Part shown: positions 1 to 63,897 of the stretch, piece by piece | Layout: every line of letters begins with the position of its first letter | Position numbering within the stretch: position 1 is the stretch's first letter | NCBI GenBank assembly: GCA_902800355.1 | Contig: CADCEE010000009.1 | Location: 1 to 63,897 of the forward strand | Source of the DNA: an uncultured Erysipelotrichaceae bacterium | GTDB lineage: Bacteria; Bacillota_I; Bacilli_A; RFN20; CAG-826 | Reading direction: 5' to 3' | Length of the DNA: 63,897 nt | Notes under the pieces: generated by a model | Database searches by the model: none | What the model was told of the DNA's origin: nothing | What the model saw: only the letters and a program-made list of their open reading frames with translations | Position numbers and translations under genes: made by a program

Positions 1-36
1 TGATAAACTACTTTCGTCATCATTCTTATGTGACAT
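1..36 (-). CDS. 5' end of a CDS running off the window (MSHKNDDESSLS...), possibly an IS200/IS605-family transposase TnpA
   Basis: ATG at 36 preceded by SD AAAGGAG. The 12 codons resemble the ...D-x-x-S-L-S-(H-T) N-terminus of IS200 TnpA, but only 12 aa are visible. Confidence 0.45.
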   Translation of the reverse strand, partial: MSHKNDDESSLS

Positions 37-38
37 AA

Positions 39-193
39 TAAAAACTCCTTTCTATGACAAGGCAACTGAACATGCATTATTATATCAAAGGAGTTTTTAA
101 TTGTTATTGAACGCTTCCGCTTTTTCATTTCTCGCCCCCAGAGGAGGCGGTTTTATTTACGGCCACCGCTTTGACGCTGTCCGGTAAATAAAA
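39..193 (-). mobile_element. Putative left end of an IS200-like element (RBS-sequestering inverted repeat plus subterminal hairpins)
   Basis: Perfect 13-bp IR TAAAAACTCCTTT (39-51)/AAAGGAGTTTTTA (87-99) covers the SD, with TATAAT (79-84, minus strand) inside the loop. Further hairpins at 133-149 and 151-193. Confidence 0.4.
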
Positions 194-214
194 ATGTCCC
201 CTAAGAGACATTAA

Positions 215-1705
215 TTATGAATTTTTAGTGTATAACTTTTTCTTATAAGAAACTGGCTCTTCAGTAACTCTAATTCCAAGTCTAGTTAAAGTTTGTAAAT
301 CTACTTCGCTTAATAAAGTAGAAGAATGAGCCTCACATCCTACTAGTTTAGGAAGCTGTTTTAAAGCTTGATCCGCTAAAGGGTTAGTTTTAGATTGAAT
401 GGATAAAGCTAGTAATACTTCTTCAGCTCTTAAACGTGAATTACTACGATGTAGATATTTAATTTTCATCTCTTTTAATGGTTCAATCACCATTGGCATT
501 AATAAATACATCTTCTTATCAATTTTCCCTAATGTTTTTAAAGCGTTAAGTAAACAAGCTGCACAGGCACCAAATAATTCTGAACGATGGCCAACAACAA
601 TTTTACCATTAGGTAATTCTAGAGCAATCGAAGGTTCGTTTTCTTTTTTAGAATCAACTAAAGCAGCCTCAATTACTTTACGATCACTTATTTTAACTCC
701 TGCCTTGTTCATTAAGATTTCCATCTTTTCAATGGAATCTTCGTTTAATCTGCCTAAATAAACATTCTTTTTAGTTTGATAATATCTTCTAATGATTTCG
801 TTATAGCAAGCTTCGGCAACTTTTTTATCATCACTAATAGCAAAACCCACCATATTCACTCCCATATCAGTTGGAGAATAATAAGGAGACTCACCATATA
901 TTTGTTCAAAGATATTTTTTAATAATGGGAATACTTCGACATCTCTATTATAGTTAACCGCAGGAACTCCATATTTATCTAAATGAAAAGGATCAATCAT
1001 ATTGACATCATTTAAATCAATAGTGGCAGCTTCATAAGCTAAATTAACTGGATGATTTAAACTTAAATTCCAAACAGGGAACGTTTCATATTTAGCATAT
1101 CCCGCATTAATTCCGTTTTGATGGTCATGATAAAGCTGAGATAAGCAAGTTGCCATCTTTCCACTTCCTGGTCCAGGAGCGGTGACCACTACTAAAGGCT
1201 TAGAGGTTTGAATATATTCATTCTTTCCAAGTCCATCTTTAGAAACAATTAAAGGTATATCTTGTGGATACCCGTTAATCTTATAGTGTTTATAAACTTT
1301 GATATCGTTTCTTTTTAATTTATTAATAAAAGTTTTAATTGAAGCATTATCTTCGTAAAAAGAGATAACAACACTAGAAACATATAATCCCACTTCTTTA
1401 TATGTATCAATTAATCTTTCTACTTCTTCTTGATAAGTAATTAAAGTATCATTTCTAACTTTGTTAGAGATAATGTCATTGGCGTTAACAACCACCACCA
1501 TCTCCGCTTTTTCTTTGATGCCTAATAACATCTGTAATTTAGAATCAGCTTTAAATCCAGGAAGGACTCTAGAAGCGTGATAATCATCAAAAAGCTTTCC
1601 TCCAAATTCAAGGTAAAGCTTATCTCCAAACTTGGATATACGTTTTAAAATAGATTCTCTTTGAATTTTTAGATATTTATTATTATCAAATGCTTCTTTT
1701 TTCAT
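215..1705 (-). CDS. DUF1846 / UPF0371 family protein
   Basis: KLYLEFGGKLFDDYHASRVLPGF, APGPGSGKMATCLSQLYH, GYAKYETFPVWN, SPTDMGVNM motifs. Likely start is ATG at 1705. Confidence 0.9.
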   Translation of the reverse strand: MKKEAFDNNKYLKIQRESILKRISKFGDKLYLEFGGKLFDDYHASRVLPGFKADSKLQMLLGIKEKAEMVVVVNANDIISNKVRNDTLITYQEEVERLIDTYKEVGLYVSSVVISFYEDNASIKTFINKLKRNDIKVYKHYKINGYPQDIPLIVSKDGLGKNEYIQTSKPLVVVTAPGPGSGKMATCLSQLYHDHQNGINAGYAKYETFPVWNLSLNHPVNLAYEAATIDLNDVNMIDPFHLDKYGVPAVNYNRDVEVFPLLKNIFEQIYGESPYYSPTDMGVNMVGFAISDDKKVAEACYNEIIRRYYQTKKNVYLGRLNEDSIEKMEILMNKAGVKISDRKVIEAALVDSKKENEPSIALELPNGKIVVGHRSELFGACAACLLNALKTLGKIDKKMYLLMPMVIEPLKEMKIKYLHRSNSRLRAEEVLLALSIQSKTNPLADQALKQLPKLVGCEAHSSTLLSEVDLQTLTRLGIRVTEEPVSYKKKLYTKNS

Positions 1706-1756
1706 ATACAAAAAAGATAATGATTTTATTAATCATTTTCAATAATAAATATAATT

Positions 1757-2311
1757 TTATTTTTTAGCTAAACCGGCAATTTGGGAATAAACACGATCAG
1801 ATGTTTCTTTATCTAATAATAGTTCAATAATTTTTAAACCAAATGGAATACTATAAAGCATACTTCTAGCGGTGATAATTTTATCGCTAACTTCTACTTC
1901 ATTACCTGTATAAGTACCTAATAAACCTTTTTCACATCCTGGATAACAAGTATAAGTGTGATTAGCTAACACTCCTGCTTTAGATAACACCATCGGTCCA
2001 GCACATATTGCACAGACATATTTATTTAAATTATATGCTTTTTTCACTATTTCAATGGTCTCATTAGAAATTAATAAATTATTAACTCCACGAGATCCTC
2101 CAGGGATGATGAGAGCGTCAAATTCACTGATATTGATATTCTTTAGGCTTTTAAAGCCACTTAGAGCGACTTTATGGCTGGAAATGACTAATTGCTCATC
2201 ATCATTAATTTTAGCGTCGTAGACCTCAAATCCCGCACGCACTAAAACGTCTCTAGTGGCAAGCGCCTCAACATCTTCAAATCCATTAGCGTAGACAATT
2301 AAGACTTTCAT
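1757..2311 (-). CDS. DJ-1/PfpI (ThiJ/YajL) family protein
   Basis: GFEDVEA, LIIPGG, nucleophile elbow AICAGP, YTCYPG, ITAR motifs. Confidence 0.9.
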   Translation of the reverse strand: MKVLIVYANGFEDVEALATRDVLVRAGFEVYDAKINDDEQLVISSHKVALSGFKSLKNINISEFDALIIPGGSRGVNNLLISNETIEIVKKAYNLNKYVCAICAGPMVLSKAGVLANHTYTCYPGCEKGLLGTYTGNEVEVSDKIITARSMLYSIPFGLKIIELLLDKETSDRVYSQIAGLAKK

Positions 2312-2313
2312 AT

Positions 2314-3465
2314 CTATTCCTCAGTTAAGATATCAATAATGCTTTCTAAAGTAGAGCGAGCAATATTACAGGTTGTATATAAATAATTCATAGTCTTTTC
2401 ACTTAATGTAGAGCCTTCAGAATTAGCGATTCCTTTAATAAAGAAATCATCAGCGGTAATAATGCTAGCTTTAACAGGATTACCAATATTCGCTAAATCA
2501 GAAAATAGATAATCTAACATTAAATCTTCTTCATTCATTCCCACTAAAGCTCCAAGTACATAAGCCAAAGCGCCAGTTCGATCAGTACCTCGCATACAGT
2601 GGAAGGCAATTGGGTAATTAGACGCATCCGCTAAAGTGTTAAAGAATAATTGTATAGAAGGAATGTTTTTGCTTGTTGTAAAGATATTGCTATTCCCATA
2701 TAACATAGGGGCAGAAACATATTTAACTCCTAAAGGAGAAGAAGTAATACCGTTAACTTCATCATAATCATCAAAAGCGATATTTCTTCTTAAATCGATA
2801 TCGGTTTTAATTTTAAGTTCATTAATTAATGCCTCTTTTCCTTTTTGAGTTGGAGCACATTCATATTTATTCACTAAACCACCATAATTAAATTGGGCAG
2901 TTCTATAAATCATTCCTTGTTTATAAATTCTTTCATTGCCAATATTCCAACCCCCTAAGTCTCTACAGTTTTCCACTCCATCAACATAAATGTTTCTCGG
3001 AGCGTCATCACCAATAGAGAATTCAAGTACATCACTATTAAAGAAAGTTCCGTAGTGATTAGAAGAAACTTGATAATAATATTTGGTTTTAATTTTTAAA
3101 TTATAAACATCAACACTTGTTTCACTTGTGGTATACACCAAAGGATTAGATAAATCATTAGATTCAGAAATCGTTAAGCGATAATTACTCGCTGGTTGTT
3201 CTAAATCATTTAATTCCTCCCAAGAGAAAGTAATTGGAGCAGGTTTAGATTTAGAATCCTTACCAAATTGATTTGGATAACTCTCAATATAATCGGCAAT
3301 ATTTTCGTTAGTGATGAAAACATGCTGATCTTGAGAATGGATAGAGGCTGTTAAAGGAATAGTATTAACATCTAAATCCACAACAGTAGGAATCGGATAA
3401 TTTTCTCCACAAGAAGTGGCAAGAATAAAGGTACTAGCAAGTACAAGTAATGTTTTATATTTCAT
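2314..3465 (-). CDS. Lipoprotein tyrosine/lipid phosphatase (MptpB/IphP-like) with N-terminal FN3-like domain
   Basis: Lipobox LATSC; GVENCRDLGGW, DIDLR, P-loop HCMRGTDRTG, DYLFS. Start reassigned to MKYK at 3465. Confidence 0.8.
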   Translation of the reverse strand: MKYKTLLVLASTFILATSCGENYPIPTVVDLDVNTIPLTASIHSQDQHVFITNENIADYIESYPNQFGKDSKSKPAPITFSWEELNDLEQPASNYRLTISESNDLSNPLVYTTSETSVDVYNLKIKTKYYYQVSSNHYGTFFNSDVLEFSIGDDAPRNIYVDGVENCRDLGGWNIGNERIYKQGMIYRTAQFNYGGLVNKYECAPTQKGKEALINELKIKTDIDLRRNIAFDDYDEVNGITSSPLGVKYVSAPMLYGNSNIFTTSKNIPSIQLFFNTLADASNYPIAFHCMRGTDRTGALAYVLGALVGMNEEDLMLDYLFSDLANIGNPVKASIITADDFFIKGIANSEGSTLSEKTMNYLYTTCNIARSTLESIIDILTEE

Positions 3466-3496
3466 ATAACAAGAATAGCACAATTAATTCCATAAT

Positions 3497-3519
3497 AAAA
3501 GGAGCCCCGAAGGACTCCT
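3497..3519 (-). terminator. Intrinsic terminator
   Basis: AGGAG-CCCCGAAGGA-CTCCT hairpin followed by a U-tract on the minus strand, downstream of the 1181-aa gene. Confidence 0.7.
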
Positions 3520-3534
3520 AGTATAGTTTGGAAA

Positions 3535-6500
3535 TTAGAGAACGTAAGTAATAACAAAGCTTACAATTCTAACTTGGTTATCTTTAGCAGTGAATACGAC
3601 AGATTCAAGATCGCCTTCCCATGTTCCAACTTTGCCAGCGGTTTCATAGGTATAGCCTTCAGGAGCGCCTTCACCCCAACAGCCAGGACCTTGTTTTGTA
3701 GTACCATTAGCAGTACATGTAATAACAATTTTACTGATTTTTCCACCAGTTACAGAAATGGTCATTACTTTGTTCTTGAAAACTCTAAATTCTTCAGAAG
3801 TATTTGTTCCGACTGCGGTAATAGAAACATCACCACTTAATCCGCCAATAGATTTGCCTGCAGTACCACCATCAACAGCTTCAAATGCATTTGGAGTAAT
3901 TGTAACTGTTTGTTCAGTTGGAACACCACCAGCAGTAACTGTAACAGAATATGTACCAGTCTTTCCTAAAGAAGATTCTGTCGCTGTGATTGTAACAGGG
4001 GTTTCACTTGCTTTAACGCCAGTGACTTCACCGGTTGCAGAATCAACAGTAGCAACTGTTGGATCAGAAGATGACCAAGTAACAGTACCCATAACAGCTC
4101 TAGCTGGATATGGAGCAGCAGTTAATGTAATCTTTGAACCTTCTTTAACGGTTTTAGCACCAGAAATGTCTACTCTTTCTAAATCTGGAACTTCAGGGGC
4201 AGCAGCAGCGACGATAATTGGATTATCATAGTTGCCATCTAAGTCTTTATTAGTGAATTCATAAGTTGTGGAGTTACCAACATACTTAACACCCCAACCA
4301 GTAGCGGTAATTGTATAATCAACTAAAGCGTCTTTCTCTTGAGGTAAGGTAAGTTCGCCATCTTGTGAATTATATAGTTCAAAATATTCGGCTGTTGCGC
4401 CATCGCTTGATTTTAACCAAACAACACGACCATTCTTGCCCATAGCATCGTTTTTGCTAACAACGCCTCTAACGAACATTTTTTGAGGTGATTTAACGTT
4501 ATCACCAAGTTTATTTAGTAATGCGACAGCTTCTTCTGGAGTTAATGGATCTTCGAGTGTGCCGTAATCAATTGTTTCATTAGAAACAGTGATAGCACAT
4601 GTTCCAGTTACGCCAGAAGTTGCAGTTGCAGTAATTGTAGCTGTACCTTGAGCAACACCAGTAACTTTGCCATCATTATCAACGGCAGCAACTGCGCTGT
4701 CGCTTGTACTCCATTTGACAAAGTCAGTAGAGTTGCCAGGAGTTAAAGTAGCTTTCAAGCTAACTGCTTCACCAATAGCAATTGTTTTAGATGCAGGTTC
4801 AACAGCAACAGCGGTTGCAGGAACAGCACCACCAATGGTGTATAAGTGTGATGCAACAACTTTATGTTCAGATGGTTTTCCTAATGAGAATGTAGTTTTT
4901 CCGTCTTGAGTACCAACTTCAAAGACTTCATTATCAACAAGAACTTCTAAACGGAAGTCTGTTGTGAATTTGAATTTAGCTTCAGAATAAGCAACTTCAG
5001 TATCTGGAACGACATCACCAACAAATCCAAGATTATAGTGTTTTGTGGTTGTGCCATCTTTAGTTGTTTCATTCATCGCAACACCTAAAACTTTGGTGGT
5101 TTCGCCATAAGTTAAGGAGATGGTGTATTTATAATCTTCTTCACTACCAATAGCGACTCTTGCGGTTGCAGCGTCATCTAAGGATTCAGTACCGCTAATA
5201 TAGAATTTAGCTCCGCCTTCAGCCATCTTGTTTTGACAGAAGATATCACCACTTGATAATGGTGTAGCTAAGACGTAATCAACGCCAGTTTCTAAAGATT
5301 CGGCCATGTTGATTGAACGGACAGGAACTACATTGACTAAGCAATATGCATGTACAGTACCGCAAGTTGCGACTAATCTAGCACTGCCTTCAGCGACTGG
5401 ATGGATCTTATTTTCAACGATTGTGAAGACTTCAGTGTTTTCACTTTCCCAAGTAATGACTCCACCATTAATGCTAGCTGGATATGTAGCACCAAATCCA
5501 GTTAAGTCATAATCGTCATCTTGAACAGAAATTTCAAGTTTAGTTTTAACTAATTCAATCAAAGAAATCGAGCTATTATCTGGACCAGCAACTAAAGAAG
5601 CAGAGTCGGTTTCTAATGTACCACCATAGTTATATAATTTTGCATAAACTTTAACAACAGAACCTTTATCGATAGCGGAATCTTGTTCTACGGTTGTATT
5701 AACGTGATAGCAGTAGAATTCTTTTTCAGTACCAGCAAGATAGAATGTTGTGCTCTTATAACCATCATGGTGGTGTTCTTTTACTCTTGTAACAGCACCA
5801 GAGATGTAATATTTTTGAGCTGATTTGCTTCCTTCGCTTAATGCTCCGCACATTAAGATAGCATCATCAGCGGTTAATGGATCATCTTCAGTACCAGCGT
5901 GGATACTATAAGAAACTAAAACAGAAACAACGACATCCTCATAACCAGCTGATTTAGCGGTAACAGTTGCGCTACCTTCACTAACAGCTTTAATAACACC
6001 ACTTGCGTCAACGGTAGCAACAGTTGGATCAGATGATTCAAAGGTAATTGCTTGTGTAGAACTTCCTCTTGGGGCAATTCTGAATTTAACATCAGCTTCT
6101 TCACCTGCTTGTCTTAAGATTGCAGATGTAGAATCAGCTAAGAGCTTGACTGGGGTGCTATTATCGATACTATAAATTTCACCACTATCAGTTCCGCCTT
6201 TGTTACTATGTTTCTTAAGTGAAGCGTGAACCATAACTTTAGAACCGATATCTAAAGCTTCGGCTTGAGCAGCGGTAAATGTTGCTTTATAAACTTCAAG
6301 GTCGTTTTCACCGGCTTCCATATAGAATGAGCCTGTTCCACCTGATTTATTTGGATAGAAAGAGATGGATGTAACAACACCTTCTACATAATATGCTTTT
6401 GCAGATGGTGTGTCAGGTTCTAATTTAAGAGCTTCAGTATAAGCATCAGAAGCGGTAAATGGATTATCAGCTGTTTCACCTTTTTCAGGATTTCTAGCAG

Positions 6501-7080
6501 AAATTGTGTAATCTTCAGCGACTACAACTTCTTCTTCTTTGTCACAATCGGTAAGTTTGAAGTGGAATTCTCCAGGTTCATTGAACGTAATTTTTGGACT
6601 TCTGATTGTGCAGCTCTTTGTTTCAGTAGCTACTTTTTCAATCTTAAGATTCATTACTTCGGATGCACCTAACTTAACGGTGACTGGGGCTGGTTGTCCA
6701 ACAATAATGTCTTCAGGGACAGAAATTGTGTATTTGTCAACTTCTTTCGTTCCAACTGTTAAGCTGACATCAGTTTCAGGCATTGTGAACGAATAGCTTA
6801 ACGCGCTAACAGTAGTCACAGTAACTTGTGCAGAAGTAACGCCAGTAACTTTGTAGTTATTTGGATCTTTTTCTGTGATTGTGAAAGCGACAGTAGCGCC
6901 AGCAGTATAGGTTTCAGCTAAACCGTTGACGGTGTATTTGGCATCATCTTTAGTGCATACGACATGATATGATGTAGCAGGAGGTGCAGGTGGATTATCT
7001 CCTCCACCACAGCCGACTAAGGCTGCTCCGCATAATGTCATGGAAGCTAATAAGACGCCAAATTTTGTTTTGACTTTCAT
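3535..7080 (-). CDS. Large surface lipoprotein with Big_2 Ig-like domains and three repeated OB-fold-like modules
   Basis: Lipobox LVGC. Big_2 motifs (TFESSDPTVATVD, KWSTSDSAVAAVD, TWSSSDPTVATVD). Three repeats of G-T-x-x-[DN]-P-[FL]-T-x-x-[DE]-A followed by [YM]-[YF]-[VI]-x-G-x-V-[TS]. Confidence 0.75.
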   Translation of the reverse strand: MKVKTKFGVLLASMTLCGAALVGCGGGDNPPAPPATSYHVVCTKDDAKYTVNGLAETYTAGATVAFTITEKDPNNYKVTGVTSAQVTVTTVSALSYSFTMPETDVSLTVGTKEVDKYTISVPEDIIVGQPAPVTVKLGASEVMNLKIEKVATETKSCTIRSPKITFNEPGEFHFKLTDCDKEEEVVVAEDYTISARNPEKGETADNPFTASDAYTEALKLEPDTPSAKAYYVEGVVTSISFYPNKSGGTGSFYMEAGENDLEVYKATFTAAQAEALDIGSKVMVHASLKKHSNKGGTDSGEIYSIDNSTPVKLLADSTSAILRQAGEEADVKFRIAPRGSSTQAITFESSDPTVATVDASGVIKAVSEGSATVTAKSAGYEDVVVSVLVSYSIHAGTEDDPLTADDAILMCGALSEGSKSAQKYYISGAVTRVKEHHHDGYKSTTFYLAGTEKEFYCYHVNTTVEQDSAIDKGSVVKVYAKLYNYGGTLETDSASLVAGPDNSSISLIELVKTKLEISVQDDDYDLTGFGATYPASINGGVITWESENTEVFTIVENKIHPVAEGSARLVATCGTVHAYCLVNVVPVRSINMAESLETGVDYVLATPLSSGDIFCQNKMAEGGAKFYISGTESLDDAATARVAIGSEEDYKYTISLTYGETTKVLGVAMNETTKDGTTTKHYNLGFVGDVVPDTEVAYSEAKFKFTTDFRLEVLVDNEVFEVGTQDGKTTFSLGKPSEHKVVASHLYTIGGAVPATAVAVEPASKTIAIGEAVSLKATLTPGNSTDFVKWSTSDSAVAAVDNDGKVTGVAQGTATITATATSGVTGTCAITVSNETIDYGTLEDPLTPEEAVALLNKLGDNVKSPQKMFVRGVVSKNDAMGKNGRVVWLKSSDGATAEYFELYNSQDGELTLPQEKDALVDYTITATGWGVKYVGNSTTYEFTNKDLDGNYDNPIIVAAAAPEVPDLERVDISGAKTVKEGSKITLTAAPYPARAVMGTVTWSSSDPTVATVDSATGEVTGVKASETPVTITATESSLGKTGTYSVTVTAGGVPTEQTVTITPNAFEAVDGGTAGKSIGGLSGDVSITAVGTNTSEEFRVFKNKVMTISVTGGKISKIVITCTANGTTKQGPGCWGEGAPEGYTYETAGKVGTWEGDLESVVFTAKDNQVRIVSFVITYVL

Positions 7081-7481
7081 TATAAAGTCTCCTCCTTTTT
7101 CTCTTCGAGAACTTGAGCTTTTCTCAATCTAGAAATCTCATCGATCTCGTTTCGTAATTGCCTTCTTGCAATAAAAGCTCTGAAAAACCTGAATAGCCCG
7201 TACGATAACAAGGCTGCGGCTATAGCAAAGCACGCGATGCAAACGAAGAATTGCAATGAAGAAGTATCAATGCCTCGCGATTTATTCATTACTCTTCTAA
7301 TTGAGAGTATTAGAAATAAAATTCCACAAACTAGTAAGATGGCACCGATTGCCACTAAAGCTAAAGCATTTTGTTGCTTATCGTACTCTTTAGTGTCTTT
7401 ACGATGATCTTCATTACTAAGTTCGGATAACTCGTCGTAACTTAGTGCCTCATAATTAATGACTTCTTTTTCTTTTGCCAT
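7080..7481 (-). CDS. Small two-TM membrane protein of unknown function
   Basis: Two hydrophobic segments. Its stop overlaps the start of the 3535..7080 gene. SD AGGAG. Confidence 0.75.
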   Translation of the reverse strand: MAKEKEVINYEALSYDELSELSNEDHRKDTKEYDKQQNALALVAIGAILLVCGILFLILSIRRVMNKSRGIDTSSLQFFVCIACFAIAAALLSYGLFRFFRAFIARRQLRNEIDEISRLRKAQVLEEKKEETL

Positions 7482-7494
7482 AAGTTACTCCTAA

Positions 7495-9655
7495 TTAAGC
7501 GGCTTTCTTAAGGAATTGAGTCATATCGTAAGCTTTTACGATTTCAAGTTCCATTTTGAAAGTCTTATATGTGGTAGAAATATAACCTTTTGAGATACCA
7601 ATAACACCAGCACCATCTTCGGCTTCAAGAATCTTTCTTGTATGTGTGAAGGTTTGTGTTCCTTCTTTACCAATATATTTTGGTCCTTTGGCGTTATATT
7701 GATATTCACCACCAGTGAAGAATTTATAGGAGAAAGCATTTTCTTTTCTATAAGTAATTAAAACATCTGAATTAACAACGATTCTTAAGAAATCATTGCT
7801 CTTTCTCATAGCGTCACCATCGTGGATGGTCTGAATTTCACTTGGGGTATTATCAACAGCACCATGTCTAGCAAATAAAGTCATAGAGTTGTAGGTGTTA
7901 TAGAATTGATAGAAATCTTTGTTATATCTATTGATTTCATATTTGCCACCTTCGCAAACATCAACCATACCTTCACCGTAACTAGTTTGGTCTACGGTAA
8001 ATTGATTGAAATAGACGTTATCTTTAATTTGCACAAGAAGTTGTGGCAATCGAAGAGTGTGGAATTCTTCAACTGTTAATTGAATTGGAACGATTGGGTA
8101 ATATTTAATCGAACCATCTGGATTATAATCAAGAATTGTTGTATTACGTTTTGGAACCTTGCATTTGGAAGGTTCCACCATAACTACTAATAGCGCCAAT
8201 AACTTCAACATGCTGTCCTTCATCAATTGGAGTTTGTGCATAAGTAAAGACATATATACCAAATCCAACCTCACGGTCTGGGTCATTAGCTTTAATTTTT
8301 GCTATTTCTTCTTCGCTATAGGATGGTCTATCTTGGACATAGAATGCACCACCAACTTTACGAGAGACATAACCTTGAACTTTCCATAAAGTTTTTTTAT
8401 CACAATATTTAGATTTTGGTAAATAGCCAATAACAGGATCTCTTGGTGCGTCGTCAGTATAAAGTCTATTTAAAGGCAGTATTTTAACTGGCACATCATC
8501 GTCCATATAGTAATAGTAATATGGATCTCTTTGACCAGATTGCATATGTCTTCTATTTACTTGAGCAGATAAACCAGCTGCGTCAAAGTTTTTAAAGAAA
8601 TATTCACCATAACCTTCTAATGAACCAGTGTTTTCAGAGAAACCTTGATAGATTAATTCAAGATTTAAACAGCGGAATTCACTCTTAGCAGGTTTAGCGT
8701 TTTTAGATTTGCAATACCAAACAAATGCTAAGTCTCTTTGGTTGCCATCGGTAGTAGATCCATATTTACCTTTGTATTCAGGATCTTGTCCTTTTGACGC
8801 TTTAATTTCTTCTAAGGTAGCTTTTTCTCCAGCATAGGCAAGTGGCTTACTCATTAAAATGATATGAGTCGCTCCACCAGTTAATTTAGCGAGTTCTTCA
8901 GTAGAGAATAAAGCTTTCATTTTTTCTTCGTAATGTGCAGCCTCATTATTTTCTTTACCGAATTCACCCCAGAATGTGTATTTAGAGAAGTAAGATCCAG
9001 AAAGACCCCATTCTTCCATTTGTGATGTACTTTCTTGAGTATCATCCATTAAATATCTAATTTTGACTGTATATTTTAAATTGAATGTTTCTACGTGTGT
9101 AGTGTCACCATCAACACAGTTAAAGAAGAAATCTTTGTCATCGGCTTTACCGACATATTTATTATTTGTTGCATCGTATTTTAAAGGAGCACGAATTTGT
9201 TCAATTCCATCTCTTCTAAAATCAAGCCCTTCAAGAGTGCCAGGATTAGCGGTTGTAGATTCATCAAACGACATGACATAGTCAAAAATTTCATCACTAA
9301 TATTCATATCAAAACTTTCAACCCAGTCAGCGGCTGGATCAACGTTAAATGACGCAAACACTTTATTCTCTCCAGCATTTGCAGTAGCAGAATAAGTATA
9401 TTTATTGCCATCTTTACGTTGATAACTTAAGTTAGCGCCGTTAAATGAAACTTTTTCGACATTAAAATCAGCATCAGGTTCGACTGTAAATGTTACGGTT
9501 TCTCCGCTAGTATATGAATCTTTAAATCCATAAACTTTTCCGTGAACTGCGTTTTCACTTAAATTGTTGATTGTTGCTGGGCCATTACTCCCACAACCAA
9601 CGAGTCCGCCAATAGCCAAGACTCCGATGAGTAAGCTTGCGTATCTTTTTTTCAT
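7495..9655 (-). pseudogene. Thermonuclease (SNase-like) lipoprotein with YhcR-type OB fold, split by a frame break near 8150
   Basis: Lipobox LVGC; VDGDTTHV, KIRYLMDDTQEST, DGNQRDLAFVWY, LNLELIYQGFS. OB motif FYVQD...GIYVF...VEVIG...YGGTFQM. The frame stops at 8144 and continues in the +1 frame (PKRNTTIL...) to 7495. May be an assembly error. Confidence 0.7.
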
Positions 9656-9676
9656 CTTAGCAAGTCCTCCGTTAAA

Positions 9677-11374
9677 TTATTTCTTAGTAGCGTTCATAGC
9701 TGCATCAAATGCGTTTTGAAGAGCAGTTTTTGCGTCGTGATGGTTATGAACCATTCTTAAAATTAATTCAGCCATCTGAGTTCTACAAGTAGAAGATCCA
9801 ACGAATACAGGAGTTGTAAATTGGTTGTTAGCAATTTGTGGTAAGTGTGTAATGGTTGGAACATAGTTTAATAATGCTTCTTTCTTGAGAGAAATGAATT
9901 CTTTATAAGAATCAGATTCAACAGAAGAAATTCTAACTGGGTCATAAGAGTTTTCAGTTGCTAAAGCAGTATTCATATCTGGATCAGCTAACATTTTGTA
10001 GAATAACCAAGCACCAGTTGTGATTTTTGGATTTTCATTATCAAAGAAACAAATAGATGGACCTTGTTGTACATATTTTGGAGTAGAACCAGAATATGGA
10101 ACAGGGGCAACTTCAACTGCAAAGTTATCATTAACTTGATAATCAGATCCACCAGTAGAACCGATAGACATGACACATTCTCCACGAGAGAACTTATCGT
10201 TGGTATAGGAACTACCAGTTTGGTCAATTGAGTATTTTGTACAGAGATAGCTGCTAGTAATACAGCCATAAATTTCATTTAATAAAGCTTCAGCTTTAGT
10301 ATTATTAAATAATAAGTGATCAGCTTTAGATTCGATGTTATCGTTTGAGGTATATGGAATACCACGTTGCATCATTTGGGAAATAACCATGTTGGCATCA
10401 CTATCGTAACCGACAGGAGCAAAGTTAGTGTTATCAACACCGTGAGCCGCACGGTCATCAATCATTTGTTTTGCTAAAGATTTCTTAGTGATATTGCCTT
10501 GAGCGTCTTTTTGATCAATTAACATTTCATCCCATTTAGTAGGAACTTCATATGTCACTCCACCATGAGCTTCAACATATTCTTTTAATTCAGCTAATTT
10601 AGCGACATAAGCATCGTGTTTTTGACCATAATATTTGCCTAAAGCAGTTTTTGCTTTTTTAATTCCCCAATAGTTATTTGGGTCAGTATCACTTTCTTCA
10701 TCAAAGATATCATCGTTAACTGGATTATCACCCATGAAGTAGTCATAGTTATAGAACATAACTTCAGTGGATTTATACATTGGAAGTGACCAATAACCAG
10801 TAAATTGATATCCTTCACCTTCTTTAAGATATGGGGCAACAAAGTCATTAAGTTCGGCTTGTGTATATCCTAAACGCATATCTTCTTTAACTGGATTGCC
10901 AGAAGAATCTTTCTTGACGACCCAGTTGCCACTAGCGTCTTGTTCAATAACGTTAACATTAATGGTTCTTGCGTCGTTAATGAAGTTAGTTAAACGTAAG
11001 ATATCACTACCTTCGAGTCTAACACCCATATATTCAGAGAATGAATCTGGATAACCCATTGTTAAAGCTGGAACGTTACCAGAAGCAACACGGGTTTTAA
11101 CTGCACTATGTAAGCCATCATATGTAGATCCACCAGGGACTGATGCATCTAATACGAAGTGGCCAGCGTATTTGACGTTAAAAGCTTCGATAACTTTATT
11201 TAAGTTCTTGGTCTTTTCTTGACCTAAACAGTGCCAGAATTTAATGGTTACTGGGCTTGATGGGAGTTCATTGACTAATTCTTGGTCAACAACGTGGATA
11301 ATATCGCCACCACCACAAGCAGTAATGCCAAGGATTGAAGCGAATGACACTGTGAGTAATTTTAACTTTTTCAT
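9677..11374 (-). CDS. ABC transporter extracellular solute-binding lipoprotein (CUT1/Mollicutes type)
   Basis: Lipobox ITAC; IKFWH, GYPD, SLPMYKSTEVMFYN, MSIGSTGG, QQGPSIC motifs. Confidence 0.9.
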   Translation of the reverse strand: MKKLKLLTVSFASILGITACGGGDIIHVVDQELVNELPSSPVTIKFWHCLGQEKTKNLNKVIEAFNVKYAGHFVLDASVPGGSTYDGLHSAVKTRVASGNVPALTMGYPDSFSEYMGVRLEGSDILRLTNFINDARTINVNVIEQDASGNWVVKKDSSGNPVKEDMRLGYTQAELNDFVAPYLKEGEGYQFTGYWSLPMYKSTEVMFYNYDYFMGDNPVNDDIFDEESDTDPNNYWGIKKAKTALGKYYGQKHDAYVAKLAELKEYVEAHGGVTYEVPTKWDEMLIDQKDAQGNITKKSLAKQMIDDRAAHGVDNTNFAPVGYDSDANMVISQMMQRGIPYTSNDNIESKADHLLFNNTKAEALLNEIYGCITSSYLCTKYSIDQTGSSYTNDKFSRGECVMSIGSTGGSDYQVNDNFAVEVAPVPYSGSTPKYVQQGPSICFFDNENPKITTGAWLFYKMLADPDMNTALATENSYDPVRISSVESDSYKEFISLKKEALLNYVPTITHLPQIANNQFTTPVFVGSSTCRTQMAELILRMVHNHHDAKTALQNAFDAAMNATKK

Positions 11375-11391
11375 TTTTAAAGCCTCCTTTA

Positions 11392-12369
11392 TTAGCCTTT
11401 AATACCAGCACGGCCAACGCCACGCATGATATATTTTCTGAAAAATATAAATAAGAGTAATAATGGGACAGTAACAATAACTGTACCTGCCATTTGAGCA
11501 CCGAATTTAAGACCGGTATCGGTTTCACCAGGCCCTAAGAATGATGTTTCACGTAAACCGTTAGTAATAAGCCATAATTCTTTCTTTTCACTACCTAAGA
11601 TTAATTGTGGCCAAATGTAAGAGTTCCATGCACCCATCAACTTAAGGATGAAGATTGTTGTTAATGTAGGCATTGCAAGAGGGACCATGACTTTCCATAA
11701 GTAGGACCAGTCACTCTTTCCATCCACTTTCGCTGCCAAATAGAGTTCATTTGGAATTTGTTTGAAATTTTGACGTAATAAATAAATATAGAAGATAGAG
11801 ATCCAGAATGGCACAATCATCGCAGCAAAATATCCTAGATTACCATCTCCACCAATCCATCCTAATCTAGAGACTGAGATGAAGTTAGTAATAACAAACA
11901 TTTCACCTGGAATCATCATACTTCCAAGCATAAGAGCGAATAAGACGTTCTTTCCTTTGAAGTTCATCTTGGCAAAAGCATAAGCCGCTAAGATGGTAGT
12001 AACAAGAGTACCTAAGGTTGATAAGATACCAACGATAAGAGTATTTCTTAATAAAGTACCAAAGTTTAAGAACTCAAAAGCTCTAGAGTAGTTTTCCCAG
12101 TGCAAACCCATAGTTGGGAAGAAAGTAGGGACTGATGCCTTAATTTCAATTGGGTTTTTAAGTGAGGTAATAATCATCCAATAGAATGGGAAGATGATAA
12201 TTAACCCCATAACAACTAGGAATAGATATGTAAAGATAAGAGTTAGCACATGAGCAACTTTACTTGCTTTTTGTTTTCTTTCGATACTGCTATCGTTATC
12301 TTTTAAAGCAAGGACAAAATCGCTAGTTGAGGCTGCATATGGATAAGTCATTGTTTTTTCTTTTTTCAT
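11392..12369 (-). CDS. Carbohydrate-type ABC transporter permease (MalG/UgpE-like)
   Basis: PFYWMIITSLK; EAA-like loop LRQNFKQIPNELYLAAKVDG; WNSYIWP. Confidence 0.92.
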   Translation of the reverse strand: MKKEKTMTYPYAASTSDFVLALKDNDSSIERKQKASKVAHVLTLIFTYLFLVVMGLIIIFPFYWMIITSLKNPIEIKASVPTFFPTMGLHWENYSRAFEFLNFGTLLRNTLIVGILSTLGTLVTTILAAYAFAKMNFKGKNVLFALMLGSMMIPGEMFVITNFISVSRLGWIGGDGNLGYFAAMIVPFWISIFYIYLLRQNFKQIPNELYLAAKVDGKSDWSYLWKVMVPLAMPTLTTIFILKLMGAWNSYIWPQLILGSEKKELWLITNGLRETSFLGPGETDTGLKFGAQMAGTVIVTVPLLLLFIFFRKYIMRGVGRAGIKG

Positions 12370-12371
12370 AA

Positions 12372-13307
12372 TTAATAATGCACCCTCCTCTTACTAACTT
12401 TATTTTGAATTAATGTAATCGCCATAATAATGATTAACAAAATAACTGAGGCTGCGGAAGCGAATTGGACGTTATCTTTATCAACCTGATCGTAAATAAA
12501 GAACACCATCGTCTTCATGGTAGACGGCATGCCATTCGTAACGAACGCACCTCCGGATTTACCGAATAAACCGACAACCGCGTTATATTCTTTAAATGAT
12601 CCAATGAAGGATGTAATTAACATGTAAAGAATTTGTGGCGATAATAATGGAACTGTAATTTTAAGTGCGACCTTCCATTTTGGTGCACTATCAATCTTCG
12701 CGGCATCATAATATTGAGCATCAATATTTTGTAAACCACCAAGGAAGATAAGAATTTTATATGGTAGTGAGTGCCAAATGATATAGAAACAAATAGCAAA
12801 CAATCCATTAAAATATCCGACGCCAGAACCGTCCGAAGTTGAGACCCATCCTGTTTTTCCTAAACCGAATATCGCGTTAAATACACCATAATCGTAGTCA
12901 AAGACAACGGCGAACACCATACCAATAGCAATGGCGTTAGTAACATATGGCATAAAGAACACAGTTTGGAAGAATTTCTTTAAAACCTTAATAGAATTAA
13001 GACCTAAAGCAATGAGCAATGAGAACACAATGCTTAATGGAACGGTTATAAAGGTTATCAACAATGTATTTGGAAGAGCATCTTTCATGACTTGATTGAA
13101 CATGTAAGAACCTTCTTCTGTGTACGGTGTCAAAACGGCCATGTAGTTATATAAGCTAAATGAATCGTAGGCACCACTCTTGTAGTTGTAACCCTGTAAA
13201 AACGAAACATAAATGGTATTAATAATAGGGTAAAAAGTAAAGACTGCCAGTAAGATTAATACTGGTGCAAGGTACAGCCAAGCTTTCCAATTGTTTTTGC
13301 TTTCCAT
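12372..13307 (-). CDS. Carbohydrate-type ABC transporter permease (MalF/UgpA-like)
   Basis: WLYLAP, FFMPYVT, GLQNIDAQYYDAAKIDSA, ITVPLLSP. Confidence 0.92.
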   Translation of the reverse strand: MESKNNWKAWLYLAPVLILLAVFTFYPIINTIYVSFLQGYNYKSGAYDSFSLYNYMAVLTPYTEEGSYMFNQVMKDALPNTLLITFITVPLSIVFSLLIALGLNSIKVLKKFFQTVFFMPYVTNAIAIGMVFAVVFDYDYGVFNAIFGLGKTGWVSTSDGSGVGYFNGLFAICFYIIWHSLPYKILIFLGGLQNIDAQYYDAAKIDSAPKWKVALKITVPLLSPQILYMLITSFIGSFKEYNAVVGLFGKSGGAFVTNGMPSTMKTMVFFIYDQVDKDNVQFASAASVILLIIIMAITLIQNKVSKRRVHY

Positions 13308-13312
13308 ATTAT

Positions 13313-14965
13313 TTAATCGAGATAAATTCTTGGATGTTTATCATCCTCTGCATCAAACACGAATGTTTTTTGTGCTTTAATACCAAATTTGTTAACACCT
13401 AAATCAACCTTAATTAAGGAGTCGATGATAACTTTAATATCGTTTTCGTCTGTATGGTAATCGGAATCACAAACAAGGGAGACGTCTCTACCCATTGTTT
13501 GAATTTGTGTGACATTAAGTGATAAGACTCTTTCTTTTTCTGGCACATCTGGACCAGCTAAGAAGCCTTCTGGTCTAATAGCAACATCCACTTTATGTCC
13601 GTCTTCAAATTCCTTAAGTTTCTTATGGGAAAGAATAGCTTCTTCACCAACATAAACTTTTCCTTCTTTAATAACGCCGTTAAAGACGTTGATTGGTGGG
13701 GTACCTAAGAATTTAGCAACGAACAAGCAGTTTGGATTGTTATAAACTTCTTGAGGATGTGCTCTTTGCATTTGTACGCCAAGTTTCATAACGACGATAT
13801 CATCACAGATAGACATCGCTTCTTCTTGGTCGTGAGTAACGAAAATAGTTGTAATACCAGTTTCTTGTTGAATACGACGAATTTCTTCTCTAGTCTGTAA
13901 TCTCAAACGAGCATCAAGGTTAGATAATGGTTCGTCAAGTAATAACACTCTTGGTTTTTTAACAAGCGCTCTAGCGATAGCAACACGTTGTTGTTGACCA
14001 CCAGATAATTCACTTGGTTTTCTAGTCAAATATTCATCAATTTGAACAAGTCGAGCTGTCTCTTGAATAAGAGCATCCATTTCATCTTTGTTAAGTCTTC
14101 TCTTCGAGACAATCTTTTCACCATTTTGAAGCACATAGAATTTCTCATCGATAGTGAAACCTTTGCTTTCAATCTTAGCTTTTTCAGCAGCGGATTGTTC
14201 ATCGATTGCCAACACTACTTCATCGCGTTTAGCAACTCTAGCAGAGTGGACTGCTTCTTTAGCGGTTTTAAGATCGATAGCCTTTAACTCTTCTTCAAGT
14301 CCAGCTTTCTTAATGCTAAGTTCAGATTTCTTTTCTTCCTTCTTAGTGACATTAATCTTGCCTTGGAGGGAATTTATCTTCTCTTGGAGAGATTCAGCCT
14401 TCGCTAATTCTTCATTAGTAATTTTTTGGAATCCTAACTTATAAATTCTTTCTGCTAGACTGGTTGTAATGTGATAGGCTTTAATGAGTTTCCTAGCACT
14501 CATATTCTTAGAATATTTACCCTTGAATTTGGAATTAAGGATAATATCTAATACTTTGTCGAATTGTTCTAATAAAATACGTTTTAGAACAGCGTTTTTC
14601 TCCAACACTGTGGCTTTTTGTGCAGAGACAACATGTAAATTAGTAAGTGGGAATCGCACGTTGTCATAAACAGTCATGTGTGGATATAAAGCATAGTTTT
14701 GGAAGACAAGTCCAATTTCACGCTTCTCAGGTGATAAATGGGTAACGTCTTCATCGCCAAACCAAATTTCACCACTGGTTGGCGCTTTTAATCCGGCAAT
14801 CATGTAAAGAGTGGTTGATTTACCACATCCAGAAGGTCCTAATAAACCAATAAGTTCACCGTCTCTTATGTCCACGTCTAAAGAATCGACTGCGACGGCG
14901 TCTGGAATGTTCTTCGCTGGATTACCTGGAAAAACCTTAGTAAGGTTCTTCAGTTTTATTTCCAT
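13313..14965 (-). CDS. ABC transporter ATP-binding protein (MalK/UgpC-like) with large helical insertion
   Basis: Walker [20 protein letters not shown], signature [29 protein letters not shown]. About 180 extra Lys/Glu-rich residues lie between the Q-loop region and the signature. Confidence 0.93.
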
Positions 14966-14984
14966 ATGAGATCCTCCACTTAAG

Positions 14985-15013
14985 ATTATAAAAAAAATAA
15001 TCGCGTGTGTAAA
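14985..15013 (-). promoter_or_regulatory. SigA-type promoter of the ABC/nuclease operon
   Basis: TTTACA (15008-15013), 17 nt, TATAAT (14985-14990), then SD GGAGG and ATG at 14965. Confidence 0.7.
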
Positions 15014-15025
15014 GACCGAAAAATA

Positions 15026-15967
15026 TTATTTTAGGCGGTAATCTCTGTTCTCGAGAGAGGCCTGTTTTAATGACTCTTGAGCCTCAATTCTTTCGAGGTC
15101 ATTTAGGTAAATATCTTGAGCGGTAACATCCACCATGTAGTCGTTAAAAACATAGTTCACTAAGCTACTATTTGTTTTGTTCACATACATCATGGTAATA
15201 GAGACAAAAGTAGGAATCATAAAGCTGACAAAGTTAATAGGAATAAAGACAAAGAACATGAAAACTGCTCGTAATGTATATATTCCTAATGTCTCATTTA
15301 CTGCATGAATAGTGATAAGGCCAACTTTAGATAACTTCATACCAATCGTCTGTCTGCCCCTTCTAAAAATAAAAGCCGGGAAGATATAATAGAAGATAAT
15401 GAAGGATAAAGTTGCGGAGATAATAATCTCAATTAACGCTGCAATAAAAGATATCCTAGATAAGGATACATATTCTAAGTTATTTAATAGCAAAACAACA
15501 GCGCGATCATCGACTTCGCTTTTATAAAAAGTGTATAATTGTTGAACGTCAACATTCTTCTCCACTACTTGACCATCTTTTTCTTCGAATAGCGATGAAT
15601 CCAAACGTCTTTTATCATAGATTTCCATCTGCTTTGCTATATCATCAAAGTAGGTTGGATTATGATAGAAGTAGTCAATTCCTTTTCTAAGATATTCTTT
15701 CTTATCAGTTGTATTAGGGAATTTAGCGTTATCTTCTACATAAGTTGAAATAACTATGTTATCGGTAAATATACCTGACTCATTTTTTACTTGGGCCAAT
15801 CGTTCCATGCTACGGATGTAAGAAGAAGAGTTTTTCACTACTAAATTAGAGACAGTAAATAACATAATCGCAGTGAATAAGAAAATACCGATGTCCATGA
15901 TATGGGCGAGCATTCTTCTACCAGGCTTAGCCTTCGTATACACTACTTCAGTTTTGCTATTTTCCAT
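15026..15967 (-). CDS. RDD family membrane protein
   Basis: RRMLAHIMD N-terminal motif, GRQTIGMKLSKV, TM segments and a large extracytoplasmic loop. Confidence 0.7.
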   Translation of the reverse strand: MENSKTEVVYTKAKPGRRMLAHIMDIGIFLFTAIMLFTVSNLVVKNSSSYIRSMERLAQVKNESGIFTDNIVISTYVEDNAKFPNTTDKKEYLRKGIDYFYHNPTYFDDIAKQMEIYDKRRLDSSLFEEKDGQVVEKNVDVQQLYTFYKSEVDDRAVVLLLNNLEYVSLSRISFIAALIEIIISATLSFIIFYYIFPAFIFRRGRQTIGMKLSKVGLITIHAVNETLGIYTLRAVFMFFVFIPINFVSFMIPTFVSITMMYVNKTNSSLVNYVFNDYMVDVTAQDIYLNDLERIEAQESLKQASLENRDYRLK

Positions 15968-17237
15968 CTTCTTCTATTTCATCGGAGATATCCATTCCTA
16001 CTGGAACATCAAACTCATGTTTATCTTTATGGACAATTCTAACAAAGAATGTCGATAGGTCGTAACTTTTTTTATTAAATAAAGGCATAAATAAAGAGAA
16101 AAGATTAAGCGTTAAGATAAAGATCATAATCGCTAAGAAAGAGATGTGAGGGAAGACTTTAAGTGAAGTTATACCGATATTACCAATAAGAACAAAGCTT
16201 AATAAAGCCGAACTAGAGAAGCCAATGAAGCTTAGCCCGTGAAATACTAAGTATTTCCAAATAGGTGGGTCCATCTCATCTACTTCGCACAATGCAAGCC
16301 CCATTACCTTTTGGCCAACCGTGGTCCATTCTTTAGAGAATGTTGCCACTAATACATTTAGCAACAAATAAGCAATTACATAACAAATAGCGTATACCAC
16401 AATTTGGAATCTAGAATATTTCTGACTCACCACGTTAATTTTGTTTTCAATATTCTTATAAATATGAGAGTTAGTCTCGACATCACTTATCGCTTTCTGC
16501 GTACCTTTAATAAAAGAAGTAAAAATGCTTTGATGTAAAGAAGTATCATTACGATCATTTTTATAGTAGAGTTTAATTTTCTCAGTCATCTTTGTTGTTA
16601 AAACAACATAAGTAGAAACGTCTCCCCCTCGTGCGACATAATCAACATCGTCACTACTAACAAAGTTAGAAGTATTAACTTCCATTATATATTTATATTG
16701 ATATTCATCTTTTTGTGTCGGAGTTAACTCCTCATATTTTTTGTGGACTCCATCAACTAGATAATCATTAAGTTCAGCTTGGGTGTGTTTATATTTTTGA
16801 TAATAATGAGACACATTATCTAATTGATAATATTCTCTTTCATAAATAAATGTTTCTTTAATATCGACTTCAACTTCACTATAAGTTCCATCATCATTCA
16901 TCTTAGGAAAAGTAAGATTATGAACATAAGCACTAGTTTTCGCTACTCTTTCAACATAAGACTCAGCTTCTTTTCCGACACTTAATAAATCACTACCAGT
17001 AGAGTTTAATCTTAATATTCCGGTTTCATTAATAAATTCAAAATACCCTTTTCTTTCAGAAGCAAATTCAGCGGTTATATCTTTATATAAAGATAAATTC
17101 ATTGATACCGGCATTAAAATAGCAAACAACACCATCGTCGATATAAATGTTAAAAAATAATCTATTAAACGAGAATAGATGTGTTTTTTAGCACTAGCAA
17201 TGCTATTTGGGGCGTATCTACTTGCGGTCTTCATCAT
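15957..17237 (-). CDS. RDD family membrane protein
   Basis: HIYSRLIDYFL, TTVGQKVMGL motifs; large loop; overlaps both neighbours. Confidence 0.65.
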   Translation of the reverse strand: MMKTASRYAPNSIASAKKHIYSRLIDYFLTFISTMVLFAILMPVSMNLSLYKDITAEFASERKGYFEFINETGILRLNSTGSDLLSVGKEAESYVERVAKTSAYVHNLTFPKMNDDGTYSEVEVDIKETFIYEREYYQLDNVSHYYQKYKHTQAELNDYLVDGVHKKYEELTPTQKDEYQYKYIMEVNTSNFVSSDDVDYVARGGDVSTYVVLTTKMTEKIKLYYKNDRNDTSLHQSIFTSFIKGTQKAISDVETNSHIYKNIENKINVVSQKYSRFQIVVYAICYVIAYLLLNVLVATFSKEWTTVGQKVMGLALCEVDEMDPPIWKYLVFHGLSFIGFSSSALLSFVLIGNIGITSLKVFPHISFLAIMIFILTLNLFSLFMPLFNKKSYDLSTFFVRIVHKDKHEFDVPVGMDISDEIEEDGK

Positions 17238-19357
17238 AAGTTAGGATTTATATTTTCCTTCAAATAAGTATAAAGGATATCCTTTACAGTTATATCGTAA
17301 TTTTTATAATCAAGCTGATATAAGTAAGCGTTAGATTTTTCAGTTATATAGTTAATAGAGGCCACTTTTGCATGATCTTGGTCATCAAACACCGCTGTAC
17401 CATAAGTTACATAGTAATCATAACTTAAGTATCGGTTAATGTTTTGTCTGCTACATGTTTGAATTGATAAATAATTATCAAATGGGAAAACTTTAACAAA
17501 GTCTCTTAAATACATCACTCCAGCATCGACATCATCTCTAATTCCGCCTGAGTTATGGCTAGACATGCTAACAGTTGTATTATCGAAATCTTCTTTATGA
17601 GCGTTGACATACCAATACATCGCTTCGCACGCTACCAAAGTAAAACTGTCAGAATCATATGATTTAGAGAAGTTATAAACGATTTCATTGCCTTTAGCGA
17701 TAATAGAAGCATATTTAGTTTTAATTGCATCAAAGGCAGTATCATAAACCGTACAACCAGAATAGCCATAGGTGTTAGATGTGGAATATGAAGTCACAGT
17801 ATAAGAAACACCATTTCCTTCTAAATTAATAGTCATATTACCGACATATTTGCCGTTACATCCAGCCTCTAAATAAGGAACACCATTGCATTCTCCTTTT
17901 TTAGCAATATGATCATGAGCAAAGAACATTGCATCAACATATTTATACCCAGTTTCTGGATTGATATTTGTTAAATCTTCAAATTTACTTGGATAGCCAC
18001 TACTACCAGAAAATCCGGCATCATGGAAAGCAGCAATCACCAAATCGCACCCATGTGAATTTCTTAAAAGTGAGGAATATGTTTTTATATAAGCATTTGG
18101 AGACGGAAAATAAAAATTATCAGAAATACTTCCTGTAATACTAGACCCCATATTTTCTTGAGCCCCGCCGATAATGCCAACTCTTAAATCACCTTTATCT
18201 AAAATAACATATGGAGTCAACCAAGTTGGACGAGTTTCTTGATCGGCATAAAAGATATTTGAGGAAATCATTGGGCAATTTAATTGGTCGTAGAAATTCA
18301 AAATTGCGGATTCTCCCCAGTCGAATTCATGATTACCAACGACCATCGCATCAAAACCAATTTCATTCATCGCATCAATCATGATTGCCCCACCAGTTTC
18401 ATTGCTTTCGTATCCGCCTTGAAACATGTCTCCGCCCGAAAGAACAATAGAGTAATCTGGATCTATCGCAACATGAGACTTGATGTAAGAGGAAATATAG
18501 GCCATTCCTCCTTCATAATTCTTTTGTTGTCTAGTATAAGAACCATGCGTGTCATTTATATAATAAATGTTTAAAGTATGATTAACTGTTGGACCTGTAC
18601 TTTCATTAACTTTGATGGTAAACGAAGTAGATGGATAACCCTCTTTTGTGACCTCTATGGTTTTATTTCCGTGTCCTTTTAAGATGGTGCCATCCGCGAT
18701 AGATAATTTATAATCACTAACTTCATTATCTCTTTCATCAATTATCACCAATCCGGTAGAATCAAACACCTCTCCTTCATCAAAGACTGTTTTGTTAGGT
18801 AAAGCTTGCACGTGGAGGGCTTTTTGTGGATAAACATAAATATCATAAAAAGCAGATTGATATCCTTCTTTAGATATCTCTACTGTTTGCGGTCCAACTT
18901 GAGTTAATCGTTTGGAAGTTGATATAGATATTGAGTAGTCAGTAATCTCTTCTTCATTACAAGTCACAACTAAGCCATCGATGGAAAAATATTCATTAAC
19001 AATAAATTCTGTTTTAGGCATAGAAGTAATTTTTAATACTTCTAAATTTGTAACATTAATGCTATAGGAATAGTCTTTAAATCCTGATTTAGAAATAGTA
19101 ACTGATTTAATGTTTAAATCATTAATAGTGAAAACATATCCCACTGCAATACTAGTTGTATAATCAGTAATGGTTTCGCTTAATTTATCTTTATTTGCTA
19201 ACACTAATCCTTCAGTGGTAAAAGACTCACCAACATTAAATGTTGTTTTTTTCGCGTGACTTACAACATAAAAATCATGACCCTTACTATAAGGTACACA
19301 ACCATTTAAAGTCACAACTAAGACAGTTGGAATAAATAATAGACCAACTCGTTTCAT
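17234..19357 (-). CDS. 5'-nucleotidase / calcineurin-like metallophosphoesterase lipoprotein with Big_3 Ig repeats
   Basis: Lipobox LNGC; three K-T-x-F-x-x-[GN]-E-x-F-x-x-x-GL-V repeats; NDTHG, GGDMFQG, GNHEFDWG, AHDH, NSGGIR, VFPFDN. Confidence 0.88.
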   Translation of the reverse strand: MKRVGLLFIPTVLVVTLNGCVPYSKGHDFYVVSHAKKTTFNVGESFTTEGLVLANKDKLSETITDYTTSIAVGYVFTINDLNIKSVTISKSGFKDYSYSINVTNLEVLKITSMPKTEFIVNEYFSIDGLVVTCNEEEITDYSISISTSKRLTQVGPQTVEISKEGYQSAFYDIYVYPQKALHVQALPNKTVFDEGEVFDSTGLVIIDERDNEVSDYKLSIADGTILKGHGNKTIEVTKEGYPSTSFTIKVNESTGPTVNHTLNIYYINDTHGSYTRQQKNYEGGMAYISSYIKSHVAIDPDYSIVLSGGDMFQGGYESNETGGAIMIDAMNEIGFDAMVVGNHEFDWGESAILNFYDQLNCPMISSNIFYADQETRPTWLTPYVILDKGDLRVGIIGGAQENMGSSITGSISDNFYFPSPNAYIKTYSSLLRNSHGCDLVIAAFHDAGFSGSSGYPSKFEDLTNINPETGYKYVDAMFFAHDHIAKKGECNGVPYLEAGCNGKYVGNMTINLEGNGVSYTVTSYSTSNTYGYSGCTVYDTAFDAIKTKYASIIAKGNEIVYNFSKSYDSDSFTLVACEAMYWYVNAHKEDFDNTTVSMSSHNSGGIRDDVDAGVMYLRDFVKVFPFDNYLSIQTCSRQNINRYLSYDYYVTYGTAVFDDQDHAKVASINYITEKSNAYLYQLDYKNYDITVKDILYTYLKENINPNL

Positions 19358-19358
19358 T

Positions 19359-20870
19359 TTATCTCTTCTTTCTCTTTTTAATAGAAACAGTAATTAATAA
19401 TGCTGAAATTAAACTCAAAGAGGACAAGATGATACTTGTGGACATAATATTTCCTCCACATCCACCAGATTTAGCAGGTGTATCTCCTCCACCGCCTCCA
19501 CCTTGTTCTCGAACAAAGACGTTGAAAGCAGTTTGAACAGTCACTTGCTTATATTGATATTTAACAGTAATGGTTTTAGTACCAGCACTACTAAGGTCAG
19601 TATTTTCATATGTAACCTTGTTAGTTACATCCATACTAGTGCCATCGCTAAAAGAAGCCATAACCTTAATGCCATACGAATTAAAGGTATCACCAACGTA
19701 ATAACTAATCTTATTTGGGAAGTTTGTCACTTGAATAGAAGAAACATCCACTCGAGGAACAACTGTTAATTTAATAGCCTTCCAAATAGTTTCACTAGAA
19801 CCATTCCCCGCGGTATAAGTGGCTTGTACTTTTAAATAAGTAATTCCAGATTTTAAACCAGTAACACTGCTAGAAGAATTAGAAGAATTAATAGAAGCAA
19901 TGTCTGTTTCTTGCACTAAGCCATTAACGTCCGAGAATGTCCAACTATAAGTTGGGGTAATATCTCCGCTAAAAGAGGCGGTAAAATTAGCGGTATCACC
20001 AATTTCTAATATATATTCATCATCTGAAATGCCAGAATTATTAATAGCTACTTGTCCTTCTAAACCATAGGAGCCACATATTCTTCTTGTATTAGCGTTA
20101 TAATTGCCCCAAATACGGCAAGCGTATTCTGGATGATCAATAAATGGGTTTCTATGTCCTTGAAGAGATTCCACGGCTTCATTTCTTGTTTTTTCTCTAT
20201 CTTTGACTGGATATTTAAGGTTCCACTCTAATAAAGTAGACATTTTACCCATTGTACGATTATTTTTCCCGTCATCATCTTTATCAGCAAGTGTGAGATT
20301 TAAATCAGCGATTGTGCAATAAAAGACAATCCGAGCGGAATCTCCTCTATAAGATTCATCTCCTAATGCGCCTGGATCCCATCCTTGCCCGTCTGGCATA
20401 GTAAAGAATTTATTCCCACGTCCAGTATTATCATCTTTCAAGGCTGGACGAACCATATGAAGATCTTGTTCGATTAAATTCTTTCCTTCGTCTACACGAT
20501 CATCGCCATTTAAGGCTAATCTAGAATATGGCCAAATGTGTTCTCTACTCATATTCCCACTATATCTAGCGGATGTCCCAGAATAAAATGCAGTTACTTG
20601 TCCACTCTTAGCTCCTGGATCAGTTTGAGAGAAGTACTGAGTTAAATTATCATATGGAATTAATCTTTGTCTTTTTAAATTATTTAAAGTATTTAAATTT
20701 TTAGTTAAAGAGTTACCAGTATCGTATTTATCAATACTACTATAATAAGTTGAAGCATCATTATTTTGATAAGCAAATGTAGCAGCAACATCTTTAGGCG
20801 AGCCAAAAAGGACTACGCTTAATGAAGCAGAAGATAAAATAGAAAGAGCTAATAACTTTAATCTATTCAT
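19359..20870 (-). CDS. Extracellular endonuclease I family protein with Big_3 domain and C-terminal membrane anchor
   Basis: SREHIWPYSR, DLHMVRP...NTGRGN, RGDSAR, LLEWN, RNEAV...QGHRNPFIDHPE. Signal peptide; C-terminal GGCGG + TM + KKRKKR. Confidence 0.9.
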   Translation of the reverse strand: MNRLKLLALSILSSASLSVVLFGSPKDVAATFAYQNNDASTYYSSIDKYDTGNSLTKNLNTLNNLKRQRLIPYDNLTQYFSQTDPGAKSGQVTAFYSGTSARYSGNMSREHIWPYSRLALNGDDRVDEGKNLIEQDLHMVRPALKDDNTGRGNKFFTMPDGQGWDPGALGDESYRGDSARIVFYCTIADLNLTLADKDDDGKNNRTMGKMSTLLEWNLKYPVKDREKTRNEAVESLQGHRNPFIDHPEYACRIWGNYNANTRRICGSYGLEGQVAINNSGISDDEYILEIGDTANFTASFSGDITPTYSWTFSDVNGLVQETDIASINSSNSSSSVTGLKSGITYLKVQATYTAGNGSSETIWKAIKLTVVPRVDVSSIQVTNFPNKISYYVGDTFNSYGIKVMASFSDGTSMDVTNKVTYENTDLSSAGTKTITVKYQYKQVTVQTAFNVFVREQGGGGGGDTPAKSGGCGGNIMSTSIILSSLSLISALLITVSIKKRKKR

Positions 20871-20924
20871 TTATGCATTTATTTTACTCTATAAGTAAAA
20901 AATAAGCATTCTTTTTATTTAAGC

Positions 20925-20958
20925 ATATTAAAAGGCGATTGTTTTCGCCTTTTAATAT
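20925..20958. terminator. Intrinsic terminator downstream of the relE-like gene
   Basis: ATATTAAAAGGCGA-TTGTTT-TCGCCTTTTAATAT long inverted repeat. Confidence 0.75.
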
Positions 20959-21261
20959 TTACCAATTACAAATTTGCGATATATCTCTACCTTGATAGAG
21001 AACGTGAAGAATATTTACTGTTTTATGTTGTTCATCAATAGAGTAGAAGATATTGAATTTTTTAACTTTTAATTTACGAATACCCTGATTTATTTCTTGA
21101 TAGGCATAAGGGAATGTTTCCAATTTATTTATATTAGACCATACATCTTTATATAATGCATCTGCTGCTTTTAGGTTCTTTAACTTATAACAGATATGAT
21201 TGAAAATCATTAATAATTCAATCAAGAAATTCTCAGAATAATCTAAAAAATATGTTTTTAT
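20959..21261 (-). CDS. RelE/ParE family type II toxin; apparent start is ATA overlapping the antitoxin stop
   Basis: LETFPYAY...IRKLKVKKFNIFYSIDEQHKTVNILHVLYQGRD. The frame is open upstream of the TTG at 21225 to ATA at 21261 (IKTYFLDYSENF...). Confidence 0.75.
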   Translation of the reverse strand: MKTYFLDYSENFLIELLMIFNHICYKLKNLKAADALYKDVWSNINKLETFPYAYQEINQGIRKLKVKKFNIFYSIDEQHKTVNILHVLYQGRDISQICNW

Positions 21262-21569
21262 GGTTTAAATCCAAATCTTTCTTCGATAATGGCTTCTACT
21301 TCTTCTTTGGTGTAAACTCTGCCTGCTTTGACATCGTCAACACCTCTTTGAACAAGTTCCATAACTTCTTCTTCAGACATATTTCCTGTTGCAATTGGTT
21401 CTCTAGCAGGGAGAGAGACATCAAATGGTATTTTCCCAGTTAAAATAACTTGATGATATAACATATTTACAAGTCCACTAGGGGTGACACCTAATTGTCT
21501 GAGTATCGCTTCTGCTTGTTGTTTTGTATTTGAATCAATACGCACAAAAATTGCTGCATCACTAGCCAT
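21258..21569 (-). CDS. RelB/DinJ family antitoxin
   Basis: IFVRIDSNTKQQAEAILRQLGVTPSGLVNMLYHQV...IPF ribbon-helix-helix. SD AAAGGAG before ATG at 21569. Confidence 0.88.
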   Translation of the reverse strand: MASDAAIFVRIDSNTKQQAEAILRQLGVTPSGLVNMLYHQVILTGKIPFDVSLPAREPIATGNMSEEEVMELVQRGVDDVKAGRVYTKEEVEAIIEERFGFKP

Positions 21570-21688
21570 AAGATATATTCTCCTTTCGTATTTATAATAA
21601 ATCAATTGATATACATTGGCAATACAGAAAGCAAAATAAAAAGGAGACTCCGAAGAATCTCCTAATTAATGTGCTTTAGTTAACTAAA

Positions 21689-22873
21689 TTATTTAACAAT
21701 TTCGTTAACTGTACCAGCACCAACGGTTCTACCACCTTCACGGATGGAGAATTTGGTACCTTTTTCAAGAGCGATTGGGTGAATTAATTCAACGGTTAAT
21801 TCAACGTTATCGCCTGGCATAACCATATCGGTGCCAGCTGGAAGAGTAATAACACCAGTAACATCAGTTGTACGGAAGTAGAATTGTGGACGGTAGTTGC
21901 TTAAGAAAGCTGTGTGACGGCCACCTTCTTCTTTGGTTAAAACGTAAACAGAAGCTTTGAATTTGGTGTGTGGAGTAACTGATCCAGGTTTTGCAAGGAC
22001 TTGACCACGTTGGACTTGATCACGGTTGATACCTCTTAAAAGGACACCAACGTTATCACCAGCTTGGACATAGTCACAAGTTTTTCTGAAGGATTCAAGA
22101 CCAGTAATAACTGATTTTTGAGTTTCTCTAATACCAACGATTTCCACTTCGTCACCGAGTTTAGCACTACCTCTTTCAACACGGCCAGTAACGACTGTAC
22201 CACGTCCGGAAATAGTCATAACGTCTTCGATAGCGAGTAAGAATGGTTTATCGGTATCTCTGGTTGGAGCTGGGATATAGCTATCACATGCATCCATTAA
22301 GTCTAAGATTGCTTTTTCAGCAGCGGCATCTCCGTCAAGAGCTTTTCTAGCGGAACCACGAATCACTGGGACTTCATCTCCTGGGAAGCCATATGAACTT
22401 AATAAGTCACGGACATCCATTTCGACTAAGTCTAATAATTCTGGATCGTCAACTAAGTCAGTCTTGTTAATGAAGACGACGATGTAAGGAACACCGACTT
22501 GACGTGCAAGTAAGATGTGTTCACGAGTTTGTGGCATAACGCCATCAGTACCGGCAACAACTAAGATAGCACCATCCATTTGAGCAGCACCAGTAATCAT
22601 GTTTTTGACATAGTCAGCGTGACCTGGACAGTCGACGTGGGCATAGTGTCTTTTTTCTGTTTGATACTCAATGTGGGCTGTGTTAATTGTAATACCACGA
22701 GCTTTTTCTTCTGGTGCAGCATCGATTTGATCGTATGCTTTAACTTCAGATAAGCCTTTTTTTGCTAAGACAGTTGTAATAGCGGCGGTTAATGTGGTCT
22801 TACCGTGGTCAACGTGACCAATGGTACCAATGTTAACGTGCTCTTTAGATCTGTCAAATTTTTCCTTTGCCAT
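21689..22873 (-). CDS. tuf: Elongation factor Tu
   Basis: [36 protein letters not shown]. Start at 22873 with SD AAAGGAG. Confidence 0.99.
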
Positions 22874-22980
22874 TGTTTGAATTTCTCCTTTCAATTTAAT
22901 GAACTCAACATTTTTAATATATAGCAAGTTTAATATATAATCAATACCAATCTATTGGTAATAATTATCTTACACTAAGA

Positions 22981-25056
22981 TTAGCGAGCGCTAACGCCGC
23001 TTTTCTTAATAATTTCGTCTTGGACGTATCTTGGGCATTCGCCATAATGATCGAATTGCATAACGTAGTTACCACGTCCTTGGGTCATACTACGTAAGTC
23101 GGTAACGTAACCAAACATTTCTGAAAGTGGTACTTCCGCTTCAATGATTTTGGCGTTAGTTCTTTGAGATTCACCAGTGACGAGTCCACGTCTTCTAGCG
23201 ATATCACCAAGAACATCACCATAATATTGTTCTGGGACAGTAACTTCAATCTTCATGATTGGTTCTAAGATTACTGGGTTACATTTCTTAGCAGCTTCTT
23301 TTAGAGCCATACTAGCGGCGATCTTATAAGCAGCTTCAGAAGAGTCAACATCATGGTAGCTACCGTCGAATAAGGTGGCTTTAATATCCATGACTTGGAA
23401 TCCGGCAACCATACCTCTACCAAGGGCGTCAATTAAGCCGTCTTGAGTTGGTTTGATATATTCTCTTGGAACAGATCCTCCAACAATCGCATCGACGAAT
23501 TCGAAGCCTTTGCCTGGGTTTGGTTCAAATTTGATCCATACGTGACCATATTGTCCACGACCACCAGATTGTTTGATGTATTTACCTTCACAATCCGCTG
23601 TACCTTTAATAGTTTCACGGTATTCGACTTGTGGAGCACCAACATTAACCGCAACATTGAATTCTCTTCTCATACGGTCAACGATGATGTCTAAGTGTAA
23701 TTCACCAACTCCAGCAATAAGGGTCTGTCCAGTTTCCGCATTAGTTCTCACTTTGAAGGTTGGATCCTCTTCAGCGAGTTTTTGTAAAGCGATGGACATC
23801 TTTTCTTGGTCAGCTTTGGTTTTTGGTTCCACGGCTTCTTCAATAACTGGATCTGGGAATTCCATCTTTTCAAGAATAACTGGGTTCTTTTCGTCACATA
23901 AGGTATCACCTGTGGTGGTATTCTTAAGTCCGACAACCGCACCGATATCTCCAGCATGAAGTTCATCAACTTCTTGTCTGTGATTACTGTGCATTAAGAC
24001 AACACGAGCAATTCTTTCTTTTCCACCTTTGGTGGAGTTTAAGACGTAACTTCCTGATTTAAGTGTACCGCTATAGACACGGACATAGGCAAGTCTACCA
24101 ATGAATGGGTCAGTAGCGATTTTGAAGGCTAAACAGCCAAGTGGAGCATTGTCATCTGGCTTACAAGTGACTTCGTTACCAGCTTCATCAGTGCCTTTAG
24201 CGGCAGGGATATCAAGTGGGCTAGGAAGATAATCAATAACACCATCTAATAAAAGTTGAATGTTCTTGTTCTTATAAGCACTTCCGCAGAATACTGGGTG
24301 GAATTCACCAGTTAAAACTGCTTTTCTAATAACAGATTTGATTTCTTCAACGGTTGGTTCTTCTCCTTCTAAGACTTTCATCATGAATTCATCATCGAAG
24401 GCTGCAAGAGCTTCTAATAAATCCGCTCTATGAAGTTCCATTGATTCGACCATATCTTCTGGTACAGGGACTTCTTTTGGTTCTTGGCTACCAGCTTCAT
24501 AGACATAAGCTTTTCTTTCAATGATATCAACTGCACCTCTTAAGGTAGATTCAATACCGATTGGAAGTTGGACAGCTTTTGCATTAGCGCCAAGTCTTTC
24601 CTTTAAGGAACGAACACACATTTCAAAGTCCGCACCGATAGCGTCCAACTTGTTAACAAAGACAATTCTAGGAACGCCATATTTTGAACCTTGTCTCCAA
24701 ACTGTTTCAGTTTGTGGTTCAACACCATTTTTACCATCTAAGACAGTGACAGCACCATCAAGAACTCTTAATGATCTTTCAACTTCAACGGTGAAGTCGA
24801 CGTGCCCTGGAGTGTCGATAATATTAATTCTATTACCTTTCCAGAAAGCAGTTGTCGCTGCAGAGGTAATGGTAATACCTCTTTCTTGTTCTTGTTCCAT
24901 CCAGTCCATTGTGGCGGCACCTTCGTGGACTTCGCCAATTTTATGGATCTTTCCGGTAAAGAAGAGAATACGTTCTGTGGTTGTGGTTTTACCGGCATCG
25001 ATGTGAGCCATGATACCGATATTACGTGTATGAGCTAAATCAAATTCACGTGCCAT
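22981..25056 (-). CDS. fusA: Elongation factor G
   Basis: [40 protein letters not shown]. Confidence 0.99.
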
Positions 25057-25074
25057 AGATTTTCTCTCCTAAGA

Positions 25075-25545
25075 TTACCAACGGTAATGTGCATAAGCTT
25101 TATTAGCTTCTGCCATTTTGTGGGTATCTTCTCTCTTTTTCACTGAAGCACCAGTGCCGTTAGCCGCATCGATGATTTCGCCCGCTAATCTTTCTTCCAT
25201 GCTCTTTTCGTTTCTGAGTCTAGAATAGTTAACTAACCATCTTAAGCCTAATGTAACTTTTCTTTCTGGAGAAACTTCAGTAGGAACTTGATAGTTAGCA
25301 GCACCAATTCTTCTGACCTTTAATTCAACTTCAGGCATGATGTTGTTAATTGCGGTAGCGAAGACGTCCATTGCTGGTTTACCGGTCTTTGCTTCAATTT
25401 TGTTGAAGGCGGAATAAAGAATAGTTTGTGCTGTTCCTTTTTTGCCATCAATCATGATTTTGTTAATTAAACGTGTTACGAGTTTTGAATTGTAAATTGG
25501 ATCTGGTAACACATCACGTTTACTTACGCTTCCTTTACGTGGCAT
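25075..25545 (-). CDS. rpsG: 30S ribosomal protein S7
   Basis: MPRKG...[10 protein letters not shown]...[15 protein letters not shown]. Confidence 0.99.
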
Positions 25546-25564
25546 CTTTCTTTCCTCCTTCTAA

Positions 25565-25984
25565 TTATTTCGCCGCTTTTGGTTTCTTAGAACCATATAA
25601 GCTACGTCCTTGACGACGTGCTTCAATTCCGGCGCAGTCAAGTGTTCCTCTAATAATGTGATAACGAACACCTGGTAAGTCCTTAACACGGCCGCCTCTA
25701 ATCATGACGGTTGAGTGTTCTTGTAAGTTATGTCCTTCACCACCAATATAGGCTGTAACTTCATAACCATTGCTTAATCTAACACGAGCGTATTTTCTTA
25801 AAGCAGAGTTTGGTTTTTTAGGGGTCATGGTACCAACACGGGTACAAACACCTCTTTTTTGGCTAGCTGCTTGGTTGGTTTCTTTTTTCTTTAAAGAGTT
25901 CCATCTTTTACCAAGAGCAGGAGCTTTTGATTTTACAGTGGCGGTTCTACGACCTTCACGGACTAATTGATTAATTGTTGGCAT
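25565..25984 (-). CDS. rpsL: 30S ribosomal protein S12
   Basis: [32 protein letters not shown]; carries the Firmicutes-type insert. Confidence 0.99.
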
Positions 25985-26009
25985 ATATTGCTCCTTTCAA
26001 TTACTTATT

Positions 26010-26140
26010 AGTTTTTGACTTGTGAATTTATCCACGTTACCGGGTGTGTCGGCTTCTTTCCTTAAAAAAGCGACCTCAACGGTCAACGTGCTCCAATTTC
26101 ACACGCTCATATATTATATATAGGTAAAAAAATCGCGCAA
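26010..26140 (-). promoter_or_regulatory. str operon promoter and structured 5' leader
   Basis: TTGCGC-16-TATAAT (26113-26140), followed by a GC-richer leader of about 120 nt (GACC-GTTGA-GGTC hairpin, CACACCCGGTAACGTGG). Confidence 0.5.
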
Positions 26141-26260
26141 CAAAAAATTAAAAAAATAATAAATATTTTCCAATTTGGCATATTTTCTATCCTTAAAACT
26201 TGCCATTTTGGCATATAAAAAGCACATATTTTTGCTATTCATATGTGCTTAATTTATTAC

Positions 26261-26782
26261 TTAATAAATCACTAACACGATGCCTTGAAGGACTAAGGAT
26301 ACGATCGCAAAACAAAGGCTAAAGGCGATGAATATAGGAATGAGGATTTCAATTCCTTTCATTTTGATTGCGTTAACCTGTGGGAATACTTTCTTATTTA
26401 AAGATAAAGCGAGTACAAGGAAAGTGACACCAGAGGCTAAACCAAAGGCTAGCATAATGATTCCAGGCACTTCTAGGCTACCACCACCAATGATTCTCAC
26501 CATTAGTGAACCGAATAAAGCGATAAGAGTAAAAACAAAGGCAATCGCGCCAAAAACAACCATTTTAATGAGTCTAGGTTTATAAGTAGGAAGAGAACGG
26601 AAATTCTCAACAGTAATCGCTTCACTTCCACCACTAGAAGAGGCAACTGGTCCAGATACTGGTCCGCTACCTTCTTTAATTTGGTTAATAGAAGCGTTAC
26701 TCACTTCTTCTAAATAGCCACCACAAAATGGGCAGTATTTGCTACCATCTGGTATTTCTTTATTACAATATTTACAAATCAT
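26261..26782 (-). CDS. Zinc-ribbon domain membrane protein
   Basis: CKYC...KYCPFCG at the N-terminus; three TM helices. Confidence 0.8.
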   Translation of the reverse strand: MICKYCNKEIPDGSKYCPFCGGYLEEVSNASINQIKEGSGPVSGPVASSSGGSEAITVENFRSLPTYKPRLIKMVVFGAIAFVFTLIALFGSLMVRIIGGGSLEVPGIIMLAFGLASGVTFLVLALSLNKKVFPQVNAIKMKGIEILIPIFIAFSLCFAIVSLVLQGIVLVIY

Positions 26783-26864
26783 ATGTTAGAACCCCTTATA
26801 TTTAATTTCAATATACAACATAAATATAAAAAACTGCCTAGAAATTAATCTAAGCAGTTAATAA

Positions 26865-27260
26865 TCATAATTTTAATGTTGAGAGTATTGGATATTTTAG
26901 AATTGTATCATCACTTGTAATTAATGTCATAGATTCTTCTAACGCAGTTGCGATTAGTAGATGATCAAATGGGTCTTTATGAATATTTAAATCAATTACT
27001 TGTTTAAGCTCTACTAAATATTCATATCTAACTGGTAAAACGATATAGTCAGTATAAACAAGAGCGTTAATGATATCTTTTGCATTATATGGCATTAAAT
27101 CTGGGTGTTTATTATGTTTAAGTTCAATTTCCCAGATGGAAACAATAGAAACAAAAATTTGATTTTTTTCATTGGCGATAATGTTTCTGGTTTTGTCTGA
27201 TATTTTCTCATCATTAAACAACGCTCTTAAAAGAGTATTTGTATCTAATAAGTATTCCAT
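26865..27260 (-). CDS. vapC: VapC family PIN-domain toxin
   Basis: YLLDTN, VSIVSIWEI, HKDPFDHLLIATA, LITSD. Confidence 0.9.
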   Translation of the reverse strand: MEYLLDTNTLLRALFNDEKISDKTRNIIANEKNQIFVSIVSIWEIELKHNKHPDLMPYNAKDIINALVYTDYIVLPVRYEYLVELKQVIDLNIHKDPFDHLLIATALEESMTLITSDDTILKYPILSTLKL

Positions 27261-27505
27261 TATAAATTAAAGTCATTAGCAATCTCTTCATCTAATTTTG
27301 GATCATCAAATCCAACTGGTAAGCTAGGTAAAATTCCAATCGCAGCACCTAATCGTTTTTTTGTTAATTCTTCACTAACAGGAACGATTTTTGCTATTTT
27401 TTTGCCTCTACGACATAAGAAAATTTCTTTTTGCTCACCACTTTCAATCATATCAACGTATTTTGACAAATTCGTTTTGGCTTCATACATGTTTACATTG
27501 CACAT
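27260..27505 (-). CDS. Phd/YefM family antitoxin
   Basis: VNMYEAKTNLSKYVDMIESGE...ICRRGK-like motif (FLCRRGKKIAKIVP); coupled to the PIN gene. Confidence 0.88.
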   Translation of the reverse strand: MCNVNMYEAKTNLSKYVDMIESGEQKEIFLCRRGKKIAKIVPVSEELTKKRLGAAIGILPSLPVGFDDPKLDEEIANDFNL

Positions 27506-27634
27506 AACTTTATCTCCTTTCTAGTCTAGTTGACTAAGTTATCTAACAGCTTCACTTATATTATAAATGACAACACTAGAATGTAAATAAAAAACTACCC
27601 AGAAATGCATCTAGGTAGTAATTTTTATTAATAA

Positions 27635-30600
27635 TTAAGCGTTACGAGAATTAATCTTTTCTTTAATCTCGTTAATGGCACGATCATAGTCTTCGACATA
27701 TTTGTCTTTAACTTCATGCATTGTGCCTTCAACAGAGAAGTCTTTTAATAATTCATCGCTAGCTTCTTCGCTCATAAGTCCACGTCCGGCTGGAATTAAG
27801 TGTCCAGTAATGACATTTTCTTTTAAGCCGTGTAAGTGGTCAACTTTGCCCTTAATAGCAGCGTCAGTTAACACTCTAGTAGTTTCTTGGAATGAGGCCG
27901 CTGATAAGAAGGAATCAGTTTCAAGAGCGGCTTTAGTGATGCCTAAGATAAGTGGAGAGAAGACCGCTGGACGTTTGCCGTTAATAATGGCCTCGTTATT
28001 TTTCGCGGTGAAGGTATTAATAGATACACGGGTACCCGCGATCATATCAGTATCTCCAGCGTCGATAACGTAGACTTTTCTTAACATTTGTCTAACGATA
28101 ACTTCAATGTGCTTATCAGAAATTCCGATATCTTGTAAGGAATAGACTTTTTGTACTTCTTTAATGATGTATTTCTCAACAGCGGTGACATCAGAAACTT
28201 CGAGTAATTTCTTAGGATCGATCGCACCTTCGGTGATCTTACCACCATTAATGACTTTGTCGCCTTTTTTAACACGTAATTTCGCACCAAAGGCGGTAGT
28301 ATAAGTCTTTTCTTCTAAATCGTTACGAACGGTAACTAAATAGCAACCATTCTTTTCTTCAATCTTAGTGATAGTACCTGGAATTTCAGAAATAAGAGCT
28401 TCTCCTTTTGGGTTACGAGCTTCAAATAATTCTTGAACTCTTGGTAAACCACTAGTGATATCGCTACCAGCAACACCTCCGGTATGGAAGGTTCTCATTG
28501 TTAACTGAGTACCTGGCTCACCAATAGATTGAGCGGCCATAATACCAACAGCTTCACCAACTTGAACTTCTCTACCAGTCGCTAAGTTACGTCCATAACA
28601 GTGGATACAAACACCATCTTTAGTTTCGCAGCCAAAGAGTGATCTAATTTCCACTTCTTCAATGCCAGCATCAACGATAGCTTTAGCGCTTTCTTCGTTA
28701 ATCATGGTGTTACCTTTAACGATTACTTCACCAGTTTTTGGATTAACGACATCGTTAAGAGCGTATCTACCAACTAAACGGTCATAGAGTTTCACGATAA
28801 TCGCATTTCTAGAAGTATCTCTAATTTCTTTGACTTTGTAGCCGTGGTCAGTACCACAGTCGACTTCTCTAACGATAACGTCTTGAGAAACGTCGACAAG
28901 TCTTCTAGTTAAGTAACCAGAGTCCGCAGTCTTAAGCGCGGTATCAGCACCACCCTTACGAGCACCGTGGGTAGCAATAAAGAATTCAGAAACGGTCATA
29001 CCTTCACGGAAACAACGTTTAACAGGAAGTTCAATGGTGCCACCAGAAGTATTACCCATAAGACCTCTCATACCCGCTAACTGTGTAATATTAGAAATAT
29101 TACCACGAGCACCAGAGTCAGACATCATATAGATGGTGTTTCTTTGATCTTTATTGAATTGTTCAGTTAATTTAGTTCTAACTTCAACAAGAACTTTGTT
29201 CCAAACGTCACAGACACTCTTATGTCTTTCTTCTTCGGTTAACATACCAAGTTCGAACATTTCTTGAATTTCAGCAACTTTCTTATCGCCAGCTTCTAAG
29301 ATTTCTTCTTTACCTTCAACGATATGGATATCGTCAATGGAGATAGTAAATCCTGCCACTGTTGCATATTGGAAGCCTTGATCTTTCATCTTATCAAGAA
29401 CAGATGAAGTCTTTGGATTACCTTTACGGTCATATCTTTGGAAGATTTCATTAATAATCTTTCCTAAGTCTTTCTTTTTAATTGGGGCTCTAACTGGAGT
29501 CTTGGCGATAATAGCTTTAACATCACTACCACGTGGGACAAAGTATTCTTCTAAGTCTTTAGCCATATTTTCTGCTGTAACAGCGTTTAAATATGGGAAA
29601 TCACTTGGGAAGATTTGGTTAAAGATAACTTTACCAACAGAGGTGATTAAATAAGAATTATTCATCTCTTCGGTAAATCCTTTTTTCATTAAAGCTTTAC
29701 CTAAAATCGCAATTCTATTATGTAAATGAATTTGTTTAGTTTGATAGGCTAAGATTACATCATCAACACTACCAAAGACTTTTCCTTCACTAGCAGCGTA
29801 TAATTCATATCTTTCTGCTTCTTCAGGATCAGTAGCTTTTAAAACTTTAGCTTTCTTTAAGAATTCTTCTTTAGTGGATTCTAAAGTTAAATAGTAATTT
29901 CCTAAGACCATGTCTTGAGATGGAGTAACGATTGGTTTACCGTCTTTAGGTCCTAAGATGTTATTAGAGGCAAGCATTAAGTGTAATGCTTCTTCTTGTG
30001 CCGCTTTACTTAATGGGACATGGACCGCCATTTGGTCACCATCGAAGTCAGCGTTAAAACCTGTACAAACGAGTGGGTGTAATCTAATCGCTCTTCCATC
30101 CACTAAACGTGGTTGGAAAGCTTGAATACCAAGTCTATGTAAAGTAGGGGCACGGTTAAGAAGCACTGGGTGCTTACCAATAATTTCTTCAACGATATCT
30201 AAAACGGCTGGATCATAACGGTCAATAATCTTGTCCGCAGTCTTATGCGCGTTCGCGATACCTCTTTTTAATAATTCACAAGCGATAAATGGTCTTAATA
30301 GTTGAACTGCCATTTCTCTTGGTAAACCACATTCATACATTTTTAAGAATGGGCCAACCGCGATAACAGAACGTCCAGAATAGTCAACACGTTTACCGAG
30401 TAAATTTTGTCTAAATCTACCTTGTTTACCTTTTAATCCAGAGGATAAAGATTTAAGTGGTCTTCCTCCTGGGCCAGTAACTGGCTTATTTCTTCTACCA
30501 TTATCAATTAACGCATCAACAGCTTCTTGAAGCATACGTTTTTCGTTCATTAATAAGACAGCAGGAGAATTCATATCGATTAATTTCTTTAAACGGTTGT

Positions 30601-31540
30601 TACGAGAAATCACTCTACGATATAAATCATTTAAGTCACTTGTGGCAAATCTTCCACCATCAAGTTGTAACATTGGTCTTAAATCAGGTGGAATCACTGG
30701 AATGACATCAAGGACCATCCATTCTGGTTTATTATCAGAATGACGGAAGGCCTCGATGACTTCTAGTCTTTTAGTTAACTTCGCTCTATTAGAGGAAGTA
30801 GAATTTTTAATTCTACGGGAGATTTCTTCTCCTTCAGCGTCTAAATCGATTTCAGCGAGTAAGCGTTTAATCGCTCCAGCACCTTCCGAGAATTCAGCAC
30901 CTGTAAATTTACGAATGAAGTTATAGCAGGTTTGGAAGTCAAAGACTTCGTTATGATTTTCAAGTCTAGCAATGAGTTCTTCACTTCTAGCAAAATCATC
31001 ACTACCTGGAATTAAGCCCCATTCTTCACCTTTTTCTTGGATTTCTTTTAAAACTGGAATAAAGATTTCTCTACCGTTTTTCTCATTAATGAATTCACGG
31101 TATTGGAGCATAGTGCTCTTTCCAGGATTTAAACAGATGTGAGCGGCGTAATATGCCACTTCTTCTAAGTGTTTAGGAGAAACATCTAAAAGTAATCCAA
31201 TACGGCTAGGAATACCTTTTAAATACCAAATGTGGGTACATGGGCTAGCAAGTTCAATGTGGCCCATTCTATCTCTTCTAACTTCTTTAGAGATAACTTC
31301 AACACCACATTTTTCACAAACGACACCGGCATATCTAATTTTCTTATATTTACCACAGTGACATTCGTAGTCTTTGGCAGGTCCAAAAATCTTTTCACAA
31401 TATAAACCTTGCATTTCTGGTTTTTGGCTGCGGTAGTTGATGGTCTCAGGTTTTAAAACTTCACCATGGGACCAGCTTCTAATAGTGTCAGGAGAAGCTA
31501 AACCAACTTTAATCGCGGATAATTTCTTTACGTCAAACAT
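27635..31540 (-). CDS. rpoC: RNA polymerase beta' subunit
   Basis: NADFDGDQM, zinc-binding CxC/Cxx[14 protein letters not shown]. Confidence 0.99.
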
Positions 31541-31558
31541 TGTTATTTTCTCCTTTCA

Positions 31559-34500
31559 TTATTCTTCACTACTACTGGTGGACATAGAAGTCATTGAGAC
31601 TTCTTCGTCGATTCCAGTTTCTACATTAGCCTCTTCACCGACTAAGTTTCTTAAAGATGTGTTAATCTTTCTTTCTTCTTTATCAGCTTCTTTAGCTAAG
31701 GCGTCCATATCGATTGAACGACCTTCGTTATCAAGAAGTTCCACATTCATCGCTAAGGATTCTAATTCTTTTACTAAGACCTTGAAGGCTTCTGGGATAC
31801 CAGCTTTTGGAAGTGGTTGATCCTTAATAATCGCTTCATAGGTCTTTCTTCTTCCAACACGGTCATCAGATTTAACGGTAATAATTTCTTGTAAGACATG
31901 GGCAGCGCCATAAGCTTCAAGAGCCCAGACTTCCATTTCACCAAATCTTTGACCACCGTTTTGCGCTTTACCTCCAAGAGGTTGTTGTGTCACTAAGCTA
32001 TATGGGCCAGTAGCACGAGCGTGTAACTTATCATCGACCATGTGGACGAGTTTAATCATATACATGACGCCAACAGTGATTCTTTCATCAAATTTTTCAC
32101 CAGTGCGGCCGTCATATAAGACGGTTTTACCATCTTTTGCCATACCTGCTTTATCCATCATCTCGAAGATTTCTTCGTTGGTGATGCCGTCAAATACAGG
32201 GGTAGCAATCTTATATCCTAATTTCTTAAGAGCCATACCTAAATGGACTTCTAAGATTTGTCCGATGTTCATACGAGATGGAACACCGAGTGGGTTTAAC
32301 ATGATATCAACAGGAGTGCCGTCTGGGAGGAATGGCATATCACATTCTGGTAAAATACGGGAAATAACACCCTTATTACCGTGACGTCCAGACATCTTAT
32401 CACCTTCAGAGATTTTTCTCTTTTGGACGATATAGACGGTGACAACTTCGTTGACTCCTGGTGGGAGTTCGTTATCTTTGGCCTTTTCTTCTCTTTTACG
32501 AATTTTCACATCAAGAACAATACCTGCTCCACCATGAGGAACTCTTAGAGAGGCGTCTTTACCTTCGTTAGTCTTTTCTCCGAAGATGGCCATTAATAAT
32601 TTATCTTCTGGGGTTGGTTCAGTTTGTCCACGTGGAGTAACTTTACCAACTAAAATGTCTCCTTCTTTAACTTCAGTACCAACGACAACAATACCTCTAC
32701 TATCTAAGTGAGCTTTGGCGTCTAGTCCGACGTTAGGGACATCCGCAGTAATTTCTTCATCACCAAGTTTTGGAATGGAACGGCATTCACAGTCATATTT
32801 TTCAATATGAATGGATGTATAGACATCGTCTTTAACGAGTCTTTCTGACATAATAACCGCGTCTTCATAGTTATAACCATTCCAAGTCATGAAGGCGATG
32901 GTCACGTTTTGACCTAAAGCAAGGTCACCGTTTTGCATAGCAGGTCCATCAGCGATAATTTGTCCTTTACGAACTTTGTCGCCAACTTTAACAATGCTTA
33001 CTTGATTAATACAAGTACCTTGGTTACTACGTTCAAATTTTTGTAAGTGATAGGTAATAGGTTCAGAAGCACCTTTTGGTAACACTTCAATGGTTCTACT
33101 ATCGGTGTAAGTGACAACACCTTCGCTAGCAGAGACCACTGCTAAACCTGAATCTCTAGCCACTTGATGTTCTAAGCCAGTTCCAACAAGTGGGGCGTGA
33201 GGTCTAAGAAGTGGTAAAGCTTGACGTTGCATGTTACTACCCATAAGAGCACGCATGGTGTCATCATTCTCTAAGAATGGAATGCTACCAGCAGCAATTG
33301 AAACGACTTGTTTTGGGCTAACGTCAACGAAGTCTACTTCTTCTTTTCTGGCTAAAATATTTTCACCTTTATATCTTGCGACAACGACATCATCTAAGAT
33401 TTCGCCAGTCTCGGATAAGTGAATATTAGCTTCAGCAATTTTATAGTCCCACTCTTCATCTGCGGAAAGATAAACACTATCTTCAGCCTTGGATAAGACT
33501 TTATGTGTTTTATGATCCACTGGACGATATGGGGTTTCAATAAATCCATAATTATTAACTTTCGCGTATGTCGCTAAGTTATTAATAAGACCGATGTTTT
33601 GACCTTCAGGAGTTTCAATAGGACAGATTCTGCCATAGTGCGAAACGTGAACGTCACGAACTTCAGTAGATGCTCTATCTCTAGTTAATCCACCAGGACC
33701 TAATGCGGATAATCTTCTTTTATTAGTTAATTCCGCGAGTGGATTTGTTTGATCCATGAATTGAGATAATTGGCTAGATGCAAAGAATTCTCTAATAGAG
33801 GCAACTAATGGTCTAGGATTAATTAAAGCCTTAGGCTTCACGTTTCCTAAATCAGAAATAGACATCTTTTGTTGAACAGTCTTAAGCATCTTGGCTAAAC
33901 CAACTCTAAATTGATTTTGAATTAATTCACCAACACATCTAATTCTTCTATTTCCTAAGTGGTCGATATCATCACAGCTACCAAATCCGTCTTGGACATT
34001 TAAGAAGTATGAGAAAATCGCAACGATATCACAAATATTAACGTGTGTACATGTGTTATTTAAATCAGTACCAATAACAATCGAGACTTTTTCTTTCTTG
34101 TCATTGTTATAGACTTTAACAACATTGACTTTACCGTTATTATCGAGTTTTTCGTTAATCTTTAAGACTCTTAAATGCGCACCTTGTTCAAAGAAATCTT
34201 CATTACGTAAAGCTTCAACATCTTCAACAGATAATTGATGACCTTTCTTAAATCTAATTTCTCCATCCGCGGACACTAAGTCTTCGGCTAAGATACGGTT
34301 TGGTAAACGGTTATAGATACCGAGTTTTTTAATAAATTTATATCTACCAGCGCGGCCTAAGTCATAACGTTTCTCATCAAAGAATCTTTGGACTAAGAAG
34401 TTAACTGTACCTTCTTCAGTAATTGGCTCACCTGGTTTCATCTTTCTAAAGATATCCACTAAAGCGGCTTTTGAAGATTTGATTTTGTTTTCTTCTTCTT

Positions 34501-35167
34501 TTTCTAAAGTATTTCTTAAGGCTTGAGATCCACCAAAGAGTTTTAAGATATCATCACTACTTTCAAAGCCTAAGGCTCTTAATAAAGTAGTCGCATGAAT
34601 CTTTCTTTGTCTATCGATTCTGACGCTTAACATATCTTTAGCATCAGATTCGAATTGTAACCAAGTACCTCTACCAGGAATTAAGTCAGCTTCGTATAAG
34701 AATTTACCGGCTTTAAATTCTTTAGATAAATAGGCACCAGGAGATCTCACTAATTGAGAAACAATAACTCTTTCTGCACCATTAACAATGAATGTTCCAC
34801 TATTAGTCATTAAAGGTAAATCACCCATAAAGACTTCAGATTCTTGAATTTCTCCAGTTTCTTTATGGATTAATCTCACCATGATGTACATAGGGACGTT
34901 ATATGTTAAGTCTCTTTCTTTACATTCAAGGTAAGTGTGTTTAGCTTCACCTAAACGAATTGATAAATATTCAATAGTTAATGTGCCAGTATAGTTTTCA
35001 ATTGGAAATGATTCTCTAAAAACTTCGTCTAATCCCTTTTCTAAAAATTCAGCGTAACTCTTAGTTTGAATTTCCACTAAATTTGGAAGTGGGAGATCAC
35101 CAGAAATCTTGGAGTAATCATATCTTCCGTTATTAATTTGTTTTAGTTCAGTAATATTTCTGGACAT
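31559..35167 (-). CDS. rpoB: RNA polymerase beta subunit
   Basis: [33 protein letters not shown]. Confidence 0.99.
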
Positions 35168-35201
35168 TATAATGGCTCCTTTTCGATAAAATATTTTTAG
35201 T

Positions 35202-35798
35202 TCACTTAGTGGCCTTGATTATCCAATAGCCTTTTTCTTTATGAAGCACAGAAACGTTTTCAAATACCGTTTCAATGTATTTGAGAGCGCTCTCCGCTCC
35301 TTGCTTACGTCTAATCACCACATATAGCGAACCGCCATCAATTAAGTAGTGCTTACTCTCCTTATACATTTGGTAGGTAACGATTTTACCAGCCCTAATT
35401 GGAGGGTTCACAACAATTGAATCATATGGTCCTTCAATCTTTTCATAGATGTCACTTTGAAGGAAGGTGACTCGATTTGTTAAATTCAATCGTTCACCGC
35501 TCTTTGACGCTAGAGCGAGTGCGCGCGAATTAATATCGGCAAGATCCACTCTTGCCTGTTTTGAATTTAAAGCTAGTGTTAATCCGATTGGACCATAACC
35601 ACACCCTAAATCCAAGATCCTCCCGTCTAGATGAAGAGGAAGTAATACCTTAAGAAAGATATACGACCCTTCATCGATTCGAGATTTGGAAAATACTCCA
35701 TTATCGGTATAATAGGCATACTCTTGACCATATAAAGAGAACTTAATCTCTTTAATATTTGATTCCGAAGTTGGAACCTCGTCAAAATAATGACCCAT
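35202..35798 (-). CDS. rsmC: Class I SAM methyltransferase, RsmC/YbxB-like
   Basis: [28 protein letters not shown]; conserved position between rplL and rpoB. Confidence 0.88.
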
Positions 35799-35830
35799 TA
35801 ATACCTCTAGAGTTTATTTGCGAAGTTAAA

Positions 35831-36208
35831 TTATTTAATTTCGACTTCAGCGCCAGCAGCTTCGAGAGCTTTCTTGTGCTCTTCAGCTTCAACTGGGGAG
35901 ATGTGTTCTTTAACAGCAACAGGAGCTGCATCGACCATCTTTTTGGCATCCATTAAGCCTAAGCCAGTGATAGCTTGGACAGCCTTGATGACTGGGACTT
36001 TAGATGCACCAGCAGATTTTAAGAATAAGCTAACTTCGGTTGGTCCTTTAGCAGCTTCTTCTTCAGCAGGGGCAGCAGCAGCAACGGCCACAGGGGCAGC
36101 AGCAGTGACACCAAATTCTTCTTCAACAGCTTTGACTAATTCATTTAATTCGAGAACAGTCATTTCTTTTAAGCTGGCGATAATTTCTTCTTTTGTTAAT
36201 TTAGCCAT
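35831..36208 (-). CDS. rplL: 50S ribosomal protein L7/L12
   Basis: [19 protein letters not shown]...GLGLMDAK...AGAEVEIK. Confidence 0.99.
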
Positions 36209-36232
36209 TTTTCTTTTCCTCCTAAATTGGCA

Positions 36233-36721
36233 TTATTTTGCATCCGCAACAGCCTTAACAGTGCAGGCAAATTGACGGACTGGTGCTTGTAAGCACGATA
36301 ATAACATGGCAAGTAGACCTTCTCTACCAGGTAATTTAGCAATTTCTTTGACACCACTTGCATCAGCAAATTTTCCTTCAAAGACGCCACCCTTGATATT
36401 AAGAGAGTCTCCATATCTTTTTGCGTATTTAGCAAGCACTTTGGCAGCACTATTAACTTCTTTTGAGAAGAAGATAGCGTTAGGACCACTTAAAACTTGC
36501 TTTAAGTCAGCGTAACCGAGTTCATCAGATGCACGTTCCACAAGAGAATTCTTGTAAACATTCATAGATGCACCTTCAGCACGTAAGGCTCTTCTTAATT
36601 CTTGGATTTGTTCCACGGTTAATCCGCGGTATTCAGCAACCACAAGAGCAGAACTATCCTTAGCCTTGGAAACGATTTCACTAACTGTTTCTTGTTTCGC
36701 TAATAAGACATCCTTATTCAT
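36233..36721 (-). CDS. rplJ: 50S ribosomal protein L10
   Basis: EYRGLTV...LRR...VYKN...LPGREGLL. Confidence 0.98.
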   Translation of the reverse strand: MNKDVLLAKQETVSEIVSKAKDSSALVVAEYRGLTVEQIQELRRALRAEGASMNVYKNSLVERASDELGYADLKQVLSGPNAIFFSKEVNSAAKVLAKYAKRYGDSLNIKGGVFEGKFADASGVKEIAKLPGREGLLAMLLSCLQAPVRQFACTVKAVADAK

Positions 36722-36759
36722 GTTTTGACCTCCTTTTCAATTTGTTTTTTGTTTTGAGG

Positions 36760-36852
36760 CTCCAATATACAGTGAGAATAAATGCTTTATTTCTTCTTCA
36801 CCTCGGTAACATTATTAAGACTCCACGTCCGTTACTGTCTTGGGTATATTAG
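36760..36852 (-). promoter_or_regulatory. L10 leader (L10/L12 autoregulatory RNA)
   Basis: ACCCAAGACAGUAAC...CUUAAUAAUGUUACCGAGGU matches the L10-leader core and lies upstream of rplJ. Confidence 0.8.
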
Positions 36853-36864
36853 AATCTAGTTTAA

Positions 36865-37545
36865 TTAACGACCATCAAATGTGAAGTGGATAGCTGGGCC
36901 CATGGTCGTATGGATGACCGCATTTTTCACATAGGTACCTTTGACTGAAGCTGGTCTAGCCTTTAATAAAGCGTCAACTAAGGCATGTAAATTTTCTTCA
37001 ATCTTCTTTGCTTCAAAGCTCACTCTGGCAATAGAAACATGCATATTTGCTTCTTTGTCAACACGGTATTCCACTTTACCGGCTTTGATTTCTTTAATTG
37101 CTCTTGCGATATCTGGATTGACGGTACCAGTCTTTGGATTTGGCATTAAGCCTTTAGGACCTAATACACGAGCAACTCTACCGATAACAGGCATCATGTT
37201 TGGTGTAGCAACAATGACATCATAATCAAACCACCCACCGGCGATTTTATCGATCATTTCTTGTCCACCAACGAAGTCTGCACCAGCAGCTTTAGCGTCT
37301 TCAACTTTGTCAGTAATGGCTAACACAGTTTTGGTTTTACCATTTCCATGTGGAAGGATGAGAGTTCCTCTGACTTGTTGATCAGCTTGTTTTGGATCGA
37401 CATTGAGTTTAAATGAGACATCGACTGTCGCATCAAATTTGACAGTAGAAGTTTCTTTGACGAGTTTCACTGCTTCTTCAACAGTGTATAACTTACTGGC
37501 ATCCACTTTAGCTAAAGCGGCAACATATTTCTTACCCTTTTTCAT
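36865..37545 (-). CDS. rplA: 50S ribosomal protein L1
   Basis: [37 protein letters not shown] at 37545 has SD GGAG. Confidence 0.99.
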
Positions 37546-37556
37546 AGTGTTCTCCA

Positions 37557-37970
37557 TTAGTCGTCAACGACAATTCCCATATTACGAGCACTACCTTCAA
37601 TGATTTTCATAGCCGCTTCAATGTCATTAGCGTTTAAATCAGGTAATTTGTACTCAGCAATCTCTTTGAGTTTGGCTCTAGAGATATGACCCACGACTGA
37701 TTTGCAACCAGTAGCAGATCCTTTTGCAATTCCAGCAGCCTTTAATAATAATGGGGCAACTGGAGTAGTTTTGATGACAAAGTCACAAGACTTGTCTTCA
37801 TAAGCAGTGATGATTACTGGAACGATTTCTCCACGTCTATCAGCAGTCTTGGCGTTAAAGTCTGTACAGAATTTCGCCATGTTAATGCCGGCAGAAGCGA
37901 GTTTTGGTCCTGGTTTAGCTTCGCCACCAGGGAGTTCCATCTTCAACACTTTTGCGATTTTTTTACTCAC
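37557..37970 (-). CDS. rplK: 50S ribosomal protein L11 (Mollicutes-type shortened N-domain)
   Basis: GTG start with SD AGGAGG; [38 protein letters not shown]. Confidence 0.98.
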
Positions 37971-38001
37971 GTGACTTTCCTCCTTTTTTAAGATTGTCCG
38001 T

Positions 38002-38037
38002 GCCGTGGTATGAGTGAATCACCACTCTTCCACAGGC
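38002..38037 (-). promoter_or_regulatory. L1-binding autoregulatory element upstream of rplK
   Basis: GCCUGUGG-AA-GAGUG(GUGAUU)CACUC-AUA-CCACGGC: two stems around an asymmetric purine-rich loop, like the GUGGGAG...AUAACCAC L1 site. Confidence 0.65.
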
Positions 38038-38284
38038 TTTACACGTGCAACACACTCTCTCATACGTGTGAAGGCAACATGCTTGTACATACTATCAAAA
38101 TTACGCATACCAGCGCAAGCACTTTTTAATTTATTTTTTTAGAATGATAGTTCCATGAGAAGGACAAAATTGAAGGATAAACAAATATATTTTACATGTA
38201 AAATATTTTTATGCTATAATTTCGACATAAATATAAGCAAATTTGCTTTTATTTTTGCTAAGAGTATAATACAAGCAGATTAAT

Positions 38285-39670
38285 ATGAAGAGCGAAAGAA
38301 AGTCCAAAGGTAAACAAGTATCTCCATATCTATTAGTCATTCTCTCATTCGTGGGAGTCATTTTCTTTGGCTCATTTTTATTAACCCTTCCATTTGCCCA
38401 TCAAGACGGTAACTGGGGTAACTACATGGACGCTTTATTCCATGCTACAAGTGCAACCTGTGTTACTGGCTTATCAACATACGCTAATGGCATAGGAAAT
38501 GAGCTCACTTTATTTGGTCAAATTGTCATGCTTGTGATGATTCAAATTGGTGGTCTTGGATTTATTACAATTCTCACATTCTTTGTATCTTTAATACAAA
38601 AGAAGTTACTTTTTAAAGATAGATATATGCTCGCTCAAGCGGTTAATTCCACCTCTATTGCCGACGTTGGAAAATTCGTAAGAAGAGTGATTATTATTGT
38701 TTTCACCGCTGAGACTATCGGCTTTGGTTTAGGCTTACCTGTTTTCTTAAATGTTCCAGGCTATACTACTGGCCAAGCTATTTGGGCGTCTGTATTTACT
38801 TCTGTATCTGCCTTTAATAATGCAGGATTTGATATCTTTGGTTCCACAAGTTTAATTAGAGAAGCTGGCACTATCATGAGTACCCTTCCTGATTGGGCAT
38901 ACTACTACATGCAAGCCTATATCATGATTCTTATTATCATGGGTGGCTTATCATTCCTTACAATTATCGAAATTACTTTCTTTAGAAAGAAATTTAGACA
39001 AATGTCATCCTTTGCCAAAATCACATTATTGATGACAGGATCTTTAATCGTATTAGGCTTTGGTATTTTGATGTTAACAGATGGTATAAGTGGCAATATA
39101 ACCCCGCTAGAGGCGTTATTCCAAAGTGTTACTACAAGAACTGCTGGATTCTCCACATTTAATCAAGCCACTTTATCTCCTGGAGGCAAAACAATGAGCT
39201 GCGTTTTAATGTTCATTGGTGGCTCTCCAATTAGTACAGCTGGTGGTATTAAAACCACCACCATCTTTGTTTTATTCCTTTGTTTCGTAAGATTTTTACA
39301 AGGAAGAAAAGTATCCGCATTTAAACGTGAATTTACGAATTCATCCATTATTAAAACTATGACTTTAGTGTTCTTATCAGTTGTCGTTTTATTAGTCGGA
39401 TATGTCTCTATTGCTTCTTTTGAAAGAGGCAACCCAGCCGCTACCACAGACTCAGTGTTATATGAAACATTCTCTGCGTTTGGTACAGTCGGTTTAACCG
39501 AAAACTTCACCACTACAGGTTTAGCTATCGGTAGTAAAATTACACTTTGTTTATTAATGTTCTTTGGAAGATTAGGACCAATTACTTTATTCCAAATTTT
39601 CCAAACAAATCTTGATAATGAGAAAAACACCCACTATCGAGAAGTTCCAACAGATGTTATTATAGGTTAG
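38285..39670 (+). CDS. ktrB: Trk/Ktr potassium uptake membrane subunit
   Basis: Four pore loops: SATCVTGL, SAFNNAGF, TTRTAGF, SAFGTVGL; GGSPISTAGGIKTTT. Confidence 0.93.
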   Translation: MKSERKSKGKQVSPYLLVILSFVGVIFFGSFLLTLPFAHQDGNWGNYMDALFHATSATCVTGLSTYANGIGNELTLFGQIVMLVMIQIGGLGFITILTFFVSLIQKKLLFKDRYMLAQAVNSTSIADVGKFVRRVIIIVFTAETIGFGLGLPVFLNVPGYTTGQAIWASVFTSVSAFNNAGFDIFGSTSLIREAGTIMSTLPDWAYYYMQAYIMILIIMGGLSFLTIIEITFFRKKFRQMSSFAKITLLMTGSLIVLGFGILMLTDGISGNITPLEALFQSVTTRTAGFSTFNQATLSPGGKTMSCVLMFIGGSPISTAGGIKTTTIFVLFLCFVRFLQGRKVSAFKREFTNSSIIKTMTLVFLSVVVLLVGYVSIASFERGNPAATTDSVLYETFSAFGTVGLTENFTTTGLAIGSKITLCLLMFFGRLGPITLFQIFQTNLDNEKNTHYREVPTDVIIG

Positions 39671-39682
39671 GAGGAAATCTCT

Positions 39683-40360
39683 ATGGCACACAAATCATTC
39701 GCAGTCATTGGACTAGGACAATTCGGAAGATCTATCGTTAAAGAATTAGCGGATAACGGAATGGACGTTATCGCTATTGACAATAACGAACAAATCGCTA
39801 AAGAAGTTGCGGTGGATTTACCAACCACATTTATCGCCGATAGTACCGATGAAAAAGCATTAAAAGAATTAGGAGTAGGAGAAGTTGATGCTGCTATTGT
39901 CGCCTTTGGCGATAATCAAGAAGCTAGTGTTTTAACTACTGTTATTTTAAGAGAATTAGGGGTTAAAAATATTATCGTCCGTGTTGATGATGACTACTAT
40001 GTTCCAATTATGAAAAAATTAGGAGCGACTGAAGTTATCACTCCTCAAAAAGCAGCTGGATCTGCTTTAGCAAATCGTATCGGTAATGAAGACTTCCAAG
40101 AATACTATAAATTAGATAATAAATACTCAGTTGTCTCTATTATCATTAATCCAGGTTTCTTCCCACAGACATTAAAAGATATGAATCCAAAAAATGTTTA
40201 TGGAGTTAACGTTGTCTTAATTAGAAGAGCAAATAAATCCTTTGTCCCTGGCGGTAATGATTCTTTACTTCCAGATGATATTGTCTACGTTGTTGGTACC
40301 TCTAAAGAAATCTATGCCTTTAGAGAAGCTATTAACGGCAACAAAGCGAAAAAGAAATAA
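39683..40360 (+). CDS. ktrA: Ktr potassium uptake regulatory RCK subunit
   Basis: FAVIGLGQFG Rossmann motif; RCK_C tail; follows ktrB. Confidence 0.92.
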   Translation: MAHKSFAVIGLGQFGRSIVKELADNGMDVIAIDNNEQIAKEVAVDLPTTFIADSTDEKALKELGVGEVDAAIVAFGDNQEASVLTTVILRELGVKNIIVRVDDDYYVPIMKKLGATEVITPQKAAGSALANRIGNEDFQEYYKLDNKYSVVSIIINPGFFPQTLKDMNPKNVYGVNVVLIRRANKSFVPGGNDSLLPDDIVYVVGTSKEIYAFREAINGNKAKKK

Positions 40361-40381
40361 TCAACATTATTCTTCAAGAAT

Positions 40382-40409
40382 AAAGCGACTCGATTGAGCC
40401 GCTTTTTTT
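40382..40409. terminator. Bidirectional terminator between convergent ktrA and hipA
   Basis: AAAGCGACTC-GATT-GAGCCGCTTTTTTT. Confidence 0.7.
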
Positions 40410-41616
40410 ATTCTAATACTAGATGCTTTTTAAGAATCTCTATCTCATTATTTTTTAAAGAATATTTATGAGATAGTTTATCGAAATTATCCTTAATAAC
40501 AGCGACTGTTTTGTTAACTATCTCTTGAGCTTCAACTTCCGTTAGACGGAACTGTTTATATAGTTTAATAACATCTTTAAGCTTTAAGAAAGTGTGCGAT
40601 TCATCGATCTTAAGGACATGACTTTTATCGTGAACACTAATAGTTAAATCAAACGCAGGTGATAAATCCCAACCATTTTTATTATAAATAAATCCATGGT
40701 TTCTTAAGTGATCATCAGTGTTATTAATCGCAATATTAAAAACAATACGTTTATATAATTCCTTTAGATTAGCATTCACGTTTTGACAGCGTGAAACGAT
40801 TAAACTAGCGATGTCTAAATAAGAATATATGTCGTCGCCTTTAATCGCCCCTAATAGGCATAGCGCACTCGCATAATGTATACGCTTATCTAATTCTCTA
40901 TCAAATCTTTTACTTAAGAAGGTTGAACCATATTTAGATAACTTCATGAGTTTTGCTTCAGGGACCTTAATATCACATAGCTTAGCTAAATCATGGACCA
41001 CCATTTCCATCGCTCCAACATCAAAGTCATCGTTCTTATTAGGGAATTTAGCGATATAAACAGTTTTATCATTATCAAAAACATTACATTTAGGTCTAGC
41101 GCCACCTAAAGAAGAACCAGGAGAAAACAATAAATCTAATTCTTCATCAGACAGCTCATCATCAACCTTAATGGCAGCTTGTTCTAATTTATTAATATAC
41201 ATAATAGGAGGGATATTGGTGTTTCTAGTTGAAAGATAAACACCATTCTCATCCATAATTCTAATCGCACCAGTACGATAGATATCACTTATGCCAGTGA
41301 GATAATCTATAACATATAACTTATCAATATCTCTTTTATGTGCATCACTTAAGATAAGTTTTCTTCCCCATCTATCTGGAAGAGAATCTTCTAAGAAACT
41401 AAAAGTTTCTCTTTTGCTTGATGGGTATTGTCTTCCAAGAGTTAAAAGTAAATCAGGATCAAAAAATTTATTAATATTATCAGATGATAAAAATGAGGGA
41501 TTAAATTCAAAAGAATGTACTTCTTTGCCACTAACAAAACTGACAAATAAAGTACCAATAATATTTGCCTTATCTTCTAAACAAATAAAATATTTTCTTT
41601 CTGCATCAGCTTTCAT
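40408..41616 (-). CDS. hipA: HipA family Ser/Thr kinase toxin
   Basis: DSLPDRWGR, GSSLGGARPK, IAKFP, KRFDR, NTDDHLRNHGF, LSPAFD. Confidence 0.92.
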   Translation of the reverse strand: MKADAERKYFICLEDKANIIGTLFVSFVSGKEVHSFEFNPSFLSSDNINKFFDPDLLLTLGRQYPSSKRETFSFLEDSLPDRWGRKLILSDAHKRDIDKLYVIDYLTGISDIYRTGAIRIMDENGVYLSTRNTNIPPIMYINKLEQAAIKVDDELSDEELDLLFSPGSSLGGARPKCNVFDNDKTVYIAKFPNKNDDFDVGAMEMVVHDLAKLCDIKVPEAKLMKLSKYGSTFLSKRFDRELDKRIHYASALCLLGAIKGDDIYSYLDIASLIVSRCQNVNANLKELYKRIVFNIAINNTDDHLRNHGFIYNKNGWDLSPAFDLTISVHDKSHVLKIDESHTFLKLKDVIKLYKQFRLTEVEAQEIVNKTVAVIKDNFDKLSHKYSLKNNEIEILKKHLVLE

Positions 41617-41924
41617 CTTTTTCTCACTCTTCTACGTTCTTTTAAACCCAAGTCTTGAATAGTTCTTCCTAATACATCATCTTTAGCAACAAGGAGTAAA
41701 TCATCTTCAAGTCCACCTAATGCTTGTAGCACCATAGCATAGCTACCAATAGAAACGCTTGGGGAACCATTCTCAATTTGCCATAAGGTCATTCGAGAAA
41801 TGTCGGCCTTTTCACAAACTAAACTTGTAGGCATATTTCTTCTTAGTCTTGCTAATCGAATTTGAGACCCCATTTCTTTAAGAATTCTTTCGGTTGCAAT
41901 AGTCATTGTGGGCACGTGTTTCAT
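41613..41924 (-). CDS. XRE/HTH antitoxin (HipB-like)
   Basis: QIRLARLRRN...ADISRMTLWQIENGSPSVSIGSY; ATGA overlap with hipA. Confidence 0.88.
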   Translation of the reverse strand: MKHVPTMTIATERILKEMGSQIRLARLRRNMPTSLVCEKADISRMTLWQIENGSPSVSIGSYAMVLQALGGLEDDLLLVAKDDVLGRTIQDLGLKERRRVRKR

Positions 41925-42057
41925 ATTTCTACTCCTAACGTTTTATATCTTAACACACTAATATGTTTATTGTCTATTTTTTCAAACATTAACTATAGAT
42001 TTTTTGAGATATAAAAAATCCCCGCATAAAGCGAGGATATTTAATCTAAATAATATA

Positions 42058-42678
42058 TTAGATCTTATCGATTTCTGAGAAGTCGACTTCCACCCTGGTA
42101 GGTCTACCAAAGAAGACTGTTTCAAGTTCAACTGCACCAGTTTCCTTATTGATAGAAATAATTCTACCTTCGGTACCTTCAAGAGTGCCGTGAATAACCT
42201 TAACATAGTCACCTTCAGAGTATCTGTCATACATTGACTCATCAACCATGCCCATTCTCTTAAGGACTGGTTCAATTTGTTCTCTAGGAACTGGGAATGG
42301 TTTTGTACCTTTACCAGCAGATCCAACGAATCCAGTGACACCTGGAGTGTTTCTAACAATATACCAAGCATAGTCAGTCATAATCATTTCTACGAAGACA
42401 TAACCTGGATATAAGTTTTTCATTCTAGTTTTACCAGTTGGTAAACCATCTTTCATCACCGGAACTTCTTGTTCAACAACGATAATTCTGAAGATTAGAT
42501 CTTCAAGGCCCATAGATTCCACACGTTTTTGTAAGTTATAAGCAACTTTTCTTTCGTGAGTGGAATAAGTAGAAACCACATACCAGGCTTTATCACCTAG
42601 TTTAACTTCTTTACTAGCTTGTGCTTCATCAGCGATATCAGTATTTGTATCGGAGAAGGCTGTTTTCTTATCTACCAT
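42058..42678 (-). CDS. nusG: Transcription antitermination factor NusG
   Basis: WYVVSTYS, YPGYVFVEM, VRNTPGVTGFVG, KOW domain FFGRPTRVE. Confidence 0.98.
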   Translation of the reverse strand: MVDKKTAFSDTNTDIADEAQASKEVKLGDKAWYVVSTYSTHERKVAYNLQKRVESMGLEDLIFRIIVVEQEVPVMKDGLPTGKTRMKNLYPGYVFVEMIMTDYAWYIVRNTPGVTGFVGSAGKGTKPFPVPREQIEPVLKRMGMVDESMYDRYSEGDYVKVIHGTLEGTEGRIISINKETGAVELETVFFGRPTRVEVDFSEIDKI

Positions 42679-42695
42679 TATTTTTTCCTCCTAAA

Positions 42696-42890
42696 TTAAA
42701 TGCCTTTAAAAGCATCACTTAAGATGTCAATTAATTGCTTACCTGCTAAATCTTCTGCGAAGAGTAATAATCCAGTAACCGCTGCGATAATAACAACAAC
42801 AATGATTGATGGAATTAATACTTCTCTTTTTGGCCAACGTACTCTTTTGCCTTCTTTAACAACGCCGGCGAAATATTTTTTAAGTCCCAT
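42696..42890 (-). CDS. secE: Preprotein translocase SecE
   Basis: EGKRVRWPKR + TM; lies between rpmG and nusG. Confidence 0.92.
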   Translation of the reverse strand: MGLKKYFAGVVKEGKRVRWPKREVLIPSIIVVVIIAAVTGLLLFAEDLAGKQLIDILSDAFKGI

Positions 42891-42902
42891 TATCTGAGCC
42901 TC

Positions 42903-43049
42903 CTATTTACTAGCCTTATGAAGAGTTTGCTTATTACAGTTTTTGCAAAACTTCATGAGTTCTAATCTTTTACCATTAGATTTGTTCACTGTCGTTACAT
43001 AGTTTCTTGCAAGACATTCGGAGCAAATTAAAATTACTTTTTCTCTCAT
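42903..43049 (-). CDS. rpmG: 50S ribosomal protein L33 (zinc-binding form), missing from the ORF track
   Basis: Translated by hand: [48 protein letters not shown]; SD GGAGG. Confidence 0.97.
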
Positions 43050-43083
43050 CTCTGGCCTCCGCTATGTGAATTACAGTGTCACT

Positions 43084-43112
43084 ACTATATCACTAGGAAT
43101 TTTTGATGTAAA
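43084..43112 (-). promoter_or_regulatory. SigA-type promoter of rpmG-secE-nusG
   Basis: TTTACA-17-TATAGT with extended -10 TG. Confidence 0.65.
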
Positions 43113-43171
43113 CAACAAAAAAAGTACTATTTCAGCACTTTTATAGATAAAAACAAGTATTTGAAGGTTAA

Positions 43172-43651
43172 TTACTTAATAACTTTTTGATTCTTTAAAA
43201 TATAAAGAACGGAAATAGCTGTTGCGCCTACTAAAGCTACTACAGTAGCAATAACAATAATCGAAGATTGATCTAATTTTTGCTTCTCTTCTTTGACCTT
43301 TTGGTGGTTTGGATAATATTTATTTACTAAAGTTTTAATGACTTGTCCAATTGTGTAACCATCATCATAACCGTCTGGTTGGTCGTTGACATATTCCCTT
43401 TCCTCACTATCTAAAAGTAGATAATGTTGATAATACATTTCTCTAAAATCTTTTTCGGTAATGTCACAAACTGCAGGATGAGTTGCTACAAATCCTTCCC
43501 AATAATCTAAGAAAGGATGCTCCTCAGTGTTTCTAATTGCATAGGAAATTGCCGGGGTTTTTACATCAATTACGTCAGTTTTGACGGAATTTTTGCTAAA
43601 CGCCCCAAACATCATAGGAACTAGTAATAAAGGGAGAATGAGCTTTTTCAT
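43172..43651 (-). CDS. Small surface protein: signal peptide + Cys-helical stalk domain + C-terminal TM anchor
   Basis: Signal peptide; AVCDITEKDF...YLLLDSEE motif shared with the array proteins; TM + basic tail. Confidence 0.7.
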   Translation of the reverse strand: MKKLILPLLLVPMMFGAFSKNSVKTDVIDVKTPAISYAIRNTEEHPFLDYWEGFVATHPAVCDITEKDFREMYYQHYLLLDSEEREYVNDQPDGYDDGYTIGQVIKTLVNKYYPNHQKVKEEKQKLDQSSIIVIATVVALVGATAISVLYILKNQKVIK

Positions 43652-43652
43652 A

Positions 43653-44423
43653 TTATCCTTTTTGCTTAATCAATTTATTTGATAGATACATTATATACGA
43701 AACTAAGAAAGTATTTAATGGGATATTGAAAAAAGCTACGATAATTTGAGATACCAAAATAATTATAAATGTCGATCCAGAAAAGGCCCACCACTTCATT
43801 AATACCCCAAAAGCGACCATGATAGTCATTTCAATAACAAAGCAAGCAAACCCAATAGAGGTAACATTTATATTAATCTCGCGTTTTTTGAAATATTTTG
43901 AGACAAATATTTGAGTAAATAAAGTTAATAATAGTAGGATAAAAGAACCGACAGGTATTAAAATTCGATAAACAAGGGCTAAATCAACTTGATAATCAAG
44001 CGCAGAAAATAGAGTTAAACCAATTAATAACAAAGTAAAAACCACTACTTCGATTATTAGCATTACGCGCTCATTCTTAACTACTTGAAATAGTTTATAA
44101 ATAAAGAAGCTAGCAAAGCCTAATAAAGCATAAATAAAAGTGATTTGAAAAAATGGCGCTGAACCAAACATTTTTGGATCAAATATATAAAAGCCAACAA
44201 TATCACTAGCGGCCCCAACTAATAAACCAAACCATGGGCCTAACAAAATAGATGAAAAGATAATTAAAGCTGGTCCACCAAAAGAAATACGAACAAAAGG
44301 TAAAACCGGAATATAGTTAACCGCAAAGATTTTTTGAAATAAAGCAATAAGGATAATAAAAATGCCCGCAAGAGCAATTTTTTGTACCATAGATAGTTGA
44401 TAGATACGTTTAAATCTCACCAT
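43653..44423 (-). CDS. folT: ECF transporter S component, folate (FolT-like)
   Basis: VRISFG...ILLGPWFG..VGAASDIVG; multiple TM segments; overlaps folC. Confidence 0.7.
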   Translation of the reverse strand: MVRFKRIYQLSMVQKIALAGIFIILIALFQKIFAVNYIPVLPFVRISFGGPALIIFSSILLGPWFGLLVGAASDIVGFYIFDPKMFGSAPFFQITFIYALLGFASFFIYKLFQVVKNERVMLIIEVVVFTLLLIGLTLFSALDYQVDLALVYRILIPVGSFILLLLTLFTQIFVSKYFKKREININVTSIGFACFVIEMTIMVAFGVLMKWWAFSGSTFIIILVSQIIVAFFNIPLNTFLVSYIMYLSNKLIKQKG

Positions 44424-45630
44424 TGTTAATCTCTTTTTTTACTAAGTTAGCAAATGCTAAACTGCCAGTAATTAAAATAACATCTTCTGGATATGTCTCT
44501 TTTAAAGACTTAATCAAGGCAATATGATTACTATTAAACTTATAATCTTCTAGATATAAGAAATAATCGCTTTCTTCTCTGGCTCTAATGTGATTAAACG
44601 TTGTTAATAATAATTCTCCTAATAAACCAATCTCTGGAAGCATAGCTGTAATATTTTTATCTTTAAAAGATGCAAAAACTACGTGGATAGTTTTATCAGG
44701 AAACACTAGTTCCATATCTTTTCTTAATTTTGCTATTGCGTCTGGATTATGGGCCCCATCAATTACAATAGTTGGTTGTCCTTTAATTATATTAAATCTA
44801 CTATCCAATGTAGACTTTCTTAATCCCTCAAAAATAGCAGCCTCATTAACTGGATAATCACTTTTAAGAATATTTATTGCTTCAATAGCAATAGAGGCGT
44901 CCAAGACGCTAGAAAGAGACTTAGAAGGGACAATTAATCCTTCATAAGGAAGATAATCAAATAAATATCCTTCTTCAGTTAACTGAAGAGCGTGATAATG
45001 GTCAACTTTATATATCTTACTCTTAGTGGATTTAACTTTGTTCACTATTACATCTAAAGCGTCCCCTTCGATTTCCCCAATTAATAAAGGTACTTCATTT
45101 TTAATGATGCCAGCTTTATGAAGCGCAATCTCACTAATAGAGACACCTAAGAAATTAGTGTGCTCACTAGAAATATTGGTGATGATACTTAAAATTGGCT
45201 TAAAGATATTAGTAGCGTCCACTTCTCCACCCATACCGCATTCAATCACTGCGATATCGACTTTTTGATCGATAAAATATTTAAAAGCGATAAAGGTAAT
45301 AATTTCAAAAGAAGATAAATTAAATTTATCAAAATATTTCTTATATTCTTTGAATATCTCTTCTACATAACTAAGAGGAATATATTCATTATTCACCCTT
45401 ATCATATCTAACATTGATTCATAACAAGGAGATAAGAATAATCCAACTTTTCTTCCACTAGAGATATAGATGTTATTGATATAGTTACAAGTACTACCTT
45501 TACCGTTAGTCCCGGTCACATGAATTGAAGGAATATCATATTTAAAAGAAATCTTTTTTAAAAAAGAATCAAAATTATCTCTTTGATAATCATTACGGTT
45601 ATAAGCACTAATATTTTCTAAAACGCTCAT
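44410..45630 (-). CDS. folC: Folylpolyglutamate synthase / dihydrofolate synthase
   Basis: IHVTGTNGKGST, ECGMGGEVDATN, KAGIIK, IDGAHNP, ITGSL. Confidence 0.95.
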   Translation of the reverse strand: MSVLENISAYNRNDYQRDNFDSFLKKISFKYDIPSIHVTGTNGKGSTCNYINNIYISSGRKVGLFLSPCYESMLDMIRVNNEYIPLSYVEEIFKEYKKYFDKFNLSSFEIITFIAFKYFIDQKVDIAVIECGMGGEVDATNIFKPILSIITNISSEHTNFLGVSISEIALHKAGIIKNEVPLLIGEIEGDALDVIVNKVKSTKSKIYKVDHYHALQLTEEGYLFDYLPYEGLIVPSKSLSSVLDASIAIEAINILKSDYPVNEAAIFEGLRKSTLDSRFNIIKGQPTIVIDGAHNPDAIAKLRKDMELVFPDKTIHVVFASFKDKNITAMLPEIGLLGELLLTTFNHIRAREESDYFLYLEDYKFNSNHIALIKSLKETYPEDVILITGSLAFANLVKKEINNGEI

Positions 45631-45631
45631 T

Positions 45632-46081
45632 TTATAAACCTTTGTCTAACTCTCTTTGTAAATCTCGTTTTTTAATCGTCTCGCGCTTATCATAGTTCTT
45701 TTTACCTTTCGCTAATGCAATTTCTACTTTAGCTTTGCCTTTTAAGAAATATATTTTAGTAGGAACAACTGTATAGCCTTCGGTTTTAATCTTTTGAGCT
45801 AACCATCTAATTTGATGTTTATGTAAAAGAAGCTTTCTATTTCTTAAAGGGTCATGGTTAAATAAGTTCCCATGATCATAAGGCTTAATATACATATTAA
45901 TTATTTCAGCTTCTTGGTTTCTAATAACTATATAAGAATCGTTTATTGTCGCCCCAGTCACTCTTAAAGATTTTATTTCTGTGCCTTTAAGCTCAATTCC
46001 AGCCTCCATGAAGTCACTTAAGAAATAATTGAAATGCGCTTTTTTATTGCTAGCAATAAGTTTAGTCCCTGCGCTTTTCAT
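45632..46081 (-). CDS. smpB: SsrA-binding protein
   Basis: NKKAHFNY, EAGIELKGTEIKS, RKLLLH, AKGKKNYDKR. Confidence 0.98.
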   Translation of the reverse strand: MKSAGTKLIASNKKAHFNYFLSDFMEAGIELKGTEIKSLRVTGATINDSYIVIRNQEAEIINMYIKPYDHGNLFNHDPLRNRKLLLHKHQIRWLAQKIKTEGYTVVPTKIYFLKGKAKVEIALAKGKKNYDKRETIKKRDLQRELDKGL

Positions 46082-46370
46082 TATAATCTCCTAAACGGTC
46101 CTTTAAGACGTCTAACTTCATCGAGTACATAAGTGATTCATTATAAGCATTAACAAAAGCTTTTTGATCTTTAAATGGCACTAGATAACTTGCTAAATAG
46201 AAGGCCACTAAAGCAATAACTCCATATAAGATATAAGTAATTGGCGAAGCTAATTCTAAATAATCTAAAGCAAAGATGCTACCGGTGATAATAATTCCTA
46301 CTCCAATAAAGCCCATGAACGAATTCTTAGTCATACCCACTAAAGTAGATAAGTAGTTTTTAAATTTCAT
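46062..46370 (-). CDS. Two-TM ORF: either a coupled small gene or the detached C-terminus of the Wzy-like gene
   Basis: ATGA overlap at 46367-46370; no clear SD; overlaps the smpB start. Confidence 0.45.
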   Translation of the reverse strand: MKFKNYLSTLVGMTKNSFMGFIGVGIIITGSIFALDYLELASPITYILYGVIALVAFYLASYLVPFKDQKAFVNAYNESLMYSMKLDVLKDRLGDYNEKRRD

Positions 46371-48088
46371 ATAATAGGCATTATCCATTCCGCACCTTTT
46401 CCAAACCAAGTATGATGGAAATAATATCGTAAGGCTAAATAGACTACTGGGCTAGCCACTATTAAGAAATTAAGCGTACTTAATATAGCGGCCGCTTTTC
46501 TAGAATGGTTTTTAGCAATGCAAGAAATAATAAATGGTACGAATAAAGCACAAATGAATAAAAGCACGATAATATTAATTAATAAATACATGCCGTGCCT
46601 ATTATCTCTAAATAGAGGGAAGACAAATAAGGCCGCAGTAACGGCAATTAATGCCATAAATAATTTGGCTAATGATTTACTAATCGCACTAGTAGGCATA
46701 GGTTTAGGTTTACTTACTTCTATAGCGTCATCTCCTAGTCGAGGATGTCTATAGTGCTTCCATTTATTCATGACTGGCAAATAGAAGAAAGCTGCCATTA
46801 ATAAACCTATAGTTCCAGTTCCTAAAAACATAATGCTTTCCATAACCGCATAACCTAGTAAAGACAAACCAATGAGAATAAAAATAAGGGCAAACCTAGG
46901 ATCTTTTTTGAGTAGACGGATAAAACAGTAGAAGTAATAAACAATGAATAAGAAAAGGAATAAAACTCCTAATACACCAAAATTCATTAAGGCTTGAATA
47001 TAACCTGAATGAGCAGACAAGGTCAGCATAGGATTTCCTCTATAAGCGTTCCAGAAGCCACCGATAATGTGATTGGAATTTTTAAATCCAAATCCAAATA
47101 ACAGATTAAGTGGGTGCTCCCCGATATAATATATTGAATTTTGCCAAGTAAAGGTTCTATCGCTTAATGTTCCATATTTAGCAACAGCAAAATTATTATA
47201 GATAAATTTAAAAAACAAAGATAATCCACCTAAGTCATAATTAAGACTGCACACAAATAAGGTGACGGCAACAACAAAGAAACTAAGGTAAATGGTAAGT
47301 AAAACTAAACCTCTAGCGCGACTTTTTCTAATAACAAAAATAATCTCAATTAAGAAATAAATAGCTAACGAAGAAAACATAACGGCTACTGCAGTAAGAG
47401 AAGCCACAACACAAACAAAGAAGCCTAAATATAAAATCACAATATAGGAGAAAACATTCTTCTTAAAGTAATTAAGTGCAAAGCAAGAATAGATGCCTAA
47501 CAAAAGCATCAAACTAAACATATTTGGATTCCAGAATAAAGAATTAATAAATACTGGTAATCCCTTTGCGGATAAGTTAAATATGATGGCATCAAATTCT
47601 TTAATCCAAGAGTAAACAGTCGCAAATAAACATATAGCGATAATAATGACGTAGAAAACTTTAAGTTTCCTGATAGAAGGATGATTTTTATTAAAATAAA
47701 ATAGGAGTGAATATATAGCGAGTAAATAAGTCATTAAAGATAAAGTTTGAATAATCTTATCCCAATTAGTAACGTGATATTCAAAATGCTTCAATCCGTC
47801 TAAGGTAACACCTGAGAACTGCCATATCGCTATACACCCTGCCATAAAGCAAATCATTAATACTGAGGCTAAAACATAATCTAGAGAGACTTTGTTCTTT
47901 ATATGCTCAATAAGGAAATACGATAAATAGCATCCCATCGCTAAAGTAAAGTACATGAAAAATAAGGCGCTCGATAATGAACTGGTAGGATTGCTTGATA
48001 GAAATCCTACATCCTCTAAAATGAGGCAGGTTGCAAATATCGCAACGTATAATAATATATTGGACAATGTAAATTTTAATTTACCCAT
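46367..48088 (-). CDS. O-antigen ligase / Wzy_C-like polytopic membrane protein
   Basis: More than 12 TM segments; FWNPN, SDRTFTW, LLFGFG, SAHSGYIQALMNFGVLG, MES motifs. Confidence 0.75.
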   Translation of the reverse strand: MGKLKFTLSNILLYVAIFATCLILEDVGFLSSNPTSSLSSALFFMYFTLAMGCYLSYFLIEHIKNKVSLDYVLASVLMICFMAGCIAIWQFSGVTLDGLKHFEYHVTNWDKIIQTLSLMTYLLAIYSLLFYFNKNHPSIRKLKVFYVIIIAICLFATVYSWIKEFDAIIFNLSAKGLPVFINSLFWNPNMFSLMLLLGIYSCFALNYFKKNVFSYIVILYLGFFVCVVASLTAVAVMFSSLAIYFLIEIIFVIRKSRARGLVLLTIYLSFFVVAVTLFVCSLNYDLGGLSLFFKFIYNNFAVAKYGTLSDRTFTWQNSIYYIGEHPLNLLFGFGFKNSNHIIGGFWNAYRGNPMLTLSAHSGYIQALMNFGVLGVLFLFLFIVYYFYCFIRLLKKDPRFALIFILIGLSLLGYAVMESIMFLGTGTIGLLMAAFFYLPVMNKWKHYRHPRLGDDAIEVSKPKPMPTSAISKSLAKLFMALIAVTAALFVFPLFRDNRHGMYLLINIIVLLFICALFVPFIISCIAKNHSRKAAAILSTLNFLIVASPVVYLALRYYFHHTWFGKGAEWIMPII

Positions 48089-48172
48089 TCGAATATGATT
48101 ATAATGATATGCGCTCTAATTGTCTAATTATTATTTAATAATTGTTTAATTAGTGTTTTTATTGAAAAAATC

Positions 48173-48206
48173 AAAAAAAGAAGCGTTAAGGGGGATTAAC
48201 GCTTCT
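48173..48206 (-). terminator. carD terminator with C-rich loop
   Basis: AGAAGCGUUAA-UCCCC-CUUAACGCUUCU-type stem followed by a U-tract. Confidence 0.75.
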
Positions 48207-48231
48207 AAGGGGATTTATAAGATACTAGATC

Positions 48232-48717
48232 TTATACAATTAATTGGGAGACAACTTCTTCTACTTTTGCTCTATCGCAATTAAAGGAAATTGCGAATTC
48301 ATCGAATAAAATCGATTCAGCATCTTTTAACATTTGTAAATCAGTAGGGCCTAATTTAACAAGTTGTCCGTGTGAGTTGTAATAATTGAAGAAATATAAT
48401 TGTCTAGATAAATAGGCGAGATCGTAGACATTACCACTTAATAATTTCTTCTTATACAAATCTCTTCTTTGTTTAGTGTTGCTGATAAAACCAGCTTCAA
48501 CGGATTTCATATAGTTAATGACTTCCTTAGCCTCTTTTTCATCCATAACAGAACGAATAATGTTTTCTGTACGAGACTTTAAAACGTAGATATTTTCTTT
48601 TGGATTTTTACGGGATACAATCACAAAATATGCATTTCCCGCAATCTCAGTTTCGCCTACAATTGTGGACAGTCCTTCTCGGCAATGAACCACAACTTCA
48701 TTAACTTTGAATTCCAT
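48232..48717 (-). CDS. CarD family transcriptional regulator
   Basis: MEFKVNEVVVHCREGLSTI (CarD/TRCF RID domain), followed by a helical C-domain. Confidence 0.8.
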   Translation of the reverse strand: MEFKVNEVVVHCREGLSTIVGETEIAGNAYFVIVSRKNPKENIYVLKSRTENIIRSVMDEKEAKEVINYMKSVEAGFISNTKQRRDLYKKKLLSGNVYDLAYLSRQLYFFNYYNSHGQLVKLGPTDLQMLKDAESILFDEFAISFNCDRAKVEEVVSQLIV

Positions 48718-48897
48718 ATATAAATTATGTCAAAAAAATTACATTTTTTCAATTACTTTTTTTATGTCGTTTCTAAAATGTTTTGATTGTATCTATCTTT
48801 TTTTAATGTTTTTCATTGACTTTAATATACTACATTTACCACAAAAACAAAAGGCCTAGTTTATATAGGCCTAATGAGAACTTTTTTAAAAATTAAT

Positions 48898-51303
48898 TTA
48901 TGCGATCTTAGGAAGTTTCCAAATATCTTTAACATAAGATTCGATAGTGCGGTCGCTAGAGAAGAATCCACTACTAGCGATATTTATTAAACACATGGTA
49001 GCCCATTTATCCTTATCTTGATAGAGCTTACTAGCCTTTTCTTGGGCCTCGATATAACTTGGTAAATCTTTAAGGATGAAATATTGATCGTTATTATTCA
49101 TAATCTCATCAAAAATCATTCTGAATTTATCAGGTCTATAGCTAGTCCATTCGCCTTCAAATAAGGAATCCATAATCGCCTTGATTCTTGAATCAGAATT
49201 ATACATATCCCAAGGAGAATAACTACCATTACGATATAATTCTTCAACTTCTTCATTCTTTAAGCCGAAGATTACAGCGTTTTCTTCTCCTGCTAAATCA
49301 ACAATTTCAATATTGGCTCCATCTAATGTTCCTAAAGTAATAGCCCCGTTCATCATAAACTTCATATTTGAAGTTCCACTGGCTTCTTTTCCAGCAGTAG
49401 AAATTTGTTCAGAAATATCCGCTGCAGGAATAATCATTTCTGCTAAAGAAACACCATAATTTTCAATAAAGACTACTTTTAAATATGGAGAAACATCTGG
49501 GTCATTATTCACAACCTTAGCGACCGCTAAGATTAATTCAATAATCTTTTTCGCATACGTATAGCTCGGAGCGGCTTTAGCACCAAAGATATAAGTGTGA
49601 GGATAGATTCTAAAGTTAGGATCATTCTTCATTCTTTGATATAAGTAAATGATATGGAAGACATTCATTAATTGTCTCTTATAAGCGTGTAAACGCTTAA
49701 CTTGGACATCAAATATAGAATTAACATCCACATCAATGCCGTTATGCTCTTTGATATATTTAGCAAGTTTAACCTTATTTTCAAGCTTGATATCTTGGAA
49801 TTCTTTAATCACTTTCTTATCAGTCGCATATTTCTTAAATTCAGAAATCTTAGACATGTCGGTAATCCATTTATCGCCAATTTTAGAAGTGATTAAATCT
49901 GCAAGTCGAGGATTGGAATTTAATAACCACCTACGATGAGTAACTCCGTTAGTTTTGTTATTAAATTTCTCAGGCATATATTTATAAAATTCTTTAAATG
50001 TTGTGTTCTTTAAGATTTCTGTATGTAAAGCAGCCACTCCATTTACTGAGAAAGCGGTATAAATCGCTAAATTGGTCATATGGATTTGTCCATCTTTAAT
50101 GATATTCATCGCATAGCGGTCCCAATCAGGAATACCGGCAGCGTTCATTTCAATATTAAATCTACGGTTAATTTCTTCGATAATCATGAAGATACGTGGA
50201 ATTAATGTTTGCACATAATTAATTGGCCACTTTTCTAAAGCTTCCACCATAACTGTGTGGTTAGTATAAGCCATACATTTACTGACTTCTTCCCAAGCAT
50301 CAGCCCATTCCATATCATATTCATCTAACATGATTCTCATCATTTCTGGAATTGCTAAAATTGGATGGGTGTCATTTAATTGGAAGACATATTTTTTATG
50401 AATACCCTTTAGGGTGCCATGGTGTCTATAATAAGAATTTAAAGCACTTTGTAAACCAGCAGAGACTAAGAAATATTGTTGTCTAAGTCTTAAAATACGT
50501 CCTGCTTCTGTAGAATCATCAGGATAAAGACCATGACATAATTCTTCAATGGCGTTACAGTACTCTTTAAAGGCCATGTTCTTTGGTAAAGAATGATTAG
50601 ATGGTTCAGCATTCCAAAGTCTTAAAGTGTTAGTGACGTTATTTCTATATCCAATAACAGGCATATCATATGGGACCGCTCTTACACAGACTGCATCAGC
50701 AGTTCTAATGCCGTACGTTCCGTCTTTCTTTTGATAAGATTCTGGATGTCCATAGAATTTCACTTCTACCGCATATTTAGAACGTCTAACTTCCCAGACG
50801 TTACCGTTAACTAGCCATTGATCAGGTAACTCGACTTGTTTACCGTCTTTAATTCTTTGTTTAAAAAATCCATATTCATAACGGATACAGTTACCATTAC
50901 CAATATAACCTAAAGAAGCAATAGAATCTAAGAAGCAAGCAGCAAGTCGACCAAGACCACCATTACCAAGTCCTGCGTCACTTTCTTCATCTTCTAAGGT
51001 ATTGATATCAATACCTAATTCTTCTAAACCTTCTTTAACAATCTTATATAGGCCAAGGTTTTGAATGTTGTTATTAAGCATTCTGCCCATTAAGAATTCC
51101 ATAGAGAAATAAATAAGAACTTTCTTTCCCTTGGTGGTACTTTCTAAATGAGTGTTATTCCAGTCAACATTCGCGTAGTCTCTAATCATTTCACCTAAGA
51201 TTGTGTATTGTTCGTTAACACCACTATCTTTGACTTCCACACCATAACGTTGAAGTAAACGATCTTGAAATTCCTTCTTAAAATTTTGTTTGCTACTAAA
51301 CAT
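48898..51303 (-). CDS. glgP: Glycogen/maltodextrin phosphorylase (GT35)
   Basis: GLGNGGLGRLAAC, LRLRQQYF, QLNDTHP, KRLHAYKRQ, PLP motif EASGTSNMKFMMNG. Confidence 0.98.
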   Translation of the reverse strand: MFSSKQNFKKEFQDRLLQRYGVEVKDSGVNEQYTILGEMIRDYANVDWNNTHLESTTKGKKVLIYFSMEFLMGRMLNNNIQNLGLYKIVKEGLEELGIDINTLEDEESDAGLGNGGLGRLAACFLDSIASLGYIGNGNCIRYEYGFFKQRIKDGKQVELPDQWLVNGNVWEVRRSKYAVEVKFYGHPESYQKKDGTYGIRTADAVCVRAVPYDMPVIGYRNNVTNTLRLWNAEPSNHSLPKNMAFKEYCNAIEELCHGLYPDDSTEAGRILRLRQQYFLVSAGLQSALNSYYRHHGTLKGIHKKYVFQLNDTHPILAIPEMMRIMLDEYDMEWADAWEEVSKCMAYTNHTVMVEALEKWPINYVQTLIPRIFMIIEEINRRFNIEMNAAGIPDWDRYAMNIIKDGQIHMTNLAIYTAFSVNGVAALHTEILKNTTFKEFYKYMPEKFNNKTNGVTHRRWLLNSNPRLADLITSKIGDKWITDMSKISEFKKYATDKKVIKEFQDIKLENKVKLAKYIKEHNGIDVDVNSIFDVQVKRLHAYKRQLMNVFHIIYLYQRMKNDPNFRIYPHTYIFGAKAAPSYTYAKKIIELILAVAKVVNNDPDVSPYLKVVFIENYGVSLAEMIIPAADISEQISTAGKEASGTSNMKFMMNGAITLGTLDGANIEIVDLAGEENAVIFGLKNEEVEELYRNGSYSPWDMYNSDSRIKAIMDSLFEGEWTSYRPDKFRMIFDEIMNNNDQYFILKDLPSYIEAQEKASKLYQDKDKWATMCLINIASSGFFSSDRTIESYVKDIWKLPKIA

Positions 51304-51336
51304 AGTAAAACTCCTTTTTATTTATACAAATAAATA

Positions 51337-53089
51337 TTATTTTCTTTTTTCTTTAAGTTTAAAGATGCATGCTCCCATAGAAGCAAGCTTGATATTTAAA
51401 TAGCCGTAGAAAGTATTTATTGGGCCACCATTATATTGGTTCGCACCACCATAAATATCTTTATCGCTATTAAATATTTCTTCGTATATTCCTTCAACTT
51501 CCACAGGAATACCAAAATTATCATAGTAATTGGTAGTCATGTTGAAGATAAAGATTAAAATTTCATCATCCACTCTGCGAGTGAATGCAAATACACTATC
51601 GACATTATTATCAACAATAAGCCACTTAAATCTTTCTGGGTTATGTTCTTGATAATACATCGCCTTATGAGCGCGATAAATTAAGTTAAGGTCATGATAT
51701 AATCTAGAAATAGAATCATGCGCTGGGAACTGTTTTAAATGCCATGGAAGAGATTTATTTTCATTCCATTCATCAAAGCTAGCGAATTCATTACCCATGA
51801 AGTTAAGTTTCTTTCCTGGGTGAGCGAATTGATAAGTAATTAAATTTCGTAAGAACGCAAATTTTTGATAATAATCTCCCCACATTTTATTTAATAATGT
51901 GCCTTTTCCATGTACGACTTCGTCGTGAGAGAATGGAAGCATAAAGTTATCACTATAGAAATAGGCCATAGAGAATGTAAGTTTATTATGATCATATTTC
52001 TTATAAATTGGGTCTAAAGCGTAATACTTTAAAGTATCATTCATCCAGCCTAAATCCCATTTATAGTCAAAACCTAAGCCATCATATTCAGTAGGTCTAG
52101 TAACTCCTGGGAAATCACTACTATCTTCGGCAATCATCATCACTTGGTCATGATATAAATGCATCTTGCCGTTAAGACGTTTAATAAATTCCACTGCTCC
52201 ATCATTACGGCCATCATTTTTATTGCCGTTCCAGAAGATTAAATTACTAACCGCATCAATTCTAATGCCATCCGCATGATAATAATCAACAAAGAAGTTC
52301 ACCGCACTCATTAAGAATGATCTTACCGGATCTTTACCTAAATCGAATTGATAACTTCCCCACTGAGAAACACGATGTTCGTTATTATATTCAAATAAAT
52401 ATCCCCCGTCATAGTTAGCTAAACCCCAACTATCAGTCGCGAAATGTACTGGAGCAAAGTCCACAATAATACCAATTCCTTCTTGATGGAGTCTATCTAC
52501 TAGAGACATAAATTGATATGGATTACCGTATCTTGGGTCAATAGAGAAGAATCCAGTAGCTTGATAGCCCCAGCTACCAGTAAATGGATGAGCGACTACA
52601 GGCATCACTTCAATATGGGTATAACCCATACCTTTAATATATGGAATTAATTCATCAGCGATTTCTTGATACAGGTTTATCAAAATTTCTGTCTCTACCT
52701 TTTAAGAATTTCTTATCATGCCAGGCAAAGTTTTCTACATCGAATGTTCTACTACATGTATTTGGGGCAATTTCACAGAAGAAGGCATATGGGTCAATCT
52801 TATCAACATATTCTCCTTGAGCGTTTTTAAAGTGATATTTATATGATTGATAATTTGTAGCACCTGGCACAAATACTTCCCAGACTCCACAACTATCAAT
52901 CTTGTTCATTTTACATGAATAAATATCCCAGTTATTGAAATCCCCAATAACCGAAACATCATCCGCACATGGAGCGTATAGTCTAAAGACTACACCATCA
53001 ACTCCATCTTGTTTAACAAAGTGCGCACCAAAATATTTATAGGCATCAATACTTTGTCCCATTAAGTAGTTAGAAAAATCATATCCCAT
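51337..53089 (-). pseudogene. glgB: 1,4-alpha-glucan branching enzyme (GH13_9), split by an apparent out-of-frame deletion near 52668
   Basis: CBM48 part (FGAH...FRLYAP..VSVIGDFNNW) ends at PVS. Catalytic part (GYTHIEVMP, SWGYQ, GIRIDAV, IAEDS, SHDEVVHGK) begins at YQEIA. The linking IYExHxGSW motif is absent. Confidence 0.85.
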
Positions 53090-53181
53090 AAAAATCACCG
53101 AACTAATTATATAATATGCTTCTTATTTTTTATATAAAAATAATATCAAATATATATTGTTACCTTTTAAATACCTCTAAT

Positions 53182-53212
53182 TATTTTACTCAAATTTAAA
53201 TTGAGTAAAATA
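53182..53212. promoter_or_regulatory. Perfect 12-bp inverted repeat upstream of the rhuM-fic gene (candidate operator)
   Basis: TATTTTACTCAA-N7-TTGAGTAAAATA. Confidence 0.45.
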
Positions 53213-53256
53213 TCGCGCTATTATATTATAAGGATAAAGAAAGGAGGTAAAAAGTA

Positions 53257-54204
53257 ATGGAAAGATTTCAATTAGTCAAATTCGAAGACAATGATTTTGT
53301 TCTTGATGTTAGAGCAGATTATGAAAACGAAACAATGTGGTTATCTGATAATCAAATTGCCGAATTGTTTAGCCGAGATAGAAGCGTTATTTTAAAGCAC
53401 ATAAATAACGTTTATAAAGAAGGCGAATTAGACAAAAACTCAACCTGTGCAAAAAATGCACAAGTTCAAATCGAGGGTGATCGAGCTGTTAAAAGAGCAT
53501 CACACCTTTATAATCTTGACGTCATTATTTCTGTAGGATATCGCGTCAAATCTAAACGTGGAATTATCTTTAGAAGATGGGCTAACAAAGTACTTAAAGA
53601 TTATTTAATTCAAGGGTACGCAGTTAATCAAAAGCAATTAGATAATCTCAACAAAGTTATCGACATACAAAATCGTATGCTTGCATATTCGTTAGACATG
53701 GATAAAGAAACATTATCGAATGTCATAAATGAATACACAAAAGCATTAGATTTATTAGATAGCTATGACCATCAAACTTTAGAAAAACCAAAAGGTCAAT
53801 CTAGTGATTATGTGCTCACTTATCAAGAAGCTCGATATATCATTGACTTAATGAAATTTGGCGAAAGATCAAGTGTCTTCGGTGTTGAAAAAGAAAAAGG
53901 AAAACTTGAAGGTATATTAGGCCAAGTATATCAGAATGTTTTTGGAAAAGAATTATATCCAACCATTCAAGAAAAAGCCGCTCACTTACTATATTTTTTA
54001 GTAAAAGATCATCCTTTTGCAGATGGATGTAAAAGAATAGCGGCAACTCTATTTATTAATTTCCTTTATCGAAATAATGCTTTATATAGAAATAACAAAC
54101 AAGTTATCTCTAACGAAGCATTAGTGGCGATCACTATTCTCACTGCAGAAAGTAATCCAAACGAAATGGAAACCATAGTGAAGTTAATTATGAACTTGCT
54201 GTGA
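53257..54204 (+). CDS. RhuM/Fic/Doc family protein
   Basis: ETMWLS..QIAELF, YNLDVIISVGYRVKS..G..FRRWA (RhuM); Fic motif HPFADGCKRIA. Confidence 0.92.
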   Translation: MERFQLVKFEDNDFVLDVRADYENETMWLSDNQIAELFSRDRSVILKHINNVYKEGELDKNSTCAKNAQVQIEGDRAVKRASHLYNLDVIISVGYRVKSKRGIIFRRWANKVLKDYLIQGYAVNQKQLDNLNKVIDIQNRMLAYSLDMDKETLSNVINEYTKALDLLDSYDHQTLEKPKGQSSDYVLTYQEARYIIDLMKFGERSSVFGVEKEKGKLEGILGQVYQNVFGKELYPTIQEKAAHLLYFLVKDHPFADGCKRIAATLFINFLYRNNALYRNNKQVISNEALVAITILTAESNPNEMETIVKLIMNLL

Positions 54205-54207
54205 ATG

Positions 54208-54243
54208 TGAAAAAAGCGCTTTATAATGAAGGCGCTTTTTTCA
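54208..54243. terminator. Bidirectional terminator between rhuM-fic and malQ
   Basis: TGAAAAAAGCGCTTT...AAGGCGCTTTTTTCA. Confidence 0.8.
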
Positions 54244-54256
54244 TGCTCAATAAGCA

Positions 54257-55687
54257 TTATTTAAACCATTTATAATCTGGGTATTTAATTCTTTTTGTCC
54301 AGTTATGATCTTTAAGTTTCCATTCCCAGTTAGGGGATCCTACTGTTCCAGGATAATTCATTCTCGCTTTATTATCTAGCTTCAATAAATCTTGAAGTGG
54401 GAAGATAGTCATTAAGGACGGAATAGTGAATATATATTTCACTATCTCATCATATAATTTCTTATCATTGCTGACCCCTAGTCTTTTCTTAATAAAAGCT
54501 TTTTGGTCATCATTAAGATTTAAGAACCAACCATATAAAGTTTCATTATCATGTGTTCCTGGATAGACAATTTGTCTATTAGTGCTTTCATTATTTGAAT
54601 CGAATATTGTGAATTCGCTAATAAACATACCAGGAAGATTAAAGCGGTCTCTAAGCTCTAAAACTTCAGGTCTAAGGTCACCTAAATCTTCAGCGATTAA
54701 TTCGGTATTAGGGTATTTCTTAAATAACTCATTAAAATATTCATCTTGAGGTCCAATTTTCCATTCACCGATTCTAGCGTCAGTGGCGTCTCCTGGAATG
54801 ACGTAATATGTATCAAAGGCTCTAAAATGATCAATTCTTAAAATGTCACATAAATTCATTAAATAACCAACGCGGTCCACTAATAACTTGTAGTTATCTT
54901 CTTTCATTTTTTTGAAATTATATATTGGAGTGCCCCAAAGTTGACCAACATCACTAAACGCGTCAGGTCCTACTCCACCTACTTCAAATAATTTGTTATC
55001 TTGACCTATAGAAAATTGGTCTCGATTAAGCCAGCATTCTACCCCGTCAAAACCAACGTAGAACGGCATATCACAAATTAGTTTAATTCCTTTTCTTTTC
55101 GCGTAACTTAATACGTGCTTCCACTGCTTTAAAGCCACGTATTGCATATATATCACAAAATTAATTTCATCTAACAATTTTACAGGTGGACAGGTGTGGG
55201 TAAGATAATAATCTCGATCTTCAGGCCTCCACTGGTTCCACTGCTTATTATCGTTATGCCATTTGAATACTTCAAATGTTGCATAAGGCATGACCCATTT
55301 ATTTCTCACTTTAAATTTATGAAGAGTTTCTGGTTGTTTCTTCATAAATTTCTTATAGGCTTTATATAAATATTTCTTTTTATATTCCCCAACATTAAAG
55401 AAATCAACACTACTAGATTTTTCTAAATAAGCAGGGACTCTTTTTATTAGCCCTTGTTTGGCTAATATATCTAAAGATATATATCTAAACTCTAACGCAT
55501 TAGAGCAAGTAGACATATAAGGGGAATATCCTGGTCCTAATGGATTAAGAGGAAGCACTTGCCAATACTTATATTTATTTTTAGCAAGCCAATCAATAAA
55601 CTTATAACATTCCTCACCAAAATCACCAATGCCGTGTCTAGATGGAAGCGAAGACACCGCAAGTAAAACACCTAATTTCTTTTCCAT
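54257..55687 (-). CDS. malQ: 4-alpha-glucanotransferase (amylomaltase, GH77)
   Basis: GIGDFG, WQVLPLNP, PDAFSDVGQLWG, RIDHFRAF, IAEDLG, YPGTHDN, RMNYPG. Confidence 0.97.
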   Translation of the reverse strand: MEKKLGVLLAVSSLPSRHGIGDFGEECYKFIDWLAKNKYKYWQVLPLNPLGPGYSPYMSTCSNALEFRYISLDILAKQGLIKRVPAYLEKSSSVDFFNVGEYKKKYLYKAYKKFMKKQPETLHKFKVRNKWVMPYATFEVFKWHNDNKQWNQWRPEDRDYYLTHTCPPVKLLDEINFVIYMQYVALKQWKHVLSYAKRKGIKLICDMPFYVGFDGVECWLNRDQFSIGQDNKLFEVGGVGPDAFSDVGQLWGTPIYNFKKMKEDNYKLLVDRVGYLMNLCDILRIDHFRAFDTYYVIPGDATDARIGEWKIGPQDEYFNELFKKYPNTELIAEDLGDLRPEVLELRDRFNLPGMFISEFTIFDSNNESTNRQIVYPGTHDNETLYGWFLNLNDDQKAFIKKRLGVSNDKKLYDEIVKYIFTIPSLMTIFPLQDLLKLDNKARMNYPGTVGSPNWEWKLKDHNWTKRIKYPDYKWFK

Positions 55688-55849
55688 AATATATTTATAT
55701 ATCCTTATTAATTAATTTAATATTAAATCTAATTAAAAATAATATCAATATGATTGGGACAAAAATTATTAATTACGATGTTTATTAATTAATAAAACAA
55801 AAGGCAGTCCATATAGAACTGCCAAGTTATAGTAATCACTTGCTATATA

Positions 55850-56074
55850 TTAATTACGAGTGATGATGAAACGGTTGTTGAAGTTACAGTAATATTCAAT
55901 ACGATGTTTATTGTCATCAATTGGATATTCATCTCTGACTTGTAAATTATAGAGATAATGTGCCTCGTAGTAATCAAACATATAGTTTACTGCTTCGGAT
56001 CTAGAGGCGAACATCGACCTCTTAAGTTTAACAGGTCTTCCTTGAACAATCGCTTCAAGGGTATAGTATTTCAT
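55850..56074 (-). CDS. Small hypothetical protein (74 aa)
   Basis: Own promoter (TTGACT-16-TACAAT), SD GAGAGG, and a downstream terminator near 55799-55823. Confidence 0.7.
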   Translation of the reverse strand: MKYYTLEAIVQGRPVKLKRSMFASRSEAVNYMFDYYEAHYLYNLQVRDEYPIDDNKHRIEYYCNFNNRFIITRN

Positions 56075-56283
56075 TTGTATTACCTCTCTTTCAGTAGTTT
56101 ATCGTCGTGCTTAGGACGAGAGGTATTACCAATGAAGAATACATATTGTAGTCTCTTTTTTAAAATAGTCAATAGGGTTACAAAAGAATTTTATCTATAT
56201 ATAGATAACATAAAATTATATTAAAAATATTTTTCAAATTAAAAGCGATCCAAATGGACCGCTTATTTAATTATATTAAATAA

Positions 56284-57510
56284 TTAGTTTTCTTTCTTCT
56301 TTCTAAAGAGGAAATATCCACCAACAGCTGCTAAACATGTAGCAGAAATTGAAATAATCACTATTATACTAACACTCGATTCAGTAATTGAACCAATTAT
56401 TCCAATTCTTCCAAATGAAGAAATAGATGGATATTTTTTTATTAATTGCGCTCTGATTTCTTGTAAAGAAACTTCGGCTGTATGAGAAGAACTTGTCTCA
56501 GGCGTATCATAAGTAACTAGACCAGATCCAGCCACAGAGGAAGCAATTCCACTGCCACCTGTAGATTCTAGACTGTCATATGTTGATACAAATGTACTAG
56601 CTTCAGATTGGCTTAAATGACAAATAGAGCTAGTAAAGTTCTTTCCGGCATAGGAATAAGAACCAAGTTTGCTTTTTAGAGAAATTAAGAGTTCTATAAC
56701 TGGTTTATAAGTATCACTTACTCCGTAAAAATAAATGCCACCATCGCTTAATATTAAATCTCCGGTTTCTTGTCCTCCGTTATTGTTGCTAAATTTAACA
56801 TAGGCTGCACTGCCGGATAATGTATATTGCATAATGTTTAATCCAGAAAACTCTGTCTCGCCTACAAAAGCCTTTAGCCTTAAGGATGAATCGCTCATAG
56901 TTTTTCCTGGATAAGACCCTGCAGAAGCAGTGCCTCCCCAGAAATATGCGGTAACAGATCTAGATGTATGCCATGAGTATCCATCTACAAAATAAAATGT
57001 AGAGTTTTGGGCGTTATCTCTAATTTCACCAATTCTATAAACTTCAGCTTTAAATAATTTTTTACTGCCAGAATCAGCAACCCAACCGATGCCTTTTATT
57101 TGAAATTCGTATCCTGGCTGAAATTTACTATCATCAATCCAAATATATCCACCATCATATTGATATTCCCATTGTGTTCCATTTTCCTTAAAAAAACATC
57201 CCATTTTGTCATATGTGCTACCAGAAGAAATGTCCTTAACGTAATTTCCAAGGCTTTGATTATATTTAGCATTGCTAGAACTTAGAACAACATTATTGCC
57301 TGATCCATTGCCACCAATTCTAATATCGGTAATTGTTCCCCATCCGCTAGTATTAAAATCTAAATAAACACGAATGGTCGAACTATAATCAGCAGCTTCA
57401 ACTGTGGCAGGTTTAGCAGCTTCTTTTGTTAATGCCACACCAGCAAATGCACCAACGCCTAAAAGCGCAGCAAATGCGGTAGTTAAAAATAATTTTCTTT
57501 TAACTCTCAT
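56284..57510 (-). CDS. Array protein A: membrane-anchored surface protein with starch-binding (CBM26-like) module
   Basis: Signal peptide ending VEA; FYFVDGYSW...AYFWGG...YPGKTM...VKFSNN; Cys stalk; TM + RKKKEN. Confidence 0.65.
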   Translation of the reverse strand: MRVKRKLFLTTAFAALLGVGAFAGVALTKEAAKPATVEAADYSSTIRVYLDFNTSGWGTITDIRIGGNGSGNNVVLSSSNAKYNQSLGNYVKDISSGSTYDKMGCFFKENGTQWEYQYDGGYIWIDDSKFQPGYEFQIKGIGWVADSGSKKLFKAEVYRIGEIRDNAQNSTFYFVDGYSWHTSRSVTAYFWGGTASAGSYPGKTMSDSSLRLKAFVGETEFSGLNIMQYTLSGSAAYVKFSNNNGGQETGDLILSDGGIYFYGVSDTYKPVIELLISLKSKLGSYSYAGKNFTSSICHLSQSEASTFVSTYDSLESTGGSGIASSVAGSGLVTYDTPETSSSHTAEVSLQEIRAQLIKKYPSISSFGRIGIIGSITESSVSIIVIISISATCLAAVGGYFLFRKKKEN

Positions 57511-57614
57511 AAATAAAACCTCCCGAAAGTTCTATAAATGTAGATTGAGATTACTTTACATTAACTTACAAATTATCACAACACTTTTTATTAAATAAAA
57601 ATAGAATTAAATTA

Positions 57615-57635
57615 CGGAATTTAAAAAAGGCGACA
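57615..57635 (-). terminator. Intrinsic terminator after array gene B
   Basis: AAGGCGAC-AAA-GTCGCCTT with a U-tract on the minus strand. Confidence 0.8.
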
Positions 57636-57701
57636 AAGTCGCCTTCTGTATCAAATTCTATCTAACATTATAACTTTCGGGAGTCGATAGAAATTGTTAC
57701 C

Positions 57702-59252
57702 TTAATCGTTTTTCTTCTTTTTAAATAAGAAGTATCCACCAATAGCCGCAATAGAAACTGAACTAATTGCGATGATGGCAATCATGCTTCCAGTAGAACC
57801 ATTAACGATAGAATTAATTAAAATTGCACCACTGCCTGATTTTGCAGGTTTTCTATTCATAAAGTCATGATATTGTCCCGCTGCTGTGCCATATCCATAT
57901 TTGCTCAAAATACGATCATATCTTGCTGCACATTGTTCAATTAATGTACCGCCTTGATTTGCGGATGCCGTTGCAAGAATACCTTTTGCCCCTTCGGTTA
58001 AATCATTGTACTTGTATTCCATTGAAGCGGTACCGCTGACTTGGTTCCAAACATTTATATTGAATGTAGTAGAATCTGAAGTACAAGTAATAGCTGCTAA
58101 GAATGCGGTGGCATATGTTGTAGCTTCGCTAGTAGAATCTTGTTGAATCCACAATTTATTAGTACCCTCAGTGGTCTTTAAATAAATTTCATATGTACCA
58201 GCAACTGCAACTTTAATTCTATATCCAGTTGAATCTGGATCAGTTCCTTGAATAATTGATCCATTAGTAACAACTTTGCTTGTTTGATCAACTTGACTCC
58301 ATCCGTACCAATCGCTTCCTTGGTAAACAATTTTGAATTCGGTGTTTGCCGCGAAAGCTTTTGTAATACGATATTGAGAGTTTTCTCCTGGCTCCATTAA
58401 GTAATTAGGATCTGAAGCATTCCAGTTATTCATTGTTCCAGCAACATACGCTTCGGTTTTCACTGTCTCTTTTGCATAAAGAGTTTTATTTGCCGTAAGA
58501 ATGTCATTAAATTGTGTTGATAAAGCGTTTGTTGTATACCAACCGCCAAATGTATATCCAAAAATGTCATAGTTTTCACTCATTTTGTAATACTTTGACA
58601 TAGTTATGGACTTACTGGCTAATTCAGTGGTTGTACCAGTTTTAATCGCCTTAGCAGTCACAGTAACATCTCCCCATGTGTTGGTTTGGGCAGTATTATC
58701 AAGATTGGCGTTCATCTTCCAACCACTATCGTTATAAATATAACTATTAACTTTTTTTCCAATTCCCCATCCGCTATGTAATCCAACTGCAGAGCCGTTA
58801 ACATCAAACCAGTTCCACCAACTATTGCCAACTGCTTTGTAAGAGAATGCAGTTACCCACTCTGGAAAAACCATTGTGAAGTTTTTAGACCCAGTTGGAC
58901 AAAGAAGATATTTTTCTTGCTCGGTATTTGACATATATGACCAGCCTTTAGTAGAAGGCATTGAGGAACCAGATGTTGTTGTATATGTACTACGTGCACC
59001 CAAGTAGCTTGTTAAAAATGACCTCCACGCTGCATGATCATAACCGCTTGCGAAAGAAATGGATTCGATAGCTAATACAGGAGTTGTTGTTACTTGGTCT
59101 TCAATGTAAACCCTAGTAACAGTTTTGGAAACTACAGCTTCAGCTTTAGTAGCGTTACCTTTTTGAGAAGCAACAGAAACACCGATACCAGCGGCAAGAG
59201 CAGTTGATAATAATAATCCACTTACAAGTTTTTTAAGTTTCATAATTTTCAC
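57702..59252 (-). CDS. Array protein B: surface protein with InlB-B/Listeria-Bacteroides repeat and SusE/F-like module
   Basis: Signal peptide ending AEA; GYTFGGWY...LYAK; YVAGTMNNW...FKIV...WYG...AGTYEIYL; Cys stalk with ARYD; TM + KKKKND. Start is GTG 59252 or ATG 59243. Confidence 0.65.
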   Translation of the reverse strand: MKIMKLKKLVSGLLLSTALAAGIGVSVASQKGNATKAEAVVSKTVTRVYIEDQVTTTPVLAIESISFASGYDHAAWRSFLTSYLGARSTYTTTSGSSMPSTKGWSYMSNTEQEKYLLCPTGSKNFTMVFPEWVTAFSYKAVGNSWWNWFDVNGSAVGLHSGWGIGKKVNSYIYNDSGWKMNANLDNTAQTNTWGDVTVTAKAIKTGTTTELASKSITMSKYYKMSENYDIFGYTFGGWYTTNALSTQFNDILTANKTLYAKETVKTEAYVAGTMNNWNASDPNYLMEPGENSQYRITKAFAANTEFKIVYQGSDWYGWSQVDQTSKVVTNGSIIQGTDPDSTGYRIKVAVAGTYEIYLKTTEGTNKLWIQQDSTSEATTYATAFLAAITCTSDSTTFNINVWNQVSGTASMEYKYNDLTEGAKGILATASANQGGTLIEQCAARYDRILSKYGYGTAAGQYHDFMNRKPAKSGSGAILINSIVNGSTGSMIAIIAISSVSIAAIGGYFLFKKKKND

Positions 59253-59376
59253 TTGTCACCAATAGCGGCCTAGCGACTACTCCTTTCTGAGAGTAAAAGT
59301 AACTTTGCTATCTCAAATTTTGAGGGCTTATCACTTTAGGAATAAATATTCCAAAAGTTTGATAAAAGTTGTATTT

Positions 59377-59405
59377 AATATACCCCCCCCCCGTTGCTTT
59401 GTCAA
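59377..59405 (-). promoter_or_regulatory. SigA promoter with a G10 homopolymer in the spacer
   Basis: TTGACA (59400-59405), AAGCAAC+G10 = 17 nt, TATATT (59377-59382). Confidence 0.8.
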
Positions 59406-59772
59406 CATGTAAATATCATTATACTCTGTATAATGCTATTGTTGAAAAAACGCTATTTTTAACCTCTTCACTTTTGTTTTTAAGTTTTTATTCAAAGGGA
59501 CAATTTTGCGATTTCTCTATTTGTTTTTTTCGACATCAAATCTCAGTATTTTTTTACTCATCAAAAAAGGAAATTTGATACTTCAATTTTCTATTTAATC
59601 TGCTTTTATAAACATTGATGGTTTTAAGGCTTTTAATATTGATAAATATTTGTAACGTGATTTTATTCATCTTTTATATGAAATCCTCTTAAAACGCCTA
59701 TTTGCGCGCATAAACACGCACGGATATAAAAAGCGGACCAATCGGCCCGCTTAGACTAGATTAACTAGTTAA

Positions 59773-61230
59773 TTAGTTATGTCTTTTCTTTTTGACTAAG
59801 ACTAAGGTAGCAAACGCTAATGCACTGATAGCAGCAACAGCAATAAATACAGTTGTTGATCCTTCGTCTTCTTCGTTTAATCCGTAAACAATATTAGCAT
59901 TAGCAGTTTTACCTTCTGTCCATGGATTTTCGCCTAACGCTCTTGCCCATGCAGTATATCTATCATAAGCATTTTTAAATTGTTCAGTCTTTGAAGTAGC
60001 ATATCCTTGGAAAACAGTTTTTTCTGTAGCTGATAAACCAAGATAAACAGCCTTCATTGCTGGAAATCTATTTTCATCACCACAGTGACCAGCATATTCG
60101 CCCATGCCCATTAATTTTGCGGCTAAATGTTCAGCATTTAATGAACCTTCTAATTCAATAGAAATCTTTTTACCTTCAGCATATGTGTTATCGGTAAAAT
60201 AGAAATTATATGTTCCACGTGCATAACAAGTAATATCGCTATCACCATCACCGCTGAAATAATGATATGCTCCACAAGATTCTAAAATCCATGAATAACC
60301 AAAATAACAAGTAATATCGCTATCACCATCACCGCTGAAATAATGATATGCTCCACAAGATTCTAAAATCCATGAATAACCAAAATAAGAATCTAAAGAA
60401 GACCCATCATAGTATGCAATTTTAAACACATCACCAAACTCTAATTGAACTTGTCCTTCGTATTGACTACCTGTATTAGGTAATTGAACGGCGCCTTCCA
60501 TTCCCCACTCGCAGGAACCGAAATCTCCAACGATATATCTACCAGTAGGATATGTTTTATTCCACTGAGCATATAAAGTGATTGTTTCATCAGCTTTAGA
60601 ACTACTGATGTGTTGTTTGTCCGAATAAGAATCGCCTGATCCATCGGCTTTAGTGTTCCATCCAGTAAAAGCATATCCGGTTCTAGTGAAAGCATTTTGA
60701 GTAAGTTCGTTACCAGCAGAAGCGTCACAGTAGCATGTCATATTTGCCATTGTGCCTTCTCCACCATTTTTATCAAATGCAACTGTAAAGAATGTTAATG
60801 TCCAAGATCCCATTGGATAATTTTCGGTATAATCGTCTTTTGTATTGTAATAACCTGTAACATTATTTCCTGGCCATGCATCTTTCCATTCACTAATAAC
60901 ACCCCAGTCTTGGTTTTCCGCTCTAAAATATTGGAATTTAAAGCCATTAACATCAGAAGGGAAAGTATATTTATAAACGCTTTGGCCCATGTTGTTTGTG
61001 TAAGCATAAGTCATTGGTTTATATTGATCTCCGGTTGCTTCTGACCAATAAAAGGCGTTTGGTGCCTTGTCGTAAGATTGAGATGGTCTAGTGTAATAAA
61101 TTGTTTCACCTGATGATAAAGCATCAGCAACGATAGGTTTAGATGATTCCTTTGCTAATGAAGCGCCGCCTAAAGCACCGACGCCTATAAGCGCTGCAAA
61201 TGCGGTAGATAAAATGAATCCTTTTCTCAT
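59773..61230 (-). CDS. Array protein C: surface protein with CBM26-like, InlB-B repeat and SusE/F-like modules
   Basis: IYYTRP...PNAFYW...MT...YKYTFP; VAFDKNGGEG...RTGYAFTGWNTKADGSG...LYAQW; YIVGDF...FKI...GTYNFYF; TM + KKKRHN. Confidence 0.7.
   Translation of the reverse strand: MRKGFILSTAFAALIGVGALGGASLAKESSKPIVADALSSGETIYYTRPSQSYDKAPNAFYWSEATGDQYKPMTYAYTNNMGQSVYKYTFPSDVNGFKFQYFRAENQDWGVISEWKDAWPGNNVTGYYNTKDDYTENYPMGSWTLTFFTVAFDKNGGEGTMANMTCYCDASAGNELTQNAFTRTGYAFTGWNTKADGSGDSYSDKQHISSSKADETITLYAQWNKTYPTGRYIVGDFGSCEWGMEGAVQLPNTGSQYEGQVQLEFGDVFKIAYYDGSSLDSYFGYSWILESCGAYHYFSGDGDSDITCYFGYSWILESCGAYHYFSGDGDSDITCYARGTYNFYFTDNTYAEGKKISIELEGSLNAEHLAAKLMGMGEYAGHCGDENRFPAMKAVYLGLSATEKTVFQGYATSKTEQFKNAYDRYTAWARALGENPWTEGKTANANIVYGLNEEDEGSTTVFIAVAAISALAFATLVLVKKKRHN
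60223..60388. repeat. Perfect 81-bp in-frame tandem duplication
   Basis: 60223-60303 equals 60304-60384, with ATAA microhomology at the ends; duplicates YFGYSWILESCGAYHYFSGDGDSDITC. Confidence 0.95.
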
Positions 61231-61383
61231 ATAAAATCTCCTTTTGGTTTTATAAATAAAAAACGATTGTGTAGATTTATTTTACTACTATATTAATAAA
61301 CCACAAAGAAAAAGTGTTCTGACAAAAAAGGCCAGGAAATAATCCTGACCTTCATAAACAATAATTTAATAGAACCAGTCTAA

Positions 61384-62526
61384 TTAATTATGTCTTTTCT
61401 TCTTAAATACTAATAAGAGAGTAAATGCCAAAGCAGAAACTGCAGAAACGGAAATAACAACAATTAATATGCTAGAATTTCCAATCTCTCCGATACTATG
61501 GTTAATATAAATCGACGCTCTAGGTGTATCACTACTATTGACGATAAAGTGTGTTAAGCCTGGATGACTAAGAAGAGCTTGATCATATCTTGCTAATGCC
61601 CTACCTAAATTGTCACCTTCTTTATCAGCTTTTCCACCATAAACATAATCTTTTGCGTCGTTGCTTAATTTAGCATATTCGCTAGCGCATGAAGCCCAAC
61701 CAGTAGGTTCATTAACGCCGGTTGCATCACAACCAACGTTATTTAAGAAATATGATGCCCATCCATCTGCATCAACGATATCTTGTCTAGTAATCCATAA
61801 CTTTTTAGTTTCGGTATCGAAATAAAAATCGTATGTACCAGCAATTAAACATTTGATATTAGGGTTTTCAGGACTGACTTCCTCCATGCTTCCACCATCA
61901 ATTGCGCCGGCTAATGCTTCAGGTCTTCCATAGAATCCAGACCATACTCCATCACCAGCAAGAATTTTGAATTCTTCATCCTTTACCAAAGTAACAGATC
62001 CGGAAACCTCAGGGTTGCCTGCGACGTTTAAGCCAATATTAGATAGAGTTGCTTTTTTCTCAAAAGGTGGAACTTGATTGCTTCTAACTTCGGCTGAAAC
62101 AGTCCATTGTGAAGTGCCAGGATAATCCCATCCGTTTTCAATATATGTGGCTTCTTTAAATTCTAAATCACCAGTTTGATTCCATTTTTTTCCATCATCC
62201 CAACTACCTTGTGTTTCGCTTGGATTCATTCTAACCCAAATTAATTTAGTTGGAGTAAAACTCACATTGTAATCAAATTTGTAAAGTAATGTGGTGCTTG
62301 TTGTTGTTTGAAGAGATGTCCAATAGTCGTTTGTATCATCTGTCATGTACGCACAAATTTTCGCACCAGCCTCAAACCAATTATGGTTTTCTTGAAATTT
62401 AACTACTAAACTTCCTGATGTAGATTCCGCCTTAACTTCAGCAACTTTTCTTTGATGTGCACCAACGGCTACACCAACACCTAAAGCCATTGCTAAAGTT
62501 GTAGCAAAAATTAATCCTTTCTTCAT
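61384..62526 (-). CDS. Array protein D: Trp-rich surface protein with SusE/F-like module
   Basis: Signal peptide ending VKA; NWFEAGA...WVRMNP...WNQTGDL; EFKI...AGTYDFYF; Cys stalk with ARYD; TM + KKKRHN. Confidence 0.65.
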   Translation of the reverse strand: MKKGLIFATTLAMALGVGVAVGAHQRKVAEVKAESTSGSLVVKFQENHNWFEAGAKICAYMTDDTNDYWTSLQTTTSTTLLYKFDYNVSFTPTKLIWVRMNPSETQGSWDDGKKWNQTGDLEFKEATYIENGWDYPGTSQWTVSAEVRSNQVPPFEKKATLSNIGLNVAGNPEVSGSVTLVKDEEFKILAGDGVWSGFYGRPEALAGAIDGGSMEEVSPENPNIKCLIAGTYDFYFDTETKKLWITRQDIVDADGWASYFLNNVGCDATGVNEPTGWASCASEYAKLSNDAKDYVYGGKADKEGDNLGRALARYDQALLSHPGLTHFIVNSSDTPRASIYINHSIGEIGNSSILIVVISVSAVSALAFTLLLVFKKKRHN

Positions 62527-62680
62527 ATAAAAATCTCCTTTTTGTTTTTATAAATCAAAAACGACTTGTTAGATATATTTTACTACTTTATTTATAATGC
62601 ACAAACTATTTCTATCTATAGAAAAAAGGCCAGGAATAAATCCTAACCTTAGTTAATTGATTTTTAATTGATTAAATCAC

Positions 62681-63897
62681 TTATTTTTGTTTCTTCTTTT
62701 TGAAGATTAATAAGAGTGAGAACATCAATGCGGATGAAGCAGCAACTGCGATAATGATAATAGCAACACTACTATTGTTGACGATTGCTAAATCACCATA
62801 ATATAAGCTTGATCCATTAACTGCAATTTCAGCAATTTTACCAAGTTGTTCAACAACACTCTTATAGGACCAAAGAACATTTTCTGTTTTTGAAGTGTCT
62901 TTCCAAGTATAAACGGTTGTGCAGTCAATATATGTTTTTGCAACTTCGCTATCGAAACCGTTATAAATATTAACGATAACTTCTGCATCTATTTTAGAAA
63001 CATTACAGACAGACCAGTCTGCAGCTGCATTTCTTTTTGCTTCAGCAATTTTTAAGAATTCAATGGCGTCACCAGCTTCAACATTAGCAGGTCCCTCCCA
63101 CCAATAAGCGGCTTCAGAGACAAGTGCTCTTTCCTCAGATTTAACTTCACCACCATTGTTAAACATAAACATAGTGTCACCAGCTGGATAACCAATGGTC
63201 ACCGGAATTTCATAAATGAGTTTAGCGGTTTCTCCGCCTTGGAAATGGATGACACCATTGCCAGTTAATTCTTCAACATCTGTAACAGCAGTAATAGCGG
63301 TTCCTGGCCATGCACCAAATTGTTCACTTCCACCCCAAGAATAAATGTAATCAATGGTTGGTTCTGCGCTGTTTGATACATAGTAGATACAAGTCTCAGT
63401 AGATCCGTGTTTGAGAATGCTTACATGGCCATCATAAACAACAAAATCATATGTACCAGTCTCAGATAAACGTAACCATTGTCTACCACCGCCTGTGACA
63501 TATTTACTAGAATATTCATCTACCATGTCGTAGAATGCACCATCTAACTCAACAGAGCCATCAGAAATCCATTCCACCCAATGGTTGTATTCATATTCAA
63601 AATTTCTGACAGCAAAGACTCCATTTCCAGGTTCTTTAACAAAACTATATTGTTCTACTTCATCTTCTTCATGGATTTTAAAAGACTCACATGGATCACC
63701 CCAGATTTTATCGTCGCAGAATTTCCAGTGATCACCTTCCCAAGCATTACCAAATTGCCATTGAATAGCAACATAACCTGTGTCTTTATCAATCGAAGAA
63801 AATGAAGAATCGCCAAATTTAGTAATATCAACTGACCATTTGTCACCTTCATCTTTTTGATGAATAACCCAGTTTGCACCGGTAATAACTTGATCTT
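62681..63897 (-). CDS. Array protein E (5' end outside window): surface protein with CBM26-like module
   Basis: The frame of the 62681..63577 ORF stays open to the window edge (DQVITGANWVIH...). IYYV...YIYSWGG...AWPGT...FMFNNG; Cys stalk; TM + KKKKQK. Confidence 0.7.
   Translation of the reverse strand, partial: DQVITGANWVIHQKDEGDKWSVDITKFGDSSFSSIDKDTGYVAIQWQFGNAWEGDHWKFCDDKIWGDPCESFKIHEEDEVEQYSFVKEPGNGVFAVRNFEYEYNHWVEWISDGSVELDGAFYDMVDEYSSKYVTGGGRQWLRLSETGTYDFVVYDGHVSILKHGSTETCIYYVSNSAEPTIDYIYSWGGSEQFGAWPGTAITAVTDVEELTGNGVIHFQGGETAKLIYEIPVTIGYPAGDTMFMFNNGGEVKSEERALVSEAAYWWEGPANVEAGDAIEFLKIAEAKRNAAADWSVCNVSKIDAEVIVNIYNGFDSEVAKTYIDCTTVYTWKDTSKTENVLWSYKSVVEQLGKIAEIAVNGSSLYYGDLAIVNNSSVAIIIIAVAASSALMFSLLLIFKKKKQK

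Follow-up and report, generated by a model that had tools for sequence, protein, structure and literature searches.

A tandem array of candidate membrane-anchored, non-catalytic starch-capture proteins in the starch-use cluster of a rumen bacterium

SusE and SusF of Bacteroides thetaiotaomicron (PDB 4fem, 4fch and 4fe9) are non-catalytic surface proteins that consist of tandem starch-binding beta-sandwich modules and are encoded in a starch-use locus. They are lipoproteins of the Gram-negative outer membrane and are paired with the SusC/SusD transporter. In the Bacillota, non-catalytic starch binders are found in the amylosome of Ruminococcus bromii, for example Sas6 (CBM26 and CBM74) and Sas20/Sca5 (X25), whose link to the cell is made by dockerin-cohesin pairs and sortase-anchored scaffoldins. 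The Gram-positive gut bacterium Eubacterium rectale displays tandem CBM26-type modules on Amy13K (PDB 6b15) and imports maltooligosaccharides by an ABC system; here the CBMs are part of a wall-anchored enzyme, the anchoring being of the LPXTG type. As far as the available text of one study goes (PMC9112005), X25 modules occur in SusE/F, in a Bacillus pullulanase and in Sca5/Sas20.

The window analysed here, by which we mean the whole stretch of 63,897 nucleotides, is an entire contig of a 32-contig assembly and holds five consecutive minus-strand ORFs in tandem (genes A-E, 56284-63897), the first of which, E, is truncated by the contig end. We think it probable that these genes encode membrane-anchored, non-catalytic starch-capture proteins within a larger starch-use cluster of a small, apparently wall-less rumen bacterium. 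The strategy is already known in kind from SusE/F and Sas6/Sas20; the variant is new. In contrast to SusE/SusF, the array proteins have no lipobox, end in a TM helix after a stalk, are associated with uptake by an ABC importer, and mix X25 modules with CBM26-like, Flg_new and unassigned modules. They have the same two module types as the Sas proteins, but each would be anchored in the membrane by itself. Unlike in Amy13K, the predicted binding modules sit on separate non-catalytic proteins with membrane anchors. The array and its downstream neighbours are laid out as follows.

48898-51303, minus strand: glgP, alpha-glucan phosphorylase, 801 aa (Pfam PF00343, 1018 bits)
51337-53098, minus strand: glgB branching enzyme, split into a GH13 part (51337-52683) and a CBM48 part (52655-53098)
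54257-55687, minus strand: malQ, 4-alpha-glucanotransferase of GH77 (Pfam PF02446, E 4e-129), directly downstream of the array
56284-57510, minus strand: gene A, 408 aa; signal peptide, beta module (aa 40-164), predicted CBM26 module (aa 165-266; 56713-57018), mixed alpha/beta stalk of type 1 (aa 267-366), TM helix, RKKKEN tail
57702-59252, minus strand: gene B, 516 aa; signal peptide, orphan module (aa 40-196), Flg_new (aa 197-264; 58461-58664), X25-like module (aa 265-372; 58137-58460), stalk of type 2 (aa 373-470), TM helix, KKKKND tail
59773-61230, minus strand: gene C, 485 aa; signal peptide, CBM26-like module (aa 37-108; 60907-61122), Flg_new or InlB B-repeat (aa 148-222; 60565-60789), X25-like module (aa 226-352; 60175-60555), stalk of type 2, TM helix, KKKRHN tail
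61384-62526, minus strand: gene D, 380 aa; signal peptide, ambiguous CBM-like beta module (aa 35-142; 62101-62424), predicted SusE/F-type X25 module (aa 143-249; 61780-62100), four-helix stalk of type 2 (aa 250-345; 61492-61779), TM helix, KKKRHN tail
62681-63897 (window end), minus strand: gene E, first array gene, cut, 404 aa inside the window; in the numbering of database protein P0276, signal peptide, orphan module (aa 36-172), X25-like module (aa 173-266; 63410-63691), CBM26-like module (aa 267-372; 63092-63409), stalk of type 1, TM helix, KKKKQK tail

Each array protein has two or three beta modules, a stalk of about 100 residues, one TM helix and a Lys-rich tail, and in all five there is one hydrophobic segment in the N-terminal part, one in the C-terminal part and no other. 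An earlier note on this DNA had described at least five consecutive genes ending in a stalk, a TM helix and a Lys tail lacking LPXTG, and both the ORFs and the tails bear this out. The signal peptides it reported are likewise present, in E as well, for which the full-length counterpart was available: P0276 (508 aa) is identical to E across all 404 residues and has a signal peptide at its start. Cysteine is absent from the first 40 residues of all five proteins, which are thus without a lipobox. The middle regions do carry different combinations of modules, and the Trp richness noted earlier is reflected in an ectodomain Trp content of 1.9-4.0%, vs a genome-wide 0.75% over all ORFs. At E<=10, A-E have no match to GH13 or to any other catalytic Pfam family, in agreement with the claim that GH13 catalytic motifs are missing. 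The description of the genes as paralogous stands module by module but not for whole proteins, which BLASTP links mostly via the signal peptide, one common beta module, the stalk and the anchor. The X25-like module of gene C contains a perfect 81-bp tandem duplication (60223-60384).

The anchor itself points to the membrane and not to a wall. None of the five tails has an LPXTG motif, and the Pfam Gram_pos_anchor and TIGR01167 models match weakly, below cut-off, with the match confined to the hydrophobic-plus-basic part of the tails. In the genome, which is 97.9% complete, there are 0 matches to sortase (PF04203) and no match to a PBP transpeptidase. On these grounds sortase-anchored (LPXTG) surface proteins were rejected. 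Because neither sortase nor PBP transpeptidase is matched, the bacterium is probably without a cell wall and the array proteins would be anchored in the membrane, which fits the earlier guess of a Mollicutes-related lineage. Across the genome, 18 of the 1049 ORFs of 100 aa or longer end in the array-type anchor, which is therefore not special to the array, and stalk plus anchor is present on many unrelated large surface proteins of the lineage. It is a general surface-display cassette and is uninformative about starch. For both stalk types, no sequence relatives were detected outside their own families.

Two placements among the described systems were rejected. No SusC/D families were found in Pfam scans of the scanned neighbours, here and in relatives, where ABC importer parts are seen instead; with no SusC/SusD pair and no lipoprotein Cys, the locus is not a Bacteroidota Sus-like system (PUL). 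Membership of an amylosome assembled by cohesins and dockerins was set aside as well, since dockerin and cohesin families have no match to A-E at E<=10. CBM74 was not seen in the array proteins either.

In each of A-E, one module or more can be placed in, or likened to, a starch-specific binding family. This is not apparent from the proteins taken one by one, as none of A-E individually matches a CBM Pfam model, even at E<=10, and protein A has no match to the CBM26 model (PF16738) at that level. It emerges from family profiles and from the AlphaFold models of A (pLDDT 84.4) and D (pLDDT 88.8), each compared by VIA-align against 48,161 chains. For the module after the N-terminal one in both models, the closest folds were starch-binding ones, and the fold check suggested in the earlier note did not refute its reading.

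For X25 the fold evidence comes from D only. On a scale where Z scores of 7-9 lie only moderately above the background described for VIA-align, residues 143-249 of D matched SusF 4fe9_A at Z 9.3 (rmsd 2.6 A over 95 residues) and SusE at Z 9.2. SusF and SusE were the only chains at Z>=8, standing 2.4 Z units above the next row, and were followed by Sca5 X25-2 (Z 6.9) and the X25 module of the B. acidopullulyticus pullulanase (Z 6.7). When 23 copies of the module from genomes of the genus were aligned and used as a profile, the top three PDB matches were SusF 4fe9_A (E 3.3e-5) and SusE (E 0.0044 and 0.0057); the profile of the whole D family, which comprises 572 cluster representatives at E<=1e-3, matched SusE at E 0.0041. 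D, B and C themselves have no match to PF16411 or PF22058 at E<=10. Among family members, PF16411 was matched by 2 of 63 for D (best 2.1e-7) and PF22058 by 1 of 24 for B, and the precomputed database entry for B's own cluster is PF16411 (SusF_SusE). The D X25 HMM matches B at E 2e-12 and also matches C. Alignment to D by hhalign gave 99.1 for the X25 module of B and 99.6 for its stalk, 95.1 for the X25 module of C and 88.2 for the X25-like module of E. Profiles and model together support the assignment of the D middle module to the SusE/F-type X25 modules, common to B and C and weaker in E, and the proposed resemblance to SusE/F binding domains is supported by the fold of D and the module profile.

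The resemblance to CBM26 has also held up, for A by profile and fold and for E and C by profile comparison. The A-family profile matches the CBM26 modules of R. bromii Amy16 (9qf9_A) at E 1.1e-8, with two CBM26 stretches of that chain aligning to profile positions 163-262, and 10 of 56 A-family members match Pfam CBM26 (PF16738) at E<=0.01 (best 2.6e-16). In the VIA-align comparison, the closest chain to residues 168-274 of the A model was the Sas6 CBM26 (Z 8.4, rmsd 2.3 A over 82 residues), followed by the CBM26 (Z 7.5) and CBM25 (Z 7.5) of B. halodurans and the Amy13K CBM26 pair of E. rectale (Z 7.2), so that CBM26/CBM25 chains fill the top four rows of 48,161, again at scores moderately above background. 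Foldseek with the same model returned the Amy13K CBM26 pair (6b15_A, E 1.2e-4) as the sole match at E<=1e-3. These comparisons support a CBM26-type assignment for aa 165-266 of A, with CBM25 as the alternative, BhCBM25 being tied with BhCBM26 at Z 7.5. The available text on Sas6 gives the aromatic platform of its CBM26 as Y53/Y55/W63 (10.1101/2022.11.20.514607). By alignment, Y189, W191 and Y200 of A correspond to these three residues. Of the 56 family members, 52 retain W191 and 55 have an aromatic residue at position 200, which is Tyr in A where other CBM26 have an essential Trp (Y in 40, F in 8 and W in 7).

Families E and A align by hhalign with a probability of 99.7 (E 9.5e-27), and the CBM26-like module of E to that of A at 96.4. 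The iterated CBM26 profile recovers E (2e-25) and the N-terminal module of C (iE 3.6e-6), and as a control it also recovers the Pfam-positive CBM26 of the genome's own amylase (contig C4). For the E family itself, 0 of 51 members match Pfam CBM models and the profile found no CBM in the PDB.

The remaining modules are of mixed standing. The InlB-B repeats named in the earlier note are present in C, where Flg_new (InlB B-repeat) scores 40.9 bits, and borderline in B (26.8 bits, just below the cut-off of 27); 13 of 24 B-family members match Flg_new. No sequence relatives outside their own families were detected for the N-terminal modules of A, B and E. The N-terminal module of A has a weak structural match to domain 1 of Sas20 (Z 6.1), and that of D is at least as close to generic Ig-like domains as to CBMs (Z 5-6.7).

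The claim that each array gene is followed by its own terminator was borne out, by the scan for A, C and E (weakly for D) and by eye for B and D.

56243-56264, minus strand: terminator hairpin after A (hairpin and T-run scan)
57627-57645, minus strand: terminator hairpin after B (read by eye)
59731-59752, minus strand: terminator hairpin after C (hairpin and T-run scan)
61328-61352, minus strand: terminator hairpin after D (weak in the scan; 10 pairs by eye)
62626-62650, minus strand: terminator hairpin after E (hairpin and T-run scan)

Each array gene would thus form a separate transcription unit. The hairpins following D and E resemble each other at 74%, and the 84-nt stretches preceding C and D at 77%.

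Downstream of the array, malQ, glgB and glgP are all recognised by Pfam as the earlier note had them, except that glgB lies in two ORFs and a plus-strand RhuM/Fic gene intervenes between malQ and glgB. The split, which counts among the points against the starch reading, stems from the loss of 62 nt that are present in a 98%-identical relative, and glgB is intact (602-667 aa) in the relatives with a flank spanning the whole gene. Among the 23 genomes of the genus, malQ is present in 21, and in 14 of the 16 with a readable flank, anchored proteins are encoded directly upstream of it (G005 and G009 have no anchored gene there). Two arrangements are seen farther upstream in relatives, one having a GH13 amylase together with Big_2 proteins and a pullulanase-like CBM48 protein, the other a pullulanase along with MalK, permeases and SBP. 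The array lies between extracellular starch enzymes and intracellular maltodextrin enzymes on one strand in these 14 genomes, and the synteny check did not refute the proposed linkage to malQ. The amylase and maltodextrin ABC genes, for which the earlier note advised a look past the window edge, are found in relatives, and here partly at the start of another contig (C17), which has an amylase C-terminus, MalK, two permeases and SBP. The E orthologue on a metagenome contig comes immediately after genes for amylase, pullulanase and Big_2 proteins. The linkage between the array and the starch locus is not strict: no recognisable starch genes adjoin two A orthologues (L014, L015), an E orthologue (L035) and three D-family paralogues of G003.

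The carbohydrate-binding Pfam matches in 29 anchored proteins of relatives are exclusively to starch families, namely CBM26 in 5, SusF_SusE in 1 and CBM53 in 1 of a set of 24, and CBM26 in 2 of a further set of 5; 13 of the 24 have no Pfam match. Array size in relatives runs from 1 to at least 5, and content varies even where malQ is 94-98% identical. Insertions of other genes are seen in the region, of RhuM/Fic both here and in G015, and of further ORFs in G001, G010 and G011. The large Big_2 proteins of relatives carry tandem copies of the array X25-like module, and no C-terminal anchor was found on them or on the amylase and pullulanase, though all adjoin the array.

The known role of single CBM26 and X25 modules is glucan binding and not docking, and the cohesin and dockerin families match none of A-E, which argues against a use of the array chiefly as a membrane scaffold or for handing over substrate. 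In such a case, A-E would bind alpha-glucan without serving mainly as granule tethers, and would either hold back soluble maltodextrins close to the ABC importer or, via Flg_new or orphan modules, offer docking sites to the secreted, anchor-less amylase, pullulanase and Big_2 proteins, as a minimal amylosome lacking cohesin-dockerin pairs. We regard this as unlikely, even with the anchor-less enzymes and X25-bearing Big_2 proteins next to the array, the Flg_new repeats in B and C and the three unmatched N-terminal modules on its side. It also draws on the Bacteroides SusE/F/G binding sites, which in the available text of one study increase the growth rate on starch and are not required for sensing (PMC4173775).

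A very unlikely alternative is that the proteins are fast-changing general surface adhesins or antigens, made of widespread beta-sandwich folds on the stalk and anchor usual in the lineage and directed at host, protozoal or other microbial surfaces or at non-starch glycans, and that the malQ-glgB-glgP site is a recombination-prone place of unrelated function. The shared anchor and stalk, the variable size and content of the array, the family members at other loci, the inserted genes and the moderate beta-sandwich Z scores would all be expected of such proteins. However, the best structural and profile matches are to starch-binding families and not to generic Ig domains, the CBM matches of relatives are all to starch families, and the array keeps its one-strand position between the two groups of starch enzymes in 14 of 16 genomes.

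The favoured reading of a membrane-tethered starch-adhesion system, as the earlier note had it, is thus supported by folds and locus linkage. A-E would be type I membrane proteins, in which a cleavable signal peptide exports the ectodomain, the C-terminal helix and the Lys-rich cytoplasmic tail hold the protein in the membrane, and the stalk of about 100 residues raises two or three beta-sandwich modules above the surface. Jointly they may offer many low-affinity alpha-1,4-glucan sites that tether the cell to starch or long maltodextrins. In the proposed division of labour, cleavage of the polymer and uptake of oligosaccharides would fall to the amylase, pullulanase, X25-bearing Big_2 proteins and MalK-type ABC importer of the locus, with MalQ and GlgP processing the oligosaccharides inside the cell.

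Because the array set differs between close relatives, the repertoire appears to turn over as cassettes. A tentative extension, which we hold to be possible but doubtful, is that the array is a wall-less counterpart of the amylosome, in which cassettes with one scaffold of stalk and TM anchor carry interchangeable glucan-binding heads, and the orphan modules, and perhaps the stalks, are new families. If this is true, each cassette would have its own promoter and terminator, and the conserved signal-peptide and anchor ends would ease duplication, swap and loss, giving strain-specific starch-capture repertoires. The orphan N-terminal modules of A, B and E, and perhaps both stalk types, would then represent undescribed alpha-glucan-binding or enzyme-docking families.

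At the right end of the window, upstream of malQ, lie five tandem genes for candidate surface proteins, A to E:

56284-57510, minus strand, gene A, 408 aa
57702-59252, minus strand, gene B, 516 aa
59773-61230, minus strand, gene C, 485 aa
61384-62526, minus strand, gene D, 380 aa
62681 to the contig end, minus strand, gene E, 404 aa inside the window

A full-length database protein (P0276; 508 aa, with an N-terminal signal peptide) is identical to E across all 404 residues. Each of the five has exactly two hydrophobic segments, one signal-like at the N-terminus and one at the C-terminus that is followed by three to five Lys/Arg residues. The signal peptide would be cleaved and the region between the two segments exposed at the surface. 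Since Cys is absent from the first 40 residues of all five, none is a lipoprotein. The LPXTG motif is likewise absent, and the LPXTG-anchor models reach only the hydrophobic-plus-basic part, with scores below their cut-offs. A hairpin with a T-run lies 3' of each gene, three of them clean by scan, one weak and one seen by eye only. ORFs, hydrophobicity and hairpins bear out the description in the earlier note of at least five consecutive genes, each with a C-terminal TM helix with a poly-Lys tail, no LPxTG and its own terminator, and with a signal peptide on the complete ones. C and D share 77% of the 84 nt that precede them, and the terminators of D and E agree at 74%. The array genes also resemble one another in DNA at their signal-coding and anchor-coding ends. 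Because of these likenesses and the individual terminators, the genes look like duplicated cassettes, each transcribed separately. Two sub-threshold Rfam matches (E<=0.1), one of them on the terminator after D, were taken as chance, and an alternative genetic code for the window was rejected because long ORFs stay open under table 11.

The G000 genome assembly, of which the window is the whole contig C9 (1.14 Mb in 32 contigs, ~34% G+C, completeness 97.9%), has no match to sortase or PBP transpeptidase families, and its one Mur-ligase-like gene encodes a 406-aa protein that we take to be FolC-like. For these reasons the genome is consistent with a Mollicutes-like member of the Bacilli that lacks a cell wall, in agreement with the Mollicutes-related lineage proposed earlier; bacteria of this kind are discussed for RF39 and RFN20 in PMC7301438. 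In such a cell, the C-terminal helix would be the obvious stand-in for an LPXTG anchor, and the weak match of its hydrophobic-basic tail to the anchor models hints that it may descend from one. Those relatives that carry public titles are MAGs from the rumen, under the labels Bacilli, Erysipelotrichaceae or Bacillales.

The anchor is not specific to the array, as it terminates 18 of the 1049 G000 ORFs of at least 100 aa. Directly before the TM helix there is a stalk domain of ~100 aa, of one of two types, and stalk type 2 with the anchor also ends other large surface proteins of G000 and recurs in many genomes of the same family. The D-family profile has matches in 25 of the 40 genomes of the taxonomic family and 48 of the 151 of the order, mostly via the stalk-anchor part. 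A second kind of C-terminal anchor, with "GC(G/R)GN" directly before a hydrophobic helix and basic tail, was seen in four G000 ORFs (C9:19359-20870, C7:59625-60389, C8:21729-26060 and C12:99987-102788). The ORF in the window encodes an Endonuclease I that has a Big_3 domain and a membrane anchor, and the motif might be a sorting or lipidation signal.

The ectodomains of A to E contain 1.9-4.0% Trp, against 0.75% across all genome ORFs. None of the five matched a catalytic Pfam family even at E<=10, in line with the earlier remark that no GH13 catalytic motifs are visible. Taken individually, they also matched no carbohydrate-binding Pfam model; Flg_new (the InlB B-repeat) was the sole family found with Pfam and NCBIfam, and phmmer of the single sequences against the PDB gave nothing useful. 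We built family alignments of A, B, D and E from database homologues and compared the modules by hhalign. AlphaFold models of A and D made from these alignments (pLDDT 84.4 and 88.8) were compared with 48,161 representative PDB chains.

The A-family profile found the CBM26 modules of R. bromii Amy16 (9qf9) at E 1.1e-8, and 10 of its 56 members match Pfam CBM26. In the model, residues 168-274 of A are nearest to the CBM26 of Sas6 (Z 8.4, rmsd 2.3 A over 82 residues), followed by B. halodurans CBM26 and CBM25 (Z 7.5 each). The CBM26 pair of E. rectale Amy13K (Z 7.2) covers both beta modules of A, and this entry is the sole Foldseek match at E<=1e-3. These results support the CBM26-like modules that the earlier note had read from sequence motifs. 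When aligned to the stacking residues of Sas6 (section 10 of preprint 10.1101/2022.11.20.514607), the corresponding A-family positions are conserved, with W191 in 52/56 members and an aromatic residue at position 200 in 55/56. Where other CBM26 have an essential Trp, most A-family members have Tyr, and E-family members have Phe or Trp. For the E family, neither Pfam (0/51) nor the profile search of the PDB gave a CBM match, and it aligns with the A family from the CBM26 module through the anchor (hhalign 99.7, E 9.5e-27). PDB profile matches of the E family to amicyanin (E ~0.02) were taken as chance on a "GTYD" strand. A profile seeded with the A module and iterated locally reaches E and, in C, the N-terminal module (iE 3.6e-6), but neither B nor D. 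As a control, it also picks up the CBM26 of a 957-aa amylase that this genome encodes on contig C4, a module that Pfam detects as well.

For D, the family profile matched SusE in the PDB (E 0.004), and an alignment of the module only, from 23 copies in the genus, had SusF (E 3.3e-5) and SusE as its top three matches. The model agrees. For residues 143-249, SusF (Z 9.3, rmsd 2.6 A over 95 residues) and SusE (Z 9.2) are the nearest of the 48,161 chains and alone reach Z>=8; R. bromii Sca5 X25-2 (Z 6.9) comes next, ahead of the X25 from the pullulanase of B. acidopullulyticus (Z 6.7). The proposal of SusE/F-type domains is supported by these matches. According to PMC9112005, the SusE/F, Bacillus pullulanase and Sca5/Sas20 domains are one module type, X25. 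The suggestion of InlB-B repeats held for C, where Flg_new scores above the cut-off, and B falls slightly below it. The B-family profile found only an AMPK beta CBM in the PDB (E 0.97), and a B homologue in the ESM Atlas gave leads, all <0.9, to X25, Flg_new, SusF/SusE and CBM26 clusters. In the models, A and D have N-terminal beta sandwiches whose matches are only ambiguous, at Z 5-7, to CBM41, CBM20 and Sas20 domain 1, and also to fimbrial and Ig-like domains. Within the X25-like module of C there is a perfect 81-bp tandem duplication (60223-60384, minus strand; 27 aa, in frame), and the orthologue in L004, a relative's locus, has a single copy of the unit. Either the duplication arose recently or the assembly produced it, and it would be likely to disrupt the beta sandwich.

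The five genes had been called paralogous. As whole proteins they are connected by BLASTP in parts only, and the relationship holds module by module. In hhalign, the stalks of B and D score 99.6 and their X25 modules 99.1, the stalks of A and E 97.1, and the CBM26 module of A and the E module 96.4; the D X25 module scores 95.1 with the C module and 88.2 with the middle module of E, and the A CBM26 module 66.2 with the N-terminal module of D. Because of these relations, the proteins form two architectural classes, A/E with a CBM26-type module and stalk type 1, and B/C/D with an X25-type module and the helical stalk type 2. Module hhalign and profile searches turned up no relatives beyond their own families for the N-terminal modules of A, B and E, whose profiles collected nothing new when iterated locally. 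Iterated profiles of X25 and the D N-terminal module were left out, as their envelopes crept over whole proteins.

Downstream of the array, on the same strand, are malQ (GH77), glgB and glgP. The glgB gene (51337-53098, minus strand) is split into two overlapping ORFs, its frame shifted because 62 nt are missing relative to the 98%-identical gene of relative G008. It is whole in those relatives whose flank spans the entire gene; here glgB may truly be a pseudogene, or the assembly may be wrong. Between malQ and glgB there is a RhuM-family/Fic-domain gene in the opposite orientation (53257-54204, plus strand). One relative (G015) has this gene in the same place, 88% identical; in others the place is empty or taken by different ORFs, and the malQ-glgB spacer looks like a site of insertions. 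The 596-bp spacer between A and malQ (55688-56283) is 89-97% identical to those of G008, G003 and G001. Its last 200 nt also match, at 95% identity, a small contig from G013, a genome in which malQ shows only 76% identity. The pattern may reflect cassette exchange or a contig that strayed in from another strain. Elsewhere in the window are a second sugar-uptake cluster (3535-14965, minus strand), with a 1181-aa Big_2 protein, an SBP, two permeases, two ORFs without a Pfam match and an ABC ATPase of 550 aa with an inserted segment, and, among housekeeping genes, a HipA-like kinase gene (40408-41616, minus strand; Pfam HipA_C, E 8e-45).

A search past the window edge, as the earlier note had suggested, found amylase and ABC genes both in this genome and in relatives. 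Another G000 contig carries at its start (C17:1-9000, minus strand) a truncated GH13 amylase gene that codes for the last 233 aa of the enzyme (66% identity to the G003 counterpart), together with two small ORFs, an 852-aa MalK-like fusion, two permeases and a 602-aa SBP. Because these genes sit there, the starch locus probably continues from the window contig onto C17 across an assembly gap. The genes expected to fill this gap, for the pullulanase and the Big_2 proteins, were not found in the G000 assembly. In relatives, the genes beyond the array are Big_2 proteins, a pullulanase-like CBM48/GH13 protein, a small ORF and a 1,090-aa GH13 amylase, or else a MalK-type ATPase, two permeases, an SBP and a pullulanase. 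The E orthologue (56%) on a 295-kb metagenome contig directly follows amylase, pullulanase and two Big_2 genes. The Big_2 proteins beside the pullulanase in relatives (1,050-1,380 aa) contain two to four tandem X25-like copies, at the following loci:

L012:955-4158, Big_2 protein with tandem X25-like modules
L022:1155-5294, Big_2 protein with tandem X25-like modules
L023:11304-14705, Big_2 protein with tandem X25-like modules
L019:7959-11129, Big_2 protein with tandem X25-like modules

Our scan found no C-terminal anchor on them, and they may be secreted multivalent starch binders.

Among the 23 genomes of the genus, 21 have malQ, and its upstream flank was annotated where the contig permitted (16 genomes readable, five with the contig ending at malQ). 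One to five anchored proteins lie directly upstream of malQ in 14 of the 16, so the linkage proposed from this window recurs in relatives. The exceptions have no anchored protein there: G009 has ClpB- and GGDEF-family genes upstream of malQ, and G005 an SBP, a pullulanase and an amylase immediately upstream.

We consider it likely that the array forms a membrane-tethered, multivalent capture layer for starch or maltodextrin. It would cooperate with the amylase, pullulanase and ABC importer of the locus, and the captured sugars would feed MalQ and GlgP. A scaffold or hand-over role instead of granule adhesion is an unlikely alternative. Generic variable adhesins at a recombination-prone site are less likely still, and here the relatives bear on both sides. 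Array content turns over fast between close relatives. For example, malQ, glgB and glgP of G003 are 94-96% identical to those of G000, whereas its D orthologue is only 65% and its A-like protein 28% identical, and B, C and E are absent from the site; G001, with a 97%-identical malQ, has a single anchored protein of 805 aa. Orthologues of A in two other species (L014, L015) and of E in L035 have no recognisable starch gene within 10 kb, and G003 has three additional D-family paralogues at other loci. The linkage of the array-protein families to starch genes is not tight, which is evidence against a starch role. On the other side, all carbohydrate-binding family matches among 29 anchored proteins of relatives are to starch families: in 24 of them, CBM26 in five (one above the cut-off), SusF_SusE in one and CBM53 in one, with 13 having no Pfam match at all, and in a further five, CBM26 in two, both above the cut-off.

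The capture layer would resemble SusE/F in its way of working and its X25 module type, and the R. bromii Sas proteins in its way of working and module types. It differs from the Sus system in having no lipobox and no SusC/D pair among the scanned neighbours, and from the R. bromii amylosome in that the array has no dockerin or cohesin and the genome no sortase match; it belongs to neither. In the part of the literature that we searched, no description of such proteins in wall-less Bacilli was found.

Surface starch capture is understood for Bacteroides (Sus), Ruminococcus bromii (the amylosome) and Eubacterium rectale. Small-genome, wall-less Bacilli are common in rumen and gut metagenomes; to our knowledge, starch capture is not understood for them, and we know of no cultured model. 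If the capture layer is real, several of its unassigned modules could be new CBM families, and SusE/F-type modules would occur in a new setting. The two known types of binding module would be mounted in a third way, on a stalk directly in the cytoplasmic membrane, with a variable number of binding proteins kept beside the amylase, pullulanase, importer and maltodextrin enzymes. Such a layer would offer a testable explanation for the way these cells compete for starch in ruminants fed on grain.

Follow-up and report, generated by a model that had tools for sequence, protein, structure and literature searches.

Slippage at simple sequence repeats is itself a known mechanism of expression control, and it has long been studied in pathogens. 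In Neisseria, poly-C promoters related to that of porA are those of opc and fetA. The porA gene of Neisseria meningitidis encodes a surface protein and carries a G homopolymer in the spacer between its -35 and -10 hexamers, and PMC3899988 describes how one G more or less alters its transcription; for hifA/hifB of Haemophilus influenzae the same paper describes a TA dinucleotide repeat that sets the -35/-10 spacing. In mycoplasmas, spacer indels switch the transcription of the surface-protein genes vlp, maa2 and vmm, and a T-tract beside the -10 box of the vpma promoter in M. agalactiae was found not to switch (PMC2268961).

Here we describe a promoter of comparable design in the window, by which we mean the whole stretch of DNA analysed, 63,897 nucleotides from an uncultured Erysipelotrichaceae bacterium. 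As in porA, a G homopolymer occupies the -35/-10 spacer of a surface-protein gene, here called gene B, and the single-G changes that alter the porA transcript have a counterpart in single-G differences between populations. Unlike the Gram-negative pathogen that carries porA, however, the present host is a low-GC, probably wall-less rumen commensal known from sequence alone, and it has one such tract per genome, abutting the -10 box. The resemblance to Mycoplasma hyorhinis vlp, M. arthritidis maa2 and M. mycoides vmm lies in the small, wall-less, low-GC hosts with spacer indels and in a conserved 5' module (promoter, leader and signal peptide) joined to differing protein bodies. The locus differs from these mycoplasma systems in that the repeat is poly-G and not poly-A or TA, in that the gene B product has an A-x-A signal peptide and a C-terminal helix without a lipobox, and in that the tract occurs at gene B only, with no repeat upstream of the three array genes that have intergenic upstream regions (starts 57510, 61230 and 62526) and hence no combinatorial family. 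The dinucleotide spacer repeat of hifA/hifB is matched by the (CA)7 of a gene B ortholog and by a (TC)7 promoter elsewhere in this genome, whereas the repeat units are others, the promoters here are not bidirectional, and in this genus the repeat comes after a CIRCE-like inverted repeat. A literature search for homopolymeric phase variation in RF39 found no paper naming that group, and another turned up an unrelated review, neither of which shows that the case is unpublished.

Promoter and product of gene B

All features of the locus lie on the minus strand. The -35 hexamer TTGACA (59400..59405) matches the consensus at six of six positions and is conserved in the related genome G003 and in the metagenome contig L017. 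It is followed by a 17-nt spacer (59383..59399) made up of AAGCAAC and a run of ten G (59383..59392). This run, the element proposed to be hypermutable, reads as C10 on the plus strand and adjoins the -10 hexamer TATATT (59377..59382). With 11 of 12 consensus matches and its 17-nt spacer, this promoter is the best of the 6 promoter-like sites detected by a consensus scan of 57500-61500, so that sequence and scan alike bear out the earlier note, which had placed TTGACA and TATATT exactly 17 nt apart on the minus strand upstream of gene B. Such sites are not enriched in this region (6 vs 15.9 +/- 4.2 in shuffles), and the unusual feature is therefore the tract itself rather than the occurrence of a promoter-like site. 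The tract had also been described as the sole long G/C homopolymer of the window; a search for G8 gave three overlapping matches, that is, one run, against 0.18 expected per shuffle.

Judging from the position of the -10 box, transcription would start near 59370 and yield a 5' leader at 59244..59370, the promoter lying approximately 127 nt upstream of gene B. The predicted leader contains a hairpin or palindrome, GGAATATTTATTCC (59352-59339), about 20 nt past the predicted start, which is kept in G003 and in a second relative, G011, with loop and stem letters altered. The leader as a whole folds weakly better than its shuffles (z-score -1.9), and an Rfam scan of 57000-62000 at E values up to 1 returned no match in promoter or leader. 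A strong Shine-Dalgarno-like sequence, AGAAAGGAG, is present at 59280-59288 (-), 37 nt before the ATG, and no start codon follows it at the customary spacing; a hairpin (GTCGCTAG...GTGAC) comes after it. The ATG of gene B itself has a weak GGTGA 12 nt upstream and nothing stronger beside it.

Eleven nucleotides upstream of the -35 box there is a perfect inverted repeat with 8-bp arms, CATTATAC-AGA-GTATAATG (59417..59435), which may be an operator or a hairpin. In G003 and L017 the same position reads CATTATGC-N3-GCATAATG, with both arms altered. A weaker promoter-like site, TCAACA-16-TATAAT (59445-59418; 10 of 12 matches), overlaps this inverted repeat.

Gene B (57702..59243) opens at the ATG at 59243 and codes for a protein of 513 aa. 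It is a real gene: the protein collection contains 44 homologs, all of them metagenomic, which make up a small, unnamed family. Its N-terminus reads as a basic and hydrophobic signal peptide of the A-x-A type (MKLKK...KAEA), and its C-terminus as a hydrophobic membrane helix followed by a KKKKND tail. From these segments the product is predicted to be exported and anchored in the membrane, in keeping with the surface protein that had been proposed. A Flg_new (Listeria-Bacteroides) repeat scored 26.8 bits against a cut-off of 27. Weak leads point to a possible alpha-glucan (starch/glycogen)-binding module: among 21 family members, X25_BaPul_like was found in 2 and AMPK1_CBM in 1, atlas matches score below 0.9, and there is a precomputed PF16411 label. 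A sequence search returned no informative match in the PDB (best E 0.56).

The C-terminal helix and basic tail of gene B recur in four ORFs that neighbour it on this strand, and a GH77 4-alpha-glucanotransferase and an alpha-amylase are encoded farther along from this array. An N-terminal signal could be read in three of the four neighbours; the fourth frame is open to the window's end, and the stretch above the 62681-63577 ORF falls inside that frame. Neither a lipobox cysteine at the end of the signal peptide nor an LPXTG motif was present in the four array proteins translated (B, A, C and D). A combinatorial lipoprotein system of the Vlp type was rejected on the grounds that three neighbours are without a repeat and four translated proteins without a lipobox. 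Sortase-anchored LPXTG surface proteins were likewise rejected, there being no LPXTG and no PBP transpeptidase found in the genome; the helix and tail of gene A gave a weak Gram_pos_anchor match, below the cut-off (E 0.026). The array gene at 59773-61230 (-) encodes a segment of about 26 residues that is repeated exactly within the protein (FGYSWILESCGAYHYFSGDGDSDITCY in two copies, residues ~283-335), a tandem coding repeat that might vary in copy number.

Tract length, genome background and repair functions

The genome under study (G000) comprises 1,138,734 bases at 33.9% GC and is 97.9% complete. In this entire 1.14-Mb sequence the G10 tract is the only run of G or C longer than 6. A composition model predicts 0.04 G/C runs of 10 or more, of which 1 is seen, 35 A runs of 9 or more, of which none is seen, and 37 T runs of 9 or more, of which 2 are seen; the genome strongly avoids homopolymers of 8 or more, and the tract stands out from this background as a locally hypermutable element would. 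Forty-nine sites in the genome reach at least 11 of 12 consensus matches, and the chance that a random 10-nt run would fall wholly within the spacer of such a site is 1.7e-4. The placement of G10 in a spacer is not due to chance. The longest homopolymer of the genome is a T17 run at C3:3721-3737. It falls in the 5' part of an ORF of 665 aa (3663-5660) and would there be translated as FFFFF, or it may lie upstream of the true start.

We compared tract lengths by aligning Logan contigs from four sequencing runs to positions 59100-59700. The runs that contain this stretch are labelled as bovine gut, bovine or gut metagenomes, and none is recorded as RNA; the contigs are consensus sequences and the comparison thus reveals differences between populations. 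The contigs of one run (X3) stop short of the tract. Together with the window assembly, which has 10 G, the other three give four assemblies with near-identical flanks and tracts of 9, 10, 11 and 12 G. Run X1 has 11 G, with one extra C on the plus strand and no substitutions, at a depth of 8.5; X1 may be the source sample, in which case the eleventh G may stem from a population that was mixed or from assemblers that disagreed. Run X2 has 9 G and 13 substitutions in 567 nt at a depth of 61-64, and the same length recurs in a second, more diverged X2 contig. Run X12 has 12 G (two extra C), which is weak evidence at a depth of 3.8 and with the tract near the contig end. The sole other indel across some 600 nt is one A after 59493, common to X2 and X12, which leaves the tract as the only private indel among the four assemblies; nearby A7 and T7 runs have the same length in all contigs compared. 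A metagenome scan anchored on both flanks with a free gap between them recovered one contig, L017, with G10.

Spacers of 16, 17, 18 and 19 nt thus exist in nature. Invariance of the tract, which the earlier note had set beforehand as speaking against its proposal, does not hold: length varies while the flanks are nearly unchanged, between populations and as read from consensus contigs, two of the three variant alleles (X1 at 8.5 and X12 at 3.8) having low depth in a class of sequence that is error-prone.

Searches of the 97.9%-complete genome for MutS_I (MutS domain I), MutL_C and DNA_mis_repair (MutL) found none of them, which is not proof of absence, and recovered a single ORF with MutS_V (MutS domain V; 800 aa). 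This pattern suggests a lineage without canonical mismatch repair. A PBP transpeptidase was likewise not found at this level of completeness and Mur-ligase-like ORFs are reduced to one, of 411 aa; the cell is therefore probably wall-less, a state that fits anchoring of surface proteins through a membrane helix.

Recurrence of repeat-bearing promoters in relatives

Tracts of G8 or longer that abut TATAWT were found in 4 of the 23 genomes of the genus, in every case as exactly G10+TATATTAA. Including L017, the exact G10 is present in five assemblies of four species (G000, G003, L017, G011 and G013), in which the best -35 element lies at 17, 17, 17, 19 and 20 nt, respectively; it reads TTGACA in G003, L017 and G013 and TTTACA in G011. 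G10 does not, then, make a 17-nt spacer everywhere, and these distances count against the simple reading in which G10 equals 17 nt equals ON. It could be G10 itself, rather than the spacing, that is conserved. The coincidence of a shared G10 is not a strong one, however: G000, G003 and L017 are closely related, and overall no other length is as frequent as G10.

The only true ortholog of gene B among the 23 genomes, in G016 (50% identity), is without poly-G. Its promoter consists of TTGAAA, a 19-nt spacer (CA)7TGCGA and TATAGT, and this (CA)7 is the only (CA) repeat of five or more units in the G016 genome. Different unstable repeats at the same functional place in two species point to selection for a variable spacer. 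The 5' module that contains the inverted repeat, promoter, G10, leader and signal peptide (59135..59440, minus strand) has 83% nucleotide identity to a module in G003, where it is joined to the ortholog of another array gene (61384-62526): the protein encoded in G003 shares 65% identity with the product of that gene, but over its first 36 residues it shares 86% with gene B. In L017 the module is joined to a third protein body. The break between module and body falls directly past the signal peptide, and the occurrence of the same 5' module on different bodies marks it as portable.

Across the order, 70 sites in 48 of 401 genomes carry a G8+ tract abutting TATAWT, where approximately 3 would be expected from composition by our own estimate and a backwards-pattern control gave 0. 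These represent 6% of all G8+ tracts (1,158 in 290 of the 401 genomes); among 20 of the other tracts, sampled in one family, about 7 form TTGACA or TTGAAA spacers beside variant -10 boxes. At the 70 order sites TTGACA is usually found upstream of the tract and -10 box, and the downstream ORFs mostly begin with signal-peptide, lipobox, pilin-like or membrane segments, few of them looking cytoplasmic. The 34 sites whose length was read comprise nine G8, seven G9, fourteen G10, three G11 and one G12. Where the TTGACA is perfect, the assembled spacers of poly-G promoters in the order, like those from GTDB described below, gather at 18-19 nt and not at 17; in one family, 8+G11, 9+G10 and 10+G9 all add up to a 19-nt spacer.

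A search of GTDB for TTGACA-N(4-11)-G8-TATAWT recovered at least 120 stretches, the matches listed including uncultured Bacilli, Clostridia, Saccharibacteria, Treponema, Streptobacillus and Helicobacter. Among the 120 matches listed, spacers of 18 nt (35) and 19 nt (40) outnumber those of 17 nt (9), under a pattern that allowed about 19 nt at most. The rule that 17 nt is ON may therefore fail for G-rich spacers. Either the low state is the one captured in most of these assemblies, perhaps as the default, or the optimal length is greater for G-rich spacers; for the many 19-nt spacers of this kind we considered a MerR-like mechanism or A-form DNA.

Other long repeats of this genome also lie in promoters. 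The (TC)7 at C1:74440-74453 (region 74410-74470) is located 42 nt upstream of the ATG that opens the gene for an exported protein of 484 aa, and the (TTC)6 at C12:81345-81362 (minus strand; region 81345-81387) precedes a leader of ~355 nt and a 1131-aa surface protein. Upstream of (TTC)6 is the inverted repeat TTAGCACTC-N9-GAGTGCTTG, and upstream of (TC)7 a degenerate copy of it. The CIRCE operator bound by HrcA is given as TTAGCACTC-N9-GAGTGCTAA in PMC3192767; the repeat-linked variant matches it except at the end, where it supplies the TTG of a -35 box and takes the form TTAGCACTC-N9-RAGTGCTTG. The genome under study also has canonical CIRCE copies, before two ClpB-like genes, and encodes hrcA.

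The variant occurs at 37 sites in 19 of the 23 genomes of the genus (control, 0). A simple repeat follows it directly in all 30 loci read (L216-L245; L169:1380-1440 is a further locus), being (CTT)4-7, (TC)7-10, (AAG)6, (CA)7 or (CTC)5, and a -10-like box follows the repeat in 29 of them, the sequence of the remaining locus being incomplete there. These promoters mostly precede exported proteins with a signal peptide or lipobox, and the number and even the type of unit differ between orthologous promoters. A literature search for the combination of a CIRCE operator with a repeat promoter found no title, which does not show novelty.

Slippage and its alternatives

We consider it probable that G10 is a hypermutable spacer of a sigma-70/sigma-A promoter under slipped-strand control. 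The slipped-strand interpretation of the earlier note gains support from the position of the tract in the spacer, its uniqueness in the genome, its length polymorphism, the (CA)7 of the ortholog, the failure to find canonical mismatch repair, the recurrence of the design across the order and the predicted export and membrane anchoring of the product. According to this model, replication slippage would add or remove G's in the spacer, probably frequently because the genome seems to be without MutS1/MutL mismatch repair, and each change in length would bring the -35 and -10 boxes into the 17-nt register or take them out of it. Expression would thus depend on tract length, with G10 (17 nt) as the putative high or ON state, and gene B transcription would rise or fall in subpopulations in a heritable and reversible way.

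An unlikely alternative is that G10 acts as a cis-element of fixed length, a binding site or rigid DNA next to the -10 box that sets the strength or regulation of the promoter, the length differences then being homopolymer errors or rare neutral variants with no switching. The exact G10+TATATTAA in 4 of 23 genomes and L017, despite differing upstream sequence and -35 distances, is the best argument for such an element, and the vpma T-tract shows that a repeat in this position need not act as a switch (PMC2268961); the low depth of two of the three variant alleles also fits. Errors would not account for the G9 of run X2, however, which was assembled at a depth of 61-64 in two contigs with no other private indel in 567 nt, and across the order the tracts in this position have lengths between 8 and 12 G. 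The (CA)7 at the same place in the ortholog argues for selection on instability or spacing and not on a G-specific site, and a genome that avoids homopolymers, and in which MutL was not found, could not keep a G10 stable.

The tract could also act at the RNA level, as part of the mRNA leader, if transcription began at the upstream TCAACA-16-TATAAT site. This we regard as very improbable: the site has its 10 of 12 matches, and its -10 box lies within the right arm of the conserved inverted repeat, but its -35 box is not kept in G003, the tract abuts a -10 box at 70 sites of the order, usually with TTGACA upstream, and the leader has no Rfam match. Some short-read data contain poly-G artefacts, for example as no-signal calls in two-colour chemistry, and the tract might in principle be an error of sequencing or assembly. 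That it lies inside a 63.9-kb contig and reappears in independent assemblies of four species, in one JGI contig and in three Logan runs, each time between the same boxes, reduces the probability of an artefact to almost nothing.

The slipped-strand promoter that we favour for gene B belongs to a design that is common in gut bacteria, as its presence in 48 of 401 order genomes and at least 120 GTDB stretches indicates, and the case itself is for that reason not surprising. Less expected is the fusion of CIRCE-like operators to the repeat-bearing promoters of surface proteins. We tentatively raise the possibility that contingency promoters form a toolkit shared across this genus, a rumen lineage that would have neither cell wall nor mismatch repair, with the G10 switch as one arm of it. 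Portable modules of promoter, leader and signal peptide, with mono-, di- or trinucleotide spacer repeats, would be recombined onto the bodies of surface proteins; in a second and commoner class, an operator of the CIRCE/HrcA type would supply the -35 box before the repeat, so that random slippage would act on top of a repression that responds to stress.

Most work on slippage-based expression switching concerns pathogens, and the present case would extend it to an uncultured, probably wall-less commensal of the cattle gut. The gene concerned encodes a predicted surface protein in a starch-utilisation cluster, beside an alpha-amylase and a GH77 4-alpha-glucanotransferase, and such a switch would make subpopulations that differ in their surface make-up, a difference that bears on substrate binding and on the pressure exerted by phages or the host. 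Functional states of this kind would be hidden by the single consensus sequences of MAGs.
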